In this document: piece by piece, positions 1-64,000 of the stretch
Position numbering within the stretch: the first letter of the stretch is position 1
Layout: every line of letters starts with the position of its first letter
Assembly (NCBI GenBank): GCA_947585065.1
Contig: CANPWX010000001.1
Location: forward strand, 7,274 to 71,273
Reading direction: 5' to 3'
Length of the DNA stretch: 64,000 bases
Source: an uncultured Bacilli bacterium
Lineage (GTDB): Bacteria; Bacillota_I; Bacilli_A; RF39; UBA660
Program-made: the position numbers and the translations under genes
The notes under the pieces: model-generated
Told to the model about the DNA's origin: nothing
Database searches by the model: none
What the model saw: the letters and a program-made list of their open reading frames with translations, nothing else

Positions 1-1
1 A

Positions 2-940
2 GGCTTGACTACTAAAGCCTATGTAGATGAATCTATTAACGATGCATTGTCACCAGTGACTCAAAATATAGAGCAATATGTTACTAATTGATTAGATGAG
101 CATCCAGAAGCAACAACAACAGTAGAGGATGGATCTATATCAGCTCAAAAATTAGAGAAAACTTTATCGGATAAAATGAGTAGATTTAGAGCTGATTATA
201 AATTTTCAGATACTTGAGAACTTAATAAAAATGATTTAAATATAATCGTTGGAGATGGAAATATGCCAAATGGTATAGGTTCTAAAAATATGATTTTAGG
301 TATCGAAAGTTTACAAGCTAATAATCAAGAACATAGCGCAAATAGTGAAATTGCTATTGGATATCATAGTTTATTTAGAGATTGAGATGGACATTTAAAT
401 ACATCAATAGGACATGAAGCTATGGATAATGTTTCTCATGGTGAATATAATGTTGCTATTGGGCCTAGTGCTTTACGTTGTCAAAGAGTAGCTAATTATG
501 ACGGAAATAGCATTGAAGGTGAAACGGCTAATAATAATACTTGTGTAGGTCATGATACAATGCTATATGCTTATGGAAGTAATAATACTATATTAGGAGC
601 TGAAGCATTAAGAGGAACAGGATATGGCTCTACTGGTTCTAATAATATTGCTATTGGCTATTGCGCTGGCAAATGAAATACTGATGAAAATGACCATTTA
701 TATATAGATAATCAAGACAGAAAAAATAGAAGTGGTGAAATTAATAAATCTTTAATTTATGGAACTTTTGCGGAAGACATAGCAAACCAATTTGTTAAAA
801 TTAATGGAATGTTTGCTTGCAATGGAGTTACTCCGCAAGCACCATTAGTAGCGAAAAATGATGCAACTGATTTACAAACCGCAATAGAATTATTAAATCA
901 AATTAAAGATGCGTTACAAAAAGCTGGTATAATGAAATAA
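2..940 (+). CDS. Tail fibre-like repeat protein (5' partial; continues upstream of window); in-frame TGA at 98, 215, 383, 674 read as Trp
   Basis: Frame 2 is open from position 2 to TAA at 938-940 except for TGA codons. Repeats of the NxAIGxxAL / GYGSTGSNNIAIGYCAG type resemble Hep_Hag-like fibre repeats. Confidence 0.55.
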
Positions 941-1054
941 TAAATTACTTATAAAGGTATCAATGATACCATAAAAATCTTTCTTATTTAATAAACTTAA
1001 ATAAGAAAGGAGGCGGAAAGGTCAAGGTATAAAGATCTCTTGACCGATAACCGC

Positions 1055-2887
1055 ATGGATAAATTAAAATACGTTAAATTAGAAAATGAAGATGGTAGTT
1101 ACTCTGAATCAATTCCTCTAGCTGCTGATGCTGAATATATTGATATTAATGGAGATGCTTTACCTAAAATTTTAAATAAAAAACCTTACTATTATAATTC
1201 TGTGGCTGATATGAAAGCGGATACTAAATTACAAGTTGGTGATATGGCTATTACATTAGGTTATTATGAACCAAACGATGGCGGTGCCGCCGAATATAAT
1301 ATTGTTAAAGGAACTTTTCATATTGATTATGGAACATATCATCAGTTGGATAATAATTTAGTTGCTGAATTAATTACACATAATGATACTGTTAATATTT
1401 TACAATATGGAGCAAAAGCAGATGGTATTTATAATAATAGAAATAATTTTACAAGAGCTATGTCATACTCTAAATGTCATCATATAATAGTTCCAGAAAA
1501 AGAAAAATCTTATTTAGTAACAGCTTTACAAATTCAACCAGATATTTTTCTTGAAGGGATTGGTTTTCCTAAAATAGATATTGATTTTGACAATGCTGAA
1601 AACGTAACAAGTTCAATAAAAGGTAGATCAACAATGAAAAATTTATATATAAATTGTTTAGCAGAAAACAAATATGGTTCTAGATTTGCTATTGAAAATA
1701 GTGATGGAGCTAAAATTTTAAATTGTAAATTTGAAGGATTTCGAGATACAGATACTTACAATGCATGAGGAATTTTAATTAGAAAAGAAGCTCATAATTG
1801 AGAAATTAGAGATTGCGAATTTGAAAATAATAGTGAAGCTGATATAGCAATTACTTACGGAGCTAGCAATGGAATTATTTCTCATTGTCGTGGAAGTAAA
1901 TTTAGAATTAATTTAGAACATGATAATGGAGAAGCACATGTTTACAATATAAATATAGAAGATAGCGATATAAAAACATTAACTATTCATGGATATAATT
2001 TTTCTTATATGCCTTTTCATAATATTAATGTATCTAATTGTAAAATAGAAAATCTTGGAGTTCGTTGTGCTGAAGTTAATTTTAATAATTGTAGAATTTT
2101 AGGTTTAATACCTAGTCAATGATATACAAATTATTCTTGTGAGATTAGTAATAATAATTCTTTTTCTTTTGGACCTCAATTAAATAATGATCCTAATTTT
2201 ATGTTATGAAAACATGAATCTAATACTGGAACTGATATTAGAGAATTTTGGCAAAGAAGATATACTAATAATGCTTATAATACAGTAGAAAATACTGAAA
2301 TTGGAAGAACAGTAGTTTTAAATCCAAGAAATAATACTGCTATTGCAGGAATGTATAAATTATTTGCAGTTCAAGCTGGGCATTTTTATATAATGAGAAC
2401 AACTATGAATAATACTAATATAGACTCAGGAGCTTCAAAATATGGTAATTTTGTATATATTACTTGATTTAATGCTGAAAATAATATTATAGATGAAGCC
2501 CATGAAATTTGCATGGATTGTAATAGTAATAAAGGAGTAACAACTAAATTTGCAGAAAAATGATTATGATTATATGCTCCAGAAGGGGCGGTTAAATTAA
2601 AAATTGAACTATGCAATCATAGAACTAGTACTCAAGGAACGACTTGTACGAGATGACATAATTTATTATTAAATGAAGTATTAAATTATGAAAATATTAA
2701 TTATGTTTCTCCAATTGCTAATGATAATAAAACATATAGTTCGACAGAGCCTCCAGTAGGAGATGATGATAATTTTAAAATGATAGGAGATATTATTTAT
2801 AATACTGATTTTGAAACTAATAAAAATATTGAATATTGATTATTAACAAGTAAAGATGGTGTTACGCCAACTTATACAGCAAAATAA
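1055..2887 (+). CDS. Tailspike-like protein with parallel beta-helix (pectin-lyase fold) repeats, paralog A; many in-frame TGA
   Basis: ATG at 1055 (MDKLKYVKLENEDGS). Frame 2 stays open through TGA codons to TAA at 2885-2887. Repeats such as NCKFEGF..DCEFENNS..IAITYGASNGIISHC match a beta-helix. N-terminal block YYYNSVADMK..GDMAITLGYYEPNDGGAAEY is shared with the next gene. Confidence 0.6.
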
Positions 2888-2898
2888 TAATGCTTTAA

Positions 2899-2932
2899 GG
2901 ACTAAATTACTTAAGTAATTTAGTCTTTTTTT
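2899..2932 (+). terminator. Rho-independent terminator (GGACTAAATTACTTAAGTAATTTAGTCC-like hairpin followed by T8)
   Basis: Inverted repeat followed by TTTTTTTT immediately after the stop at 2887. Confidence 0.6.
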
Positions 2933-2975
2933 TATATTATATTAAGGAAAATAAAAATTAAAGGAGGTAATCCTT

Positions 2976-5015
2976 ATGGATAAAATAAAAGCGCTAAAGG
3001 TAAAAGAACCAGATGGTTCACTTAGTGAGAATACATATTTTATAGGTATAGATGCTACAAATGTAGATATGACTAATGGTGAGAATGTTCAAGATACTAT
3101 TGGTAATATAGATTTTAAAGCTGATGGAAGTGTTAAAAAACAATTAGAAGATTTAAGAAAAAATATACCAAATCTTGAAAATGTAGAAAATTTATCTAAA
3201 AAAATTGATAATAATACAAAAGCTATTACTAATATAGAAGGCTCTTTAACACCTATGCGGAATGATATTGATCAATTACAAAAAGATATGAGCAAGAAAG
3301 TTTATTATTATAATACAGTTGCGGAAATGAAATCTGATGCGCAATTAAAAGAAGGGGATATGGCGATTACTCTTGGATATTATAGCGCAAATGATGGTGG
3401 CGGAGCTGAATATAAAATAGTAAGCGGCAATAAATATACTGATGATGGTGGAAGTTATCATAAAATAAAAGATGAATTGTTTGCAGAATTAATTATTAAA
3501 AATGATACAGTTAATGTAAAACAATTTGGAGCAAAAGGCGATAATCAAACTTTTGATACTGACGCTTTTTTAAATGCCATAAAATCTGCTAAAATTATTG
3601 AAATTCCTGAGGTTGAAGACGCTTATTTAGTAGGTGTTTTTGCTATTAGAGAAAATAAAAAAGTTATAGGATTATCTCAAAATAAAGTTAAAATAAATCA
3701 ATTAAGAGGAGAAAATCCTCTAGGTATGGCAGCAATTTTTGCTAATTCATCTGTTGAAAATATTTATTTAAATAGTCTAGATGAAAGTAAACAATGAAAT
3801 AGATGAGGATTAAGTGGAGATAATATTATTATTAAGAATTGTAAAATAGAAGGTTTTAGAGATAATACTAATAACAATGCTTGAGGACTATATCTTAAAA
3901 ATAATAATAATGTAATTATAAAAGATTGTATTTTTGAAAATAATTCACAATCAGATATAGCTATTGTAGATGGAAATTCAAATATTATTATTGAAAATTG
4001 CACTGGTAGTCATATGTATATAAATATGGAACCAAATAATGTAATTATAAATAAAAATATTACAATAAGAGATTGTAATGTTTGAAAGATATCTATGTTA
4101 GAAAACAATTATACTGTTCGTTCGCTTCAAGATATTACAATTGAAAACTGTAATATTGAAGTACTTATGTATAGAGGTGGAAGTGGAAATTTAATAAATA
4201 ATAAGATAGATTCTATTAAAATTCCAGGCGGAGCAAATCATATTTATGCAGGTATACTTCATAATATTAATTCATATGGATATGGGAAACAGATAAATGA
4301 CGACCCATTTTTTTATAATATTACAAATCATGTTGACGAAGTAAAATCTCCTAATTGATCAATAAAATATAGTAGTACAGGTGAGAATATAAGACGTATT
4401 GACGATGAAATTAAAGGAGATGTACTTCAATTAAATCCAAATCATTATAAATCTGCTATGAGAATAATAAAATCTTTTGATATTAAACCAAATACACTAT
4501 ATGAAATAAAAACTTTAATGAATACAACAAATGGAGAAAGCATTCATACTGGAGGGCATGGATTAAGTATTGATTATATGACTCAAGATAACACTCTTAT
4601 AGAAACAAAAGATATTTGCATAGATAGAAATGCAAATATTAATAGTGAAAATGAATGAGAAGAAAAAACATTATTTTTTTTAACTCCTGAAAATGCTGCT
4701 TACATAACTATTACAGTAAGCAATACAATTCCTACTACAACAGATTATAGTATGACAACATGAAAATATTTATTAATTAGAGAAGTCAATTGTACTAATA
4801 AAATTAATAATAATTTAACATTAAAAGATATAAAATCTTATGCTACTTCTGCTCCAACTACTGGTATAAATGCAGTTGGAAGAACTAATAATTTAAATTT
4901 AAAAGGAGAACGATTATATTTACCTTTGAATAGTTTGACAGAAGACTCTGCTTATGAAGGATGAGTTTGCATAAAAGATGGAAACCCAGGAACTTGGAAG
5001 CAGTTTGGAAAAATA
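2976..5015 (+). CDS. Tailspike-like beta-helix protein, paralog B (N-terminal coiled-coil segment then pectate-lyase-like repeats); TGA read-through
   Basis: RBS GGAGG then ATG at 2976. Frame 0 joins track ORFs 2976-3797, 4095-4358 and 4458-4658 through TGA codons to TAG at 5013-5015. N-terminus YYYNTVAEMKSDAQLKEGDMAITLGYYSANDGGGAEYKIVSG is paralogous to gene 1055-2887. Confidence 0.6.
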
Positions 5016-5026
5016 GGTGAATAATA

Positions 5027-5052
5027 AAAGACTTAAAATAAGTCTTTTTTTT
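5027..5052 (+). terminator. Rho-independent terminator (AAGACTTAAAATAAGTCTT + T9)
   Basis: Perfect hairpin plus T-run right after the stop at 5015. Confidence 0.65.
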
Positions 5053-5133
5053 TGGTTTAAAATAATTAAACTATTTAAAAAAACTTTTAATTATAATAGA
5101 AAGAAAAAAGATAGATAAAGGGAGGTTTTTTAC

Positions 5134-5865
5134 ATGACAGTAGAAGACGTAAAAGAATTATTAGAATTAATAACTCCTTATATTTATGTCATCGCCCCTA
5201 TAATTTTTGGTATTTATTTAAAACTTAGAGATAAATTTAAAGAAACTCAAACAAAAATAAAAGATTTAGATGTAGCAAAAGCAAAAGAAGAATATAGCGT
5301 GTGAAAGCATGAAGAATCACAAAGAGTTATAAGAAAAATTAAAGATATGTGTAATCTTTATAAAGATAAAAGCAATGCTGGTTTAGCTCAATATTTGCAA
5401 TTAGAAAATGGAACCATGGCTACTAGTAAAATATGCAATATGTTTGTATCTTGTTTAGCTGAAGATGATAGATATGGTAGAATACCTAAATTAAGTAGCA
5501 GATTACAAAGAGTGCCATATGCAAAAGTAACAAGTTGAATTAATAAAATTATTCAAAATAAAGAAAGCTCAATTAATTATGTATTAACACCAAATGCGGC
5601 TGCCGCTGATTATTCTTTTACTGACATCATTGATGCACCAGAGATAAAATCTTGTATTATTGCTCCAGTTTATGACCAAAACGAAATATTATTAGGTATG
5701 TGCATTTTTTATTATCCTGAAATTAATTTCTGTAACCATGAACAACAAGAGATAGAACTAATTAATCGTTTTAGAACAGCTATTGAGAGCGTCTTATGAG
5801 AATATCATAATGATAGAAAACATAAAAAACAAACCTTAAAGTTGGAGGGCGAGATTAATGAATAG
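5134..5865 (+). CDS. Hypothetical protein (243 codons, 2 in-frame TGA)
   Basis: RBS AAAGGGAGG then ATG at 5134. Frame 1 is open through TGA codons to TAG at 5863-5865. It contains track ORF 5347-5538. Confidence 0.5.
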
Positions 5866-6192
5866 TTTATATGATGCAAGATTTTCAATTTTTATCATTT
5901 TAGACATATTAGGAATTTGTTTATCTGCTTTTATATTTAAAAAATTTATAAAAAAGTTTCCTAACAAGCTAATTCCATTAGTGAATATTAGTATGTCTAT
6001 GATAACAACAATTTGTTATTTAGATTATCATTTCCAAAAGAAAGCACCTATGTTATTTTTAATAGTAATGGGTTTAATTGATGGATTAGCGGCAACGGGA
6101 TTACATCAATTAGTAAAACAAACAAAACAATATATTTTTATAAAATGAAAAATTAAAAATTTTAGAAAAGACAAAAGAAAAATTGTTATGTA
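5858..6192 (+). CDS. Small hydrophobic membrane protein (possible holin-like), 1 TGA
   Basis: The ATG overlaps the upstream stop. There are two to three hydrophobic segments (IFIILDILGICLSAFIF; MITTICYLDY; LFLIVMGLIDGLAATG). The ORF continues past TGA at 6146 to TAA near 6190. Confidence 0.4.
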
Positions 6193-6227
6193 ATTAACAA
6201 TTTAAAAGAGAAAAAGGAGAGATATAT

Positions 6228-9200
6228 ATGGCAGTTAATATCAATTTATTTCCTCCTGTTTTAGACGTCTACATGCCTGCTTTTTTGATTAATAGTAGTG
6301 ATATTCAAAAGAATATATGTAGGGTCTATTTTTCTATTTCTGCTTATAATAATTTATCAGAAATAAAAAATATACAAGTAACAGTAACAAATCAAAATAC
6401 TAATATATCAGTTTTAAATAGAACTAATTATCCGTGTGAAATAATGTTAAGCGAAGTTAAAACTGATTTAACTAGAGATTCTGATGATAAATATTATGTT
6501 GAAATAAAATCAAGTGATATTGAGGGAGGATTTCAAATAAATCAGTATTATAAAGTTCAATTAAGGTTTACTGGCGCGGATGCCGCTAATGTGGATTTGA
6601 CCTTGCCTCAGGCGATTGATAGCTGGCTTACCGCAAATTTGTCTAACTTCTCAGAATGGTCAACAGTATGTTTAGTTAGAGGAATAAGTACTCCTACTTT
6701 GTCAATATTAGGATTTGATTCAACAGCAGACACAACTCTATGGTCTTTAAATAATGTTGATTTAGTTGGACATTTATCTTTTGCGGATTCCGCGGAAACT
6801 GATACATTAAAAAGTTATCAAATTAAACTTTATAATGCTAATAATGAATTATTAACTGATAGCGGTTTATTATACACTAATAATTATACTAATATAAATG
6901 AATTTAGTTATGTTTTTGAATATAACTTAAATGAAGGAGATAGTTATTATTTTACTTTTGAATATGAAACTGCTAATATGTATAAAGAAAGTTATAGATA
7001 TGATTTTATAATAATTCAAGAATCAGCAGAGATGCTAGATGCAGAAATGACTGCTATACTAGATGAAATCAATGGTTGTATTGGAATAAATATTAAAGAT
7101 AAAATGGGTGTAAATACTTTTGTTGGAAATATTACTATTAGAAGAACATCAAGTGAAAGTAATTTTACTATATGAGAAGATATACATACGGCTTCTTTTG
7201 AAGATAATTCAATATTAGATTACACTTGGTGAGATTTCACTATTAAGAGCGGTGTTTATTATAAATATTTAGCTCAAAAAAGAACTAGTGTAGGTAATAG
7301 AGGTATTCCAATTTATCCTAACAATAATGAACCTATTATGATGTTATTTGATACTATGTATTTAACAGGTCAAGGAAATCAATTAAATATTAGATTTGAT
7401 CCAAAAATAAGTTCATTTAAACGAAATGTTAGTGAGTCTAAGACTGATACTATTGGTTCTAAATATCCATTTGTAAAAAGAAATGGTTATATGGATTACA
7501 AGAGTTTTCCTATTAGTGGTTTAATAACTCATCTTATGGATCCTAGTCATTCTATAACATCAAAAGAAAAAGAATTTAGAGATAGTCTAAGTTATTATGA
7601 AGAATTCAATAAAAAGAATAGAATTGACGATTTTAATGATTGAACTTATGAGCGTGAATTTAGAGAAAAGGTATCTGATTTTTTATACGCTAATAAAGTT
7701 AGATTGTTTAGATCTGCAACTGAAGGAAATATATTAGTTAGATTAATGGATATTAATTTTACTCCTAATGAAATATTAGGTAGAAGAATTTATACATTTA
7801 CTGCGACAGCTTATGAAATTGATGAATTTAATATTAAAAATTGTGATAAATATGGAATAAATAGCTTAGGTACATACGACACACAATTACAATTTAATCA
7901 AGATTATATAGGCCAATTTAATGAAATTATACCTGCTGGTATAAATGTATTAGAACTAATTGAAGAAAAATATAAAAAATATACAAAAGAAGGCTATGTA
8001 GTTAATATAGATTATTTAGATTTTTTAAGGATTGAGATGGAAGATAAGCCTTATTTGATTAATGAAAATGCGGACGGGCCTTATGTAGTTAATGACCGCA
8101 TTCGTGCGCGTGAAGAACTGACTTCCGCATATTTAGGCTATTTAGTTTATATTAATGAACAGCCTATTGTAATTAATCCTGAAGGTATATATGAATTAAA
8201 AGGTGAAGATATTAAAATTACTTCATTACGTTTTCCTATTGATACAAAAATAAATATTGATTATCATACTTATATTAGCCAAAAAGAAGATAATACTCAA
8301 CTAGTAAAAACTAATACTTTTTATAAAAGAGTTGGACAATTATGAGGGGGATTTGCGCCTAATGATTCTTTATATCAACAAATTTGAAATAAATATTTTG
8401 AAAAATATTCAACGTATATGCAAACATTATTGTCTTTAGATGAGATTAAAGTAGAGGCTGAACCTGGTACTGTAGTATACGTTAAGGAATCTAAAGATAA
8501 AGATTTTCAACGTCATGTAATTGGTGAAACTCATACTTTAGATTTTTATTCTGAAGATTGCACAATTAATGGATTATATTTTGCAGGCTTGCATTTTGAA
8601 GAAGCTAATGAAAGTGAAAAAGAAAAAGATATACTTCCAAGTAATAAATTTATAGATACTGGGATAATATTAGATAAGTATGTTAGTGATACATCAGATT
8701 TAATTGAAAATGGTGTATATACATTGGCAGATGATTATTTAGAAGTATTAGACCATTTTGAAGGAGCTTACAGTTTTAAATCTAAAAAACAATTTCCACC
8801 AGATACTGCTTCCGCGAATCAAGATAATATAGAACATAGTGATATAAATAAAGCATACACTTTATTATTAGATAGAGTATATGAGTCTATTGATGATGAT
8901 GGCGGTATATTGGTTGATCATGAATTTGTTGAAGATGTCCATGGAGATTATTGAACTGGAGAACTTTATGTAGATGGTAATTTTGATGAAAATCAAATCA
9001 ATCAAATAGATGCCAATAACTCTGAAGATTTTATTAAATCAGGAGATAAAGTATTAAAAAATGGCTATACATTTAAATCAAAGATGCAAGAACCTGAAAA
9101 TGATACTGCTTCAGCCAATTCTAAGCAAATGGAAAAGTCAGAAACTACATATACAATAAGTTTAAATAAAGAATATGACGAATACTATAATTTAGTAGTT

Positions 9201-9377
9201 TATAAAGAAATAGATAAAGAATATGCTTTATTATTACAAAGATTAATAGATGAAGCAAATAGTAGATATTTATGGCATGATAATAAATGGTGATTATTTA
9301 CTAAAGATAATGATGTTCTTTGTTCTGTTGAAGCTCTCATAGATTACTGTTGTGAAATAGTAAAGGGGAGATATTAA
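6228..9377 (+). CDS. Very large virion structural protein (about 1049 codons) formed by TGA read-through of track ORFs 6228-7175, 7338-7643, 7704-8345, 8418-8954 and 9084-9293
   Basis: All five segments are in frame 0 and separated only by TGA codons. RBS GGAGAG then ATG at 6228, TAA at 9375-9377. Late-arm position suggests a baseplate or tail protein. Confidence 0.5.
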
Positions 9378-11434
9378 TGAAAAAGAGATATGAATATTCT
9401 AATGATGCTGATTTTTTAAATGAATTTAACAATGAGAAATTAAAAGAACAATTTGTAAAAATAACCATTTTAGATTGATTAGAAAGACCTATCCAAGAAG
9501 TACAAGGTATTGTGACTGGAGGAACTATTAATTTAGATGGTAATTCTAGTGTTCGAAGAACAGTTAATCTTTCTGCTTTTATAAATGAAGAAGAAATAGC
9601 TAGAGTTACCAATCTAGATAATTTATTTGCTATGAATAAAAAAATGTTTTTAGAAATTGGTTATATAAATACAACCGATAAATATTTACAATATCCAATT
9701 ATATGATTTCCGCAAGGACATTTTATAATGTTTAATCCAAATTTAACTCATTCAGTGGGCGGAAGCTCGCTTCAAGTATCATTAAGAGACAAAATGTGTT
9801 TATTAAATGGAGAGTGCGGAGGTACCATACCCGCATCTACGCAATTTGATGAATATGATACTATTGATGATAAAGGCAATTGGATAACTCAAAAGCCGAC
9901 TTTTGAGCAAATTATAAGAGAACTTGTAAATCATTTTGGAGGAGAACAACTTGGAAAAATAATTATAAGTGATGTTCCTAGAAGAGTAAAAAAAGTAATG
10001 AAATGAATTGGAAATTCTCCAGTTTATTTAATTAATAATGAAGGTTCATACATTATGAGTACAAATTATGCGGATGTCGCAGATAAATCATATCAAGTAT
10101 TTGATTATGGTGAAGACATAGGATATATATATACTGATTTTACTTGTCCTAGTGAATTAATTGGAAATGCTGGAGATAATGTATGTACTATATTAGATAA
10201 AATAAAAAATATGCTAGGAAATTATGAATATTTTTATGATGTTGATGGAAATTTTATTTGACAAGAAATTAAAAATTATCTAAATACAACAAAAGCAACT
10301 GTAGATTTAGAAAAAATGACTAAAGATGATTATTTAATTGATGCAAGTAAAGGTAAAACAGTATACAATTTTAATAATAGTGTTTTAATTACTTCATTTT
10401 CTAATTCTCCTCAATACAATAAAATTAAAAATGATTTTATTGTATGAGGAATTAAAGAAAACGCTAATGGAAATAATGTTCCTATTAGATATCATTTAGC
10501 TATTGATACTAAACCAAAAATTGGAAATATATATGATGTATTTTTTTATGAAGATCCCGATGATGGATTAACAAAAGCAAAAATGCCTATATTATATAGA
10601 AGTTTTGCAGAAATTAATAAAACGCCTGGCGCAGCTGGAATATTTTATAAAGCTACTGATACTAATATAATATATCAATGAAATGGTAATAAAGAAAAAT
10701 ATGAAGAAGTAGATACTGAGACAACTCAATTTGTTAAAGTTCAAACTACGGATTGACGTTCTGAATTGTATTTACAAGGAGTTCAAGCTGAACCTCTAGG
10801 GATAGCTTCAAATTATTATTATACAGAATTGATGAACGAGTGGCCAAAGCTGTATAATTTACAAAAGGATTTTTACATAGATAATGAAGGTACAAAAATA
10901 TATACTGGTGGATTTTATGATGAAGTATTAAAAACTCCTAGTAATATAGATTATTACCTAGATTTTATAGATTCTAATGCTGCGATATCGCAATTCAGCG
11001 TTAATAATATTGGTCGTCGCACTCACGTTGTTAATAGTAATGATATTAATTGTGTATTTGAACCTACTATTCCAGATTTTATAATAATAGAATTAGGTAG
11101 ACCAGATACTGAAGAAAAACGTAGAGAATGCGAAGCTAAAGGGCAAAATTACATTCAAGTGGATACTTCAATATTTAATTTATTAGCTACTGGTGGAAAT
11201 TTAAATTCTGCATATAATGAAGTTAAAATGTTATTGCATGAATATACAAGTTATAATGAGAGTGTTAATATTCAAACAGTTCCTATATATAATTTAGAAC
11301 CAAATATTAGAATTGGCGCTAGGGATATAGAAAGTGATATCTATGGCGATTATATGATTTCTAGTATTTCTATCCCTCTTGATGTTGGTGGAACAATGTC
11401 AATATCAGCAACTCGAGCTTTAGAAAGATTTTAG
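9377..11434 (+). CDS. Structural protein (about 685 codons) joining track ORFs 9512-9706, 9728-10006, 10055-10261 and 10766-11434 via TGA codons
   Basis: The ATG at 9377 overlaps the stop of the previous gene (TAATGA). All segments lie in frame 2. TAG stop at 11432-11434. Confidence 0.5.
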
Positions 11435-11453
11435 AGTAAAAGGAGTGTTAAAG

Positions 11454-12155
11454 ATGAGTTATAAATTCGGACAATTTAGAAAAAGTCAATTGCAATCTTA
11501 TTTAACACCTTTAGAATATACTTTGGATGATATAAAAGTAGAATCAAGTCTTTCTAAAGGAGTTATTTTTGTAGATAAAGGAATTGATTTATCTGGAAAA
11601 AATATATTACAAGCATTGACTGAAAATAATAAACAAAGAAGTTATTATTTAAGATTTAGAATAGAAAAACAAGAAACTAATCAATTAATTAATATTAGAT
11701 TAATTAATACAGATAAAAATAAAGATAATGTTCAAACCATAAAAACTATAAATGTTGAAAGCGGAAAAGATGATTATTCTACATTTGAATTAGTTATAAG
11801 CCCAAATGATAATCATTCTTATAATCAAATATTTTTTGAATTAAATAGAGAATTAATTGATTATAATACTCTTAATAGCGATGGTACTTATGGTAGAACA
11901 GTTAAAATAATAATTGAAAGATTAGATGAAATATATAATGTTATTGATTTTTTAAACCCTTCTATTGAAAATAAAGGAAGATTGAAACAAATTGGTATCC
12001 AAGGTCCTCCTGGTTTATTAATGAGCATTAATGGAGAAGATATTAGGATTGGTAGAAGTGGAATATATGAAATTAATAATAAAATAAATGTTACTTTTAT
12101 AGGCTTCATTATTGAAGCAGATGAAAAATATTTCATTTTAGATTATCAATATTAA
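11454..12155 (+). CDS. Structural protein (234 aa) with C-terminal GIYE motif
   Basis: RBS AAGGAG then ATG at 11454. The ORF is intact without TGA. C-terminus reads DIRIGRSGIYEINNKINVTFIGF..ILDYQY. Confidence 0.55.
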   Translation: MSYKFGQFRKSQLQSYLTPLEYTLDDIKVESSLSKGVIFVDKGIDLSGKNILQALTENNKQRSYYLRFRIEKQETNQLINIRLINTDKNKDNVQTIKTINVESGKDDYSTFELVISPNDNHSYNQIFFELNRELIDYNTLNSDGTYGRTVKIIIERLDEIYNVIDFLNPSIENKGRLKQIGIQGPPGLLMSINGEDIRIGRSGIYEINNKINVTFIGFIIEADEKYFILDYQY

Positions 12156-12168
12156 GGAGGAAAGCGCA

Positions 12169-13434
12169 ATGGAATACAATAGTTTTTATGGAGGAAGAAG
12201 AGGAGCTTCTTTCGTTATTATAAAGTCTTATAAAAGTATTGCTGATATGGTTGCCGCTTTTCAACAAGGTGGAGCTTATAAAGTAGTTAATTATGATGAA
12301 TATGTTTTAATTGATACTGAAAATAAAAATGATAAAGATAATGGTAAAATTTATCGTAGAGGGTATGAATATAACAATTCTATGGGTGGAGCTGATTATA
12401 TTGGACAAATTGTCGGTCCAGCTGGTATGGCTCCGCATACTGAAATGCATACTATTGAAGAAGTAGAACAAATAGCTGAAAGAGATGGTTTTGAATATAG
12501 AAAAGGCAGCGGAAGCTATGATGTTCAAGGAAATAATTTAATACCTGGAAAATATGTAGAACCTGGTTCTGGAGTTATTCATTATAATGATGAAATTAGT
12601 TGAGCTTATTGTTCTGTAAGAGATATCAATTCACATGAATCAACAGCTCATATTGGTTTTAGATTTCCTTATACTGTAATTGATTATACAACTACATCAA
12701 TTAGTACATATAAAGATGGTAATTATACTGATACATCTAGTGCAGAAAGAATTGATGATGGCAGTCATCCTTTTTATGAAAAATGAAATATTAAAATACC
12801 TAAAGGTATTAAAGGAGATACATTAAAGAATTTTAGAGTTATGACTGCTAATACTGCAATTGAGCCTTACTCAGGTAGAGATGATGATATTGCTAACAAT
12901 AGAAAAGTATTAGTTTATGATTATTATATTTATGATGATAAAGAAGATGGAATTTTTAAAACTTATTATGTAGGAGATTATAATAAAATTTCTGATGTAA
13001 AAGTTGAAAAGAATGGAAAAGTTACTATTAGTTATGAACATGATGATGATGATAACTATTTATTAAACATTCCTATTTCAGTTAATATATTAACAGGAGA
13101 AACAGAAGGTAGTGGAAATCAAAAAATTGAAATAACATATGCCGATGGGACTAAACAGGAAATAGGTAATCCACTTAATTATATAATTAAAACTGCTATT
13201 GATAATAGATATCATTTATTAGTTTATTATTCAGACCCTGAAAAAAGAAATGCTGGAACTAAAGTTTCTTGAGATGGAAATGATGATTGGACTGACTTAG
13301 GATATATTGGTGACGGAACTGGGAATGGAGCAGTCGCTGGGAAAGAAGATGACGAAGGCGTTAAAGAAGTTGCTAACCATATGCCTGTATATAGTGTATG
13401 GATGATAGTAGAAGAAGATGGTAACAATGAATAA
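12169..13434 (+). CDS. Structural protein (about 421 codons) joining track ORFs 12169-12603 and 12841-13272 through TGA codons
   Basis: RBS GGAGG then ATG at 12169. Frame 1 is open through four TGA codons to TAA at 13432-13434. Confidence 0.5.
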
Positions 13435-13717
13435 TAATGGATGTACTGGTCAATTACTTGGACCATTTAAAGCTAACGAAGAGTTATATAATAAAATAAT
13501 TGCGGATGCTGCTTATCCAGTATTATATATCAATCATTTGGGAATTCAAACTGATATAAGAAATTTTGTTTATATAAATGGAAATAAATATGAAATTGGA
13601 AAAACAGGTATTTATGAAGTTGGTAATACTGAAATTACTTCTATTTATTTTGAAAGTGATACTGATGATAATAGTATTATTGACTATTCAATAACTTGTA
13701 AAGAAGAAGAAAAATAA
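13418..13717 (+). CDS. Small structural protein (99 aa) with C-terminal GIYE motif
   Basis: Overlaps the end of the previous gene. Sequence includes NGNKYEIGKTGIYEVGNTEITSIYFESDTDDNSIIDYSITC. Confidence 0.45.
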   Translation: MVTMNNNGCTGQLLGPFKANEELYNKIIADAAYPVLYINHLGIQTDIRNFVYINGNKYEIGKTGIYEVGNTEITSIYFESDTDDNSIIDYSITCKEEEK

Positions 13718-13721
13718 AAAA

Positions 13722-13773
13722 GATGCATAAGAGCATCTCTTTTTTTTGCCCTCATTGAGGGCTATTTTTTTAT
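13722..13773 (+). terminator. Tandem rho-independent terminators (AGATGC..GCATCT+T8 and GCCCTCattGAGGGC+T7)
   Basis: Two GC-rich hairpins, each followed by a T-run, after the stop at 13717. Confidence 0.65.
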
Positions 13774-13950
13774 GTAATTTTTTAAATATTATTTTTATGA
13801 TAAAAGTACAATGTCTTTGTAAATAATTTTTACTACCTGATAAATTATTAAATTTTTATAAAAACTTTGGCAAGTTTAATAAAAGAGTTTTGATAAAAAC
13901 TTATATATTACTGAAAGGAAAAGGAATAATAGAAAGGAGTATTTAAAATT

Positions 13951-14355
13951 ATGAACTATTATCCAAATAATAATTTTTATCAAAACTATTCTTATGGTAA
14001 CCAAATCGCACAACAAATACCTACTCTTCAAGGTAAAGTTGTTGATAATGCGGAAATGGTTAGAGTTACAGAAGTGCCATTTGGAGGCTTTGGAGTTTTC
14101 CCAAAAGGTGATTTAAGTGAAGTTTATATTAAATCATGGAATAGTAATGGAACTACTCAAATAAATACATATAGACCTGTTCCTGCTGAGGAGATTAAAG
14201 AAATAGACCCTCATAAAGAATTAATTGAAAAAATTGATGCTTTAAGTCAAAAAATAGATATGTTAAGCGGCAATGGCGGTCAACCCAGCGCTAAGCAAGG
14301 TACTACGTCCATAACACCGGCTGCCGCAAAGGATGTGAGAGTAAATGCCTATTAG
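13951..14355 (+). CDS. Hypothetical protein (Asn/Tyr/Gln-rich N-terminus)
   Basis: Strong RBS AAAGGAG then ATG. Intact 134-aa ORF. Confidence 0.5.
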   Translation: MNYYPNNNFYQNYSYGNQIAQQIPTLQGKVVDNAEMVRVTEVPFGGFGVFPKGDLSEVYIKSWNSNGTTQINTYRPVPAEEIKEIDPHKELIEKIDALSQKIDMLSGNGGQPSAKQGTTSITPAAAKDVRVNAY

Positions 14356-14605
14356 AAATCCTCAACAAATGTTAAACTTAATTAGTGGTCTCCGCAATCA
14401 AGACCCATCTGCTTTTGTACAGAATATGGTTATGGAAGCTGCTAGTCAAGGAAATCCTATTATGCAAAATCTAGCTTCTTTAATTCAATCAGGCGAGACT
14501 AATCAGATTGAATCTATTGTTAGAAATATAGCAAAAGAAAGAGGTATAGATTATGACAAAGAATTTAAAGCCTTTCGTCAAATGTTAGGTTTTAAAGATA
14601 GATAA
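14345..14605 (+). CDS. Hypothetical protein (86 aa)
   Basis: The ATG overlaps the upstream gene end. Intact ORF. Confidence 0.4.
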   Translation: MPIRNPQQMLNLISGLRNQDPSAFVQNMVMEAASQGNPIMQNLASLIQSGETNQIESIVRNIAKERGIDYDKEFKAFRQMLGFKDR

Positions 14606-14632
14606 TATCATTTTAAAGAAAGGAGAGTTTGT

Positions 14633-15457
14633 ATGTTTAGCTCAAATAATGGTTACAGCTTAGCTGATATTGCTGCAGCAACTGGAAATAATGGAAACTC
14701 TAACAATGGTTGGGGTGGAGACGGAGCTTGGTGAATTATTATCTTATTCTTATTCGTATTCTGCGGATGGGGAAATAATGGTAATGGATTCGGCGGAGGT
14801 AATGGCGGAGCACAATCTGCTTTAACTCGTGGAGAATTATGCCAAGACATGAACTTTGCTGATTTAGAAACTGCAGTAAGAGGAGTTAATACCGGATTAT
14901 GTGATGGCTTCTATGCCATGAATACTGGTATGTTAAATGGTTTCTCAGGATTACAACAATCTTTACAAAGCGGATTTGCTGGAGTAGATAACGCTATTTG
15001 TACTCTTGGATACCAAAATCAAATGGGAGTAAATTCAATTACTCAAGCAATTAATGCAGCTGATGTTAATGCAATGCAAAATACTAATGCATTAGCCACA
15101 CAAATTGCACAATGCTGCTGCGATAATAAAGCTCAATTATGTGATTTAAAATATGATTTAGCTACTGATAACTGTGCTTTACAAACATCTATTGCAAATG
15201 CAACAAGAGATATGATTGATAATCAAAATGCTAATACTAGAAGTATTTTAGATTTCTTAGTAAATGATAAAATTTCTACTCTTGAAAATGAAAATCAAAC
15301 ATTAAGATTATCTGCTAGTCAACAAGCACAAAACAATTATTTAGTTAGTACATTAAGACCAGCACCAGTACCTGCTTTTGCAGTACCAGCACCTTATCAA
15401 TTCACTTCTTGCGGTGGATGCGGATGCGGAAATGGTTTTAATGGAATTAATTACTAA
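14633..15457 (+). CDS. Membrane-anchored Gly/Asn-rich protein with Cys/Gly-rich C-terminus (1 TGA)
   Basis: RBS AAAGGAGAG then ATG at 14633. Frame 2 is continuous with track ORF 14849-15457 through a TGA near 14731. TM segment IIILFLFVFCGW. Ends CGGCGCGNGFNGINY. Confidence 0.45.
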
Positions 15458-15488
15458 AATTAATTAAACGAAATGGAGGAAATATAAG

Positions 15489-15917
15489 ATGTATGAATTA
15501 ACTGCAAATGCTTTGCAAACAGTTTTAACAAATCAAAATATTTTATTTACTGAAGTACCTATGTACTCATGTAATAATTCCATAGTTTATAGAGAAGGAA
15601 GCGGACTAGTGAGTCTACGCGGCTTGACATCTTGCCAATGCCGCGCTAGATTCAGAGTTTCATTTGGCGGAAATATTGCTATTCCTGAAGGTGGAACTGT
15701 TGGACCTATCTCTATTGCTATTGCAGTAAATGGTGAATCAATCGCAACTACTACTGCAACAGTTACACCTGCAGCCGCAGAAGAATTTAATAATGTAAGT
15801 ACTGATGTATTTATTGATGTACCTGCAGGATGCTGCTCTCAAATTAGTGTAAAAAATATTAGCACTGAAACTATTGATGTTCAAAATGCTAATCTAATTG
15901 TAGAAAGGGTGGCGTAA
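15489..15917 (+). CDS. BclA C-terminal domain-like (C1q/TNF-like jelly-roll) protein
   Basis: Tail LIVERVA and overall pattern (GLVSLRG..VSFGGNIAIPEGGTVGPISIAIAVNGESI..) resemble the C-terminal domain of Bacillus exosporium protein BclA, which ends in EKVA. Similarity was recognised by eye, not searched. Confidence 0.4.
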   Translation: MYELTANALQTVLTNQNILFTEVPMYSCNNSIVYREGSGLVSLRGLTSCQCRARFRVSFGGNIAIPEGGTVGPISIAIAVNGESIATTTATVTPAAAEEFNNVSTDVFIDVPAGCCSQISVKNISTETIDVQNANLIVERVA

Positions 15918-15918
15918 T

Positions 15919-16527
15919 ATGGAACAATTAAAAGCAATGAAAGAACAATTAACAGCTTGTGTTCAAGCGCAAATTGGTGATTTAAAAAGCGCTAATGCTG
16001 AAGAACTTGGCGAAGCTGTTGATATGATTAAAGATTTGTCTGAAGCTATCTACTATTGCACAATAACAAAAGCAATGGAAGATAGTGATAAAGAAAAAGA
16101 AATGATGAGATATGTAAAACCTATTTACTATTATAATGAAATGGGCGGAAATAAGCCTAGATATTATAATGGCAGCTCATCATACGCTATGTCTGGACGT
16201 GGTGGAAATCAAAGTGGTAGTCGTAGAAATTATAGCGACGGCCGCATGTATTACGATGGAGAAATGATGGAACATTATCCTAGATACATGGAAGATTCTT
16301 ATCCAATGGAAATAAGAGATTACCGCGAAGGTAGAAGTCCAGTTAGTAGAAGAATGTATATGGAGTCAAAAGAATTACATCATGATAAAGCAAAACAAAT
16401 GAAAGAATTAGAACAATATATGAAAGAATTAAGTGAAGATATAACTGAAATGATAGATGATGCGACTCCAGATGAAAAAGAAATTCTATCTCAAAAATTA
16501 ACTACTTTAGCAGAAAAAATTAGATAA
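15919..16527 (+). CDS. Hypothetical Tyr/Met/Arg-rich low-complexity protein
   Basis: Intact 202-aa ORF. The ATG overlaps the upstream stop. Confidence 0.4.
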   Translation: MEQLKAMKEQLTACVQAQIGDLKSANAEELGEAVDMIKDLSEAIYYCTITKAMEDSDKEKEMMRYVKPIYYYNEMGGNKPRYYNGSSSYAMSGRGGNQSGSRRNYSDGRMYYDGEMMEHYPRYMEDSYPMEIRDYREGRSPVSRRMYMESKELHHDKAKQMKELEQYMKELSEDITEMIDDATPDEKEILSQKLTTLAEKIR

Positions 16528-16832
16528 TGTTTGAAATTAATGGAGAAAAATGGCATATTCAATTCTCATGCCCTTATCACGATATATTCATCATGGATAG
16601 TGGTGACTACACTATTGGGGTATGTGATGACAAAAGCAAAACTATATATTTAGCTAGTAATTTAAGAGGTAAACTGCTAAAGAAGGTTCTATGTCATGAG
16701 ATAGTTCATGCAGCCATGTTTTCTTATAATATAGAATTAGATTACATGCAAGAAGAATTAATGGCAAACATAATTGCTACCTATGGTTCTGAAATATTGA
16801 AAATTGCAAACGATATATTTAAAAGGCTATAA
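16527..16832 (+). CDS. ImmA/IrrE-family (COG2856-like) zinc metallopeptidase
   Basis: HExxH motif inside LCHEIVHAAMF, typical of the ImmA/IrrE anti-repressor peptidase family. It is the last gene of the + arm. Confidence 0.5.
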   Translation: MFEINGEKWHIQFSCPYHDIFIMDSGDYTIGVCDDKSKTIYLASNLRGKLLKKVLCHEIVHAAMFSYNIELDYMQEELMANIIATYGSEILKIANDIFKRL

Positions 16833-16862
16833 TAGATTTATTTCTATCATAGCCTTTTTTTT
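16822..16862. terminator. Bidirectional terminator between convergent arms (AGGCTAT..ATAGCCT with T9 on + and A-run on -)
   Basis: Hairpin flanked by T-runs on both strands at the point where + strand genes end and - strand genes end. Confidence 0.55.
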
Positions 16863-16868
16863 TGTTTA

Positions 16869-17372
16869 TTCTCAATTTATTTCATTAGTATCTACTTTTA
16901 CATATTGTGCTAATCCAATACAAATAGCATCTGCTTCATCATCATTAACATCGATATTATATTTTTCTTTAACGAAATCTATATCTGCTTGTTTAAGAGT
17001 CGTTCTCTTTATACCGCGACCATTTTTAATTCCTAATGCAGCGCGTCAAGAGCTAGGATATATATATTCAATATTTATTTGTTGAAAGTTATCATGCATC
17101 ATAAATGCGATCGCAGCCTGAAGCCACATTAACATTTTATGTGTATGAGTATTACCCACTCCATAGCCGCCTTCAGGTCTAACTTCTTCAACTATTACTT
17201 TTGATATTTGGTATTTATCTAAAATATCTTTTATGCCATCACGCATTATATATATTCTTTTAATTACATCTGTTGATGAAGATGTTATACACCCGTGGTC
17301 AATTAATTCTCCATCTTTAAAAAATGCTCATCCACTTGATTTTGTAGATACATCTAAGGATAAAATATTCAT
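16869..17372 (-). CDS. RuvC-family Holliday junction resolvase (2 in-frame TGA)
   Basis: Reverse translation gives MNILSLDVSTKSSGWAFF.. (N-terminal catalytic Asp motif) and ..DEADAICIGLAQYV (C-terminal RuvC-like acidic motif). RBS GGAG lies upstream of the ATG at 17370-17372. Confidence 0.55.
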
Positions 17373-17443
17373 ATTTATCACTCCTTTATCTATATCTACA
17401 TTATATCATAAAATTCTCGTTATGTCAAAAAAAGAAGTGATGA

Positions 17444-18943
17444 TTATTTAACATCATCACTATCTATTATACTTTTTATGTCAGCAGGTTTTTTATTATC
17501 ATTTATTAGTTTATTTGCGGCAAAGCCTGCTATAATGCTCTTTAGGTCTAGTCCTAAACTATCTTCCGCAACTTTTAAAACTTGGTCTATTTTTTGTGTA
17601 TTATTTTCAATTAGTTTAGAAGATTGGTCACCATACATTGTAATCTTATCAATATTTGATAATGGTGAAGAAATCTCTTTAGCTATTGAAGGTAATACAT
17701 TTGTAATCATTTCAACGATAGATGCTTCGCCCATTTTCTTTTGTGCTTCAGCTTTCTTTTCAATACCTTCTGCTTCAGCGATACCCTTCGCGCGAATACC
17801 GGCTGCTTCCGCCTCAAGAATAGCTTTTTTACCTTCAGCTTCTGCCAATAATTTAGCCTTAATACCTTGAGCTTCTAGTTCTGCAGCTTCTTTATTTGCT
17901 TCTGCTATTGCTATATTTGCTTCCGCTTGCTTTTTAGCCTTTTCAGTTTCAGCTTCAGCTGCTTTAATAGCACGAGTTTTATCTACTTCAGCTTGGACTT
18001 CAGCAGCATATTTTTCTGCATCTGCTTGTTTCTTAATTTCAGCGTCTAATTCTTGTTCCTTTAAAGCAACTTCTTTTTGTTTTAAAGCAGTTAATTTTTC
18101 AGTTTTAGCAACTTCTGCTTCAACTTGAGCCTCATTAATTGTCTTTTGTTGAATAGCATTTTGGATACCATAAGCAGCGTCCGCATCTGCGGCTTTTCTA
18201 TCTTGTTCAATTTTATATTCAGCTTTTTTAATTGATAAATCTTTTTGTTGTTCTGCTATTTTTGCATCTGCTTCTGCTCTAGCGCGAGCTCCTTCCTCAT
18301 CAGCGGCCGCTTCCGCAACTTTAATTTCCTTTTCTGCTTGAGCTCTTGCTATTTTAGCTGCTTTTTGGATTTTAACTAAATTATCAATACCTAAATTTTC
18401 AATAGCTTGATTATCATCTGAACAGCTTTGAACATTTAAGTTTACAATTTCAAGACCCATTGCTTTAATATCATCATTTGCATTTTCTTGTATTTTTTGT
18501 GAAAATAATTGTTTATCATTAACTAATGATACTAACATCATTTGACCAATGATTTCACGCATATTACCTTCAAGAACTTGCTGAACATTAGTTGCGATAT
18601 AACTAGCATTTTGGTTTAAGAAATGTCTTGCTGCGACTTGAATTAAATCAGTATCTTGTGGAATTCTGACATTTGCAACTGCATCTACATCGACATTAAT
18701 AAAGTCTTGTGTAGGTACATTATGTGCTTTTACATCAATTTGTATCAATTCAAGAGTAAGTTTATCTACTCTTTCAAAAAATGGTAATCTCAATGTTGCT
18801 TTACCAATTATTATTCTTGGTTTCTTTTTAAGTCCAGAAATTATGTATACCATATTTGGTGGACATTTTACATAGCTTGCCATTATAATAACTCCAATAA
18901 TTAATATGATGGCGCATATTAATCCTATTAAAATTAAATTCAT
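17444..18943 (-). CDS. SPFH/band-7 (flotillin-like) membrane protein
   Basis: N-terminal TM segment, PHB-like core, and a long Ala/Glu/Lys coiled-coil repeat region (AEAEA..KAAEAE) as in flotillins. Confidence 0.55.
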   Translation of the reverse strand: MNLILIGLICAIILIIGVIIMASYVKCPPNMVYIISGLKKKPRIIIGKATLRLPFFERVDKLTLELIQIDVKAHNVPTQDFINVDVDAVANVRIPQDTDLIQVAARHFLNQNASYIATNVQQVLEGNMREIIGQMMLVSLVNDKQLFSQKIQENANDDIKAMGLEIVNLNVQSCSDDNQAIENLGIDNLVKIQKAAKIARAQAEKEIKVAEAAADEEGARARAEADAKIAEQQKDLSIKKAEYKIEQDRKAADADAAYGIQNAIQQKTINEAQVEAEVAKTEKLTALKQKEVALKEQELDAEIKKQADAEKYAAEVQAEVDKTRAIKAAEAETEKAKKQAEANIAIAEANKEAAELEAQGIKAKLLAEAEGKKAILEAEAAGIRAKGIAEAEGIEKKAEAQKKMGEASIVEMITNVLPSIAKEISSPLSNIDKITMYGDQSSKLIENNTQKIDQVLKVAEDSLGLDLKSIIAGFAANKLINDNKKPADIKSIIDSDDVK

Positions 18944-18972
18944 TTCCTTTATCTCCTTTTATCTCCTAAAAA

Positions 18973-19506
18973 TTATCTACCAGTACTTCCAAATCCCCCA
19001 TCACCGCGTTCAGTTTCATCTAAACTATCTTTTTCTTCAAGAGTGATAGGTATATAAGGCATAACAACTAATTGAGCAATGCGGTCGCCGCCTCTTATGC
19101 TTTGAACATCGTTTGTATCATTGTGAAGAGCGACGATTATTTCCCCTCTATAATCTGAGTCTACAACGCCTACACAGTTAGCTGGACGAAGTCCTTGTTT
19201 AGTAGCTAATCCGCTACGGGCGAAGATAGCTCCGAATGTACCTTCAGGTAAAGAAACTGCAATACCAGTATTAATTTTTACTGTATAATGCGCAGGCACA
19301 ATTATTTCTACTTCTGAACTAGGTACATAAAGGTCATAGCCTGCGGCTGCTGCGCTTCCTCTAGTTGGTTCTATTGCATCTTCTCTTGTTTTCATATAAT
19401 CTATTGGCATAGAAAAAAAATTTGCGTTTGAAATCGTCATTGCCCCATCTTCATTTACTAAACTTGAATTATCATTAGTTGTATCAATTATAATATTATT
19501 ATCCAT
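18973..19506 (-). CDS. dut: dUTP diphosphatase
   Basis: dUTPase motifs are present: AAGYDLY, RSGLATK, VGVVDSDYRGEI, and C-terminal GGFGSTG. Confidence 0.8.
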   Translation of the reverse strand: MDNNIIIDTTNDNSSLVNEDGAMTISNANFFSMPIDYMKTREDAIEPTRGSAAAAGYDLYVPSSEVEIIVPAHYTVKINTGIAVSLPEGTFGAIFARSGLATKQGLRPANCVGVVDSDYRGEIIVALHNDTNDVQSIRGGDRIAQLVVMPYIPITLEEKDSLDETERGDGGFGSTGR

Positions 19507-19787
19507 TATTTATTCTCCTATCTATTAAAATGCACTACCATTGTCATATGTTATATCGACATCTCTATCTGGTTCGTGCTCGTCATTAAATTTTTTAACT
19601 AGAGTCACTTTTCACCAGAAGTCAATTACTTCACCCTTTTGTTTTCTTTCTTTATATTCTACTGTTGATTTAGTTAAAGTATATCCAGGTTCTTGTTTAG
19701 CTTTTTCAATAAAAGCAGTAGCTTCATCTTCAGCACTAAATCTATATACTTCAGTAGTTGTTATTAAAAATTTCATATTAATTCTCC

Positions 19788-20054
19788 TTATCCATTAACT
19801 AATTTTATTTCTAATTCATTTTTACCATATTTAGTTATTTCTGCTAATTCAATTTTTTCTTTAATACCTTTTGAAAAATTTTTAGAGCCTATTAATTGAA
19901 CTTCTTTTGCATTATATTTAGTTGCAGTTTCAATAATAGTATTTGGCACATTATCTAATTCAACAGAAACAACATCTATTTTATTACCATCTTCATAAAC
20001 AAATATATTTTGATTTAAAATAAATGGTTTTATAATACTAACTATTTTTTTCAT
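19788..20054 (-). CDS. Hypothetical protein (88 aa)
   Basis: Intact ORF in the operon. RBS GGAGG upstream. Confidence 0.4.
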   Translation of the reverse strand: MKKIVSIIKPFILNQNIFVYEDGNKIDVVSVELDNVPNTIIETATKYNAKEVQLIGSKNFSKGIKEKIELAEITKYGKNELEIKLVNG

Positions 20055-20066
20055 AGTCTCTCCTCC

Positions 20067-20471
20067 TTAAAAATCTGCTATAACTCCAGCGTCATATGGA
20101 AAGAAATAATATACAAAAGCCTCTTCATCTATATTCATCCATATTTCAATAGCGTCTTTATCTTTTGTTAAATCAATAGCGCATATCTTTCCTCTATTAG
20201 TTAAACATTCATCGATTAGACAATCTACGCATCTGATTTGAGTTCCGTTATGTTTGACATTTCCGCCTGCTAAATGAAAATCAAATACTGTATAGTCTTT
20301 TTTTTCATTACATAATAACATATAATAAAAGTTTTTAGTATCTATAATAAAATTTTTAATTATTTCTTTTTTACTATTGATAGTTCCTTCTGATAATGCA
20401 GGTAAATTTTTTACTATATTTTTATTTATATCATAAAGATTACCTATTACTACTTGTTTTTCTTCTTCCAT
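20067..20471 (-). CDS. Hypothetical protein (134 aa)
   Basis: Intact ORF. Confidence 0.4.
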   Translation of the reverse strand: MEEEKQVVIGNLYDINKNIVKNLPALSEGTINSKKEIIKNFIIDTKNFYYMLLCNEKKDYTVFDFHLAGGNVKHNGTQIRCVDCLIDECLTNRGKICAIDLTKDKDAIEIWMNIDEEAFVYYFFPYDAGVIADF

Positions 20472-21378
20472 AATCTAATTCTCCTTTTATTATTAAGTAT
20501 ATCTTTTGTTACATAATTTTTTGAAGTTGCTAAATGATCTGCATCGATGCCTTCATAAATTACATATTCTAAAAATTTTCTTTCATCTTCATTTAATATA
20601 ATATGATTTTTATTATTTTCATAATATTGGTATGGACGGTCATTAAATTTATAACCCATTGCTAGCCAATCTAATACATTTTCTAATACATCAAGGACTT
20701 GTTCATCATCATTTTTATTAAATGTTTTTTTATTTTGTCTATGTTGCCAATGATGTGAATTAACTTGCCAATGATGTTGCCAAGCCTTTTCAAAAGCATT
20801 TTTATTTTCTTCTTTTTCTTGTTGAGATATAGGGAAAAAATTTTTTCTATAAGGCTCAAATTCTTCTATCGAATATTTGCTAGCATCATGACATAATACT
20901 CTATTATGTAATTTATTTAATAAATCTTCTCCACCAATTTGAAAAATTATATGATTATTTTTCATTTCATCGAATGCTTTTAAAATATTATTTTTATGTT
21001 CTTTAATGTATTTTTTATATAATTCTGTATTCTTTTTTATTTTAAAATATTTTTTTATATTTAGTATATTGTATTTTATTTTATTTGGAAAACTTAAAAT
21101 AAAATAGCCTATTGATAAAAATTTATTTTGTTTATTTTCAAAATCTGAATTCATAGTACGTTTTCTAAACAAATGTAATTTATATAAATTATTATGTGCT
21201 ATTCATTCATTTATAAAAAATTTAATATTTCTTTTAGTTTCAAAAGCAGTATTTTTTTCTAATATTTCTTTAATAATAATTTTCATTTTATCAATATTTT
21301 TCATTTGATAACTATTAAAAATAGTTATTATTTTTGAATTGTATTTAATAGTTAAGCCTTTTATTTTTGTTGTTTTCA
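20450..21378 (-). CDS. HD-domain phosphohydrolase-like protein (1 TGA near N-terminus)
   Basis: Strong RBS TAGGAGG then ATG at 21376-21378. The ORF continues through a TGA into track ORF 20450-21172. LHNRVLCHDASKY resembles the HD motif. Confidence 0.45.
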
Positions 21379-21388
21379 TAAAAACCTC

Positions 21389-21853
21389 CTATTCAGTATA
21401 TACTTTGCAACTACCACTAAAATGGTCTATTTCATGTTGTATTATATCACTCATTCTTCCACCTTCGGCTAATTCTTTAATGTTTCCATTTTCATCTGTA
21501 TAAGTACACCAAACTTTTTGATATCTAGTTATTTCTTTATAAACACTTGGTACACTTAAACATCCTTCAATATATTTTTCTTCTCCGCGAGTTCTAGTTA
21601 TTTTTGGATTAATTAAAACATATTCTTCTCCACCCCAAGAGCAAATACAAATTTGTTTTGGTTCTCCTATTTGAATTGCGGAAATGCCTTTCCCATTGTG
21701 GACTGAATGTAATGTATCTTTCATATCCTGAATAAGGTTTTTTATATCATTATTAATTTCAGTTACTTCTTCGCTTGTTTGTTTTAATATTTCTCTATCT
21801 TCTTTATTTCTATAAACTAATATTCTTCTTATCACTTTACCATTTCCTTTCAT
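21389..21853 (-). CDS. def: Peptide deformylase
   Basis: All three PDF motifs are present: GKGISAIQIG (GxGxAAxQ), EGCLSVP, QHEIDHFSG (HExxH). Confidence 0.8.
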   Translation of the reverse strand: MKGNGKVIRRILVYRNKEDREILKQTSEEVTEINNDIKNLIQDMKDTLHSVHNGKGISAIQIGEPKQICICSWGGEEYVLINPKITRTRGEEKYIEGCLSVPSVYKEITRYQKVWCTYTDENGNIKELAEGGRMSDIIQHEIDHFSGSCKVYTE

Positions 21854-21864
21854 TTTATATAAAT

Positions 21865-21893
21865 ATTATATCATTTATTTTTAAAAAAGTCAA
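21865..21893 (-). promoter_or_regulatory. Sigma-A-type promoter (TTGACT-N17-TATAAT) for def
   Basis: Reverse complement reads TTGACTTTTTTAAAAATAAATGATATAAT. Confidence 0.55.
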
Positions 21894-21901
21894 AAAAGAG
21901 G

Positions 21902-22444
21902 TTAAACTTTTTGATACAGTTTAACCTCTTTTGTTTTTAAACTTTTTTGGACATCTATAACTCTTTGATTGCGGGAACCGCGTAGCCAGAGCGTAATGTC
22001 TCGTTCTGATTGAATATATGGCCCATCTATTAAAACATCAATTTTAGATAGTATTGTATGTAAGATAAACTCATCTCTGATTAGATCTTCCCAAACATAG
22101 CCTGTTCACAAGAATATACGCGTGTTTGGGCAATCTTGTTTAATCACATCAAGGATTGCCGCCGTATTCACAACGTTATCATTATCTTTCCATAATGGCT
22201 CGCCACCAAGAATACTTAAATTTCTTTGAATACCATTAGCTGTTAAATCTTTTTTAATAGTATCAATCAATTTACTCGTCCACATTTCATCTCCATAGCT
22301 ACTATCTCAGGCTTCTGGGTTATGACACCCAGGACAATGGAGAGGGCAACCAGATAGGAAGACACTTACACAAGTGCCTTCGCCATTAACTATGTCGTTT
22401 GGATTGATACCAGCAACATGAACCATGCCTGTCATTATTTCCAT
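21902..22444 (-). CDS. nrdG: Anaerobic ribonucleotide reductase activating protein NrdG (radical SAM), 2 in-frame TGA = Trp
   Basis: Reverse translation gives ..GEGTCVSVFLSGCPLHCPGCHNPEA[TGA]DS.. and ..NTRIFL[TGA]TGYVWEDL... These align with E. coli NrdG CPGCYNKSTW and DIWVWTGY, so both TGA sit at conserved Trp positions. Confidence 0.8.
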
Positions 22445-24771
22445 CCTTGTAATTTCTTACTATGTTTATATCTATCTTCAGTTTCCGCCTGTTTTCCTTT
22501 ATTAAACGCTGTCTTATAGTCGCCAGTAAGATAGCCTGTTACGCGACGAAGTTGTTGAATATGTTCACTATCACACATAGGACAATGGTCATTGAATTCA
22601 TCGCAATATCCACATTCAAGACAAGTGTCATTTGGAACATTCAAAGCGAAGTAAGGTATGTCTTTATCTATAGCATAATTAACTATTTGTTCAAGTGCTT
22701 CTAAATTATTTTTAACTCCACCATCTAATTCTACATAAGTAATACAACCAGCAGAACTATATCCAGTTAATTGACTTTCAATATCAATTTTGTCATATGG
22801 ACTCATTTCTTCTCATACTGGAACATGGATACTATTAGTGAAGTATTCTCTATCGCTAATATTTGGTATTTCTCCATATCTCTTTTTGAATTTCTTCATT
22901 GCGGTATAGCAAAGATTTTCAGCTGGGGTATAGTAAACACCAAAATTTAATTTATATTCTTCTTTAAATTCAGCACAACGTTTTTTAAATAATGCTTCAA
23001 TTTTTTTAGCAAGTTCCATACCTTCTTCAGTTGTATGGTCTTTACCAATTAAGATTTGAAGTGTTTCCGCAAGACCAATTTGACCCAAAGCCAAGGTACC
23101 ATGCTTCAATGCACTTCGAATACCTTCTTCAGGAACATAGCCTGCCATTAAACCATTCTCATACATAAACTTTGCAGACTCGGGTGATTGAGAACAGATA
23201 TAATCAAATCTTTCAATTAGCATATCTTTTGCTTCATAAATTTTATCATTTAATAATCTTAAGAATATGTCAATAACTTTGTTAGGATCAAAATTTTGAG
23301 TTCTAATTTCTTCTTTTGCTTCCATAGCAAGAGTAGGCATTATTATAGTAACAGGACATATATTACCTCTACCATCCTTAAGTTGTCCAAATCCGTTTAT
23401 ATCGAAACCATTCGCCGTACGGCACCCCATCGTAGAGAAATAAGTTCTAGGGTCATTTAGATCATAACCTACATTACCGCTCCAGTCTACATTTGCATAA
23501 TTTGGATATAATCTTTGAGCTGTTGATTTAAGTGCTAATTGGAATAAATCGTAGTTAGGATCTCCAGGTTTTCGGTTAACACCTTTCATACATTGAAATA
23601 TACCACATGGGAATATAGGTGTTTTTCTTACTTTGCCTACGCCTTTAATAGAACCTTCAAGCAATGCTTTTGTAACCATTCTGCCTTCAGGAAGCGTGCA
23701 TGTTCCATAATTAATGCTCGTGAATGGAAGTTGATTTCCAGATCTAGATTGAAGTGTATTTAGATTATGATACATACCTTCTACTGCTTGTTTTAATTCA
23801 CGTTCAGTTCTTTGATAAGCATCATCAAAAGCCATAGTATATTTATCTTTTTTATTAAATTCATAATCTAAAATACTAATGTCTTTTACTTTATCTTCAT
23901 AAATAGCTTTACCAAGCTCTGCACGGAACTCTTCTATTTCATCTATTTTTCTTTTGTTTTCATCTGAATAATCATTGTAATTTTTAACTTCTGGTTGGCT
24001 ACCAAAAACAAAAGCAGATTCAATATCTAGTGCTTCTTGTAAATGTTTATAAAAAGATTTACGAACATATGGAACCATAGTTCAATCTAGGTGCGTTGCG
24101 GAAACACCACCAAACTGCTGCAATGACTGAAGTTGAAATATTACTGCAACTAATTGAAATGCAGTATTGATTGATTGAGCTGGACGAACATCTGTTTGTC
24201 TAGTGTTAAAACCTTTTGCTAATAAATCATCAAAAGGTACAGATAAACAGTTATGCATACCAACTGCATAGCTATCAAGGTCGTGAATATAAATTTCATT
24301 ATTTAAATGATTATTTCTAGCCATTGGTGATATTATGTAATTTAATGCATAGTCTTTCATTAACTCGCTACGGGCTTCACCCATACGACCTCCAAATGAA
24401 TGTTCATCAACATTAGCATTTTGATTTTGAACATCAGAAGCATCAAGTTTTTCAGCTATATTTTTAATTAGCTCTGAGTTCTTTTGTCTTATTTTATTTC
24501 TTTCTTCTCTATAAAGGATATATGCTTTTGCGACATCTTTTCTTTTAGTAGACATTAAACCTTTTTCTACTAAATCTTGAATTTCTTCAATTCCAGGTGT
24601 CTCTTCTACTTCTTCATAATATCCTTCAATAAAATCTGCAATATTTTCAGCTTTTATTTCAGCATATTCAGTTATTTCTCCGTCTACGCTTTTAAAAGCT
24701 GCAAGTATTGCTTTTTGAATTTTTGATGGATCAAATTCTACTATTCTTCCATCGCGTTTCTTTACGTTCAT
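22435..24771 (-). CDS. nrdD: Anaerobic ribonucleoside-triphosphate reductase NrdD (about 778 codons; track ORFs 24082-24771, 22813-24078 and 22435-22806 joined by two in-frame TGA)
   Basis: Class III RNR features: N-terminal ATP-cone-like MNVKKRDGRIVEFD, C-terminal zinc ribbon CLECGYC..CPMCDS, and glycyl radical motif RRVTGYL. The junctions are exactly TGA, in frame. Confidence 0.8.
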
Positions 24772-24902
24772 ATTTCAGTCCTCCTTAGTATATATTTAAT
24801 TCAAGGAATTAACCTTACATATAATATGAATTTATATTTTAATAGATTATATTAATTTGACCTGCGGCAACCGAGGTGTGTCGCCCGGTTGACCGGTTAC
24901 CG

Positions 24903-27900
24903 CTAGTCTTCAGTAATACCTTCTCTATCGTGAGTTAAATTAATACTACCATCATAATAAACATCAGTTATCTTGTAAAGTTGGTGGCAGCCACTATTCT
25001 TGTATGTCTTTGTCACAAACGAATCGTCCCTACGATAACCAGCAACTAATAACTTAATGCCTCTTGTGAACCAGCCCTTTTCTACTACGTGTTTCACTCC
25101 ATCTTCGCCAAGCTCACTTAATTGTCTATTATACATTGCATAATATTCTTTTGTAAATTTAACATTTACAACACCTGTTGGAGTTAATAATGTTACAGAT
25201 GAACGATTGTCATTTTTGCCAATAACTGTTCCAATTATCTTATAAATTTTATAAATAGGAATATCATGACCATTCCTTTTGAAGAATGTATCTACAATAG
25301 GTTCAGATGGAAGATTATTAAAATCTACAATACCATATTTATCTACATTAACATTTTTTAATTCATGTTCATGATAATAGAAACATAATGCCTCCATTTC
25401 ATATGAGCTAATATTACCTAATGCATATTTATCCCAACACTCTTTAAATAATAATGTATTAAATTTTTTTAATATTTCTTCTTGATTTTCTTTAATCCAA
25501 TCTCTTGCTCCATCCATTACGTTTTGATAAATTTTTTCCCATATTGTTTGTTGGATACAAGTTAAACCATTAATTACTTCAAGTTTATCCAAATCAAAAT
25601 TCTTATTATAAAATTCTTCACAAGCATTATCAAATACAAAATATTTGCCTACTTTTTTATTTGCTTTTAAGTATTTTGTAAATAAATAAGTTCTTTTTTG
25701 TAAATCTAAACTTGCGGGAACTAAATCATGTTGAATTAAACCATTAAAATTTTGTAGAGTTATTCTTTTTTTTGCTTCACATACTTTAGATACATAATAC
25801 ATCATAACAAATTTTCGAGGTTCAATACCCATCTCAGCGGCGGTTGCCGCATCAGTCTTATCAAATGCTCCACCTTTAATTAAACTAAACATTGCACTTT
25901 TATTTAATGGACATCTATTTATAAAATCTGCTATATTTATATAAGGTCTAAATTTAATTATTTGTTCTATTGTTGAACTATTAACATTACTTAAGGCTTT
26001 CATACCAAATAATATTTCATTATTTTCAACATCTGGTTTAAAACTGTAACTAGATTTATTTATATCTACTAAACTAACTTTAATGCCTCTTGATATAATA
26101 TCTCCAATAGCTTTTGCAATTTTACCATAATCAGTTGCTTTTTCTTTTTTTTCAACAATATTACCTTCATCATCTTCTTCATACATTGAATCATCTTCTT
26201 CAAGACTACCGCTATTAACAACTAAACATGCGGTATTCCAATATATTGGATTCCATCTTGTTGCTATATACATAGTTTGGAAACCTATAAAACTATATGC
26301 CAACGCATGAATGATACTAAATGAATAACCCATTTGAGGTCCAACTCCGCATGTCCAAACGTAATGTCCTAAACAAGATGATTTTGCTTGAGTTAATACT
26401 TTATTTTTTAATTCAGGAATTTTACTCATTTGTTTTTTACCAACTACTTTACGTGCGGCATTTGCTTCCGCAAGAGTAAAACCACAAATGTTTTCATCCA
26501 TTAACATTCTCATAAGTTGCTCTTGACTTGGTGGAACTCCATAAGAACTTTTAAAATATGGTTCTAATGCTAATTGTTCTGTTTGAGTTAATCCATACTC
26601 TCTCATTTCTTTATACCATAAAGATATATCATTTTTAAATCTAATATATTTTTCCATTGGAGCTTCTTGACCTTTTTCCGCAGTCATTAATCTCATTAAA
26701 CCATTAGCATCCGCCATTTCCATCATACTTTGAGGTTTAATTTTCTTTGCAGCTTGTCCTCCAACTTCGCTATCAAATTGGAAGATATTTAATACACTAT
26801 TCTCTTGAAGAACTTTCCAAGTATTTTGGTCTTCAATAGGTAAAACACTTGGATGAAAATATTTATCATATACTTCTCTTAATGTTAAATCGCTATCAAT
26901 TTCTCCATATTCTTGTAATAACCTAATTGCTTCACATAATTTATCTTGGACTTCTGTTACTAGAAAATCATATTTAGTCATTCCGCATGCTTCACACATA
27001 TGCAAATCATATGCAGTTATAATCTCACCTTTTGGTGTTCTCATAAATGTTCCAAATTCATATGGGTCTTCATCAAATAAAATTACACCTGATGCATGAC
27101 TACTTCTTTTATTTACTAATCCTTCAATACCTTCCATAATCTCTAATAAACCTGGATACATATTAACTTCATTAATAAACATTTTAATTGGTTTTCTACC
27201 TTTATCTTCATTACCATTTATAACATCACTTAATGACCATAAGAAACCACGTTCACTAGGAATTAATGAACTTAAATATTGTGCGGTATCTACATCTATT
27301 CCATCCGGGTATTCTTCACTTCTGTACCCGCGGCAAGCTGTTAAAATTGTTGAACGAGTTCCTTCTGTTCCAAATGTTGCAATTAATGTACAACCTAGAT
27401 TTTTACGACTTAAATCATCAATTTCTGCATTAAATTTTTTTCCACGCTCTTCTTTTATTTTCTTTAAGATTAAAGGTCTTTTACTTGGACATAAATCTAA
27501 ATCTATATCTCCTAATTCAACTCTTTCTTTATTCAAATATCTCCAAAATGGAAGATTCCATTTAATTGGATCAAGTTGAGTTATACCTAATAAATAATGA
27601 TTTAATCCTGAACAACTTGAACCACGACCTGCGCCAACCATACTGCCGCATTCCCAAAATAAATCTACATAATGTTGTAAAGTTACTGGATACATAAACA
27701 TATTAGTTCCTAATTTTTCACTAATTGTTTGTTTAATATCAGCTTCTTCTTCAAGTCTACTTAAATATTCATCATTATATTTATCTATTTTAATTAATTT
27801 ACTTACACATTCATTTACCCAATATCTATTTACTTTATCATCTGATATAAACATATCTTTTAATATTGGATATTTATTTATTTCTTCTGGAATAGCTTTT

Positions 27901-28859
27901 ATATAATCTTTAACTTCTACTTTTGGAATAGTTTGATTATGTGCTAAACTAAAATTCTCTATTTTATTATAAATTTCAAAACTATTACCAAACATTTCAT
28001 TTATAAATTCTTCACTAAAATCTGATGCTTTTAAATTTTCTATTATTTCTTCATTACTTTGAAGATAAGCATATTCATAAAAACTATCTACTTCACGTTC
28101 TCCAAATTTACTATTTAAATATGCTTTATGAACGTATCTATCTTCTTTTTTAAGATAATGTGCATCACTACCAATTACCATTTTTAAATCAAATGCTTTT
28201 GCAATAGAAGGAAATCTTTTATTAACTGCAATTTGTTCTGCACTACAACCTGGCGCACATTCTATATAAAAATTATCTTCGCCAAACACTTCTTTACACC
28301 ATAACAAAAAATTTACTATATTATTATGTGCAGTCTCCGCACCATATACATCATTTATTTTTTCTGCATTTATTAAATTTAAAGTATTAACACTTAATTC
28401 TCCACCTAAACAAGCAGTTGTTGCTATTAAAGTATTTGGATATTTTTTCATTATTTCTTCAATATCACTTTTTAAAGTTGGAACTCTTTCTAATCCTCTG
28501 TCCCAATAACTATTCATCCATGCTCTTGATGATAACTCTCTTAATGCTCTATATCCTTCTTTATTTTTTGCAATTAAAATAAAGTGATAATATCTTTGTC
28601 CCATATCACGTGTATCTGTTAAATAAATTTCATTACCTAATGCGACTTTAAAGTCAGGATGTTCTTTATGAATTTCGTCTGCATAAAAATTAACTTCTGG
28701 TGCTGCTGAAAGACACTCATGGTCTGTGATTGCAATACCAGCTAAACCTAATTCAATTGCTCTATTAATTAAATTTTTTGGACGATTGATTGAGTCTAAA
28801 AGTCTCAAATTACTATACATAGTGTGTGAGTGCGGCTCAAAACGTGGATTCATAAACAT
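24903..28859 (-). CDS. dnaE: DNA polymerase III alpha subunit (DnaE-type, N-terminal PHP domain), 1318 aa, no TGA
   Basis: PHP motif HSHTMYS..DH at the N-terminus. Size and overall architecture fit DnaE. All roughly 20 Trp codons are TGG. Confidence 0.8.
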   Translation of the reverse strand: MFMNPRFEPHSHTMYSNLRLLDSINRPKNLINRAIELGLAGIAITDHECLSAAPEVNFYADEIHKEHPDFKVALGNEIYLTDTRDMGQRYYHFILIAKNKEGYRALRELSSRAWMNSYWDRGLERVPTLKSDIEEIMKKYPNTLIATTACLGGELSVNTLNLINAEKINDVYGAETAHNNIVNFLLWCKEVFGEDNFYIECAPGCSAEQIAVNKRFPSIAKAFDLKMVIGSDAHYLKKEDRYVHKAYLNSKFGEREVDSFYEYAYLQSNEEIIENLKASDFSEEFINEMFGNSFEIYNKIENFSLAHNQTIPKVEVKDYIKAIPEEINKYPILKDMFISDDKVNRYWVNECVSKLIKIDKYNDEYLSRLEEEADIKQTISEKLGTNMFMYPVTLQHYVDLFWECGSMVGAGRGSSCSGLNHYLLGITQLDPIKWNLPFWRYLNKERVELGDIDLDLCPSKRPLILKKIKEERGKKFNAEIDDLSRKNLGCTLIATFGTEGTRSTILTACRGYRSEEYPDGIDVDTAQYLSSLIPSERGFLWSLSDVINGNEDKGRKPIKMFINEVNMYPGLLEIMEGIEGLVNKRSSHASGVILFDEDPYEFGTFMRTPKGEIITAYDLHMCEACGMTKYDFLVTEVQDKLCEAIRLLQEYGEIDSDLTLREVYDKYFHPSVLPIEDQNTWKVLQENSVLNIFQFDSEVGGQAAKKIKPQSMMEMADANGLMRLMTAEKGQEAPMEKYIRFKNDISLWYKEMREYGLTQTEQLALEPYFKSSYGVPPSQEQLMRMLMDENICGFTLAEANAARKVVGKKQMSKIPELKNKVLTQAKSSCLGHYVWTCGVGPQMGYSFSIIHALAYSFIGFQTMYIATRWNPIYWNTACLVVNSGSLEEDDSMYEEDDEGNIVEKKEKATDYGKIAKAIGDIISRGIKVSLVDINKSSYSFKPDVENNEILFGMKALSNVNSSTIEQIIKFRPYINIADFINRCPLNKSAMFSLIKGGAFDKTDAATAAEMGIEPRKFVMMYYVSKVCEAKKRITLQNFNGLIQHDLVPASLDLQKRTYLFTKYLKANKKVGKYFVFDNACEEFYNKNFDLDKLEVINGLTCIQQTIWEKIYQNVMDGARDWIKENQEEILKKFNTLLFKECWDKYALGNISSYEMEALCFYYHEHELKNVNVDKYGIVDFNNLPSEPIVDTFFKRNGHDIPIYKIYKIIGTVIGKNDNRSSVTLLTPTGVVNVKFTKEYYAMYNRQLSELGEDGVKHVVEKGWFTRGIKLLVAGYRRDDSFVTKTYKNSGCHQLYKITDVYYDGSINLTHDREGITED

Positions 28860-28881
28860 CTTCCTTTCTTATCTTATATAT

Positions 28882-28910
28882 ATTATATCAAAAATTAAAA
28901 TAAAAATCAA
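28882..28910 (-). promoter_or_regulatory. Sigma-A-type promoter (TTGATT-N17-TATAAT on - strand) for the Pol III alpha gene
   Basis: Reverse complement reads TTGATTTTTATTTTAATTTTTGATATAAT. Confidence 0.55.
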
Positions 28911-29548
28911 ATGGATTACACACTTGCGCGTCTAATCCAATGAATCTTTGTATCCGTAAAAGTATTCTGTTTATCTCAATAAAACCATGCATAGGCTTGA
29001 GCTGATGCTTCAGTATCTGACGTATCTCCATTTTTATAACATTTAATTCTATCTACATAAACTCAAACATGAGAAGGGGGATTATTTTTAAATATATTTT
29101 CATATCTGTTTTTACCTTCTAAAAATTGTAATCTACCTAACATTAATATACCTTTATCCGCAATTTCTAATGCTCTAATTACAAAAGGTTCAATTGTAGA
29201 ATAAGGCGGGTTCATTATAATATAATCAATATTTTCATTTATGGGATAATTATCTGATAAAAAATCATATCCTTCTCCAGTATAATGTTCAAAATTATAA
29301 TCTTCAGTCGCTCGTTCGCGAATATCTGTAGCTATAAGATTAGATTTTGAGTAGTATTTTTTTATAGCTTTTACCATAGCTCCATCTCCGCAACAGGGTT
29401 CTAATATAGTTCCATCAAAGAAAAAAGGTATTAAACTAAGTATATTTTCAACTTCTTCTGTCGGAGTTGAATAATAATCTAACGCATCGCGTTCTTTATG
29501 TTTTTTATCGTAACTATTATATAGTCCTTGTTTATTATAACTTTTCAT
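28895..29548 (-). CDS. DNA N6-adenine methyltransferase-like protein (3 in-frame TGA in C-terminal extension)
   Basis: Motif IV IIMNPPYS and motif I-like LEPCCGDG. The ORF reads through TGA at 29063, 28976 and 28907 to TAA at 28895. Confidence 0.5.
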
Positions 29549-30051
29549 TAAAAATTAAACTCCTTATCTTTTATTATTAATTTTTGAATTGGATATTCTA
29601 GTTCATTACACTCAATACCATGTGCTTTAAAATATTCTTGTAGCGGTTTCCGCTCACTACATGGATTATTTGGTGTTTCATAAACTATTAACACTATTGT
29701 TATTTCTTCTTTTATATTTTCTTTCTCTTGATATAATTTTGCTAATTCTTCAAAATCTTTATATAATATATTAAAATCTATATTTTCTAAATTTTTTCTA
29801 TAATTATTTAAAAAAGAACAAGTAGTATAATCTTTTCCTTCGCATGGACATACTTCAGGCCCATGATTAGATTGTCTACCTTGTTCTATTATACTTTCAC
29901 ATCTTAAACCATTTAATATGCCTCGTTTATCATAGAACAAATGATTATAATCTCTAGTGAAGTTGTGAAATCACATTGGGTCTCAGATAGCAGTAGAAAC
30001 AGGTATGAAATTTTTTGGGAAATTTCTTATTTGATAAAAATAACTAGTTGC
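29548..30051 (-). CDS. Hypothetical Cys-containing protein (N-terminal extension through 2 TGA; start uncertain)
   Basis: Track ORF 29548-29940 continues upstream in frame through TGA codons. Start candidates are TTG or ATG. An RBS-associated ATG lies in another frame. Confidence 0.3.
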
Positions 30052-30127
30052 TATTTTCAAAAAACATCCACCTTTCTATGATAAGGATAGCTAGCAAAGC
30101 TAGCATCTATAGGCGGCAACCGCGCTA

Positions 30128-30415
30128 TTATGCCACTTTATCGGCACCTTCCGCCTTCTCATACCGGTTTCCGCGATAAATTTTCTTTCTATTAAAATAT
30201 CTAATTGCATTGCCTAATATTATTTCATCTAATTGCTCTTGAGTTTTTTCTTTACCTTTAACTCTCCATCTAAAAGCAAATTTTGTAGGTCGACTGCCTG
30301 GATATAAATCTATAATTTTCCAAACTCCTAATTTAGTTCTGTCTTTTGGTGTATCCATATACCACACGGCATATCTATTGTTTACTACTTTTTGTATATT
30401 ATATTTTTTATTCAT
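30128..30415 (-). CDS. Hypothetical basic protein (95 aa)
   Basis: Intact ORF. The 3' end contains a GC-rich GCGGAAACC motif. Confidence 0.4.
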   Translation of the reverse strand: MNKKYNIQKVVNNRYAVWYMDTPKDRTKLGVWKIIDLYPGSRPTKFAFRWRVKGKEKTQEQLDEIILGNAIRYFNRKKIYRGNRYEKAEGADKVA

Positions 30416-30430
30416 TCTTTCTTTCTCCTC

Positions 30431-31216
30431 CTAATCTTCTATAACGCCATAATATTCTTTCTCATTATCTGGCGTTAAAAGATAACGAGTGGTTTCTAAT
30501 TTTAAATCATTTAAGTTATATTCTTTATTATAAGGAATTCTTATTAAAGGAATATTATGCTCAAAACAATATTTATTTTTTTCTAAATCATTTTTATGTA
30601 CTGTTTCAAAATCTTGATGGAAATGACCTTTTTCAAAATGTTGTACTCCATCATATTCAATAATATAAATTAATGTATCATTATTGAATACTGCTACATC
30701 ATAATATAATTTATCACAAACTCTATTAGAATATAAATCACTAAAACTATATTGCTGTTTAAATGTAATATTCATTTCTTCTAACATTTGTGCAATTTTA
30801 CTTTCATTCATACTATTGATACATCCACAACTTTTAGTATCTCCATTTTCTAAATAATCGCCTCTTACACAAACATTTTGTCTACCACATTTTAAACAAT
30901 CACAAATTCAATATGTTCCTCCATATTTTTTATTAGGAGCTTCTTCTTTTGTTGCAATACGTTTTACTAATAAATAACCATATTGTTTGCCTATCCTATC
31001 TTTAATATTTGCTTGTCTCATCTTTTCTATTTTATTGCATCCGCAACAAGTTGAACGACCGGACCTTAAATGTCCTCCAGCAACTACTTTAATAGTTTTA
31101 TTGCATAAAGTACATTTACATAATCATTGAGCTTTTCCACCTTTATCATTTTCAGCTCTTTCTAATACATGTCAATAACCAAAATCTTGACCTGTTAAAT
31201 CAATTAATTTGCTCAT
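30431..31216 (-). CDS. Zn-ribbon-rich protein with C-terminal PD-(D/E)xK-like nuclease-like domain (4 TGA)
   Basis: RBS AAAAGGAGAG then ATG at 31214-31216. Repeated CxxC pairs. C-terminus IYIIEYDGVQH..K.. is like small Vsr/DUF559-type endonuclease folds. It joins track ORF 30431-30811 through TGA codons. Confidence 0.35.
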
Positions 31217-31285
31217 AAATATCTCTCCTTTTCACTTGTATTTAAAACTTGTGGTAAGTAATTTTAATACTTATGACCAGTGTTA

Positions 31286-32479
31286 TTAATTATTTTTTAT
31301 TATAACAAGTCGTTTTATAGCTCTAGTAGCACATGTATATAAAAATTTTCGATGTTCTTCTGGATTATATGGGAAGCTCTCTTCAATTACTAAAACATTA
31401 TCCCATTCACTTCCTTGCGCTTTCCAGCCTGTAATAGCGTAACCATAAGTGAATTGATCTGGAACAGAATTCTTATAATTAATGGTTCTATTCATATTAT
31501 AAGAAGTTTTCCAATCTAATCCAGGTTCACCAGTTAGTATTAATTTTTTATCCATAGTTATTTCTCCATAATTTGCATTAGCATCTGATATAAATTCTGA
31601 TATAATTAAATCTAACTTTTTAGGTTTTTTATCACTACTTAATTTAGCAGGTATTTGAAGATAAGTATTAAATGGATTTTTTAAATAACCAATAGTTCCA
31701 TTAACTAATGGATCGCCATCATCTGAGTATATATCCCAATTATTTTTTAAACATATAACTTTGTCTCCATCTTGCGGGTCTCCTTCTCTACCTAATAAAT
31801 CTCGCATTTGATTATTTAAAGCTATTCTAGTTGCATTAGTAGCACAAATAATTTGGTCAGCCCACATTAACATCCCAGTTGTAAGTTCACTTTTATTTAA
31901 TATTTGAACTTCTTTACCTTTATATTCAGTAAGCGGAAACCCCGCTCGAATATCCATAGTTAATTTAATAATCTCACTATCTTCTTCTTGACGCATAATT
32001 TCATCTAAAAATATATGTGGATTATCTAATAAATGATTATCTTCATCTTTACGAATAGGTGGCAATTGACCTGGGTCTCCTAAACACAAAACATATACAG
32101 GATATTTTGCTAATTGTTGAAATAATTCTTTTGGAACCATGGAACATTCATCAACAACCACAACTTTATAAGGAATACAATCAACTGGTTTACGCCAAAA
32201 AGTTCCATCAGCTCGTGGAATACTCTCATATAGTAATTTATGTAATGTACTTACATTTTTATTACCTTTCTTTTGTAATACTTGAGTTGCTTTACCTGTA
32301 AATGATGTATACACAACATCTTTTTCTGGATTAATATCAGATAAGGCGGCAATTATAAATTTAACTAGCGTGCTTTTACCAGTTCCTGCGAAACCTGATA
32401 TTACTGTATATCGTTGTCTATCTTTATATCTAGAAACTGCAATTTCTAAACCTTGTTTTTGTTTATCAGTTAATTCCAT
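31286..32479 (-). CDS. SF1 DNA helicase (Dda/RecD-like)
   Basis: Walker A GFAGTGKST, Walker B VVVDECSMV, GDPGQLPP motif. Confidence 0.65.
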   Translation of the reverse strand: MELTDKQKQGLEIAVSRYKDRQRYTVISGFAGTGKSTLVKFIIAALSDINPEKDVVYTSFTGKATQVLQKKGNKNVSTLHKLLYESIPRADGTFWRKPVDCIPYKVVVVDECSMVPKELFQQLAKYPVYVLCLGDPGQLPPIRKDEDNHLLDNPHIFLDEIMRQEEDSEIIKLTMDIRAGFPLTEYKGKEVQILNKSELTTGMLMWADQIICATNATRIALNNQMRDLLGREGDPQDGDKVICLKNNWDIYSDDGDPLVNGTIGYLKNPFNTYLQIPAKLSSDKKPKKLDLIISEFISDANANYGEITMDKKLILTGEPGLDWKTSYNMNRTINYKNSVPDQFTYGYAITGWKAQGSEWDNVLVIEESFPYNPEEHRKFLYTCATRAIKRLVIIKNN

Positions 32480-32537
32480 ATTTTGCCACCTTTCTTTATT
32501 ATATATTTATTATATCATTATTTTTATTTAAAATCAA

Positions 32538-32810
32538 TTAAAATAGGTAGTCACCAGACCCAGTTATTTCATAATCAGTTATGAAGATTTGTGGTGTAAT
32601 ATTTCCCATCCATTCATTTTGATTACATTTACCTACTACATTAATTGAAATATATGTTTCAGTAAAATTTTGCAATGCATAGCATTCTTCTTCACTAGCA
32701 TCAAATTTCATTAAACTAATTTTATTAGGAAGAGTTATTTTCAATGTATTATTTGTTTTTCTATAAACAGTTACCATATCTTTAGTTATTTTTAAATTTT
32801 CAACTGCCAC
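32538..32810 (-). CDS. Hypothetical protein (90 aa)
   Basis: Intact ORF. Confidence 0.35.
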   Translation of the reverse strand: MAVENLKITKDMVTVYRKTNNTLKITLPNKISLMKFDASEEECYALQNFTETYISINVVGKCNQNEWMGNITPQIFITDYEITGSGDYLF

Positions 32811-32834
32811 AAGAGCTTCATTAAAATCTTTACC

Positions 32835-34367
32835 TCATAGATTATTTAAATTAGCAATAGTAAGAATTTCATCAGATTGAACATCAGCGCCTTGATATAT
32901 ATAATCTACATAATATATTGGCTCTGCGGAAATGTTCGCTAAAGCGTCATCAGTTTTAGATAAGAATTCTTCTAACCTATCTGCCGCAATGCAAAGTCCA
33001 AAAGCATTTTCATGTCCTTGGCACCATTCAGCACCCGCCGCCTCACATATAGATTTAAAATTAGTGATACCAGTTTGTTCATATCCACGTGCAGAACCTT
33101 GATATGTTATTTTTTCATCTGCTACCGCATTATATCTACCAGTTTCAAAATTAATCTCAGTAATCTTCATTGTTTTATAATTTGGTTCAATTACTTTTGT
33201 TAATATACAACAAGGTCTTTGATATTTATTTGCTATCTTATTAGCAATTAAGCCTGCTATATTTTTATCTATTTCTTTTATATCTAAAGCAAATAATATT
33301 ACTTTATGATTTAATAAATTTTCTTCTTCTATTGATTCTTCTAATATTGACATAGTTAAATCTTGTGCTTTTGTTTGTCTATTTTTTACATTAGTAGACA
33401 TGCGGACAGCCTGATCAACTAAACGTTCCATTTCTCCAAGTTTATGACCACGTTTATTCGAAGGTATTAATTGAAATGCTTCATAATTAAGCATTGACTT
33501 AAATAATAATTCTTTTTCTTCTATTGTACCACTGCGTTGAACTGCATTAATCATTGGTACGATATAAAATGCGGCGTCTATTGAGCGAATATGTTCGCCT
33601 AATTTAAACTTATTTTTTTGCCACATTTCAAATATATATGGATTATGAATTCTTGCAGGCTCAAAACCTTTCAATATTAAGTGTTTTGTTTCTATTGAGG
33701 TAAGACTCATCATATCTCCAGTAAGACCCAATGCCACTAAATCAAGATATTGGTCTGCATAATTCTTACCAAATAAACTATCTAAATATCTACAAAATTG
33801 TCATACTACACCAACTCCTGACAATTCTTTATTTGGATAATCACATAATTGATTATTTATTGTAATAGCATATTCACTTAAATGGTCTGCTAAATGATGG
33901 TCTAATATAATTGTTAATATTCCTTTATCTTTTAATTCTTTATGTTGTTCATAATCATTTGAAGATGAGTCTGGAGCTATTACTAATGAAAAATTTTTTG
34001 AATTAATATAATCCATAGTATCTTGTAAACCGTGTTGTTTGCCTTCATGAACTCACCAATGTAAATGATTTTCTACTCATGTTGGGAATACATCGTGAAG
34101 ATAATTGATTAATAATGCGGAAGCTGTAAAGCCATCGCAATCGCAGTCTACTATTACTACTGCATCTTTATCTTCACTAATACAAGATATAGCGGCAACC
34201 GCTGCAGCCTTTAAACAATCTTGTCCAAACGCACTTGGTTCATTAATATCCGCATCAGTAGTATTCAAATAATGTTGAATTTCTGCATATGGAATATGTC
34301 TATTAGTTAAAATAGTTTCTAAAGCGTTGTAATTTTTATTTATTGGGTTAATTAACTTATATTTCAT
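32835..34367 (-). CDS. DHH-family phosphoesterase (RecJ-like ssDNA exonuclease-like), 3 track ORFs joined by TGA
   Basis: Motif I DCDCDGFTAS and motif III ILDHH. The junctions at 34077 and 34053 are TGA, in frame. A C-terminal DHHA1-like region is present. Confidence 0.6.
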
Positions 34368-34368
34368 A

Positions 34369-34587
34369 TTATCTAAATCCTTTCATTTCTTCTGGAAACA
34401 CAACTGCATCTTGCATATTTACTATTCATTTACGACAAGCAAAATAGTCATCAAAATGTATTTCACACTCACCAGATTCTGTAACAGTATTGTCTGGGAA
34501 TTCATAACGAATATATCCAGTAAACCATACATCTCCAAATCCTGAAACTCCATATCCATTCACTATAAATTTACTTTTCATCTTCAT
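34369..34587 (-). CDS. Small hypothetical protein (about 72 aa, 1 TGA)
   Basis: RBS AAAGGAAG then ATG. Reverse translation gives MKMKSKFIVNGYGVSGFGDVWFTGYIRYEFPDN... Confidence 0.35.
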
Positions 34588-34771
34588 CTTCCTTTAATTC
34601 ATATCATTTACATAATTTTGGCAGATTATTAAAATCTATTATTTTATCTTTTAATTTACATTTGCCATAGCAAGTGCAGTAATGACATTCTGCATAAGAA
34701 TATCATTTATAATATTTACATCATTTGCATTTTTTATGTTTAGTCCTATATTGTTTTGTTTTTATATCCAT
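34588..34771 (-). CDS. Tiny Cys/Trp/Lys/Tyr-rich protein (about 60 codons with 4 TGA)
   Basis: RBS GGAGAG then ATG. Reverse translation gives MDIKTKQYRTKHKKCKWCKYYKWYSYAECHYCTCYGKC... Confidence 0.3.
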
Positions 34772-35865
34772 TATAACATTACTCTCCTTTTAAATAATTC
34801 TTCAAAAGTTTCTTTATCTTTATCAATAGGACTATCTTTATAATCTAACATATCCCATTTATCAAACATAAAACTCACTTGTACAAGCGGACTATATTTT
34901 TTATTTAAATCTCTCAACTTTTTAGTCCAGGTTTTAAATTCATTATCACCAATCTCTTTAAACTGTTTATCAAAAGCTATAATAATTTCTTCGACGTCTA
35001 ATTCTTTTAAAAGCTCGACTTGATATGCGGTTAAGCTACTGCCGCACACTGCAACACTAATATCATTATTAATCCCAAATAAACTGGCATATTTGAGGCA
35101 GCTCTTCTCGCCTTCGAAGATTATAACCTTTTTATATTTTCTTATATTATCTTTACTATTGTTTAAATTATATAAATTAAAACCCAATGGATGATTATAC
35201 ATTTGATAATTTAATATTGCTGGTTTATATTTTCCATTTACTTCTTCTTCTTTAATTAAAGTTCTTTCTCTAATTCCTATTAATTTTCCGTTTGGAGCAT
35301 AATGCGGAATTACTATTCCCCAGCATACTGGATCAAATTTAATACCTGCCGCATCCATTACTTCTTGAGATATTCCTTCATTAATCCACATAGGAATTTT
35401 AGGATGCGGAAGATGTTTTAAAATTTTATCATCATAATATTTAAGTTCAATTATTCTTTCTTCTTTCTTTTGAGAAATAGATTGCTCATATTTATTAAGA
35501 ATTTGCCAATCACTAAGTTCACTATTATCATAAACAAAATTTTCGGCTGTAACTGTTAAACTAAAAAAACTAATAATAAAATTAATTGCTTGATACAATG
35601 TAATTTCATTATTTTCTAATTTTTTTATTTTTATAATTAATTCATAAATATCAAAACTTTCAGAACAATCTGTATAACATTTAAATAATTTTGTATTATC
35701 ATAATAATATAACTTATGACTTTGGCCTCCATGGCATATTGTTCTAGATGTAATAATATCATTTTTAATTGCGGGGTCACCGCCAAGAGCGAATAATAAA
35801 TCTTTTACTTGTTCTATTGATAAACTATTTTTTATATTTTCAGACCATTCTTTTAAATTATCCAT
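34771..35865 (-). CDS. DnaG-like primase (CHC2 zinc finger + TOPRIM)
   Basis: Zinc finger CHGGQSHKLYYYDNTKLFKCYTDCS. TOPRIM-like IIFEGEKSCLKY. Confidence 0.6.
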   Translation of the reverse strand: MDNLKEWSENIKNSLSIEQVKDLLFALGGDPAIKNDIITSRTICHGGQSHKLYYYDNTKLFKCYTDCSESFDIYELIIKIKKLENNEITLYQAINFIISFFSLTVTAENFVYDNSELSDWQILNKYEQSISQKKEERIIELKYYDDKILKHLPHPKIPMWINEGISQEVMDAAGIKFDPVCWGIVIPHYAPNGKLIGIRERTLIKEEEVNGKYKPAILNYQMYNHPLGFNLYNLNNSKDNIRKYKKVIIFEGEKSCLKYASLFGINNDISVAVCGSSLTAYQVELLKELDVEEIIIAFDKQFKEIGDNEFKTWTKKLRDLNKKYSPLVQVSFMFDKWDMLDYKDSPIDKDKETFEELFKRRVML

Positions 35866-35892
35866 TTATCATTCACCCCTTTATATATAAAT

Positions 35893-35921
35893 ATTATATC
35901 ATATTTTATTTATATAATCAA
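35893..35921 (-). promoter_or_regulatory. Sigma-A-type promoter (TTGATT-N17-TATAAT) for the primase gene
   Basis: Reverse complement reads TTGATTATATAAATAAAATATGATATAAT. RBS AAAGGGGTG and ATG follow. Confidence 0.55.
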
Positions 35922-35922
35922 A

Positions 35923-37479
35923 TTAAAATGCACTAACTTGCATTTTAGGATTTACATTGATTTTGAAATCAGGTAAATTAATAAGTTGATAATTATAATC
36001 AGTAGCAAACATAGGTATTACTTTACAAGTTCCTTGGTTTGCTTTGCACCATAATAATATATCTTTATATTGGCCTCTACGATTTTTATAAACAGATATT
36101 TTTATATCAGGTTCATCAAATTTAAATCTAGCTATTACTTCTCTTAAAGCCTCTTTGTCTTCTTTACTAGTTTTTAACATAATCATACCTAAATCTATTT
36201 TATCTGCTATTGATTTTGCACCTCTTAATAAATTTTGGTCATATTGTTGTGCAGTAAGATAATCAGCATTTAATTGCGTTGCTGTCATTATAAATACACC
36301 ATATTCATTACATAAGTCTTTTAATCTTATTGAAATCATAAATAAAACATTATCTTCACGAAGTCCTTTAATCCCAGTTTTTGAAGTAACTTCACTCAAT
36401 ATCTTCATACTTGTATGTAAGTAATCAAAAAATACATATCTAACTCCCCATTCATTAATAGCAAATTTAATTGTATTTTCTATATCTTTTAATGAAAAAT
36501 CAGGTAATTTTTTAATATATATAGGACATTTTTTAAGTAACTCTGCAGCATACATTACACGTTCTAATTCTCCAATTTCATAAGCATTATATATAATATG
36601 ATTTTCATTTACATCAGATAAGAAAGCTAGCATCATTGTTTGAATTTCATCTATTTCTTGTTCAGTAGTAATAAATATCGTAGGCTCTTTAGTTCCATTT
36701 TCAATCCATTTACCTTGTACACTATCATATATTTTATCACAAGCTATTGAACAAGAATCAGCAATCATACTACGAGTTTTCCCAATACCAGTTGCGGCAG
36801 ATCTCAAATAAAACTTTTTTAAGCGGGCGCCACGTGTTATTGTATTAATTAAAGGCCCATACATTGGATATCCAATTTCAGGTCGCTTTTGTAAACTATC
36901 AATTAATTCAGTAACTCTATCACCAGCTTGAATAAAATTTTCATTTGTATCATCTACATATTTCATTCGTATTTCAGTTATTTTTTTATCAATAATATCA
37001 GCTATTGATTCAAGAGAAGTGTTATCTAGCCAATCTTCTTGAGCTTGTTTTTTCTTTGCATCAAGAATATTGTTAATATCATATAACCAAGATAAATCCA
37101 TTCCTGCATTATTATACATTCTAAGTAAAGTCATTTTTTTCATTCTTTGATAATAATAATCGAAAGTAGATAATTGAATATTTTCTGTTATTTTTTGTAA
37201 ATATTCTGCGCCCTTATATGTTTTATATACTGCTAATTTTTTTGGTCTATCTTTTAAATAATCTTCTATTGTGTTAATATTGACATCTTTAACTCCTAAC
37301 GCATGAAGATTATAAATAGAACCAAATAATATTTTATGAAATTCTTCAGTAAAATCATCTTCACTAAAAAAATAATTTTCATTATCTAATAATGATATAT
37401 TTTGATAAATACAACCAATTACTTGAATAGTTGCTGATAAATCTACATATTTTGCCATATTAACCCTCCTAATTATCAT
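35923..37479 (-). CDS. DnaB-family replicative helicase
   Basis: Walker A LRSAATGIGKTRS. DnaB-like motif VFIMTATQLNAD. N-terminal DnaB-like domain. Confidence 0.6.
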   Translation of the reverse strand: MIIRRVNMAKYVDLSATIQVIGCIYQNISLLDNENYFFSEDDFTEEFHKILFGSIYNLHALGVKDVNINTIEDYLKDRPKKLAVYKTYKGAEYLQKITENIQLSTFDYYYQRMKKMTLLRMYNNAGMDLSWLYDINNILDAKKKQAQEDWLDNTSLESIADIIDKKITEIRMKYVDDTNENFIQAGDRVTELIDSLQKRPEIGYPMYGPLINTITRGARLKKFYLRSAATGIGKTRSMIADSCSIACDKIYDSVQGKWIENGTKEPTIFITTEQEIDEIQTMMLAFLSDVNENHIIYNAYEIGELERVMYAAELLKKCPIYIKKLPDFSLKDIENTIKFAINEWGVRYVFFDYLHTSMKILSEVTSKTGIKGLREDNVLFMISIRLKDLCNEYGVFIMTATQLNADYLTAQQYDQNLLRGAKSIADKIDLGMIMLKTSKEDKEALREVIARFKFDEPDIKISVYKNRRGQYKDILLWCKANQGTCKVIPMFATDYNYQLINLPDFKINVNPKMQVSAF

Positions 37480-37978
37480 CTTCCATATTGAATAGTTTTA
37501 TTTGGTTTTTTGTATATACTCGCGGAGATGCAATTTCAACTTCTTCAACTTTTGGTTTATATTCATCAAGTCCATCATTAAATATTTTAGCCATATATAA
37601 AGCATAAAAATATTTTTCTGCTTGGCTATATATAAAAGGTATAATTCCAATTCCCTCTTGAGATAATTCAATAGAATTGTCTTTTATTTCATACCACCAA
37701 TATAAAGTTTTTAACATGCCTGAATATGTATATCCATATTCTTGGCGGAAATCATGTATTTGTTTTTTTATTTTAGCACTTATTGTATTTATATTAAATA
37801 ATTTTTTTATATACTCTTCTAATTTATAATAGTCTTTTTCATCTTGAGTCATGGATGCATCTACTTTATCAGCGCAATCTTTATGTGCATATCTACGAGT
37901 TCCTACTTCTACAAAAGGTTCGATATCTCTATTAAATTTTTGTCCACAATATTTACATATAACAAAATGTGCTGCCAT
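37469..37978 (-). CDS. Hypothetical protein with N-terminal zinc ribbon (possible helicase loader or replication accessory)
   Basis: CKYCGQKF..HKDC. Overlaps the helicase gene start. Confidence 0.35.
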   Translation of the reverse strand: MAAHFVICKYCGQKFNRDIEPFVEVGTRRYAHKDCADKVDASMTQDEKDYYKLEEYIKKLFNINTISAKIKKQIHDFRQEYGYTYSGMLKTLYWWYEIKDNSIELSQEGIGIIPFIYSQAEKYFYALYMAKIFNDGLDEYKPKVEEVEIASPRVYTKNQIKLFNMEDDN

Positions 37979-38089
37979 AAATATACACCTTCTCTTTAAT
38001 TATATTTTATCATAAAATTAAATAAAAATCAAAAAGAGAAGATATAAATTAAGTTTTAATATCTTCTCTTTCATCTCCTTTTATCTCTT

Positions 38090-39073
38090 TTATTTTACTA
38101 ATTCTTTTAAATCTAAAACTATCAAATTAAGCATTTCTACTTGGTCTCTAGTGCATTGACTAGCTTTTTTACCTTTACCTAAATATTTTTCAGTAATTTG
38201 TGTTATTTTAGGTGTCCATACAGTTTCCATATCTTCTTTAGAATTAGAATTAATAATGCCACCAACAATAGTATTAAATTCTTCCATTACTGTATCAAAA
38301 TCTAATTCTTCAATTTTGAATTCATTTTTAGTATCTGTAATAAATTCATTGCCTTTATTTTGAGCTTCTTTATCAATAGCATTATTTAATGCTTTAACTA
38401 AGCTATCATAATCGGCGGCAATATTTTCTTCTATATATTTGAAGCGGCAACCGCACATAATAGTATTGTCTTTTGAACGAAGTTGAATTCTTCTTTCATT
38501 ATCTTCTGTTGAATACATATATCCATATATATCAGCCATATTTTCAACAATTCTATTATATGTATCTGATACTGATGGTCTAATAATTGAATATTCACTT
38601 CCATCAGTTTTTTTAAATGTTGCTTCTTTATAATGAGCAATAAAATATACTGCATAGCCTAATTGAGTTATACTTCTAAATACGTTTTCAAATTCTTTTT
38701 TAAGTAAAGTCCAACCTTGTCCATAAGGAATTTCACCAATAGCATTAACACCATTTTGGTCACAAATATATTTTTCACAATAGGATGCGGCAATATCAAC
38801 AGTATCAATAACAATAGTTGCAAAAGTTTCTTTAACTTCTGGTTTTTTTAATTCTCTTACGACTTGTTTTATTTCAGACCAAGATGTAATATCTTGTGCC
38901 ATAATTCCAGCTAATGCATTATATCCACGTTCAAAAGCAAGTAATAATGGTTTAGGCATTTCCGCACCTAAAGTAGTCTTACCAACTTTTGGAGCTCCAT
39001 ATATATAAGTTATATATCCACTTAAATCTCTACTAATTTGATGAGGTTTGATTTCTAATAAATTAATTGCCAT
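38090..39073 (-). CDS. Sak4/AAA_24-like recombination ATPase
   Basis: Walker A IYGAPKVGKTT near the N-terminus. Size and phage context fit Sak4-type ssDNA-annealing ATPases. Confidence 0.5.
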   Translation of the reverse strand: MAINLLEIKPHQISRDLSGYITYIYGAPKVGKTTLGAEMPKPLLLAFERGYNALAGIMAQDITSWSEIKQVVRELKKPEVKETFATIVIDTVDIAASYCEKYICDQNGVNAIGEIPYGQGWTLLKKEFENVFRSITQLGYAVYFIAHYKEATFKKTDGSEYSIIRPSVSDTYNRIVENMADIYGYMYSTEDNERRIQLRSKDNTIMCGCRFKYIEENIAADYDSLVKALNNAIDKEAQNKGNEFITDTKNEFKIEELDFDTVMEEFNTIVGGIINSNSKEDMETVWTPKITQITEKYLGKGKKASQCTRDQVEMLNLIVLDLKELVK

Positions 39074-39096
39074 AATTAATCTCCTTTATATCAAAA

Positions 39097-39125
39097 TAGG
39101 AGGAGGTTATTTTCTCCTCCTTTTA
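39097..39125 (-). terminator. Rho-independent terminator (GGAGGAGAAAATAACCTCCTCC hairpin + T-run on - strand)
   Basis: Perfect hairpin and T-run downstream of gene 39127-40077. Confidence 0.55.
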
Positions 39126-39126
39126 A

Positions 39127-40077
39127 CTAAAAATTAAATGTTCCTTTTGCAGCGGTAACAGTTGTAGTTTGAGCTACTGTTGGAGTAGAAGTAGATGCTG
39201 CTTTTTGAGCTTGATATTCATCTCTACGTTTTTTAATATCTGCTAACATAACTTCTCTATCTTGTGCTGCTTTTGTAACTTCCGCAGTAGTTAATACGCT
39301 CTCGTCACCAAAATCATAAGGTACTTTTGAAGTTCCTGTGATAATCCATTCTTTAATTTTTCTTTCAAATGTTCTAACAGCTTCTTCACCAAATGCGGTT
39401 TCTTCAGTTACTTCTCTTGATTCAGAGCCACAATTTATTTTACCCCATACTTTAGTAAAGACAGGTTCATTTTGAGATGCCCCTAAATCTTCAAAATAAT
39501 TCATACCTTCTTCATTTCTTACAATAAATTCAACTGGTAATAAATTATTTCTAAAGTTAAATATTGCACCTTTTACAGTAAGATAATCTTCTTTAATGTT
39601 TTTTTCTGGATCGGCTTCAACTCTATTTGTTCCAGTAATAAGCATATCAGTTGAGAATGTATTTCTTTCATTTTCTGGACATAAATCAGAAACGATAGTT
39701 ACAAATCCTCCTTCATTAGTTTTTGTTGATACTAATCTATCATCTTGAGTATAAAAATCATTTAATGCTAAAGCAGTATCAATTTTAACTTTTAATGCTT
39801 CATCTTTACCATCTGTAACCCAAGTTTTTCCACCATTAATAATTTTATCTAAATTAGTATAAGTTACATTCTTATTTCCTGAGTTTGTAGTTTCAACAAC
39901 ATAAGTAAAATGAACTGGGATAATGTTTAAACCTTCTTCATCTACTGCAACTTCAATATTACCTGAAATAAATTCTTTTCCAAAGTTTGCAGATGCATTA
40001 TTTTGAACAGTCTTTTTTACTAAATTATGTTGATAAATTCTTCCTTCTACATGTTCTGTGTTAATCATCTTTTTCAT
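39127..40077 (-). CDS. Hypothetical protein, possible ssDNA-binding protein (Thr-rich C-terminal tail)
   Basis: Sits beside the Sak4-like gene. Call is based on position only. Confidence 0.3.
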   Translation of the reverse strand: MKKMINTEHVEGRIYQHNLVKKTVQNNASANFGKEFISGNIEVAVDEEGLNIIPVHFTYVVETTNSGNKNVTYTNLDKIINGGKTWVTDGKDEALKVKIDTALALNDFYTQDDRLVSTKTNEGGFVTIVSDLCPENERNTFSTDMLITGTNRVEADPEKNIKEDYLTVKGAIFNFRNNLLPVEFIVRNEEGMNYFEDLGASQNEPVFTKVWGKINCGSESREVTEETAFGEEAVRTFERKIKEWIITGTSKVPYDFGDESVLTTAEVTKAAQDREVMLADIKKRRDEYQAQKAASTSTPTVAQTTTVTAAKGTFNF

Positions 40078-40150
40078 TTTTTAATTCTCTCCTTTTTTAA
40101 TTTTTTATTTACACTTTTTATACAATATTATTGTATCAAAAATTTTTTAT

Positions 40151-40489
40151 TTAGTCAAGTTTAACCTCTTTACCCAAGGTTGTTAAACTATAAGTAATTG
40201 GATTACCAGGATGTTTTTCTATATACCCATCAGTAATAAGTTTTTTGATTGAGCCTGATACAGAACGTGGTGGCATAAATAATAATTCACCTAATTGTTT
40301 AGAACTAAATATATTTAGATAAGGTTCAATATTATTTTGCATACATTTTAATATTTTTGCTCCATTTTCAGTAAAAGTTTGTTTCAAATTATTTTTTAAA
40401 TTTTCATAAAATTCTGCCGCTTCTGGAGTAAAAGATTTTTCATATATAGAGATTTCTTCTAAAAATTGTTTCATTGTCATAAAATTCAT
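40151..40489 (-). CDS. Winged-helix DNA-binding protein-like (112 aa)
   Basis: SGSIKKLITDGYIEKH resembles a MarR/PadR-type recognition helix-wing. Confidence 0.35.
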   Translation of the reverse strand: MNFMTMKQFLEEISIYEKSFTPEAAEFYENLKNNLKQTFTENGAKILKCMQNNIEPYLNIFSSKQLGELLFMPPRSVSGSIKKLITDGYIEKHPGNPITYSLTTLGKEVKLD

Positions 40490-40496
40490 TCCCTCC

Positions 40497-41136
40497 TTAA
40501 TTTCTTTGTTTTATGTAATGATAATGCTCTCTAGATATTTCATTTACTAACCGTATTTTCAAAGCGCTATTAGTAGAAAACCACCAATCATTTTTAATAT
40601 GTTTTTCATATTGTAATTCAGTTATATCTATTTTTTCTAAAAATAAAGTTTTAATATCTTGATAAATATTATCTAATGCAGTTCTTTTATTATAAAAACT
40701 AGATTCATTTTCATCTTTAGGAAGTCTTTCAAATATTGAATCTGAGTACATAAAAATTGCATTTGGATAAGAATATCTTTTATGCCCAGCTAAATAAATT
40801 AAAAAACTTTCTTTATAAACATTTCCAATATTAAAAGTATAAACTGGAGTTTTAGATATTTTAATTGAATTCATAATTGTTATTGCAGCATCTAAACTTC
40901 CACCTAATGAATTAATATAAATTTTAATAGGCTCTCTATCGGTTAAAGTTGCTACTAATTCATCATCTGCAATATTCCAAAATCTAATTAAAGCATCTAT
41001 ATGATTAGCAGTTTGTGGTGTTATAGTGTCTATTAAAATTTCTCTATTTGATGCTTTTGCATATTTAGGAATATCTTCAATAGTTTCTATAAAGCACTTG
41101 TTTTTCTTTACATTTTTTAAAAAAGATAATCACATA
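40497..41136 (-). CDS. ClpP-family (S14) peptidase-like protein, TGA at codon 2, catalytic His apparently replaced
   Basis: Reverse translation gives MWLSF..IYINSLGGSLDAAITIMNSIKISKTPVYTFNIGNVYKESFLIYLAG, which is ClpP-like (ClpP: IYINSPGGSV..). The position of the ClpP MIHQP His reads FMYSD. Confidence 0.5.
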
Positions 41137-41198
41137 ATTTAATTCTCCTTTTCTTTATTTATATAAATATTATATCATTATTAAAATAAAAAATCAAA

Positions 41199-41564
41199 TT
41201 ATACTTTTTTATTTCCACTAGTAGAATTATAACCATATTCTTTACTACTATATAAATTTATATAAAACGCTTCTTTTTCATTTAAATCTGCGGCAATACA
41301 TTTTTCTAGTAGTTCAAAAGTAAAATTATCTATTCCTTCACGCTTCATTGCTTCATAAAGTTTATTATTTGCAGGCGTATCTATTCCAAGACCACATTTC
41401 ATATGCTCGCGCCAACGCTCTCTTACATTTTTAGCTTGTCCTATATAACATAATAAATTTGTCTTATTAGTAATTTTGTATATTCCACATACTTCATTTG
41501 AGCCTAAAACTCTAGCAGCTAATTCATTTGCTTTTTTAGAATAATATGCTTGTCAAATTATCAT
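41199..41564 (-). CDS. Stand-alone GIY-YIG nuclease domain protein (1 TGA)
   Basis: Reverse translation gives MIIWQAYYSKKANELAARVLGSNEVCGIYKITNKTNLLCYIGQAKNVRERWREH.., with the GIY..YIG..R..H motif. Confidence 0.5.
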
Positions 41565-42131
41565 CCGAATAGGACGTGGATCCCTAAGTTCTGATTCTAT
41601 ACTTTGAAGAATTTTAACTTCACGCTTATCTATATCTTCAATAGATAAGGAATAGAATTCATGTTGTTGTTGAACTTTTTCTTCTTCTAATTGTGCTTGA
41701 ATTGCGGCAGCGCGTGTTGTTGCCATTTTTTCTAAGTCTATTTTAATTTTATCTAGCTTACCGAGCGTCTCAGCTTGGATTTCTGCATAACTATCTTCAA
41801 GCAATTTAACTGATTCTTCATATTCTTTTTCTTTTGTATCATATTCTTTATCTAATAAATCATTATAATTTATAAATGCTTGTCTTGCAACTTCATTTGC
41901 ATTATTAATAGTATTTTGTATATTATCTAATGTATTTTGTTTTGCTTTAATTTCTTTTTCAATATTATCTTTTCTTTCTTTTAATATTTGATTTTCATTA
42001 TCTATTTCTTTATTTTCCTCTTTTACTTTTGTATTAATATCTTCTATTTCTTTATTTTTATTTTTTTCATTTATATATAATATAAATAATAAAAAAATTC
42101 CTAATAAAAGAAAGAATAATAAAATTTCCAT
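41553..42131 (-). CDS. Membrane-anchored coiled-coil protein
   Basis: N-terminal TM (ILLFFLLLGIFLLFILY) then Lys/Glu/Asn-rich coiled coil. Confidence 0.4.
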   Translation of the reverse strand: MEILLFFLLLGIFLLFILYINEKNKNKEIEDINTKVKEENKEIDNENQILKERKDNIEKEIKAKQNTLDNIQNTINNANEVARQAFINYNDLLDKEYDTKEKEYEESVKLLEDSYAEIQAETLGKLDKIKIDLEKMATTRAAAIQAQLEEEKVQQQHEFYSLSIEDIDKREVKILQSIESELRDPRPIRMII

Positions 42132-42204
42132 TATATATCCTCCTAAAAAGAAAGAGCGAAAGCGTTGCCGCCTCCACTCTTAAATATTATTTTTATTTTT
42201 AATA

Positions 42205-42477
42205 TTATTCAGCTTTTTCTTCTTCAGCATCTGGATCAAAACTTAATCCAAGTTCAGTTAATTGAATGTATTTAACTGCTTTATGGCTTCCATCAGGTAA
42301 TTCGATTTCTCCTGGGATTCTTTCCATTAAACCTTTCTTTTGGAATGCTGATGTAACGATACCGTTAACTGATTTAACTTCTAATCCAGTTCCTTCAGCG
42401 ATATCAGCTGCGATCATTTTTTCTCCATTATGAGCTTTAACATAATCAAATACTAATTTGCTATTTGGTTTTAACAT
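42205..42477 (-). CDS. Hypothetical protein (90 aa)
   Basis: Intact ORF with its own consensus promoter upstream. Confidence 0.4.
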   Translation of the reverse strand: MLKPNSKLVFDYVKAHNGEKMIAADIAEGTGLEVKSVNGIVTSAFQKKGLMERIPGEIELPDGSHKAVKYIQLTELGLSFDPDAEEEKAE

Positions 42478-42695
42478 AATCTTTTCTCTCTCCTTATCTG
42501 TTTATTTTATTCTCTTTTATATATAATATTATATCATAAAAATTTTATAATGTCAAAAAATTTTTATTTTATAATATATTGAAAGATTTATACCTACTTA
42601 TGGTTTAGAAAAGTTATTTTTAAGTTAATTTTTTAATTAATTAACTCTATTAGTTTTTTCTCATCTTTCATATCTATATTATATAAAAAATTTTT

Positions 42696-44651
42696 CTATG
42701 AATCAAGTATATCAATCATTATTTGCTCACTAATAATCGGAATACCTAATTCTATCGCTTTTTTATTTTTAGCTGATGTAGAATTTACATCATTATTGAT
42801 TAAAAAATTTACGTTTTTAGACATTGCGGAAACTACTTTTCCTCCATGAGATTCAATTGCTGCAATTAATTCATCTCTATTTTTAAAATGATTTAATTTA
42901 CCTGTTATACAATAAGTATTTCCACTTAAATCAATTTTTCCAATTTGTTGTACATATTGAGCAGTATTTTCTTCTTTAATTGTTAAATAAATATCTACTA
43001 TGTTATCTAATTCTCTGTAATCAAAATTTTTAAGTGATTTATTCATTTCGTAGCCAAAGCCATCTATTTCAGAGAAATCAAAATCCCCTTTGATTGCTTC
43101 TCTAAATGAATCATATGTAGTAAATCTTCTGGCAATATCACGGGCAACAGTTCTTCCAATCAATGGTATACCTGCTCCTGCGATGACAGATTCGAGGTTA
43201 CAAGTAGAACTCCTTCTAATTGATTCGAGAATATTTCCAACAGACTTAGCTCCAAAGCCATCTTTTTTAATCCATTCATTCTTCCACTGTGATAAATTAA
43301 AGATGTCGATGATTGAGTTGACCCATCCCCAATTAATAAGTTTTTCAATAGTTGCTTTTGATAATCCATGTATATCTAATCCTTTCTTACTTACAAAATG
43401 GTCTATTCTATTTACAAGTTTACCTTCACAAGATGGATTTCCGCATTTTAAAACTTCGCTATCATTTAATTTTTCTATATAAGTATCTCCGCCACATATA
43501 GGACATTGAATATGATTAATCTCTATATATGCTTTTGTACGACTATCGTTTTCTTCTGCTCTTGATACTTGAGGTATTATTTGATTCGCTTTGTAAATCC
43601 ATAGTTTCTGGCCTATCCATGGATGACCTAAAAATTGTTTCATTACCGTCATATTAAAAAGGTTAGCGCGAGATACTTCTGTTCCTTCTATCTCAATAGG
43701 TTCAAAAATTACAACAGGGGTTAAAGTGCCATTGCGACTCATGCTAAATTCTATATTTTTTAATGTTGTTTCATATTCATCATCATAAAATTTATATGCT
43801 AATCCACCTTTGAAATGATGGTCTGTGCGACCAGCCGCTACATATTCTTTGATATTATCATATTTAAATACAACGCCATCAATAGGATAACCTAATGCTT
43901 TACATTTAAGTTGTACTTGTTCAATATCACTATCTATATTTCCAACATTTGGAGCTATTGGTACGATTGTAAAACCAAGATTATGGGCGGCGATTAATTT
44001 ATCACTTAAACAACTTTGCCCAAAGCCACTTACAACATCCCATGCTACAAACGACAAACCACGCATAGCACATTCCGCACTATCTAATAATCTAATAGAA
44101 CCACTAGCAAAATTTCTTGGATTTTTATAATCATTTTCAAATCTTTTAAATGTATTATAATCACAAATAATTTCCCCATCTATAATTAATTCATCATTAA
44201 AATTAATTTTATTAGGAATATTTTTAACTACAAGAGCATTATATAAAATATCTTCACCTATAATCCCATTACCACGTGTTTCCGCACTCACTAAGCGACC
44301 ACCGCGATAAGTAAGACTACAAGTTAATCCATCCATTTTAGCCATAGCAATATAATCTTTTCCACTAATAAAAGATTTAATTGCTTCTATTGATTTAGTT
44401 TTATCAAGAGATAACATAGGATGGGAGTGCTCTACTTTATTTAATTTATTAACTACTTGATAATTGATGCGTTGAGTAGGACTATCTTCAAAATATGAAT
44501 TAGTTTCTTGTTCTAATTTAACTAATTTAAAATACATATCATCCCATTCTTGGTCTGATATTTCAGGTTTACCTTCATCATATAATTTAGTATGATAATT
44601 TAATTTATCAATTAAATCTCTTATTTTACTTATATCTATTGCTCCTTGCAT
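42696..44651 (-). CDS. ligA: NAD-dependent DNA ligase
   Basis: Adenylation motif KMDG (AKMDGLTCSL), zinc-finger cysteines, C-terminal BRCT-like region. 651 aa, no TGA. Confidence 0.8.
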   Translation of the reverse strand: MQGAIDISKIRDLIDKLNYHTKLYDEGKPEISDQEWDDMYFKLVKLEQETNSYFEDSPTQRINYQVVNKLNKVEHSHPMLSLDKTKSIEAIKSFISGKDYIAMAKMDGLTCSLTYRGGRLVSAETRGNGIIGEDILYNALVVKNIPNKINFNDELIIDGEIICDYNTFKRFENDYKNPRNFASGSIRLLDSAECAMRGLSFVAWDVVSGFGQSCLSDKLIAAHNLGFTIVPIAPNVGNIDSDIEQVQLKCKALGYPIDGVVFKYDNIKEYVAAGRTDHHFKGGLAYKFYDDEYETTLKNIEFSMSRNGTLTPVVIFEPIEIEGTEVSRANLFNMTVMKQFLGHPWIGQKLWIYKANQIIPQVSRAEENDSRTKAYIEINHIQCPICGGDTYIEKLNDSEVLKCGNPSCEGKLVNRIDHFVSKKGLDIHGLSKATIEKLINWGWVNSIIDIFNLSQWKNEWIKKDGFGAKSVGNILESIRRSSTCNLESVIAGAGIPLIGRTVARDIARRFTTYDSFREAIKGDFDFSEIDGFGYEMNKSLKNFDYRELDNIVDIYLTIKEENTAQYVQQIGKIDLSGNTYCITGKLNHFKNRDELIAAIESHGGKVVSAMSKNVNFLINNDVNSTSAKNKKAIELGIPIISEQIMIDILDS

Positions 44652-44860
44652 CTTTCTTCCGCCTTCTTCCTATCTCTTTCTACTATTGCTTGTAAATATT
44701 TTCCAAAATATTCTTTTTCATATTTTCTAAAATCTGTTGAATTTATTATATCATTTTTTATTAAATAATTCAATAAAGTTTCATAAAGTGCTTCAGAGAA
44801 TTGTTCATGCGTATATCCGCGCCAAAAGTCATCTATAAAGCTATCAAACATACTATTCAC
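44636..44860 (-). CDS. Hypothetical protein (74 aa)
   Basis: Intact ORF. Confidence 0.35.
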   Translation of the reverse strand: MNSMFDSFIDDFWRGYTHEQFSEALYETLLNYLIKNDIINSTDFRKYEKEYFGKYLQAIVERDRKKAEERCKEQ

Positions 44861-45155
44861 CTACTTTAAAGATACTATAAGTTTCACCATCATATTCGTT
44901 GTCAATAGGACATCCAGTTGTAAAATGTATTAAATTACCTTTTTCACTATATCCAAAATAAATAGGACAATCAAATGCTCCTTCTTGATAATATTCTTCT
45001 TTATTTTGAATAGCCTCTATTATACCTTCTTTATATATAGGAACATATTTCATAATGTCTTCACTTGCTTCTTCTTCTGTTGCATAAGTCCCATCTATAC
45101 TTAATTCAATAGGTCTATCATAACTACCTTTTGTTCCTGATACTAATATATACAT
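44853..45155 (-). CDS. Hypothetical protein (100 aa)
   Basis: Intact ORF with consensus promoter upstream. Confidence 0.4.
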   Translation of the reverse strand: MYILVSGTKGSYDRPIELSIDGTYATEEEASEDIMKYVPIYKEGIIEAIQNKEEYYQEGAFDCPIYFGYSEKGNLIHFTTGCPIDNEYDGETYSIFKVGE

Positions 45156-45222
45156 ATAATCATTTCTCCTTTTATATAAATATTATATCATATTTTTTTA
45201 TAAAAATAAAAGTAACTTACAT

Positions 45223-45432
45223 TTAGCAAGTTACTTTTCTCTCTTCTTCAGGAGGCCATTTGTATTCTTTTCCGTCGTACCTATATGTAATATTTGTTTT
45301 TGGAATTCTATTAGTCTGAGATTTTAATTCTTCATATTTACCCTTAGTGATTAATAATTCTTTATATTCTTCAAGAGTAATAGTAACATATACATTACCA
45401 TTGCTATCTTGTGAAAAAACTTCTGTATTCAT
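45223..45432 (-). CDS. Hypothetical protein (69 aa)
   Basis: Intact ORF overlapping the gyrA-like start. Confidence 0.35.
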   Translation of the reverse strand: MNTEVFSQDSNGNVYVTITLEEYKELLITKGKYEELKSQTNRIPKTNITYRYDGKEYKWPPEEERKVTC

Positions 45433-47777
45433 TATAGTTTAACTACTCCTTTTACTTGTCCATCTTTAATCATTATATTACCTGCGGTTGCGCGTCCTAA
45501 CTTAGGAATATCAGTTGCCACAATGCATATAGATGTTTTACCTACTAATAATAGATTATCTTCATCATTAACCATTGCCGCACCTACTACATCACCTGTT
45601 GATGGTGTAACTTTATATACCGCTACTCCCTTACCAGCTCTCGCTTGGACAGGGAATTCATCTATTGATGTTTTTTTAGCATTTCCATGAACACTAAATA
45701 CAGCTAATGTTTCTTTTACATCTCTAATTGGAAGACCTACTAATACTTCATCATCATCTGCTAATTTAATAGATTTAACACCTGCGGTAACTCGACCTAT
45801 TGCCGCAATATCTTTCGTTTCAAAGTGGATTGACATACCTTTACGAGTTACTATAATCATATCTTCTTCATTCATTAATTCGATATTAGCAATACTATCT
45901 CCTTCTTTAAGATTAATTGCGGCAATGCCTGTATTGCGTTTAGTTTTAGTATATTCTTCTAATAAAGTTTTTTTAAATAAGCCTTGTTTAGTTACAAATA
46001 CTACATATTTACTATTATTTTCTCTTGCTAGGTTGGTAATTGCTATTACTTTTTCATCATTATCTAATTTAATTAATGTTGATACATTAACACCTTTAGA
46101 TACATTAGTTCCGACTGGGATGTTATCTACTATCATTCTATACATTTTACCTTTATTAGTAAACAATAGTAAAGCATCTATTGTGTTAGTTTTAATAGTA
46201 GCCATATTAGCTTCATCTTCAGTTTTAATACCTTTTCCACCCTTACGTTGAGTTCTGAAGCTTGCTTTAGGTATGCGTTTAATATCACCAGTTTGTGATA
46301 GCATTATAACTACATCTTCAGGTATAACTGCTTGAATTTCTTTTTCTTCTTTTGGAAGTTCAATTTGTGCTAATTCAGTGCGGCGGGCGTCACCATACTT
46401 TTTAACAAGATTGCCCAAACGCTCTCTTAATATTTGCATTTTTCTATCAGTACTTTTAATAATATTATTTAATTCTCCTATTTGAGTAATTAATTCATCT
46501 TTTTCAGTTTGAACTTCTATTTTTTCAAGTCTTGCTAATTTAGATAATTTCATATCTAGTACGGCTTTTGCTTGAACTTCTGATAACTTATAGTCAGACA
46601 TAAGCATCTCTTTAGCGGCTGCCGCACTATCACTTGCTTTAATTTTAGCAATAATATTATCTATATCTTCAAGAGCAATTAATAAACCTTGAACAATATG
46701 TAATCTAGCGTTTGCTTTGTCTAAATCGTATTGTGCTTCTCTTTCAATACATTTAATATTATGTTTAATATATATTTCAATACATTGTACTAAATTTAAT
46801 TCAGTAGGGACTTTATTTACAAGAGCAACTTGATTATATGAGAAACTTGTTTGTAAATTAGTTTTTAAATATAATCTTTGAGCTACTGAATCTGGATTAA
46901 TGCCCTTTCCGCATTCAACTACTATTCTTAAACCTTTTTTATTACTTTCATTTCTTATATTAATAATACCCTCAATCTCTTTAAGTTCACTTACTTCACC
47001 TATTTCAGTCATTAAGTTTTCTGTTGATGTTCCATAAGGTATTTCATAAAATACTATATTTTGTCCTTCTACTTTATATCTGGCTCTAATTTTTACACTA
47101 CCATGACCTGTTGCCATAATATTAGGTATATCATTTTTATTGATAATAATACCACCTGTTGGGAAATCTGGACCAGGTAATGTAACTTCTTTTTCATCCA
47201 TATAATCAAATATAGCTTGAGCTACTTCAACGAGATTATGTGGTGCCCAATTGCACGCCATGGCAACTCCGATCCCGTTATTTGGATTGCATAATAAGTT
47301 AGGAAATACGGCTGGTAATGTAACAGGTTCTTCAGCATCTTCAGAGTAGTTAGGTATAAAATCTACATTATTCTTTTTAATACCAGCTAATAATCCATCT
47401 TCGCTAATTTTAGCAAGTCTTGCTTCAGTATAACGCATATGCGCAGGACCATCACCGTCGATGTTTCCATTACTACCATGCCAGTTTATAAGAGGATAAC
47501 GCATAACCCAAGGTTGTGATAAACGAACCATTGCGCCGTATATAGACGAGTCACCGTGAGGATGATAGGTCCCCATTACATCTCCGACTATCTTCGCTGA
47601 TTTAACATGAGGTTTAGAATAAAGATAACCCTTTTCATATGCACCCCATAAAATTCTTCTTGCAACTGGTTTTAATCCAGATGTAGCATCTGGTATTGCA
47701 CGATCAGTATTACAAGCAACGGCATATTCAATAAAATTTCTACCTAATTCATTAACTATATCATTTTGCATATTCAT
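45432..47777 (-). CDS. gyrA: Type IIA topoisomerase subunit A (GyrA/ParC-like)
   Basis: Catalytic-Tyr-region motifs: AMRYTEARL, HPHGD..YGAMVR, QPW. C-terminal beta-pinwheel repeats. 781 aa, all Trp are TGG. Confidence 0.8.
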   Translation of the reverse strand: MNMQNDIVNELGRNFIEYAVACNTDRAIPDATSGLKPVARRILWGAYEKGYLYSKPHVKSAKIVGDVMGTYHPHGDSSIYGAMVRLSQPWVMRYPLINWHGSNGNIDGDGPAHMRYTEARLAKISEDGLLAGIKKNNVDFIPNYSEDAEEPVTLPAVFPNLLCNPNNGIGVAMACNWAPHNLVEVAQAIFDYMDEKEVTLPGPDFPTGGIIINKNDIPNIMATGHGSVKIRARYKVEGQNIVFYEIPYGTSTENLMTEIGEVSELKEIEGIINIRNESNKKGLRIVVECGKGINPDSVAQRLYLKTNLQTSFSYNQVALVNKVPTELNLVQCIEIYIKHNIKCIEREAQYDLDKANARLHIVQGLLIALEDIDNIIAKIKASDSAAAAKEMLMSDYKLSEVQAKAVLDMKLSKLARLEKIEVQTEKDELITQIGELNNIIKSTDRKMQILRERLGNLVKKYGDARRTELAQIELPKEEKEIQAVIPEDVVIMLSQTGDIKRIPKASFRTQRKGGKGIKTEDEANMATIKTNTIDALLLFTNKGKMYRMIVDNIPVGTNVSKGVNVSTLIKLDNDEKVIAITNLARENNSKYVVFVTKQGLFKKTLLEEYTKTKRNTGIAAINLKEGDSIANIELMNEEDMIIVTRKGMSIHFETKDIAAIGRVTAGVKSIKLADDDEVLVGLPIRDVKETLAVFSVHGNAKKTSIDEFPVQARAGKGVAVYKVTPSTGDVVGAAMVNDEDNLLLVGKTSICIVATDIPKLGRATAGNIMIKDGQVKGVVKL

Positions 47778-47785
47778 TCTCCTTT

Positions 47786-49705
47786 CTATTCAGCATTATA
47801 TTCAGCTTCAGCACTATGAAGTTTAATAAACTCTTTACGTGCTGTAACACCAGTACCCATAAGCTGGTCGAACAATAAATCGGCGGCTGCCGCATCTTCA
47901 ACAGTTATTTGTTTGATTATTCTATTGTTAGGATCGATTAATGTTTCTTCAGTTTCATCAACTGACATCTCCCCTAAACCTTTCATACGATTAACTGTGT
48001 ATTTTTTATCTCCGATAGTTGCTTTAAACTTCTCTAACTCTTCATCATTCTTAATATATTTATATTCTTTTCCTATTGTTACTTTATATAAAGGTGGTAC
48101 ACCTGCATATATATAACCATCTTCTATGAGTTGTGGACAAAAATTCCAGATAAAGGTGTAGAATAGGTTCTTGATATGCGCACCATCGACATCGGCATCG
48201 GATTCTATAATTATCTTTCCGTAGCGTAAACTATCTTTATCATAAGTAACTTTCATAGTTTTAGTATCAATATATAAACCAAAAGCATCAATCATAGTCA
48301 TAATTTCCGCGTTCTTTTGTATTTTATCTAGCGTTGCCTTTTGGGTGTTAAGTATCTTGCCTCGAACTGGCATAACTGCTTGAAATTCATTATTACGAGC
48401 TGACTTTAAGTTTCCACTGGCCGAGTCCCCCTCAGTAATATATATCTCACATTGACCTCTATCTTTTGAATAGCAATCAGCAAGTTTACTATCGAATTTT
48501 AATGCTTTTTCTTTTTTCTTATTATTTTCTCTTACTCTTTCTCTAGCGTTTTTTGCGGCTTCGCGCGCTTTCTTTGCGGCTATGGCTTTATCAGCAATGA
48601 TTTTTAATTCTTTTTCATTGTTATTAAACCATACTTGAAGATTATCTGCTATTGATTGAGCAAATGGTGTCATATCAATTTTAGTTACTGTTGACTTAAC
48701 TTGGGCATCATAACCAATATTAGGTGCTGTTATATTAAATACAATATACATACCTTCTTGTAGGTCATCACCTGTTAAGTTTTCTTCTTTATCTTTAATC
48801 CATTTTTTATCTCTAAAGAATTTATTTAATTCTCTTGTTAATATAGTTTTAATTTGAGTTATATGAGGTCCTTTCTCTGTAAGACCTGTGTTTACATAAG
48901 GCACTAATGTTAATGAATAATTAGATGTATAAGTTAATACCATATCTAATTTATTTTTACCTTCTGTAAAATTCATACTAAATCTATTTGTAATTAATTC
49001 TTTATCTTTAACTGCTTCATCAACAAGGTCATTAAGTCCATGTTCTGAATAGAAACTATTTACATATGTTTCTTTATTGCCTTCTACAACAGATAAGTTA
49101 ATTCTAAGTCCAGGACATAAACATACAATAGTGTTAAATAAATCAGTTACCTTATTTAATTCTATTGTTGTATGTGTAAAGAATTCTTCACTAGGTTGCC
49201 ATTTAACTAATGTTCCACTAGGTATTCTCGCATCATCTCTAATAACTCTATCCTTAAATACACCTTCTTCAAACTTAATAAATTCAGATTTTTCATCTCT
49301 CCAAGTTTGAACTTCTAACCAATGTGATAAGAAAGTTGTTATTTTTGAACCAATACCAAAACTACCTAATGAAGTTCCTTCATAGGTTCCATCTTCACGA
49401 TATTTACCAGAAGTATTTAACACACTAAATGCTGCTTCAAGAACTGTTTTGCCATCTTCACGGACTTCATTAACTAAAAATCCTTGACCGAAATCTTGAA
49501 CTGAAACTGTACTATTGTCATTATTAACTTCAATTTTAATTAAATTTCCAAAACCATTTCTAAATTCATCAACAGAATTTGAAACTATTTCAACTAAAAG
49601 TTGAGTTGAATATGTACAATCACCTGCATATACTTGTGGGCGAAGTCTCGTGAACTCCAATGGCGCTAATGACTCTATGCTATCTTTCGTATATAATTTC
49701 CCCAT
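47786..49705 (-). CDS. gyrB: Type IIA topoisomerase subunit B (GyrB/ParE-like)
   Basis: GHKL ATPase motif EIVSNSVDE. TOPRIM ITEGDSASG. PLxGK-like PVRGKILN. 639 aa. Confidence 0.8.
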   Translation of the reverse strand: MGKLYTKDSIESLAPLEFTRLRPQVYAGDCTYSTQLLVEIVSNSVDEFRNGFGNLIKIEVNNDNSTVSVQDFGQGFLVNEVREDGKTVLEAAFSVLNTSGKYREDGTYEGTSLGSFGIGSKITTFLSHWLEVQTWRDEKSEFIKFEEGVFKDRVIRDDARIPSGTLVKWQPSEEFFTHTTIELNKVTDLFNTIVCLCPGLRINLSVVEGNKETYVNSFYSEHGLNDLVDEAVKDKELITNRFSMNFTEGKNKLDMVLTYTSNYSLTLVPYVNTGLTEKGPHITQIKTILTRELNKFFRDKKWIKDKEENLTGDDLQEGMYIVFNITAPNIGYDAQVKSTVTKIDMTPFAQSIADNLQVWFNNNEKELKIIADKAIAAKKAREAAKNARERVRENNKKKEKALKFDSKLADCYSKDRGQCEIYITEGDSASGNLKSARNNEFQAVMPVRGKILNTQKATLDKIQKNAEIMTMIDAFGLYIDTKTMKVTYDKDSLRYGKIIIESDADVDGAHIKNLFYTFIWNFCPQLIEDGYIYAGVPPLYKVTIGKEYKYIKNDEELEKFKATIGDKKYTVNRMKGLGEMSVDETEETLIDPNNRIIKQITVEDAAAADLLFDQLMGTGVTARKEFIKLHSAEAEYNAE

Positions 49706-49737
49706 TATTTTTCTCCTTTCATAATTTTCTTTATTTA

Positions 49738-49766
49738 ATTATATCATAATTTTTATTGTAAGTCAA
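49738..49766 (-). promoter_or_regulatory. Sigma-A-type promoter (TTGACT-N17-TATAAT) for gyrB-gyrA
   Basis: Reverse complement reads TTGACTTACAATAAAAATTATGATATAAT. Confidence 0.55.
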
Positions 49767-49773
49767 AAATTCC

Positions 49774-50295
49774 CTAAAAAGTAGGGAATTGTTCATTTTC
49801 TTCAAAAATTTTCTTTATTTTTGCTTCATTATTTACTGCAAGAGCATCTGCTAATTCATTACCTAATATACCACAATGACCTGGAATTTTATCTACTCTA
49901 AAATTAGGATAATCTATTTTACAATATTCCCATATCTCTTTTACTATTCCAAGATTTTCTATTTCTTTATTGCCAGGTCTTTTCCAACTATTAGTATGCC
50001 ATTTATATATCCAATCATTAAACATATTCACACAATAGGCAGAATCTGATTTAATCAAAACATTTTGTCCTTCATATTTATGAACTGCAAGACCAAGAGC
50101 ATGAAGCAATGCTCTTAATTCCATTTGATTATTAGTTGCTCCAACAAATTGTGCTTTATAATCATATTCGACACGGAAACCGCTTTTACGATTTTGGTCT
50201 GGAACTAAGGCGCAAACACCGAAGCCCGCCGCACTATTATCATTTCCATTTCCTTTTGAACTACCATCACAGTATATTTCAACCATAATATACAT
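49774..50295 (-). CDS. rnhA: Ribonuclease HI
   Basis: CDGSSKGNG and C-terminal LADALAV are RNase H1 catalytic-region motifs. Confidence 0.65.
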   Translation of the reverse strand: MYIMVEIYCDGSSKGNGNDNSAAGFGVCALVPDQNRKSGFRVEYDYKAQFVGATNNQMELRALLHALGLAVHKYEGQNVLIKSDSAYCVNMFNDWIYKWHTNSWKRPGNKEIENLGIVKEIWEYCKIDYPNFRVDKIPGHCGILGNELADALAVNNEAKIKKIFEENEQFPTF

Positions 50296-50337
50296 CTCCT
50301 TTTAATATATTATATAATAAAAAATTAAAAAAGACAA

Positions 50338-50778
50338 CTATTTATTGTCTTTTTCTTTTTCTAAAATATATTTAATTGTATCAGGTCTAGTAGTTATTGC
50401 GTTAGTTAAACTTTCAGTTAATGTTCTTACATTATTTCTAAAAAATTCTTTTTCATCTTCAAGTATATATATTTCTTTTTCTAAGATTTTAATCCCCATA
50501 TTATCTTTATTATAATTATTTCTTTGCATTAAATCTTTATATATTTTATACAAAGGCTCTAATTTATATTCTGCAATTCTAGCTTTTTGTTTCATATATT
50601 GGATGCCAGCACGCATTTCCGCATATCTACAACCAGCATAGTTAGATTCAATTTCTTTATCATCTGGATGTAATTGCGCTTTTCCGCGGAATTGTCCAAT
50701 ATCAGTTGCTATTACTACTATTGATTCGCCTATGTCTTTATTATAATCAGACATAATATTTTTGATTTTAATTTTCAT
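50338..50778 (-). CDS. Hypothetical protein (146 aa)
   Basis: Intact ORF. Confidence 0.35.
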   Translation of the reverse strand: MKIKIKNIMSDYNKDIGESIVVIATDIGQFRGKAQLHPDDKEIESNYAGCRYAEMRAGIQYMKQKARIAEYKLEPLYKIYKDLMQRNNYNKDNMGIKILEKEIYILEDEKEFFRNNVRTLTESLTNAITTRPDTIKYILEKEKDNK

Positions 50779-50790
50779 ATAATCCTCCTG

Positions 50791-50979
50791 TTATTTAATT
50801 CCTTTTACAATAGTTTTAGTATCTGGTACTAATAACCAGAATAAAAACCAAAACCACCCATTTAATGGAACTGTTATATCTAAAAATTCAGCAGTCTTAA
50901 TGTCACCAATTGTAAAATTAATATTTAAGATATCTATTAACCATAATATAATAAATAAAGTTTTTAAAATTTTAAACAT
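50791..50979 (-). CDS. Small membrane protein (62 aa)
   Basis: Two hydrophobic segments. Confidence 0.3.
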   Translation of the reverse strand: MFKILKTLFIILWLIDILNINFTIGDIKTAEFLDITVPLNGWFWFLFWLLVPDTKTIVKGIK

Positions 50980-51529
50980 TTAATTCCTCTTTCTTTCTAT
51001 CTATTTCTTCAATAATTTCATCTAATGAAACTGGAGTTAAATTATGACTATCCATCCCAATATGATACATATATGGATTATTATTATAAAAATTTGTATC
51101 TTGATGAGTATGACCATATAAATTAATTATTCCTTGCTTATTAGGGTTATCATCAATAGTTCTAGTTATACTTGGAAAATGACTTAGATAAAATCTTCTT
51201 TTCCCAATTTTTAACATATGTGACCATCCTAAAAAAGTCATTTCAGGAAATGCTGTTTTAAGTGCGGTAATACGGTCATCAGTATCATGATTTCCATATA
51301 CATAATATTTCTTACCTTTTAATAATTTTAATATTTCAATTCCGCCTTCTGTGTCACTAAGAATACTATCACCTAGAATATAAACTTCATCTTCATCAGT
51401 TATAATATTATTCCATCTCTTGACAATTTCATAATTCATATCTGTTACATTATCAAATCCACGTCCGCCCCAAAGGAATTCCTTTTTATGACATAAATGT
51501 AGATCTGATGTAAAATAAATCTTAGACAT
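50972..51529 (-). CDS. Calcineurin-like metallophosphoesterase (candidate RNA 2',3'-phosphatase of a Pnkp-type repair set)
   Basis: MPP motifs DLHLCH, GDSILSD, GNHD, GHTH. Adjacent to a Pnk-like kinase. Confidence 0.55.
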   Translation of the reverse strand: MSKIYFTSDLHLCHKKEFLWGGRGFDNVTDMNYEIVKRWNNIITDEDEVYILGDSILSDTEGGIEILKLLKGKKYYVYGNHDTDDRITALKTAFPEMTFLGWSHMLKIGKRRFYLSHFPSITRTIDDNPNKQGIINLYGHTHQDTNFYNNNPYMYHIGMDSHNLTPVSLDEIIEEIDRKKEELNV

Positions 51530-51546
51530 AATTATCTTGCTCCTTT

Positions 51547-52056
51547 CTATTTTAAAAATTTTTCTACTGTAAATGTATTAGTTTCTGTATTATAAATATG
51601 TAATTCATCTATTCCTTGAAAGCCTTTAGGTAAATCAATACTATAATACATTCTTTTTATTGCATCTTCTGGTACTTTTTCACGCCCAGTACGTTTATTA
51701 TTAAATTCAAGTATTTGTTTCAATGGACGATTGATATAAATTACTATAACTTTATCGGGATATGCGCGGCGTTCTTTTAAAGCATTTAACAACTTTGACC
51801 TTGCCGCAGTATTTAATGAAGTTTGGTCTGCTATAACTAGACCTTCTCCTTCATTGAGCGCCGCCGCAATCTCATCAACAAATTTATTATAAACTTCTTT
51901 TTCGTGAGAAAAATAATCTTCCCCATCTTTTAAAATATCATATCTTATTTCATCTCTTGATATATATTTAACTTTATTTGGAAAATTTTGTTTTGCAAAA
52001 GTTGTCTTTCCGCATCCGGGCGCTCCCATCATCATATATAATTTACTCATTCTCAT
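51547..52056 (-). CDS. Polynucleotide 5'-kinase (T4 Pnk kinase-domain-like P-loop kinase)
   Basis: MMMGAPGCGKTTFAKQNFPNKVKYISRDEIRYDI aligns with the T4 Pnkp N-terminus IGCPGSGKSTWAREF..INRDDYRQSI. Confidence 0.55.
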   Translation of the reverse strand: MRMSKLYMMMGAPGCGKTTFAKQNFPNKVKYISRDEIRYDILKDGEDYFSHEKEVYNKFVDEIAAALNEGEGLVIADQTSLNTAARSKLLNALKERRAYPDKVIVIYINRPLKQILEFNNKRTGREKVPEDAIKRMYYSIDLPKGFQGIDELHIYNTETNTFTVEKFLK

Positions 52057-52411
52057 CCACCTCTTTCATTATTCTATGTCCACAATCATTTGAATAATTA
52101 CTATTCCAACATTTACCATTAACATTAAATGGACAATCTACATTAGAACAATCCATTAAATCTTTTATTTCAATTCTATTGCCATTAACAAAACGACCTA
52201 ATTGATATTCTTGTTTAAAATCTTCAACATCATATCCGCCTATTTCTCGTATTTCCGCATGGTTTACTTCTTCTCCACAATAAATGCAATATAATTTTTT
52301 TAAATGTCTAGGACCTCTTTGTTGACCTTTTTTTCGTTGAAGTGTCAATCCTTCTTTTCCACATTTAGTGCAAAAGAATCTACTTGGAGATACACTACAA
52401 TTTTTGCTCAT
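52043..52411 (-). CDS. Zinc-ribbon protein (122 aa)
   Basis: Several CxxC pairs: CTKCG..CIYCG..C..C. Confidence 0.35.
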   Translation of the reverse strand: MSKNCSVSPSRFFCTKCGKEGLTLQRKKGQQRGPRHLKKLYCIYCGEEVNHAEIREIGGYDVEDFKQEYQLGRFVNGNRIEIKDLMDCSNVDCPFNVNGKCWNSNYSNDCGHRIMKEVDENE

Positions 52412-52477
52412 TCTTCATCACCTTTCCTTTACATATTTATTTTATCATTATTTTTATTAAAAATCAAAAAAGAAGAA

Positions 52478-52717
52478 TTAATCTTCCTCTTCTATAAGTT
52501 CATAATTTTGTAACCATTTATCTGCTACGTCTGAGAATTGTAAATCATTTTCTTTAATTTCATCTAGACTCATATCCAATACATCAGCAATATAAGTTTC
52601 TCTATTGTCCATGTATCCAAACCAATTGTCTACACCATTTGCTTCTAAGCATTGTAATCTAGCAGTGTTAATTAGTAAATCTCTTAATTCTTCTGGTTTT
52701 ATTTTAAAATAATTCAT
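52478..52717 (-). CDS. Hypothetical acidic protein (79 aa)
   Basis: Intact ORF. Confidence 0.35.
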   Translation of the reverse strand: MNYFKIKPEELRDLLINTARLQCLEANGVDNWFGYMDNRETYIADVLDMSLDEIKENDLQFSDVADKWLQNYELIEEED

Positions 52718-52779
52718 ATAAAAAATCCTTTCTTTATAATATTATATAATAAATTTTTTAAAAAATAAAAGAAGAATTA

Positions 52780-54039
52780 TTATTCTCCTTTTTCAATTAA
52801 ATATTGATTACTAACTGCTTTAAATGATCTAACTCCATCATAAGTTCTAAATACTAAACCTTCTCTTAAAGTCCCAGGTTCTAATATTGATTCACCAGTT
52901 GCAAAATTTAGCATATCATCAATAGTAGGTAATAATGTCATATCTTCTGCAATTATTGGAACACATGGGATATTATAAGTATTAGTTAATATTTCAGTCA
53001 TTTCTATTGAATTATATCTTTTTGCTACTCTATTTTTATCTCCAACTATCAAATTAAATGCTGCAAAATCATGACCTTTAATTCCATAAGTTTTCTTTTG
53101 TACGCCTTCTCCATAAGTTTCACCTTGAATAGTTACAAAATCAAATTCTTTATATAAATCTAATATATCTTTTAAAACTGCTTCAATATTATATTTTTGT
53201 GCCATTTCAGTATATATATTAGTTTCATAGAATAATTTATCTTCTTTTTCAGGTTTATCAAAACATACATTTCTTGAGCAAACATAGAATTCATATTTGC
53301 CTCTTTTACCACGTTTCATAGTAAATGTAGTAGAAGAACCATCTATTTTTTCAGTTGCTATCCATTTTGTATCATCTGGCGGAAATAATTGAGGTAAGTT
53401 TTGGATTCTTTCCTCGTCTGTACGTTTCACCCAATCTGGCCAAAATGATGCTTTTTTATCGCTCTTTTTTCCTAAAAATAAGAATAATAATTTTTTACCC
53501 CACATTCTTTTATATAACCATTGAACTAATTTATTATGTTTAAATAATTTCCAATGCCTTTGAGCCATTTTCTTATATTTATCGCCGCTAGATTTTCTTT
53601 TATTATCTTCAGCAACAGAATAAGTAACTCCTAAAATATCAGTTAATGGATATCCATCTTCTAACACTTTTTCAACACTATTATTTAATATCATAGCATT
53701 TAATTGGCCCCTCCATACTGGCATTCCATCACCTTTATCAAAATCAGTTAATGCCATTAGTAAACCTTGAGATATGAAGCAACCTTTTCCGCCGAATGTA
53801 TATTTTTGAGTTTTAACTTTATAATGTTTCTTTTCTAAGAAGGCATATTCTTCAGTTTCAGGTACTTTAGAATCGATTTCAAAATATACTGCTAAGTCTC
53901 CAGGCTTGAAAGTTTCTTTTCTAACCATTATTTTCCATCCACCAACTACTGCCGCTTCACAATTATCTGAACCTACTATTGGTTCAATTGTATCTATTTT
54001 TACTAAATAAGCAAGCTCTCTTTTGCCATTTTTTATCAT
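52780..54039 (-). CDS. ATP-dependent RNA ligase-like nucleotidyltransferase
   Basis: Motif I KxDG (ATEKIDGSSTTF) of covalent nucleotidyltransferases. Size and the adjacent kinase + phosphatase genes suggest an RNA-repair ligase. Confidence 0.5.
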   Translation of the reverse strand: MIKNGKRELAYLVKIDTIEPIVGSDNCEAAVVGGWKIMVRKETFKPGDLAVYFEIDSKVPETEEYAFLEKKHYKVKTQKYTFGGKGCFISQGLLMALTDFDKGDGMPVWRGQLNAMILNNSVEKVLEDGYPLTDILGVTYSVAEDNKRKSSGDKYKKMAQRHWKLFKHNKLVQWLYKRMWGKKLLFLFLGKKSDKKASFWPDWVKRTDEERIQNLPQLFPPDDTKWIATEKIDGSSTTFTMKRGKRGKYEFYVCSRNVCFDKPEKEDKLFYETNIYTEMAQKYNIEAVLKDILDLYKEFDFVTIQGETYGEGVQKKTYGIKGHDFAAFNLIVGDKNRVAKRYNSIEMTEILTNTYNIPCVPIIAEDMTLLPTIDDMLNFATGESILEPGTLREGLVFRTYDGVRSFKAVSNQYLIEKGE

Positions 54040-54069
54040 CTTTATCTTTCCTTTCTTTATATTATTATA

Positions 54070-54729
54070 TTATTTTTCTTTTATTTTATCAATTAAATCT
54101 AATAAAGTTTTAAAATTATTAAATTTTATATGAGTACCTTTGACACCGCGGGAATCAACTTCCGCAACTCTATATTCTTTTAATTTATAAAATAATGTTC
54201 TGAATACCGATGTTGATATATTCCATTGCTCTGAATAATAACTAACTCTTATATCTCCTTCTTTAGAACCATTAAATTCTTTTAATATATTATTTAAAAC
54301 CTTAATTTCTGTTTTAGTTAGTATATTGATTAGCTCTTGTTCATTCGACGGAACGTCGAATGAATGATTAATAATGTTATAGATAGCATGATATAATTCT
54401 ATATCATCTTTAAATATATTTTTATTTAAGAATATATTTGTTGTTAATAATTCTTCATATTTTGGATTAATATATTTATATGGTGCTAATACCAATTCTT
54501 CTAAATTATCTTTTAATAAACGAATATCTATTATATTATCATCATTAGTAAAATTTAAAGCAATAGTCATATATAATTCTTGTTGAGTTGGGAGATAACA
54601 TGCGGAAACCGGTATGACATCCACAGTTCTAGACCATAAGTCCGGTTGACCGGTTGCCGCAACTCATAATATTCTATCTTCACCATATATATTAATATAT
54701 TCATTAAATTTATTTTTTAATATATCATT
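54070..54729 (-). CDS. Hypothetical protein (219 codons incl. 2 TGA); N-terminal coding overlaps GC-rich repeat motifs
   Basis: ATG at 54727-54729 overlaps the stop of the upstream phosphatase (ATGATTAATGA). The ORF reads through TGA into track ORF 54070-54624. Confidence 0.35.
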
Positions 54730-55422
54730 AATCATTTATATCATCTTCTCCTTTAAAGTATTTTATTTCAAAAGTATCTAAATTAATGGTTGCCGCCTTA
54801 TTAGAAAAAGCACTACCTAAATCAATATCAATTTTATGACCATTATAATATTTTAATACTTCTAAATTATCATTTATTTTTATAGATTGAACAGGAGTAT
54901 GCCCATGAATTACATACCAATTTTCATATTGATTATTAAAAGAACTATCTAATTTTATATGCTTTCTATCTCATAAAAGAGAATTTTCATCAAGATTATT
55001 AATATTATCAATATCAATTCCTGCATGACTTAAAAAAATATTTTTCTTTTCATTATTTATATATATATAATAATTTTTTATTTTTTTAAGATTTTCAACT
55101 AGAGAAATTTTATCTTCGGCAGAAAGTTTAATATAATCTTCTAATGTTTTTCTACATCCATTATAATCTATCATAATTCCTTCTTCTCTTAAAGAATACA
55201 TAACACCATTATTTATAAAATCTAAAAACATATCTTCATGATTGCCTTTTAAATATATAATTCTATCATCTTGAAACATTTCTTGCATAATTTTAATACC
55301 ATCTGGGCCTCTATCACAAGCATCTCCAAGGTAAATAAGAATATCGTCTTTATTATAATAATTTTTTATTTTATTTCATAAATTATAATTACCATGTAAG
55401 TCACTAAATGCTATTGTTTTCA
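54728..55422 (-). CDS. PPP-family (lambda-phosphatase-like) Ser/Thr/Tyr phosphatase (1 TGA)
   Basis: RBS GGAGGAG then ATG at 55420-55422. Motifs DLHG, GDACDRG, GNHE, VIHGHTP. It joins track ORF 54971-55288 through TGA at 54971. Confidence 0.55.
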
Positions 55423-55511
55423 TATTTATCACTCCTCCAACTTAACTTAATTATATAATATTTTTTATTAAAAATCAATTTATACATATAAGTTCTCAAT
55501 TTATATTTATA

Positions 55512-55540
55512 TTGATTTTTTATTAAAAATTTTATATAAT
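55512..55540 (+). promoter_or_regulatory. Sigma-A-type promoter TTGATT-N17-TATAAT
   Basis: Exact -35, 17-nt AT-rich spacer, exact -10. RBS and ATG at 55568 follow. Confidence 0.6.
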
Positions 55541-55567
55541 TATTATAGAAATGAAGAGGTGATAAAG

Positions 55568-56254
55568 ATGAAGTTCAAAGATAAAGAAGATGATATTAAA
55601 GAAATTATTAATGCATTATATAATTGTTATTTAGAAGAGTTAGAAGATGAACCAGATATTTTAGATGACGATGTTATAGCTCCTTTTGAAGAGAAATATC
55701 ATAAACCTTTTGATTGGACTTTTGGAGCTACAAAATTAGTTTTAATATTTAAAGACTTAGGTTTTGTAATTAAAATACCTTTTAGATATTCTTCAGGAGT
55801 AGAACTTAATGGAGCAAAATTATCTGAGGAAAACTGGAATTATTGTGAACAAGAAAGTATATTGGCTAAAAAGTTAATAGAAAAAGGATTTGGTTTTGCT
55901 ATTGCTGAAACTGAATTATTAACCTGCATAAATGGTTATCCAATTTATATTCAACCTTATGCTAATATATTATTATCACTTGAAGATACTAAAAAATACT
56001 GTCATTATGTAGAGAGAGATTTATCAAAAGTTAAATCTGTATATTGTAAAGAAATGAATATTTCAAAATTAACTGATGATTATGATATAGATTTTAAATG
56101 GCATGCAACTTTTCTTTCAATATATGGGGAAGAAAAATATGATTTGCTTATTAAATATATTAATCTTTTTAATATATATGATTTAAGAAGTGCAAATATT
56201 GGATACATGAATAATAATCCAGTATTAGTAGATTATGCAAGTTTTAATTATTAA
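55568..56254 (+). CDS. Hypothetical protein (229 aa)
   Basis: RBS GAAGAGGTG then ATG at 55568. Intact ORF. Confidence 0.5.
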   Translation: MKFKDKEDDIKEIINALYNCYLEELEDEPDILDDDVIAPFEEKYHKPFDWTFGATKLVLIFKDLGFVIKIPFRYSSGVELNGAKLSEENWNYCEQESILAKKLIEKGFGFAIAETELLTCINGYPIYIQPYANILLSLEDTKKYCHYVERDLSKVKSVYCKEMNISKLTDDYDIDFKWHATFLSIYGEEKYDLLIKYINLFNIYDLRSANIGYMNNNPVLVDYASFNY

Positions 56255-56267
56255 GGAGGCGTTTAAT

Positions 56268-56537
56268 ATGAATTTTGATCCAAGACACTTTGGAAGCACA
56301 TTCCAAGAAAATAAGATTAATGGTTTTGATATTATGATAATGGATAGTGCGGAACGAGCTGATAAAATTATAAAAGAAATAAAAGAAAGAATTAATTATT
56401 ATTTAGATAATAAATTGCTTATAGATAAAAATTTTGAATTTCAATATAGTACTGATGGAATATTAATATCAGACCAATACAGAATTGAAAAAGAACTTAA
56501 AAGGTTTTGCGCATCTAAGGGTATAACTTTAGATTAA
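56268..56537 (+). CDS. Hypothetical protein (89 aa)
   Basis: RBS AAGGAGG then ATG at 56268. Confidence 0.45.
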   Translation: MNFDPRHFGSTFQENKINGFDIMIMDSAERADKIIKEIKERINYYLDNKLLIDKNFEFQYSTDGILISDQYRIEKELKRFCASKGITLD

Positions 56538-56548
56538 TAAAACCTAAA

Positions 56549-56577
56549 TTGATTTTTTAAAAATTTTTTGATATAAT
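56549..56577 (+). promoter_or_regulatory. Sigma-A-type promoter TTGATT-N17-TATAAT (extended TG)
   Basis: Matches the consensus. Located upstream of 56610. Confidence 0.6.
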
Positions 56578-56609
56578 TTTAATAGAAAAAAGAAAGAGAG
56601 GAAAATATT

Positions 56610-56993
56610 ATGGAAGAAAAGAAATTAACTAAGAAAGAATTTTATGAATTAATCAAGGAAGTTGTTACTAAAAGTGATGCTGAAGATAAAGATAATTTAA
56701 TCGATTTCTTAGACAGACAAGTTGAAATCCTTGAAAACAAAGCAGAAAAAGCAAAAGAAAGAGCTGCTGAAAAGAGAGCTGCTGGGGATGAATTAAGAGG
56801 AGTTATTAAAACATTATTAACTTCAGAATACCAAACAGCAGATGAAATTGTTGCAAAATTTGTTGATGAAGATGTAACAAAAGCAAAAGTTGTTGCAAGA
56901 TTAGGACAACTTGTTAAAAATGAAGAAGTTGAAAAAACTGACATTAAAACTGAAGATGGAAGAACTGTTAAAGCATATCGTCTTGCAGAATAA
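56610..56993 (+). CDS. Hypothetical Lys/Glu-rich protein (127 aa)
   Basis: Intact ORF, RBS AGAGAGG. Confidence 0.45.
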   Translation: MEEKKLTKKEFYELIKEVVTKSDAEDKDNLIDFLDRQVEILENKAEKAKERAAEKRAAGDELRGVIKTLLTSEYQTADEIVAKFVDEDVTKAKVVARLGQLVKNEEVEKTDIKTEDGRTVKAYRLAE

Positions 56994-57058
56994 TAATATA
57001 TAAAATCAAAGTGAATAGGTTATTCAACTTATTCACTTTTTCTTATTAAGGAGGCTTT

Positions 57059-57847
57059 ATGAAATATTGTTTAAATTATAATAGAACAACACAACAAATG
57101 AAATGTATTCAAGAAGCAGATGAATGAACTATTGAATATAATAGTAAAGATAATACTTTATTAGAATTTTTAGAGTTGCATCAAAATATAAGAATAAATT
57201 TATATATAAAAGAATTATTAGATTTAAAATTTTTAGAAGATTTATGTAATAAATATAAAAATTTATATTTAAAATTATCAAAAGAATATTATGAAAAATT
57301 AAAAGAAAATAAAGTGGATATAAGATTTTATTTTGATATATTAGCAACTGATTGAGATACATTTATTGGATGTATTAATTTTGGCGTTAGTGATATATAT
57401 ATTGCTGAAAATTTAGGATTCGAGTTAGATAAAGTTGCGGCAATCGCTCATTCTAAAGATATAAAATTAAGAGCATTTCCAGATGTAGCGCAATCTAAAT
57501 GAAAAGATTCTGACTCATTAAAAAAATTTTTTATTAGACCTGAAGACATAGATTTCTATAGTGATTATATTGATGTAATAGAATTTTATAATGACGATAA
57601 AAAATTAGAAATTTATTATAAAATATATGCAAAAGATAAAAAATGGTTTGGTAAATTAAATGAAATTATATTAGATTTTAATAGTGAATTAGATAATAAA
57701 TATATAATTCCGAGATTTCCAGAAAAGCGCGTTAGTTGCGGTAAAAGTTGCCTAAAAGGTGGGCATTGCCGCCGCTGTGATAGAATTGAACAATTGTCTA
57801 ATACTCTTGAAGAAAGAAAATTAGTTATTAAAATTGATAAAAATTAA
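57059..57847 (+). CDS. Hypothetical protein (262 codons incl. 4 TGA) not in the ORF track because TGA splits it
   Basis: Strong RBS AAGGAGG then ATG at 57059. Frame 2 is open through TGA at 57125, 57353 and others to TAA at 57845-57847. C-terminal Cys cluster CGKSCLKGGHCRRCD. Confidence 0.45.
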
Positions 57848-57862
57848 AAAATATTATATAAT
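57834..57862 (+). promoter_or_regulatory. Sigma-A-type promoter TTGATA-N17-TATAAT
   Basis: Consensus promoter overlapping the 3' end of the previous gene. RBS AAGGAGG and ATG at 57892 follow. Confidence 0.55.
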
Positions 57863-57891
57863 ATAAATATATATAAAGGAGGAATAAAGAT

Positions 57892-58203
57892 ATGGCTAGA
57901 GGTGCAAATAGCAAGACTATTGCTACTGATATTATTTTAAAAGCATTTCCAGGAAGTTTTACTTATGATAAGGAAATTAGAATTCCTTTTGTGGAAGATG
58001 GAGAAAATATTCAATTAAAATGTGTTTTAACTTGTGCAAAAACAAATGTTGAAGAAAATGGAGAAAATGCTATTCCAGGTGAAGTATCTAATAAAATTAA
58101 TTTTGAAGAACATGAAAAATCAGAAGAGCAAGTTAAACATACTGAGATTAGTGAAGAAGAGAAAGAGAATTTAAGAAATTTAATGAATGTATTAGGATTA
58201 TAA
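57892..58203 (+). CDS. Hypothetical acidic protein (103 aa)
   Basis: Intact ORF. Confidence 0.45.
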   Translation: MARGANSKTIATDIILKAFPGSFTYDKEIRIPFVEDGENIQLKCVLTCAKTNVEENGENAIPGEVSNKINFEEHEKSEEQVKHTEISEEEKENLRNLMNVLGL

Positions 58204-58204
58204 T

Positions 58205-58471
58205 ATGTGGCAAGAAAGAGTTAAAAATGTAATAATTGTTTCTTTTCTTCTAGTATGTTCAGGATGGTGTTTTTTTGAATTTATTAAAGATTATAAAGAA
58301 AGGAATAAACTTCAAGATAGTTTAAATTCATGTTTAATTAATAAACAAGAATTAGGAAATGAAATAGATACTTTGAACAATGATAAAAAAGAATTGCAAA
58401 ATCAAATAGAAATATTGAATAATGAAAAAGCAAATTTACAAAAGGAAATAGAAAATCTAAAAAAAAACTAG
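58205..58471 (+). CDS. TM + coiled-coil protein (88 aa) ending at TAG just after an A9 run; candidate upstream (frame 0 of a frameshift) part of a fusion
   Basis: N-terminal TM VIIVSFLLVCSGWCFF then a heptad-like coiled coil. The stop is TAG at 58469-58471. Confidence 0.5.
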   Translation: MWQERVKNVIIVSFLLVCSGWCFFEFIKDYKERNKLQDSLNSCLINKQELGNEIDTLNNDKKELQNQIEILNNEKANLQKEIENLKKN

Positions 58472-58848
58472 CTGAACAGGCGGCAGCTGCCGCATCTAAA
58501 AATTATAAATTAACAAGTTTTTGGTTTAATGACGGATATGGAACTGGCTCTTGTACTGGCAGTGGTTTATGCGAAAAAGATTTTCAAATAAATGACAAAG
58601 GTTGGTATACTTATCAAGGTAAATTAGTATTAGCTTCCGCAACTAGATATTTATTAAAATATGGATATTCTGAAATTGCAGGGAAAAAATATTATAATTA
58701 TTATGATACTTTAACTATTAATATCAAAGGTAAAGATTATAAAGGAATTATATTAGATTCTTGTGGTGCATGCATGAAAAATAATATTTTAGATTTATTT
58801 GTATCTAATGGCAAATCATCTATTACTACTGGTATAACGGTGAAATAA
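58423..58848 (+). CDS. 3D-domain (MltA/YuiC-like) cell-wall hydrolase-like ORF with no start codon; likely expressed by -1 frameshift from 58205-58471
   Basis: Frame 1 is open 58423-58848 with no ATG, GTG or TTG start near its 5' end. C-terminus ..KGIILDSCGACMKNNILDLFVSNG resembles the 3D-domain motif D.GG.IKGN.IDLF. Upstream sits the A9 run at 58459-58467 and the palindrome GCGGCAGCTGCCGC at 58480-58493. Confidence 0.4.
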
Positions 58849-58866
58849 GAAAATATATTTCACCGT

Positions 58867-58895
58867 TTGATTTTTTTTAAATTTTATAATATAAT
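58867..58895 (+). promoter_or_regulatory. Sigma-A-type promoter TTGATT-N17-TATAAT
   Basis: Consensus promoter. RBS AAAGGAGG and ATG at 58928 follow. Confidence 0.55.
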
Positions 58896-58927
58896 ATTAT
58901 TGTAAAAATTAAAGGAGGAATTTTATT

Positions 58928-59104
58928 ATGGAAATTGAAAAAGTATATGATGATGAAGAAATGGTAATTTTACCACCATATTGGTGGGTAGAATATGTTG
59001 ATGATGATGGACATAAACATTTAGCAGCAATTAAAGATATCGCTTATTTAGAATATATAAAAACTAGATTTACTGTTACAACTGTCAAGGCTATTGAAGA
59101 ATAG
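58928..59104 (+). CDS. Small hypothetical protein (58 aa)
   Basis: RBS AAAGGAGG then ATG. The ORF ends at TAG. Confidence 0.4.
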   Translation: MEIEKVYDDEEMVILPPYWWVEYVDDDGHKHLAAIKDIAYLEYIKTRFTVTTVKAIEE

Positions 59105-59106
59105 AC

Positions 59107-59135
59107 TTGATTTTTTATAAAAATTTTGATATAAT
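59107..59135 (+). promoter_or_regulatory. Sigma-A-type promoter TTGATT-N17-TATAAT (TGATATAAT)
   Basis: Consensus promoter upstream of the Hsp20 gene. Confidence 0.6.
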
Positions 59136-59183
59136 ATTTATGTAAAGATTAGAGATGTTTATTTTAAGGAGTGATTTTTTAGT

Positions 59184-59576
59184 ATGTTTGATTTATTTGA
59201 TACAATTTTAAACCCATTAAATTGGGACAAAGATTTTTATAAATTCAATAGAGAAGAAAAAGATATGCATCCATATTCTGTTCAAGCTGATAAAAATGGT
59301 AATTTTATTATCGTTCATAATATCCTAGGTATTAACAAAGAAGATATAAAATTAACAAAAGAAATAGAAGGCGGAAATACATATATTTTATTAACTGGTT
59401 CTACCAAAGATAGTTTTACAGGTAAAACATATTCAGTTAATTCAAGATTTGCTTTAGATGATAAACAATTAGATTTATCTTCAATTAAAGCACAAGATAA
59501 AAATGGATTATTATATATAATAATCGCAAGCAAAAAAGTAGAAGAAAAGAAAGTAAATAGTATAGCAATAAATTAA
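59184..59576 (+). CDS. Small heat-shock protein (Hsp20/alpha-crystallin family)
   Basis: Alpha-crystallin domain pattern: PYSVQADKNGNFIIVHNILGINKEDIKL..GNTYILLTG..YSVNSRFALDD..DLSSIKAQDKNGLLYIII. Confidence 0.6.
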   Translation: MFDLFDTILNPLNWDKDFYKFNREEKDMHPYSVQADKNGNFIIVHNILGINKEDIKLTKEIEGGNTYILLTGSTKDSFTGKTYSVNSRFALDDKQLDLSSIKAQDKNGLLYIIIASKKVEEKKVNSIAIN

Positions 59577-59646
59577 TAAAAACATATTGTTTTTTAGCTC
59601 TAATCTTTACTTATGGGCGTATAGCCAAGAGGCTATACCTCAATAT

Positions 59647-59721
59647 GCCCAGTTAGCCAAGTAGTTAAGGCATCGGTCTGCAACACCGTGATCCGCGGCG
59701 CACATCCGCGACTGGGCTCCA
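59647..59721 (+). tRNA. tRNA-Cys (anticodon GCA) with non-canonical T-loop
   Basis: Cloverleaf by eye. Acceptor GCCCAGT/ACTGGGC. Anticodon loop CTGCAAC. T-stem CGCGG/CCGCG, but the T-loop reads CGCACAT rather than TTCRANT. Ends TCCA. Confidence 0.5.
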
Positions 59722-59811
59722 AAATTTTTGCAATTTTTATAATCGTTGGGTCGATTTTAATAAAATTATTATTTATATTTTCATATTATAATAGAAAGGA
59801 AAGATTTTATT

Positions 59812-60558
59812 ATGATAGGAATTTATAAAATACAAAATAAAATAAATGGTAAAATTTATATTGGTCAAAGTATTCATATTGAAAGAAGATTTCAAGAGCA
59901 TTGTTTTCCTAGTTCTAATTCTTTAATTAGTAGAGCAATTCATAAATATGGAAAAGAAAATTTTGATTTTACAGTAATAGAAGAATGTAAAATCGAAGAA
60001 TTAGATAAAAAAGAACAATTTTGAATAAAAAAATATAACTCTTTAATACCTTATGGATATAACATTAATGAAGATACCTCAACAACACATACTAATTATT
60101 ATTATAAAGAAAAAGGAGAAATTTTATCTATTATAAATGATTTACAATATTCAAATTTATCAATGAGGCAAATAGCAGATAAACATAATATTAATATTAG
60201 CAATGTGTCTAGAATAAATAGAGGAAGTACACATAAGCAAGAAGGCTTAATATACCCTTTAAGAAAAATTAATGAATACAATTTAAAAAATTATTGTATA
60301 GATTGTGGTAAAGAAATTTCTAAAGGACATTTAAGATGTAATAGTTGTGAGGGTGTTAATAAAAGAATAAAGTTAGAAGATATGCTTATTACTAGAGAAG
60401 ATTTAAAAGATTTAATTAGACATATTCCATTTACAAATATAGCAAAACGATATGGAGTTACTGATAACGCAATTAGAAAATGGTGTGATAAATATAATTT
60501 ACCTAGAACTAAAAAAGAAATTAAATCATATTCAGATAAAGAATGAAAGAATATTTAA
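59812..60558 (+). CDS. GIY-YIG homing endonuclease (2 in-frame TGA)
   Basis: N-terminal GIYKIQNKINGKIYIGQS..RRFQEH. C-terminal helix-turn-helix DNA-binding tail. Track ORFs 59812-60024 and 60163-60546 are in frame and joined by TGA. Confidence 0.6.
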
Positions 60559-61040
60559 TTTCTTCATGCTGACATAGGAAAGCCTTCTCGTGGCGTCAGT
60601 GTTTAAACTAATTTCCTGTATGTTTTTATTTTTGAAAGAAACAAGCAGCAAAAGACTGTATCTAATATAATCTAATGTGAATCGTTTCTTGTATTTTAGG
60701 AAAGATAAGGTAAAAATAAAAGAAAACTTTAAAGATAGAAGGTCTATCATATTTAATTTAATTTATTAAAATTCCGTTAAGTGATATTAAATTCGCACTT
60801 TGAATATTTTATTTGCTCCCTCAATAGTAAATAATTTAGAAAGATGGTCGGAAAATTTTTAAAGAAAATTAAATAAGATGCGGAGATGACTGAACCGTAA
60901 AAGCAGACTTTTATTTCTTATTGGAACTATAATTGAAAATAAAAATGTTAGGTGCGGGAGCTCGCTTTGTAGCTACATAAGTCGAGGTCTAATCGATGAT
61001 TAAGCGGTTTCCGCAACTATTAATTATTGGAGGGATAGAT

Positions 61041-61415
61041 ATGAAAGTAATTAAATGGATAAATGAAAAAGAAGTTCACGATACTTTAAAACAAGTATAT
61101 GATAAGCAATGGGAAATATATAGTTATATTCCTGTATATGAAGAATTACCCGATAAAGATTTTGATATGGCTGTTGATGCTCTTATAAAAGAATTAGCAG
61201 AAAATAAATATATAATATGTGGAGATACTCATCAATATTGTGCAATACCTGTATTTGATGATAATAAATATTTAATATTATCTCAACGTAGATGGGCTGA
61301 AATAATGGCTGAAGCGGCAAATATAGCTAAAGAATTTAGTGGAAAATTTACTTATCTAGATTTTTATTTAGCAAGTTTTTGTCCTATTGATGAAAATATT
61401 CCAAATAAAAAATAA
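61041..61415 (+). CDS. Hypothetical protein (124 aa)
   Basis: RBS GGAGGG then ATG at 61041. Confidence 0.45.
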   Translation: MKVIKWINEKEVHDTLKQVYDKQWEIYSYIPVYEELPDKDFDMAVDALIKELAENKYIICGDTHQYCAIPVFDDNKYLILSQRRWAEIMAEAANIAKEFSGKFTYLDFYLASFCPIDENIPNKK

Positions 61416-61416
61416 T

Positions 61417-61445
61417 TTGATATTTTTAAAAATTTATTATATAAT
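61417..61445 (+). promoter_or_regulatory. Sigma-A-type promoter TTGATA-N17-TATAAT
   Basis: Consensus promoter. RBS and ATG at 61480 follow. Confidence 0.55.
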
Positions 61446-61479
61446 ATAAATGTAATAAAGAAAGGAAGAGTGAAGAAAT

Positions 61480-61710
61480 ATGGCTAAAAGAAGAGGAAAA
61501 TCTGGAAATGGCGAAGCACAATACAGTATTACTCAAGCCAATTTAGATAAAAAAGGAAAAACAAATAAAAAATTAAAAAGAAATCCTATGTCATCTAAAT
61601 ATCTTACTCCGAGAGGTAAAGAAATAAAAGAAGCGGCTGCCGCCTATGCAGCTGAGCATAAAAAAGGAACAGGAAGAAGATATAGAAAAACTACTGAAGT
61701 AGCCTCATAA
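61480..61710 (+). CDS. Small basic protein (76 aa)
   Basis: Intact Lys/Arg-rich ORF. Confidence 0.4.
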   Translation: MAKRRGKSGNGEAQYSITQANLDKKGKTNKKLKRNPMSSKYLTPRGKEIKEAAAAYAAEHKKGTGRRYRKTTEVAS

Positions 61711-61717
61711 TGAGGAG

Positions 61718-61918
61718 GTGAGTCTTATGGCTATGCATAAGGCAATTAAAAGTGGTAAAGAACATAGAAAAGAATATGTTGGAAAAAATTATTGCAAATC
61801 TGTTGATCCAAGCTGCCGTAATCATGGCTCTTGTTCTTGGTGTTTAGGCAATAGAATAAATAAAGAAAAAAGTAAGGACAGATTAGCAAAAAAAGAGATT
61901 AGAGATTTTTATAAATAG
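61718..61918 (+). CDS. Small Cys-rich protein (66 aa)
   Basis: RBS GGAGG then ATG. C..C..H..C..C pattern. Confidence 0.4.
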   Translation: MSLMAMHKAIKSGKEHRKEYVGKNYCKSVDPSCRNHGSCSWCLGNRINKEKSKDRLAKKEIRDFYK

Positions 61919-61948
61919 TATAGACACAATCAGCAAAGTAATAATATT

Positions 61949-62018
61949 GGATATTAGTTTATTGGTTAAACATTTACCTTGCAAGTAAAAGAAGATGGTT
62001 CGAATCCATCATTACCCT
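61949..62018 (+). ncRNA. Degenerate tRNA-like element (anticodon-loop CTTGCAA = UGC; acceptor with 2 mismatches; one-nt 8-9 linker)
   Basis: D arm GTTT/AAAC, anticodon stem TTTAC/GTAAA, T arm GATGG-TTCGAAT-CCATC. The acceptor GGATATT/ATTACCC is poor and there is no G3-U70. An 8-bp inverted repeat TAGACACA/TGTGTCTA flanks the element. Confidence 0.25.
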
Positions 62019-62041
62019 TTATATGTGTCTAGCTTATATAT

Positions 62042-62119
<78 letters not shown>

Positions 62120-62122
62120 TAT

Positions 62123-62198
62123 TGCCTCGTGGTGAAATGGTAACACAAACGGCTTTGAACCGTTCATTTTCCTGGTTCGAACCCAGGCGGGGCAGCCA
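62123..62198 (+). tRNA. tRNA-Gln (TTG)
   Basis: U1-A72 acceptor TGCCTCG/CGGGGCA. Anticodon stem-loop AACGG-CTTTGAA-CCGTT. T arm CCTGG-TTCGAAC-CCAGG. Ends GCCA. Confidence 0.75.
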
Positions 62199-62304
62199 AT
62201 GAAAAAATAATATTTAATATACACATGGGAAACGCAGTTGTGACTCGAGTTATAGAACGAAGGACTGCCAGCTTACTGTAGTTGAGAGGTTGGGTAAGCA
62301 TTTT

Positions 62305-62382
62305 GGGGGTATAGCTCTAACGGCTAGAGCGTCTCGCTTGCAACGAGAAGGTTGTGGGTTCGAATCTCCACTACCTCCACCA
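62305..62382 (+). tRNA. tRNA-Ala (TGC)
   Basis: G3-U70 identity pair. Anticodon loop CTTGCAA. T arm GTGGG-TTCGAAT-CTCCAC. Ends CCA. Confidence 0.8.
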
Positions 62383-62387
62383 TTTAT

Positions 62388-62468
62388 GTCATAATAGTTC
62401 AGTGGAAGAACATTACATACATTATTGTATTGTAAAGGTCGCAAGTTCGAATCTTGCTTATGGCTACC
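62388..62468 (+). ncRNA. Aberrant tRNA-like element: normal acceptor, D and T arms, but the anticodon arm is replaced by a 9-bp bulged hairpin with a 4-nt loop (13-nt region TACATTATTGTAT)
   Basis: Acceptor GTCATAA/TTATGGC, D arm GTTC-AGTGGAA-GAAC, T arm GCAAG-TTCGAAT-CTTGC. There is no 7-nt anticodon loop. Confidence 0.35.
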
Positions 62469-62599
62469 TATATCACAAACCTTCCTATTTAATGTGATTT
62501 GCGGGCTTCGATGCTCGCTGCGGAAATGCTAGATTTAACGCACGTTAATCTCGATTAATAAGCGTATGACCTTGATTTCCGCAGGGGGTTTTGAAATTT

Positions 62600-63018
62600 G
62601 GGCTTGTATTTGGTTTCGACTAGATTGCAAGAGTATTGGAATACAAGTAGTAGGCAGTTACTTAAAAGGCAACAAAAAATAAATAACAACATTTTTTCAA
62701 AAATTGTTAGTAAAGTTAAATCTTTATTCGCTGTTAATAGCGTAGTCTTCGCGTAAGGCTAAACAATCTTCTATGCGAAGTATCAGAGTAAACAGAGAAA
62801 AGTATAGTCGTATTAACTAGACAAAGTTTACTATTCTATTGACTGTCCCTAGCCGTGGAATATAGAATAATTTACTTATATGCGTAGGGCTGACTCTAAG
62901 ATTTGTATGTGGTAGGAGCAACAGATAGAACGATATGCACAAAACTTGTAAGGTAAGAATGAGATTTCCAGTATATCCCAATACTAGGACATGGGTTCGA
63001 GTCCCATCAGGTCCACCA
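62600..63018 (+). ncRNA. ssrA: tmRNA (SsrA)
   Basis: The 5' end GGGCTTGTATTTGGTTTCGAC matches the consensus GGGGCUGAUUCUGGAUUCGAC. The 3' end is a tRNA-like domain ATGGG-TTCGAGT-CCCAT-CAGGTCC-A-CCA with G3-U70. An internal open frame ..AAC AAC AUU UUU UCA AAA AUU GUU AGU AAA GUU AAA UCU UUA UUC GCU GUU AAU AGC GUA GUC UUC GCG UAA (tag ending ..AVNSVVFA) lies about 85-157 nt from the 5' end. Confidence 0.7.
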
Positions 63019-63019
63019 T

Positions 63020-63096
63020 GCGGGTTTAGCTCAGTTGGTTAGAGCGCAGTCCTGATAAGACTGAGGTCCTAGGTCCAAGTCCTAGAACCCGCACCA
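63020..63096 (+). tRNA. tRNA-Ile (GAT)
   Basis: Acceptor GCGGGTT/AACCCGC. Anticodon loop CTGATAA. T arm CTAGG-TCCAAGT-CCTAG. Ends CCA. Confidence 0.8.
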
Positions 63097-63099
63097 TAT

Positions 63100-63174
63100 A
63101 CGCTTGTCGTCCAATGGTTAGGGCTTTCGGCTTATATCCGAACTATCGGGGTTCAAATCCCTGCGAGCGTACCA
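63100..63174 (+). tRNA. tRNA-Ile2 (TAT anticodon, decoding AUA)
   Basis: Acceptor ACGCTTG/CGAGCGT. Anticodon stem TTCGG/CCGAA with loop CTTATAT (anticodon UAU). T arm CGGGG-TTCAAAT-CCCTG. Ends ACCA. Confidence 0.6.
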
Positions 63175-63303
63175 AATTGATAAATAATAGTTTAATTATT
63201 TTAAAATTTTCCATTTTATTTTTTCTATAAAAATAAAATGCTTCCTTCCTTTATCGAGCAGGTCATTTGGTGTAACTGTGCATAGCTCTTCACATATATT
63301 TTT

Positions 63304-63333
63304 ATTGATATTTTTTAAAAAATATTATATAAT
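63304..63333 (+). promoter_or_regulatory. Sigma-A-type promoter TTGATA-N18-TATAAT
   Basis: Consensus promoter. RBS AGAGAAG and ATG at 63365 follow. Confidence 0.5.
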
Positions 63334-63364
63334 ATATATGTAATAAAGAAAGAGAAGTGATAAT

Positions 63365-63739
63365 ATGAATAAATTTTATGAAAAGAAAGAATATGATTGG
63401 GAATATGAATATTCATTTGGTGAAGATTTTTTAAAATCTATTTTTAAAAATGATTACAAAAGAGTTTATTCATTAAATGGAGAAGGTATATTTAATATTA
63501 TCACAATAAATAATAAATATTATTCAATAGATTTAAAATCTGCTAAATCAATGTTAGTTAATGATGGCAAAAAAGCATTTAGAGATGCAACAAAAGATGT
63601 TATAATAACATCAATAGCAGATGGATTAAATAAATTAAATTTAGAATATACCATTAATAGCGGAAAATTTATTACATTTAAAATGTTTAATAGTATATTT
63701 AAAATAGAAGTTGTTAAAAAGGCGGCAATGCCTAATTAA
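63365..63739 (+). CDS. Hypothetical protein (124 aa)
   Basis: Intact ORF. Confidence 0.45.
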   Translation: MNKFYEKKEYDWEYEYSFGEDFLKSIFKNDYKRVYSLNGEGIFNIITINNKYYSIDLKSAKSMLVNDGKKAFRDATKDVIITSIADGLNKLNLEYTINSGKFITFKMFNSIFKIEVVKKAAMPN

Positions 63740-63820
63740 TTGATTTTTAATAAAAATTATATTATAATAAGTATATAAAGAATAAAAAGTTTAATATATA
63801 GATGAGGATAAGGGATTCTT

Positions 63821-64000
63821 ATGGAAGAAAAATGAAAAAAATATTATAAAAATTATTCAGTAAGTAATTATGGGAGAGTTCGTAATGATAATACTAATAA
63901 AATAAGAAAATTAACAAAAAATACTTATGGTTATTTAAGAACTAATATTACTAACAATGCTGAAAATACCCATAAAGAAATTAAAGTTCATAGAGCTGTA
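63821..64000 (+). CDS. HNH-family homing endonuclease (NUMOD4-like N-terminus), 3' partial, 1 TGA
   Basis: MEEKWKKYYKNYSVSNYGRVRN..GYLRTNI..HRAV matches the YxVSNxGRVRS / HNH_3 N-terminal pattern. Runs off the window end. Confidence 0.5.

Follow-up and report, generated by a model that had tools for sequence, protein, structure and literature searches.

A Conserved A-Run Junction in Phages Suggests Programmed −1 Frameshifting between a Membrane-Anchored Coiled Coil and a Divergent MltA/YuiC-like Domain

Organization of the Split Gene

The window, i.e., the whole 64-kb stretch of phage DNA analyzed here (28% GC), contains at 58.2 kb a gene divided between two reading frames of the forward strand. 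The upstream, 0-frame ORF (58205–58471, +) starts with an ATG, encodes 88 amino acids ending in ..ENLKKN, and has a Shine–Dalgarno-like AGGA (58194–58197, +), read directly from the sequence, 7 nt 5′ of the ATG. It is laid out as a basic N-terminus, a single hydrophobic helix (~residues 9–27), and a coiled coil, bearing out the initial annotation, which had described a membrane/coiled-coil ORF at this position. The hydrophobic segment, VIIVSFLLVCSGWCFFEFI (58229–58285, +), is a membrane anchor predicted by a hydrophobicity count on the 88-aa sequence. The ORF closes with GAA AAT CTA AAA AAA AAC TAG, and both this ending and the A9 run within it (58459–58467, +) are as first described. The run is the only A9 or T9 in the 64 kb that falls within coding sequence. 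Its 3′ part forms, with the next base, a slippery heptamer, A_AAA_AAC (58462–58468, +), in phase with the 0 frame and directly followed by the 0-frame stop codon TAG (58469–58471, +).

The −1 frame is closed by a TAA and a TGA at 58420–25 and then stays open from 58426 to a TAA at 58846–58848. The part that would be read after a shift (58468–58848, +) encodes a linker and a predicted enzyme domain, and its translation contains ..KKKLAEQAAAAASKNYKLTSFW...ILDSCGACMKNNILDLFVSNG.. No ATG, GTG, or TTG was found in this frame before 58774 (116 codons), in agreement with the earlier description of a frame open to 58848 that lacks a nearby start; the earliest near-cognate start codon, an ATA at 58588, is already within the domain. 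The −1 frame ORF also has no signal peptide of its own, and a −1 shift within the A run, as initially proposed, is the only evident route by which such a start-less and signal-less ORF could be expressed. Read-through or recoding of the TAG was considered and rejected: beyond the TAG, the 0 frame runs into a TAA after 14 codons and never reaches the domain. In the joined protein of 214 residues, the domain, a predicted double-psi β-barrel of the MltA/YuiC-like type, spans residues 99–214 (58498–58845, +) and includes two invariant aspartates, D185 in LDSCG (58756–58758, +) and D197 in LDLFV (58792–58794, +). An intrinsic terminator-like hairpin of 12 pairs followed by a T run (58836–58877, +) overlaps the end of the −1 frame ORF.

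Two further elements lie close to the shift site. A GC palindrome, GCGGCAGCTGCCGC (58480–58493, +), encodes Ala5 in the −1 frame and starts 12 nt past the A9 run, 11 nt downstream of the heptamer. It folds into a 5-bp GC stem with a 4-nt loop at −9.8 kcal/mol, and the 65-nt region around it has no extra stability compared to shuffled sequences (z = −0.81). On the other side, an AGGA occurs 15 nt upstream of the shift site.

The junction motif is not rare in DNA of this composition: AAAAAANTAR has 25 matches in the window versus 22.9 expected. Since the motif is common in an AT-rich window, one genome alone is suggestive rather than decisive, and it is the comparison with relatives that carries the case beyond chance. 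Runs of A9/T9 are strongly avoided in the window, with three found versus 21.5 ± 6.2 expected. The other two 9-base A/T runs, at 5045–5053 and 16855–16863 (− strand A9, i.e., T9 on the + strand), are intergenic when TGA is read as a sense codon. Thus, coding sequence avoids long homopolymers everywhere but at the frameshift site.

Phage Context, Genetic Code, and Hosts

The phage reads TGA as a sense codon, in a code 4-like manner. For instance, sense TGA joins two fragments of NrdD (22435–24771, −) into one protein of 778 aa, whose Pfam NRDD match (118–770) spans both TGAs. Five TGAs occur in a RecJ-like ORF (32538–34409, −), two in a GIY-YIG endonuclease (59812–60558, +), and three to nine in each of the large ORFs at 5–13434 (+), possibly virion genes, while the genes for DNA polymerase, topoisomerase, ligase, helicase, and primase have none. 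As TGA is sense, standard ORF lists fragment part of the window. The distribution of TGA among the genes agrees with the pattern reported for stop-codon-recoded gut phages. No TGA-decoding tRNA was found within the window. A tmRNA (62600–63018, +) lies in the tRNA cluster; it matches Rfam RF00023 over the full model length with 56.4 bits (gathering score 47) and was not reported by ARAGORN. A tRNA at 62388–62465 (+) scores 53.6 bits with the Rfam tRNA model and is called Cys(ACA) by ARAGORN, with an unusual anticodon position and a poor anticodon stem.

The split gene has as neighbors small ORFs of unknown function, HSP20 (in relatives), tRNAs, and a homing endonuclease. The putative virion-gene ORFs are found at 0–13.4 kb versus 58.2 kb for the split gene, which stands outside any recognizable lysis or virion module. 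Of the functions listed in the initial annotation, endolysin is therefore not supported as the main role, and ejection is an unlikely role for a product that has an N-terminal membrane anchor and whose gene sits among small non-virion genes.

The DNA polymerase of the window (24903–28859, −) shares ~40% identity with YorL of SPbeta-like phages. In phi3Ts, the gene adjoining yorL encodes SpsX (L135, 7981–8631), a membrane-anchored protein of 216 aa in which a helix at the N-terminus and a Lys-rich linker precede a true 3D domain. This is the layout of the joined protein of the window, and the YorL-like polymerase, together with the yorL-adjoining SpsX, suggests an old association of this enzyme type with the phage group. 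Metagenome-assembled genomes that carry relatives (L136–L165) bear the labels uncultured Bacilli, Erysipelotrichaceae, Ca. Coprovivens, Tenericutes, Holdemania, and Clostridium, a range that suggests monoderm, AT-rich Bacilli of the gut as hosts. Bins labeled Bacteroidaceae or Proteobacteria that hold contigs of 110–120 kb are probably mis-binned phage genomes.

Distribution of the Split among Relatives

The downstream 126 aa, used as the query of a protein search, retrieved 279 proteins. Most are single ORFs of 170–220 aa comprising a hydrophobic N-terminus, a coiled-coil or acidic linker, and the domain. A minority, 96–125 aa long, start with ‘MTSFW’, which reflects a TTG start chosen by the gene caller at the Leu of a conserved (Y)(R/K)LTSFW strand. 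In the DNA behind these short calls, an upstream ORF of 85–100 aa terminates at an A run, with the domain encoded next in the −1 frame. Gene callers thus split or truncate the gene, producing ‘MTSFW...’ proteins from a TTG, and it is mis-annotated in many assemblies.

From IMG/VR and metagenomes, we gathered 134 loci of human gut, oral, and rumen origin on contigs of up to 135 kb, which together with the window make 135 loci. The −1 split at an A run is present in 73 of the 135 loci, and 56 are fused. A further −1 split (L056) was overlooked by the classification script, and two additional ones (L136 and L137) are found in MAG contigs. Only two loci appeared at first to be of the +1 type: L038, which has its own ATG and a signal-type start, and L101, which comes from a 1.3-kb contig with 1.3x coverage. 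The 73 splits comprise 46 distinct junction sequences. When the downstream domain is clustered at 90, 80, and 70% identity, they fall into 27, 21, and 13 groups, respectively, with a median pairwise domain identity of 57% and a minimum of 38%. Since the loci are related by descent, the conservation of phase among them is not fully independent evidence. A search of 50,697 GenBank phages with positions 57800–59200 (blastn) and with the domain (tblastn) gave no match.

In the fused homologues, the domain sits behind an N-terminal membrane anchor or a signal peptide. Only one fused allele, L031, has a long run at the homologous site: it carries A10 and is in frame, which matches the product that a −1 slip or one added A would give. 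A BLASTP comparison of the 88-aa ORF with the N-terminus of the fused homologue P0004 was not significant (E 2.9). As judged from these sequences, the N-terminal part is conserved as an architecture, anchor plus coiled coil, and not as a sequence.

Conserved Elements of the Junction

Comparison of homologues had been suggested by the initial annotation as a check on both the A run and the hairpin, and the two fared differently. In 71 of the 73 split loci, an A_AAA_AAN heptamer stands in phase directly before the 0-frame stop, and the two exceptions have one additional codon ahead of the stop. The last base of the heptamer is C in 29 of the 71 loci, G in 16, T in 15, and A in 11. The run is A9 in 45 split loci, A8 in 4, A7 in 11, and A6 in 11. 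Thus, 22 of the 73 loci have only A6 or A7 beside the stop, the A6 form reading TTA AAA AAC (e.g., L010 and L057). The 0-frame stop is TAA in 47 loci and TAG in 26, and never TGA. Differences in run length amount to one codon gained or lost, or to a synonymous change of CTA to CTT; they preserve the frame, and the heptamer survives. Moreover, 28 loci also have a stop in the −1 frame, 10–16 nt ahead of the 0-frame stop, so that a frame change is possible only within the run. The flanking 30–45 nt differ almost totally between clusters.

The same comparison did not extend to the hairpin. No downstream RNA structure is shared among the 46 junctions (mean z = −0.36), and a conserved hairpin was accordingly rejected as a general feature. 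Hairpins of 9–11 bp, 6–9 nt past the stop, occur in a few short-linker lineages (L010, L074, L091, and L057), where they are formed by the Y-R...Y-Y codons; GC stems are found in the window and in L055 at differing distances; and the largest clade (L036/L037 type) has essentially no downstream fold. The palindrome GCGGCAGCTGCCGC, initially put forward as a stimulator, is present at the distance given for it, but neither its position nor its sequence is conserved among relatives; it is a possible stimulator, local to the window. Reading of the junction alignments revealed no upstream SD-like element common to the relatives. The conserved elements are the heptamer and the adjacent TAA or TAG, leaving the adjacent stop codon as the only universal candidate stimulator.

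Evidence That Both Frames Are Coding

Between split lineages, the downstream domain has dN/dS values of 0.04–0.2 at dS of 0.3–1.2, e.g., 0.07 for L010 versus L057. The pairs L036/L126 and L078/L095, with values near 1 or above, were set aside, as these values probably reflect an indel-shifted register in the ungapped comparison. An alignment of split-type sequences only (A1) has 24 invariant columns. By these sequence-based measures, the downstream domain is under purifying selection. The upstream ORFs are coding as well, with dN/dS of 0.1–0.6, and keep both the ..LKK(N/K) end and the basic–hydrophobic–coiled-coil layout. They are 79–103 aa long in all complete split relatives, and every complete upstream ORF reaches a hydrophobicity count of at least 12 of 18 within its N-terminal 45 aa.

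With regard to initiation, the −1 frame offers no ATG, GTG, or TTG before the domain in 53 of the 73 loci, the window included. A possible −1 frame start exists in the other 20, mostly a TTG at the Leu of LTSF, and in L010 and L011 an ATG overlaps the stop (TAATG).

Some relatives carry in-frame TGA codons in the domain. They stand at conserved Trp positions in L013, L061, and L056 (GW*YTYQ, TSF*) and where the window has Tyr in L095, L118, and L119. With a TGA inside the frameshifted domain, these six loci need two recoding events.

The Predicted Enzyme Domain and Its Fold

A structural model of the joined sequence, aligned with 86 homologues, has a pLDDT of 93.9 and consists of one helix over residues 2–97 and a β domain over residues 99–213. 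The nearest solved structures are the MltA lytic transglycosylases and YuiC, and the fold is a double-psi β-barrel. A Foldseek search against the PDB returned other double-psi β-barrel proteins, e.g., kiwellin, papain inhibitor, expansin, and PA4485, and among the viral structures of BFVD, phage proteins of 200–240 aa match most of the model length, some of them named ‘3D containing protein’.

Sequence searches give a different picture. The downstream domain matches nothing in Pfam or PHROG at E up to 1, including Pfam 3D (PF06725), MltA, and RlpA, whereas SpsX, used as a positive control, matches Pfam 3D at 2.3e-14. A profile of the domain searched against PDB sequences gave only chance matches, and neither MltA nor YuiC was among them. 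Alignment of A1 with SpsX by hhalign has an E of 5.5e-4 and 29% identity at only 30% probability; it pairs LDSCG with IDTGG and LDLFV with VDLLV, and places an Ala at the position of the first Asp in the 3D motif. Through these pairs, D185 and D197 of the joined protein are matched to the second and third Asp of the 3D motif, respectively. Both are invariant in the family, which has Ala or Ser at the position of the first. The YuiC structure paper (PMC4499186) assigns catalysis to the carboxylate of the third Asp (YuiC D162, MltA D308) and binding of the N-acetyl group at subsite −2 to the second (YuiC D151, MltA D297). Two conserved cysteines (DSCGAC) and a GWYTYQG motif are specific to the family, whose larger members have the domain fused to M23, CHAP, LysM, or Amidase_5.

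The proposed resemblance to 3D, MltA, and YuiC enzymes therefore stands for the fold and fails for the Pfam match and the first Asp: the likeness is one of fold and motif and not of family membership. We read the domain as a divergent MltA/Sps-like peptidoglycan-cleaving domain that would function as 3D domains do, predicted to be an active lytic transglycosylase that would work on the host wall from the membrane. The anchor would place the C-terminus outside the membrane of a monoderm host. For the upstream ORF, Pfam and PHROG gave only weak matches of the coiled-coil type, among them PHROG Rz-like spanin profiles at E 0.013–0.37, which are not significant. With no lysis-cassette context either, the spanin-like function once proposed did not hold up, and assignment as a holin has no better support.

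Proposed Mechanism and Alternative Explanations

That recoding takes place at the A run, whatever the mechanism, we judge to be close to certain. As for how it takes place, we consider it probable, on comparative sequence grounds, that one gene yields two proteins by programmed −1 recoding at the run, ribosomal in nature and possibly aided by transcriptional slippage. Most ribosomes would translate 58205–58471 and stop at the TAG, releasing an 88-aa protein made of the anchor and the coiled coil, while a fraction would slip back by one base on A_AAA_AAC (58462–58468). The adjacent stop codon would probably favor the slip, and the GC hairpin may also help in the phage of the window. Slipped ribosomes would then read the −1 frame to 58848 and make a 214-aa protein with the same anchor and coiled coil, followed by an extracytoplasmic MltA/YuiC-like double-psi β-barrel domain that would cut peptidoglycan. 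The short and long forms would co-assemble via their shared coiled coil, and the frameshift would set the amount of enzyme displayed. We infer that the slip is ribosomal rather than transcriptional and that both the short and the long product are made.

The closest contender is programmed transcriptional slippage, in which the polymerase stutters on A9 and some mRNAs gain one A (A10), yielding a fused ..NLKKKLAEQ.. product; ribosome sliding on poly(A) is a related variant. We regard it as possible, if on the unlikely side. A9 is the classical length for transcriptional slippage. It is also the commonest run, in 45 of the 73 loci with A8 in four more, although A9 is otherwise strongly avoided in the genome, so the run has been retained here against the general bias. 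The predominance of A9 in a run-avoiding genome and the lack of a conserved downstream RNA structure both favor transcriptional slippage or ribosome sliding, and the A10 allele of L031 indicates that the +1A product is viable. However, in transcription, A6 and A7 runs slip poorly, A6 being short for polymerase slippage, and the 22 loci that have only these runs keep both the in-phase heptamer and a domain under purifying selection. The A6 form, TTA AAA AAC, found alone in 11 loci, is a complete ribosomal heptamer. In addition, a stop codon 3′ of the heptamer is a recognized stimulator of ribosomal frameshifting with no role in polymerase slippage, and it is adjacent to the heptamer in all but two of the 73 loci. 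Retention of the in-phase heptamer even at A6 and the stop directly 3′ of it thus favor a ribosomal slip. In data from E. coli, A_AAA_AAC and A_AAA_AAT are weaker shift sites than A_AAA_AAG. The ribosomal and transcriptional mechanisms may both contribute.

Three other explanations can be given much less weight. Homopolymer runs are mutable, and L031 has A10 in frame, which would fit a DNA-level phase variation in which replication slippage toggles between A9 (enzyme off) and A10 (enzyme on) and an A10 minority makes the enzyme. This is highly unlikely, in that the split is the consensus state in 73 loci from many samples and hosts, against a single fused allele with a long run at the homologous site; that A6 and A7 runs rarely switch; and that a gene turned off in nearly every genome would not give dN/dS of 0.04–0.2 over near-saturated synonymous divergence. 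We find it just as improbable that the locus holds two separate genes, one for a small membrane protein (holin-, spanin-, or anchor-like) and one for a soluble cytoplasmic lysin, translated by coupling or re-initiation and released at lysis. The TAATG of L010 and L011, the TTG at the LTSF Leu that gene callers use in some lineages, and the weak Rz-like spanin profile matches of the upstream ORF (E 0.013–0.045) would agree with it, but these matches are of the coiled-coil type and short of significance, the domain lies behind a membrane anchor or signal peptide in the fused homologues, and 53 loci, the window among them, lack any ATG, GTG, or TTG before the domain. Even where it exists, a TTG start at LTSF would delete the conserved Y-R/K residues that precede the first strand. 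Least credible of all, and in effect refuted by the comparison of relatives, is a pseudogene or a homopolymer assembly error: some sequencing chemistries are error-prone at homopolymers, but the same split recurs in independent ENA, JGI, Logan, and IMG/VR assemblies with differing run lengths and flanks, and the domain is under purifying selection.

Returning to programmed −1 recoding, what the frameshift might achieve is a more speculative matter. The coiled coil shared by the two products suggests co-assembly, in which case the frameshift would cap the dose of a potentially lethal wall enzyme and hold it constant. One reading, which we put forward tentatively and hold to be rather doubtful as a whole, is that the frameshift is a device for both stoichiometry and timing: an abundant anchor-only protein and a rare anchor–enzyme protein would form a membrane complex with a fixed, low number of lytic transglycosylase domains, and in some relatives recoding of TGA would delay the long product, the TGA=Trp codons in the enzyme domain holding it back until the phage decoding system is active. 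This reading borrows the logic of the G/GT tail chaperones for a membrane enzyme.

Comparison with Known Systems

Among Sps/3D lytic transglycosylases, the joined protein was compared to B. subtilis YuiC (PDB 4wjt), SPbeta YorM, phi3T(s) SpsX, and E. coli MltA. Of these, SpsX and YuiC are each encoded by one ORF, whereas the gene of the window is split by the frameshift. The family also differs from YuiC, MltA, and 3D proteins in its lack of a Pfam 3D match, in having Ala for the first Asp, and in its own DSCGAC and GWYTYQG motifs. It represents an unannotated branch of the MltA/3D-like fold, with ~330 clusters at 50% identity that have no Pfam or PHROG coverage.

Sites of the A_AAA_AAN type direct −1 frameshifting in dnaX (A_AAA_AAG), IS1 (A_AAA_AAC), IS911, and IS150. 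As in these systems, the heptamer described here is in phase, the short product terminates at the site or close to it, and the long product would have the same N-terminus. The dnaX and IS3-family sites depend on an upstream SD and a downstream hairpin or pseudoknot, whereas here only the heptamer and the adjacent TAA or TAG are conserved, in a different class of gene. Transcriptional slippage sites are exemplified by the A9 of Thermus dnaX and the T9 of Shigella mxiE. The junction resembles both in having nine identical bases where two frames meet, and departs from both in that the arrangement persists in relatives with A6 or A7. A heptamer and an adjacent stop that recur with no shared RNA structure offer a natural test set for ribosomal versus transcriptional slippage in AT-rich, Firmicute-type systems.

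To our knowledge, nearly all conserved programmed frameshifts described in phages concern tail chaperones, along with a few capsid genes. Of the 2476 joined frameshift genes in the SEA-PHAGES collection on which the PRFect paper drew, 2397 encode tail chaperones and the remaining 79 hypothetical proteins. A literature search for a frameshifted phage lysin or transglycosylase found no such case, only general papers on programmed frameshifting and one Lactococcus lysin, a 1994 report of a phage lysin encoded by overlapping genes, as it is cited in PMC10885494.

The G/GT frameshift of tail assembly chaperones, described for lambda and most tailed phages (Xu et al. 2004, as referred to in PMC10885494), can also be compared with the split gene. 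Like the frameshift proposed here, it is a conserved phage −1 frameshift that gives a short and a long protein sharing their N-terminal part, presumably in a fixed ratio, and in both cases, some lineages achieve the same function with no frameshift. In contrast to G/GT, the gene at 58.2 kb lies outside the tail module, its products are predicted membrane proteins, and the extension added by the frameshift is a predicted enzyme. The family described here would thus add a widespread case, in at least 21 lineages from human gut, oral, and rumen samples, in which a non-structural membrane enzyme is the frameshifted product. If the frameshift does govern the stoichiometry and timing of the wall enzyme, this would be the first case of a conserved phage peptidoglycan enzyme under frameshift control.

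Follow-up and report, generated by a model that had tools for sequence, protein, structure and literature searches.

The window, by which we mean the whole 64-kb stretch of DNA analysed here, carries a one-piece tmRNA (ssrA) gene at 62600-63018 on the forward strand, 419 nt long and with its CCA encoded. From its sequence this tmRNA is genuine and probably functional. It is part of a tmRNA lineage found in large (~75-145 kb), AT-rich animal-gut phages; throughout this lineage the predicted tag has 24 residues, is basic and amphipathic, and ends V-(A/V/S)-(F/L/Y)-A.

Identity of the gene and its phage setting

A search of the whole window against all Rfam families with Infernal returned a full-length match to RF00023 at exactly 62600-63018 (+), with 56.4 bits against a gathering score of 47, an E-value of 1.8e-19 and an alignment covering model positions 1-374. 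The score lies only 9 bits above the gathering score, and the match is far beyond chance. Posterior probability was high in both halves of the tRNA-like domain, in helix 2 and in the resume region, and low in the pseudoknot-rich middle. In contrast, ARAGORN, which called eight tRNAs in the window, did not call a tmRNA at 62600-63018. Because the same program called homologues in 15 relatives, some of them with the wrong tag, this miss reflects the heuristics of the tool rather than a feature of the family. The two programs therefore divided on the first-pass annotation of the locus as a one-piece tmRNA, and the annotation is borne out by the covariance model together with the covariation among homologues described below.

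The gene starts with GGGCTTGTATTTGGTTTCGAC (62600-62620) and ends with GGACATGGGTTCGAGTCCCATCAGGTCCACCA. The 5' half of the tRNA-like domain (62600-62620, +) consists of the 5' acceptor strand GGGCUUG (62600-62606) and the D-loop-like UGGUUUCGAC, and the 3' half (62987-63018, +), which aligned with high Infernal posterior probability, consists of GGAC, the T arm AUGGG-UUCGAGU-CCCAU (62991-63007; DNA ATGGG/TTCGAGT/CCCAT), the 3' acceptor strand CAGGUCC (63008-63014; DNA CAGGTCC) and ACCA (63015-63018). The acceptor stem GGGCUUG/CAGGUCC is paired at seven of seven positions with G3:U70 present, and the domain combines this 7-bp stem with a GUUCGAnUC T loop, a 3' CCA and no anticodon arm. All of the elements on which the initial identification relied, namely the 5' sequence, G3-U70, the TTCGAGT T-loop and CCA, are thus found at these coordinates. 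Within PK1 one stem covaries (columns 52-55/62-65), and alignment inspection revealed the second stem in several relatives, whereas it is not evident in the subgroup to which the window gene belongs. The expectation that pseudoknots and a resume codon could be defined held for the latter, since a plausible resume codon and tag frame are present, but not for PK2-4, a region that aligns poorly to the RF00023 model.

As had been proposed, the gene is embedded between tRNA genes, all on the forward strand. Upstream, ARAGORN and Rfam place tRNA-Ala(UGC), Met, Gln and Ala(UGC) at 61949-62382, followed by an atypical tRNA-like gene with an extended anticodon stem (62388-62465; 'Cys(aca)' in ARAGORN, Rfam tRNA 53.6 bits) most of which has been deleted in the relative L100. 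Fold statistics indicate a long irregular hairpin (62507-62595, +) immediately before the tmRNA. The region 62466-62599 has a minimum free energy of -40.3 kcal/mol (z -3.55), and equally stable folds were seen in 0 of 200 shuffles. The hairpin had no match in Rfam; in L139, L130, L136, L156 and L100 the tmRNA is preceded by a homologous module whose stem covaries, and the element is possibly a leader or processing element. Downstream, a single T at 63019 separates the tmRNA from tRNA-Ile(GAU) (63020-63096), in agreement with the 1-nt spacer first reported, and tRNA-Ile(UAU) (63100-63174) is the last gene of the array, both tRNAs being called by ARAGORN and Rfam. A tRNA of varying identity likewise follows 1-5 nt after the tmRNA in 15 of the 19 ARAGORN-called copies, and in the other four the distance is 37-610 nt or no tRNA follows. 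A promoter-like TTGATA-17-TATAAT occurs at 61417-61445, a kind of site not enriched over shuffles. We also observed that the tRNA-Trp(UCA) of relatives bears an additional arm in which the wild-type CCA anticodon stem-loop is copied; this two-arm tRNA may merit follow-up more than the tmRNA itself.

Tail-type proteins are encoded in a forward-strand block at 176-13434, and a reverse-strand block at 17444-55423 encodes PolIII alpha, GyrA/B, NAD ligase (LigA), DnaB, primase, NrdD and RNA ligase. The PolIII alpha shares ~40% identity with its counterparts in SPbeta-like Bacillus phages and in Enterococcus phages of 135-140 kb. For the GyrA, over 100 relatives with 76-79% identity are found on contigs of 110-140 kb, and an identical copy on a 73 kb NCBI contig. 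Moreover, the window aligns colinearly with a viral contig of 144 kb and has relatives on 120-145 kb IMG/VR contigs. The tail genes, the replication genes and the relatives on large contigs imply that the window is part of a large phage, which probably infects Bacillota; together with the tRNA array, they justify the description of the tmRNA as phage-encoded.

The further suggestion that this phage recodes a stop codon proved correct. In-frame TGA outnumbers TGG in the tail genes (41 vs 16), the replication genes have 21 TGA vs 103 TGG, and TGA does not serve as the stop of any gene in the window. Comparison of orthologous tail proteins shows that where the window, L268 and L269 have in-frame TGA, L270-272 have TGG, and UGA is therefore read as Trp in this phage. 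In L270-272, in-frame TAG stands where the window has CAA or GAA, so that these sister lineages, judging from the alignment, use a different reassignment. That the replication genes so strongly avoid TGA speaks for a host with the standard code and against a code-4 mycoplasma. Comparison of NrdD with PDB entries was uninformative for TGA identity, the in-frame TGA codons aligning to F/E and Y/R. Apparent open reading frames with multiple TAG codons in family-bearing relatives (3-15 kb loci) were rejected as spurious upstream extensions.

A family of homologous tmRNAs with a conserved tag frame

At least 25 homologous genes were found, located in tRNA arrays on viral contigs of mostly 75-136 kb. 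Twenty-three homologues were confirmed by profile search in IMG/VR, two lie on phage-like contigs binned into sheep-gut MAGs, and two further homologues were reached independently through a neighbouring protein. A loose 5' pattern matched 120 IMG/VR loci, mostly unrelated, with L012 and L069 as the only relatives; two conserved blocks used as patterns then yielded more family members in IMG/VR. The window copy is at most 73% identical to any homologue. With blastn, none of 50,697 deposited phage records matched the tmRNA, and an exact 32-mer of its 3' end gave no match in IMG/VR. When 185,579 bacterial species representatives were scanned with an 18-mer typical of the family, 110 loci were returned, which are chance matches apart from two phage-like contigs, and no chromosomal tmRNA among these genomes carries the 18-mer. 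The two MAG contigs with family members are phage-sized or carry the same tRNA array, and their bins, 'Bacilli' and 'Clostridia', are mutually inconsistent. The window gene and its relatives are a new sub-family of an already known kind of gene, phage-encoded ssrA.

In a 20-sequence alignment, compensatory double changes occurred in 24 of 48 predicted pairs, distributed over helix 2, one PK1 stem and the T arm, with the T-stem pairs showing such changes in 5-8 of the 20 sequences. Seven acceptor-stem variants exist in the family, each paired 7/7, and G3:U70 is invariant. This covariation implies that the family looks like a functional structured RNA.

In the resume region, an A-rich run followed by UAAAU (62674-62684, +) was placed by Infernal on the consensus AAAAAAUAAuU, with CAAAAAAUAAAU aligning to CAAAAAAUAAuU, the consensus ahead of the resume codon, and the UAAA of this block is invariant among family members. 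In E. coli, the resume frame is set 4 bases downstream of the conserved A86 of UAGUC (PMC2481249); in the window, U62680-A62681-AAU is followed by AAC at 62685, and U-A at -5/-4 fits this experimentally defined rule (PMC2481249). The tag frame (62685-62756, +) starts with this AAC resume codon, runs for 23 codons encoding NNIFSKIVSKVKSLFAVNSVVFA (AAC AAC AUU UUU UCA AAA AUU GUU AGU AAA GUU AAA UCU UUA UUC GCU GUU AAU AGC GUA GUC UUC GCG) and ends at a UAA stop (62754-62756), with a second in-frame UAA two codons later at 62760-62762. The tag ending in KSLFAVNSVVFA (..VVFA) ahead of this UAA, as originally read, is therefore present in the sequence, and including the alanine carried by the tmRNA the predicted tag is A-NNIFSKIVSKVKSLFAVNSVVFA, 24 residues. 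In the Infernal alignment, the AAC of the window falls on the second codon (AAC) of the consensus tag frame and the consensus resume codon GCa falls in a gap. A resume codon of AAC (Asn) is unique to the window copy, relatives having GGA, GAC or GCA, and a second UA at 62684-62685 could set the +1 frame in the window gene.

Of 20 distinct sequences, 19 have this 23-codon frame after UAAA(U/C). Among the relatives, Val20 is encoded by GTA, GTG or GTT, Phe at position 22 by TTC or TTT (replaced by Leu once and by Tyr twice), and Ala23 by all four GCN codons. These synonymous changes at the Val, Phe and Ala codons indicate selection on the translated peptide, and hence that the frame is read. The tag frames of relatives stop at TAA (n = 11) or TAG (n = 8) and never at TGA; in members of the TAA type, a further TAA follows in frame. 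The family tags are basic, with a net charge of +3, and their amphipathic-helix signal falls in the top 0.7-3% of shuffles. Most relatives' tags end N-x-V-A-F-A, and that of the window ends N-S-V-V-F-A.

Superimposed on the frame are three predicted hairpins. Hairpin 1 (62709-62728, +), identified in the family alignment, has a 7-bp stem (AGUAAAG-UUAAAU-CUUUAUU) and contains the block AAAGUUAAAUCUUUAUUC, which is invariant across the family; the mid-frame codons AAA GUU AAA UCU UUA UUC are invariant even at synonymous sites. This invariance is partly ascertainment, since the 18-mer served as one of the search patterns; the 18-mer was kept in 14 of 15 loci retrieved with an unrelated DNA pattern and in the loci reached via the neighbouring protein. 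Hairpin 2 (62729-62742, +; CGCU-GUUAAU-AGCG) has a covarying stem, with variants CGCU/AGCG, CACU/AGUG, CGCA/UGCG and CUCU/AGAG, and because pairing is maintained the encoded residues change in a coupled manner (A..S, T..S, A..C, S..R). Hairpin 3 (62744-62760, +; AGUCUU-CGCGU-AAGGCU) surrounds the stop codon and is the equivalent of helix 5. An alternative pairing joins 62747-62752 with 62776-62781. Partner changes in hairpin 3 are seen in L152 (AGUAUU/AAUACU), and TAG-ending relatives have a hairpin with the stop in its loop.

Proposed role and alternative readings

Based on the data presented above, we consider it very probable that the gene is a functional phage-borne ssrA that performs ribosome rescue with a long tag and relies on the AlaRS, SmpB and protease of the host. 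The tmRNA would probably be co-transcribed with the surrounding tRNA genes and freed by RNase P, which would cut at the tmRNA's own 5' end and again at the 5' end of tRNA-Ile(GAU) 1 nt downstream, the second cut presumably defining the tmRNA 3' end. Host AlaRS could then charge the RNA with alanine via G3:U70, and the mature tmRNA would bind SmpB and enter stalled ribosomes. Host SmpB is proposed because smpB was not found in the DNA available: a search with E. coli and B. subtilis SmpB as queries gave no match in the 64-kb window or in the 3-15 kb family loci, which is weak negative evidence. Translation is expected to resume at AAC 62685, four bases past the conserved A of UAAAU, and A-NNIFSKIVSKVKSLFAVNSVVFA would be appended to the stalled protein until UAA terminates translation and the ribosome is released, leaving the tagged, aborted product to be degraded by a host protease. 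The likely benefit is that ribosomes would be kept available when phage-induced mRNA decay yields non-stop complexes, and host UGA stops that are read through once UGA encodes Trp would raise the non-stop load.

This last point invites a narrower reading in which the tmRNA is a device specific to recoding, chiefly clearing ribosomes that have run through host and early UGA stops to mRNA ends, with RF2 perhaps countered and its own tag frame ending in UAA stops. It would accord with the reading of TGA as Trp and its absence as a stop in the window, and with the tag stops of the family, among which TGA is avoided and TAA doubled. In five relatives, tRNA-Trp(UCA) is encoded within ~8 kb of the tmRNA, and in a recoded E. 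coli tmRNA rescue is reported to account for part of the resolution of unassigned stop codons (PMC6207430). However, the closest relative among the loci read, L100/L268, is equally rich in in-frame TGA and carries at this locus a tmRNA of another type, with a short tag. Its tail protein is 78% identical to that of the window, with which it is colinear at ~70% nucleotide identity up to 62504. The L100 tmRNA (IMGVR_UViG_3300031867_000007) resembles that of the window in its position after tRNA-Ala and the leader hairpin and in its 5' motif UGGUUUCGAC, but it has a short conventional tag, ANTELVAA, and a body that is not alignable over the first 280 nt, the part read. These sequences point to replacement of the tmRNA allele between close relatives, and it follows that no particular type of tmRNA goes with the code. 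tmRNAs also occur in phages without reported recoding, among them mycobacteriophages and Bacillus phage G (PMC4131195; see also PMC7162821). A link between the tmRNA and recoding is plausible but not specific, and we regard a recoding-specific device as rather unlikely.

The exchange of alleles is also part of a second, somewhat less probable proposal, that the tag, presumed to be a cationic amphipathic helix of 24 residues with V-A-F-A at its end, is a degron or targeting peptide of the phage lineage unlike the tag of the host, directing products to a Lon/FtsH-type or membrane-associated route or to none, with the invariant hairpin acting as a factor-binding site. If this were so, the phage would send aborted proteins to a fate other than that imposed by host trans-translation, recoded phages would swap tmRNA alleles (long ..VAFA vs short ..LVAA) to match host proteolysis, and the sequence-invariant hairpin would be a putative binding site for a phage or host factor.

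Less probable still is a back-up role, in which the phage tmRNA, like the tRNA genes beside it, would stand in for a host RNA lost to cleavage or depletion in the infected cell and would owe its resistance to its divergent sequence. The location of the tmRNA within a tRNA array in every relative fits this idea. Phage tRNAs have been proposed to evade tRNA-targeting defences (PMC10264068), and tmRNA alleles that differ between close relatives are what an arms race would be expected to produce. There is, however, no evidence of any defence that targets tmRNA, and the conserved tag peptide would be left unexplained.

That the RNA is instead an inhibitor or decoy, titrating host SmpB or blocking host trans-translation without tagging, appears very improbable. 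Such a role has been proposed for the TLD-only ssrA of mycobacteriophage DS6A (PMC4131195), and the lack of an smpB match in the window and family loci would be compatible with it. A pure decoy needs neither a resume context nor a conserved frame, whereas the gene described here is full-length, with a conserved resume context and synonymous changes that preserve the C-terminal Val, Phe and Ala. Finally, since ssrA 3' ends often serve as integration sites and two family members are on contigs binned into bacterial MAGs, the gene might be an ssrA from a bacterial chromosome or the remnant of an attachment site captured at a prophage border, a reading rendered highly improbable by the presence of both TLD halves and the whole frame, by phage genes on both sides and colinearity with the 144 kb viral contig, by the phage-sized or array-bearing nature of the two MAG contigs, and by the lack of the family 18-mer in any chromosomal tmRNA of the species representatives.

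Comparison with known tmRNAs

Among known systems, the window gene can be compared first with bacterial one-piece tmRNAs (RF00023; E. coli, B. subtilis). Shared features are G3:U70, the T arm, CCA and a long helix 2; an A-rich run and UA at -5/-4 before the resume codon; and a short frame that ends in hydrophobic residues and Ala, with its stop in or next to a hairpin. In contrast to the bacterial genes, the window tmRNA is phage-borne, 419 nt long and resumes at AAC, its basic, amphipathic tag of 24 residues has VVFA at the C-terminus (VAFA in most relatives) instead of ..ALAA, and its frame holds two extra hairpins, one of them sequence-invariant.

The resemblance of the tag to the FA-ending tags of Mollicutes, raised by the first-pass annotation, is fair but limited. 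The Mycoplasma ssrA tag ends ..NFAFA, and the tags of Mollicutes are, like those of the phage family, long, with an Asn a few residues before a C-terminal (A/V)-F-A; they are unlike the window tag in its NKVKSLF core and its net charge of +3. The long ssrA tag of Mesoplasma florum, which belongs to a lineage without ClpXP, has NYAFA at its end and serves as a substrate of Lon (PMC9382460). The likeness to this tag extends over 3-4 residues, and it falls short of showing homology or a common path of proteolysis.

Phage tmRNAs are already known from the mycobacteriophages Bxz1, Cali, Catera, Wildcat and others and from Bacillus phage G (PMC4131195), and huge phages also carry tmRNAs, some of them encoding SmpB (PMC7162821). 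As in these phages, the window has a full ssrA on a large genome beside many tRNA and translation-related genes. Unlike them, it has no detectable nucleotide similarity to the deposited phage records searched, belongs to AT-rich gut phages whose hosts are probably Bacillota, encodes a distinct conserved tag and resides in a UGA-to-Trp recoded phage; in contrast to some huge phages, no SmpB was seen in the DNA read. Because ARAGORN misses or mis-tags several genes of the family, phage surveys that rely on it undercount such tmRNAs. The conserved tag is a concrete peptide with which to test whether phages give rescued translation products a different fate, and the allele difference between close relatives provides a handle on host matching.

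The family is distinguished by its long ..V(A/V)FA tag, a structured frame with an invariant hairpin, its occurrence in a UGA-to-Trp phage and allele replacement, and none of these points alters how tmRNA is understood to work. It is a well-supported but modest addition, phage tmRNAs being known already: a well-defined, widespread family that joins the short list of phage tmRNAs, with one member in a phage that has reassigned a stop codon.

TGA use and tRNA-Trp(UCA) genes with an extra arm

In the window, TGA is read as tryptophan, because in-frame TGA codons align with TGG in orthologues. The usage of this codon is bipartite, with 41 in-frame TGA to 16 TGG in the tail/late block (176-16527, plus strand), whereas the replication block (17444-55423, minus strand) has 21 in-frame TGA to 103 TGG. 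The replication-block TGAs are clustered in a few genes, including the RecJ-like gene (32538-34409, five TGAs) and NrdD (22435-24771, two TGAs). The sister contigs L270-272, which carry tail-protein orthologues, instead have in-frame TAG at Gln/Glu positions.

No gene of the tRNA-Trp(UCA) type was found in the window. Five related viral loci carry genes of 96-97 nt that ARAGORN labels tRNA-SeC(tca): L133 (8971-9066, plus strand), L137 (1126-1222, minus strand), L130 (533-629, minus strand), L151 (1371-1467, minus strand), and L150 (11911-12007, plus strand). These genes are derivatives of tRNA-Trp with the anticodon UCA. They have A1-U72 and G73, and their arms are identical in kind to those of the adjacent tRNA-Trp(CCA), from which they differ in the anticodon. 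Their variable region holds a 23-nt insertion predicted to fold as a stem of 5 bp capped by the loop CUCCAAA, an arm that duplicates the CCA anticodon arm of wild-type tRNA-Trp. Across the relatives' genes, the loop of this arm is invariant and its stem covaries.

The tmRNA allele of the closest relative and a shared leader hairpin

The closest relative (L100, contig IMGVR_UViG_3300031867_000007) carries a different tmRNA allele at the syntenic position (280-1, minus strand; RF00023 5' partial, E 5e-9). Read over 280 nt, where the stored sequence stops, this allele encodes a short tag, ANTELVAA-UAA.

Immediately 5' of the tmRNA in the window, the interval 62466-62599 contains a long irregular hairpin (62507-62595), the 3' end of which lies 4 nt short of the tmRNA gene. 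The hairpin is unusually stable (z -3.55, with 0 of 200 shuffles equally stable), and a search of Rfam returned no match to it. Homologous modules with a covarying stem were present 5' of the tmRNA in the related loci L139, L130, L136, and L156, and in L100 such a module lies 5' of its different tmRNA allele.

Other genes of the tRNA array

Beginning at 61949, the main tRNA/tmRNA array includes two tRNA-Ala(UGC) genes (61949-62018 and 62305-62382), one of just 70 nt, and a tRNA-Ile pair, GAU and UAU, 3' of the tmRNA. It also includes an atypical tRNA-like gene (62388-62465), called Cys(aca) by ARAGORN, with normal acceptor, D, and T arms and a 23-nt anticodon arm that folds at minimum free energy into 9 bp with a one-base bulge between them and a 4-nt loop at the tip. 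Its counterpart in L100 is mostly deleted, and the gene may be either a pseudogene or a tRNA of unusual form. Approximately 1.4 kb upstream of the array, a GIY-YIG homing endonuclease gene (59812-60558, plus strand) with two in-frame TGAs lies just 3' of an isolated tRNA-Cys(GCA) gene (59647-59721).

ARAGORN calls and comparison with described systems

ARAGORN assigned wrong tags to several members of the tmRNA family (L012, L158, L263, L127, and L151, as well as L130, L136, L150, L142, and L128), and surveys based on this program would therefore mis-describe the family. One of these tags, ESKRDFYMSIRSHQKKYSRLTMQRWTLY, derives from a downstream frame, while for others the call skips the first seven codons and starts from a GCU inside the tag (ANKVKSLF..). 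ARAGORN, which does not call the tmRNA of the window, also missed a high-scoring tmRNA (127 bits; 400-754, minus strand) on L018, an unrelated megaphage-sized viral contig of 527 kb. The tag of this tmRNA, judged by eye, ends in ..LQMAA, and the 3' end of its gene is CCACTA, not CCA.

As for the tRNA-Trp(UCA) genes, no extra arm of the CCA type is mentioned in one published study of phage TrpRS:tRNA-Trp(UCA) pairs; the arm predicted here may serve as a decoy anticodon arm, allowing TrpRS to charge the opal-reading tRNA.
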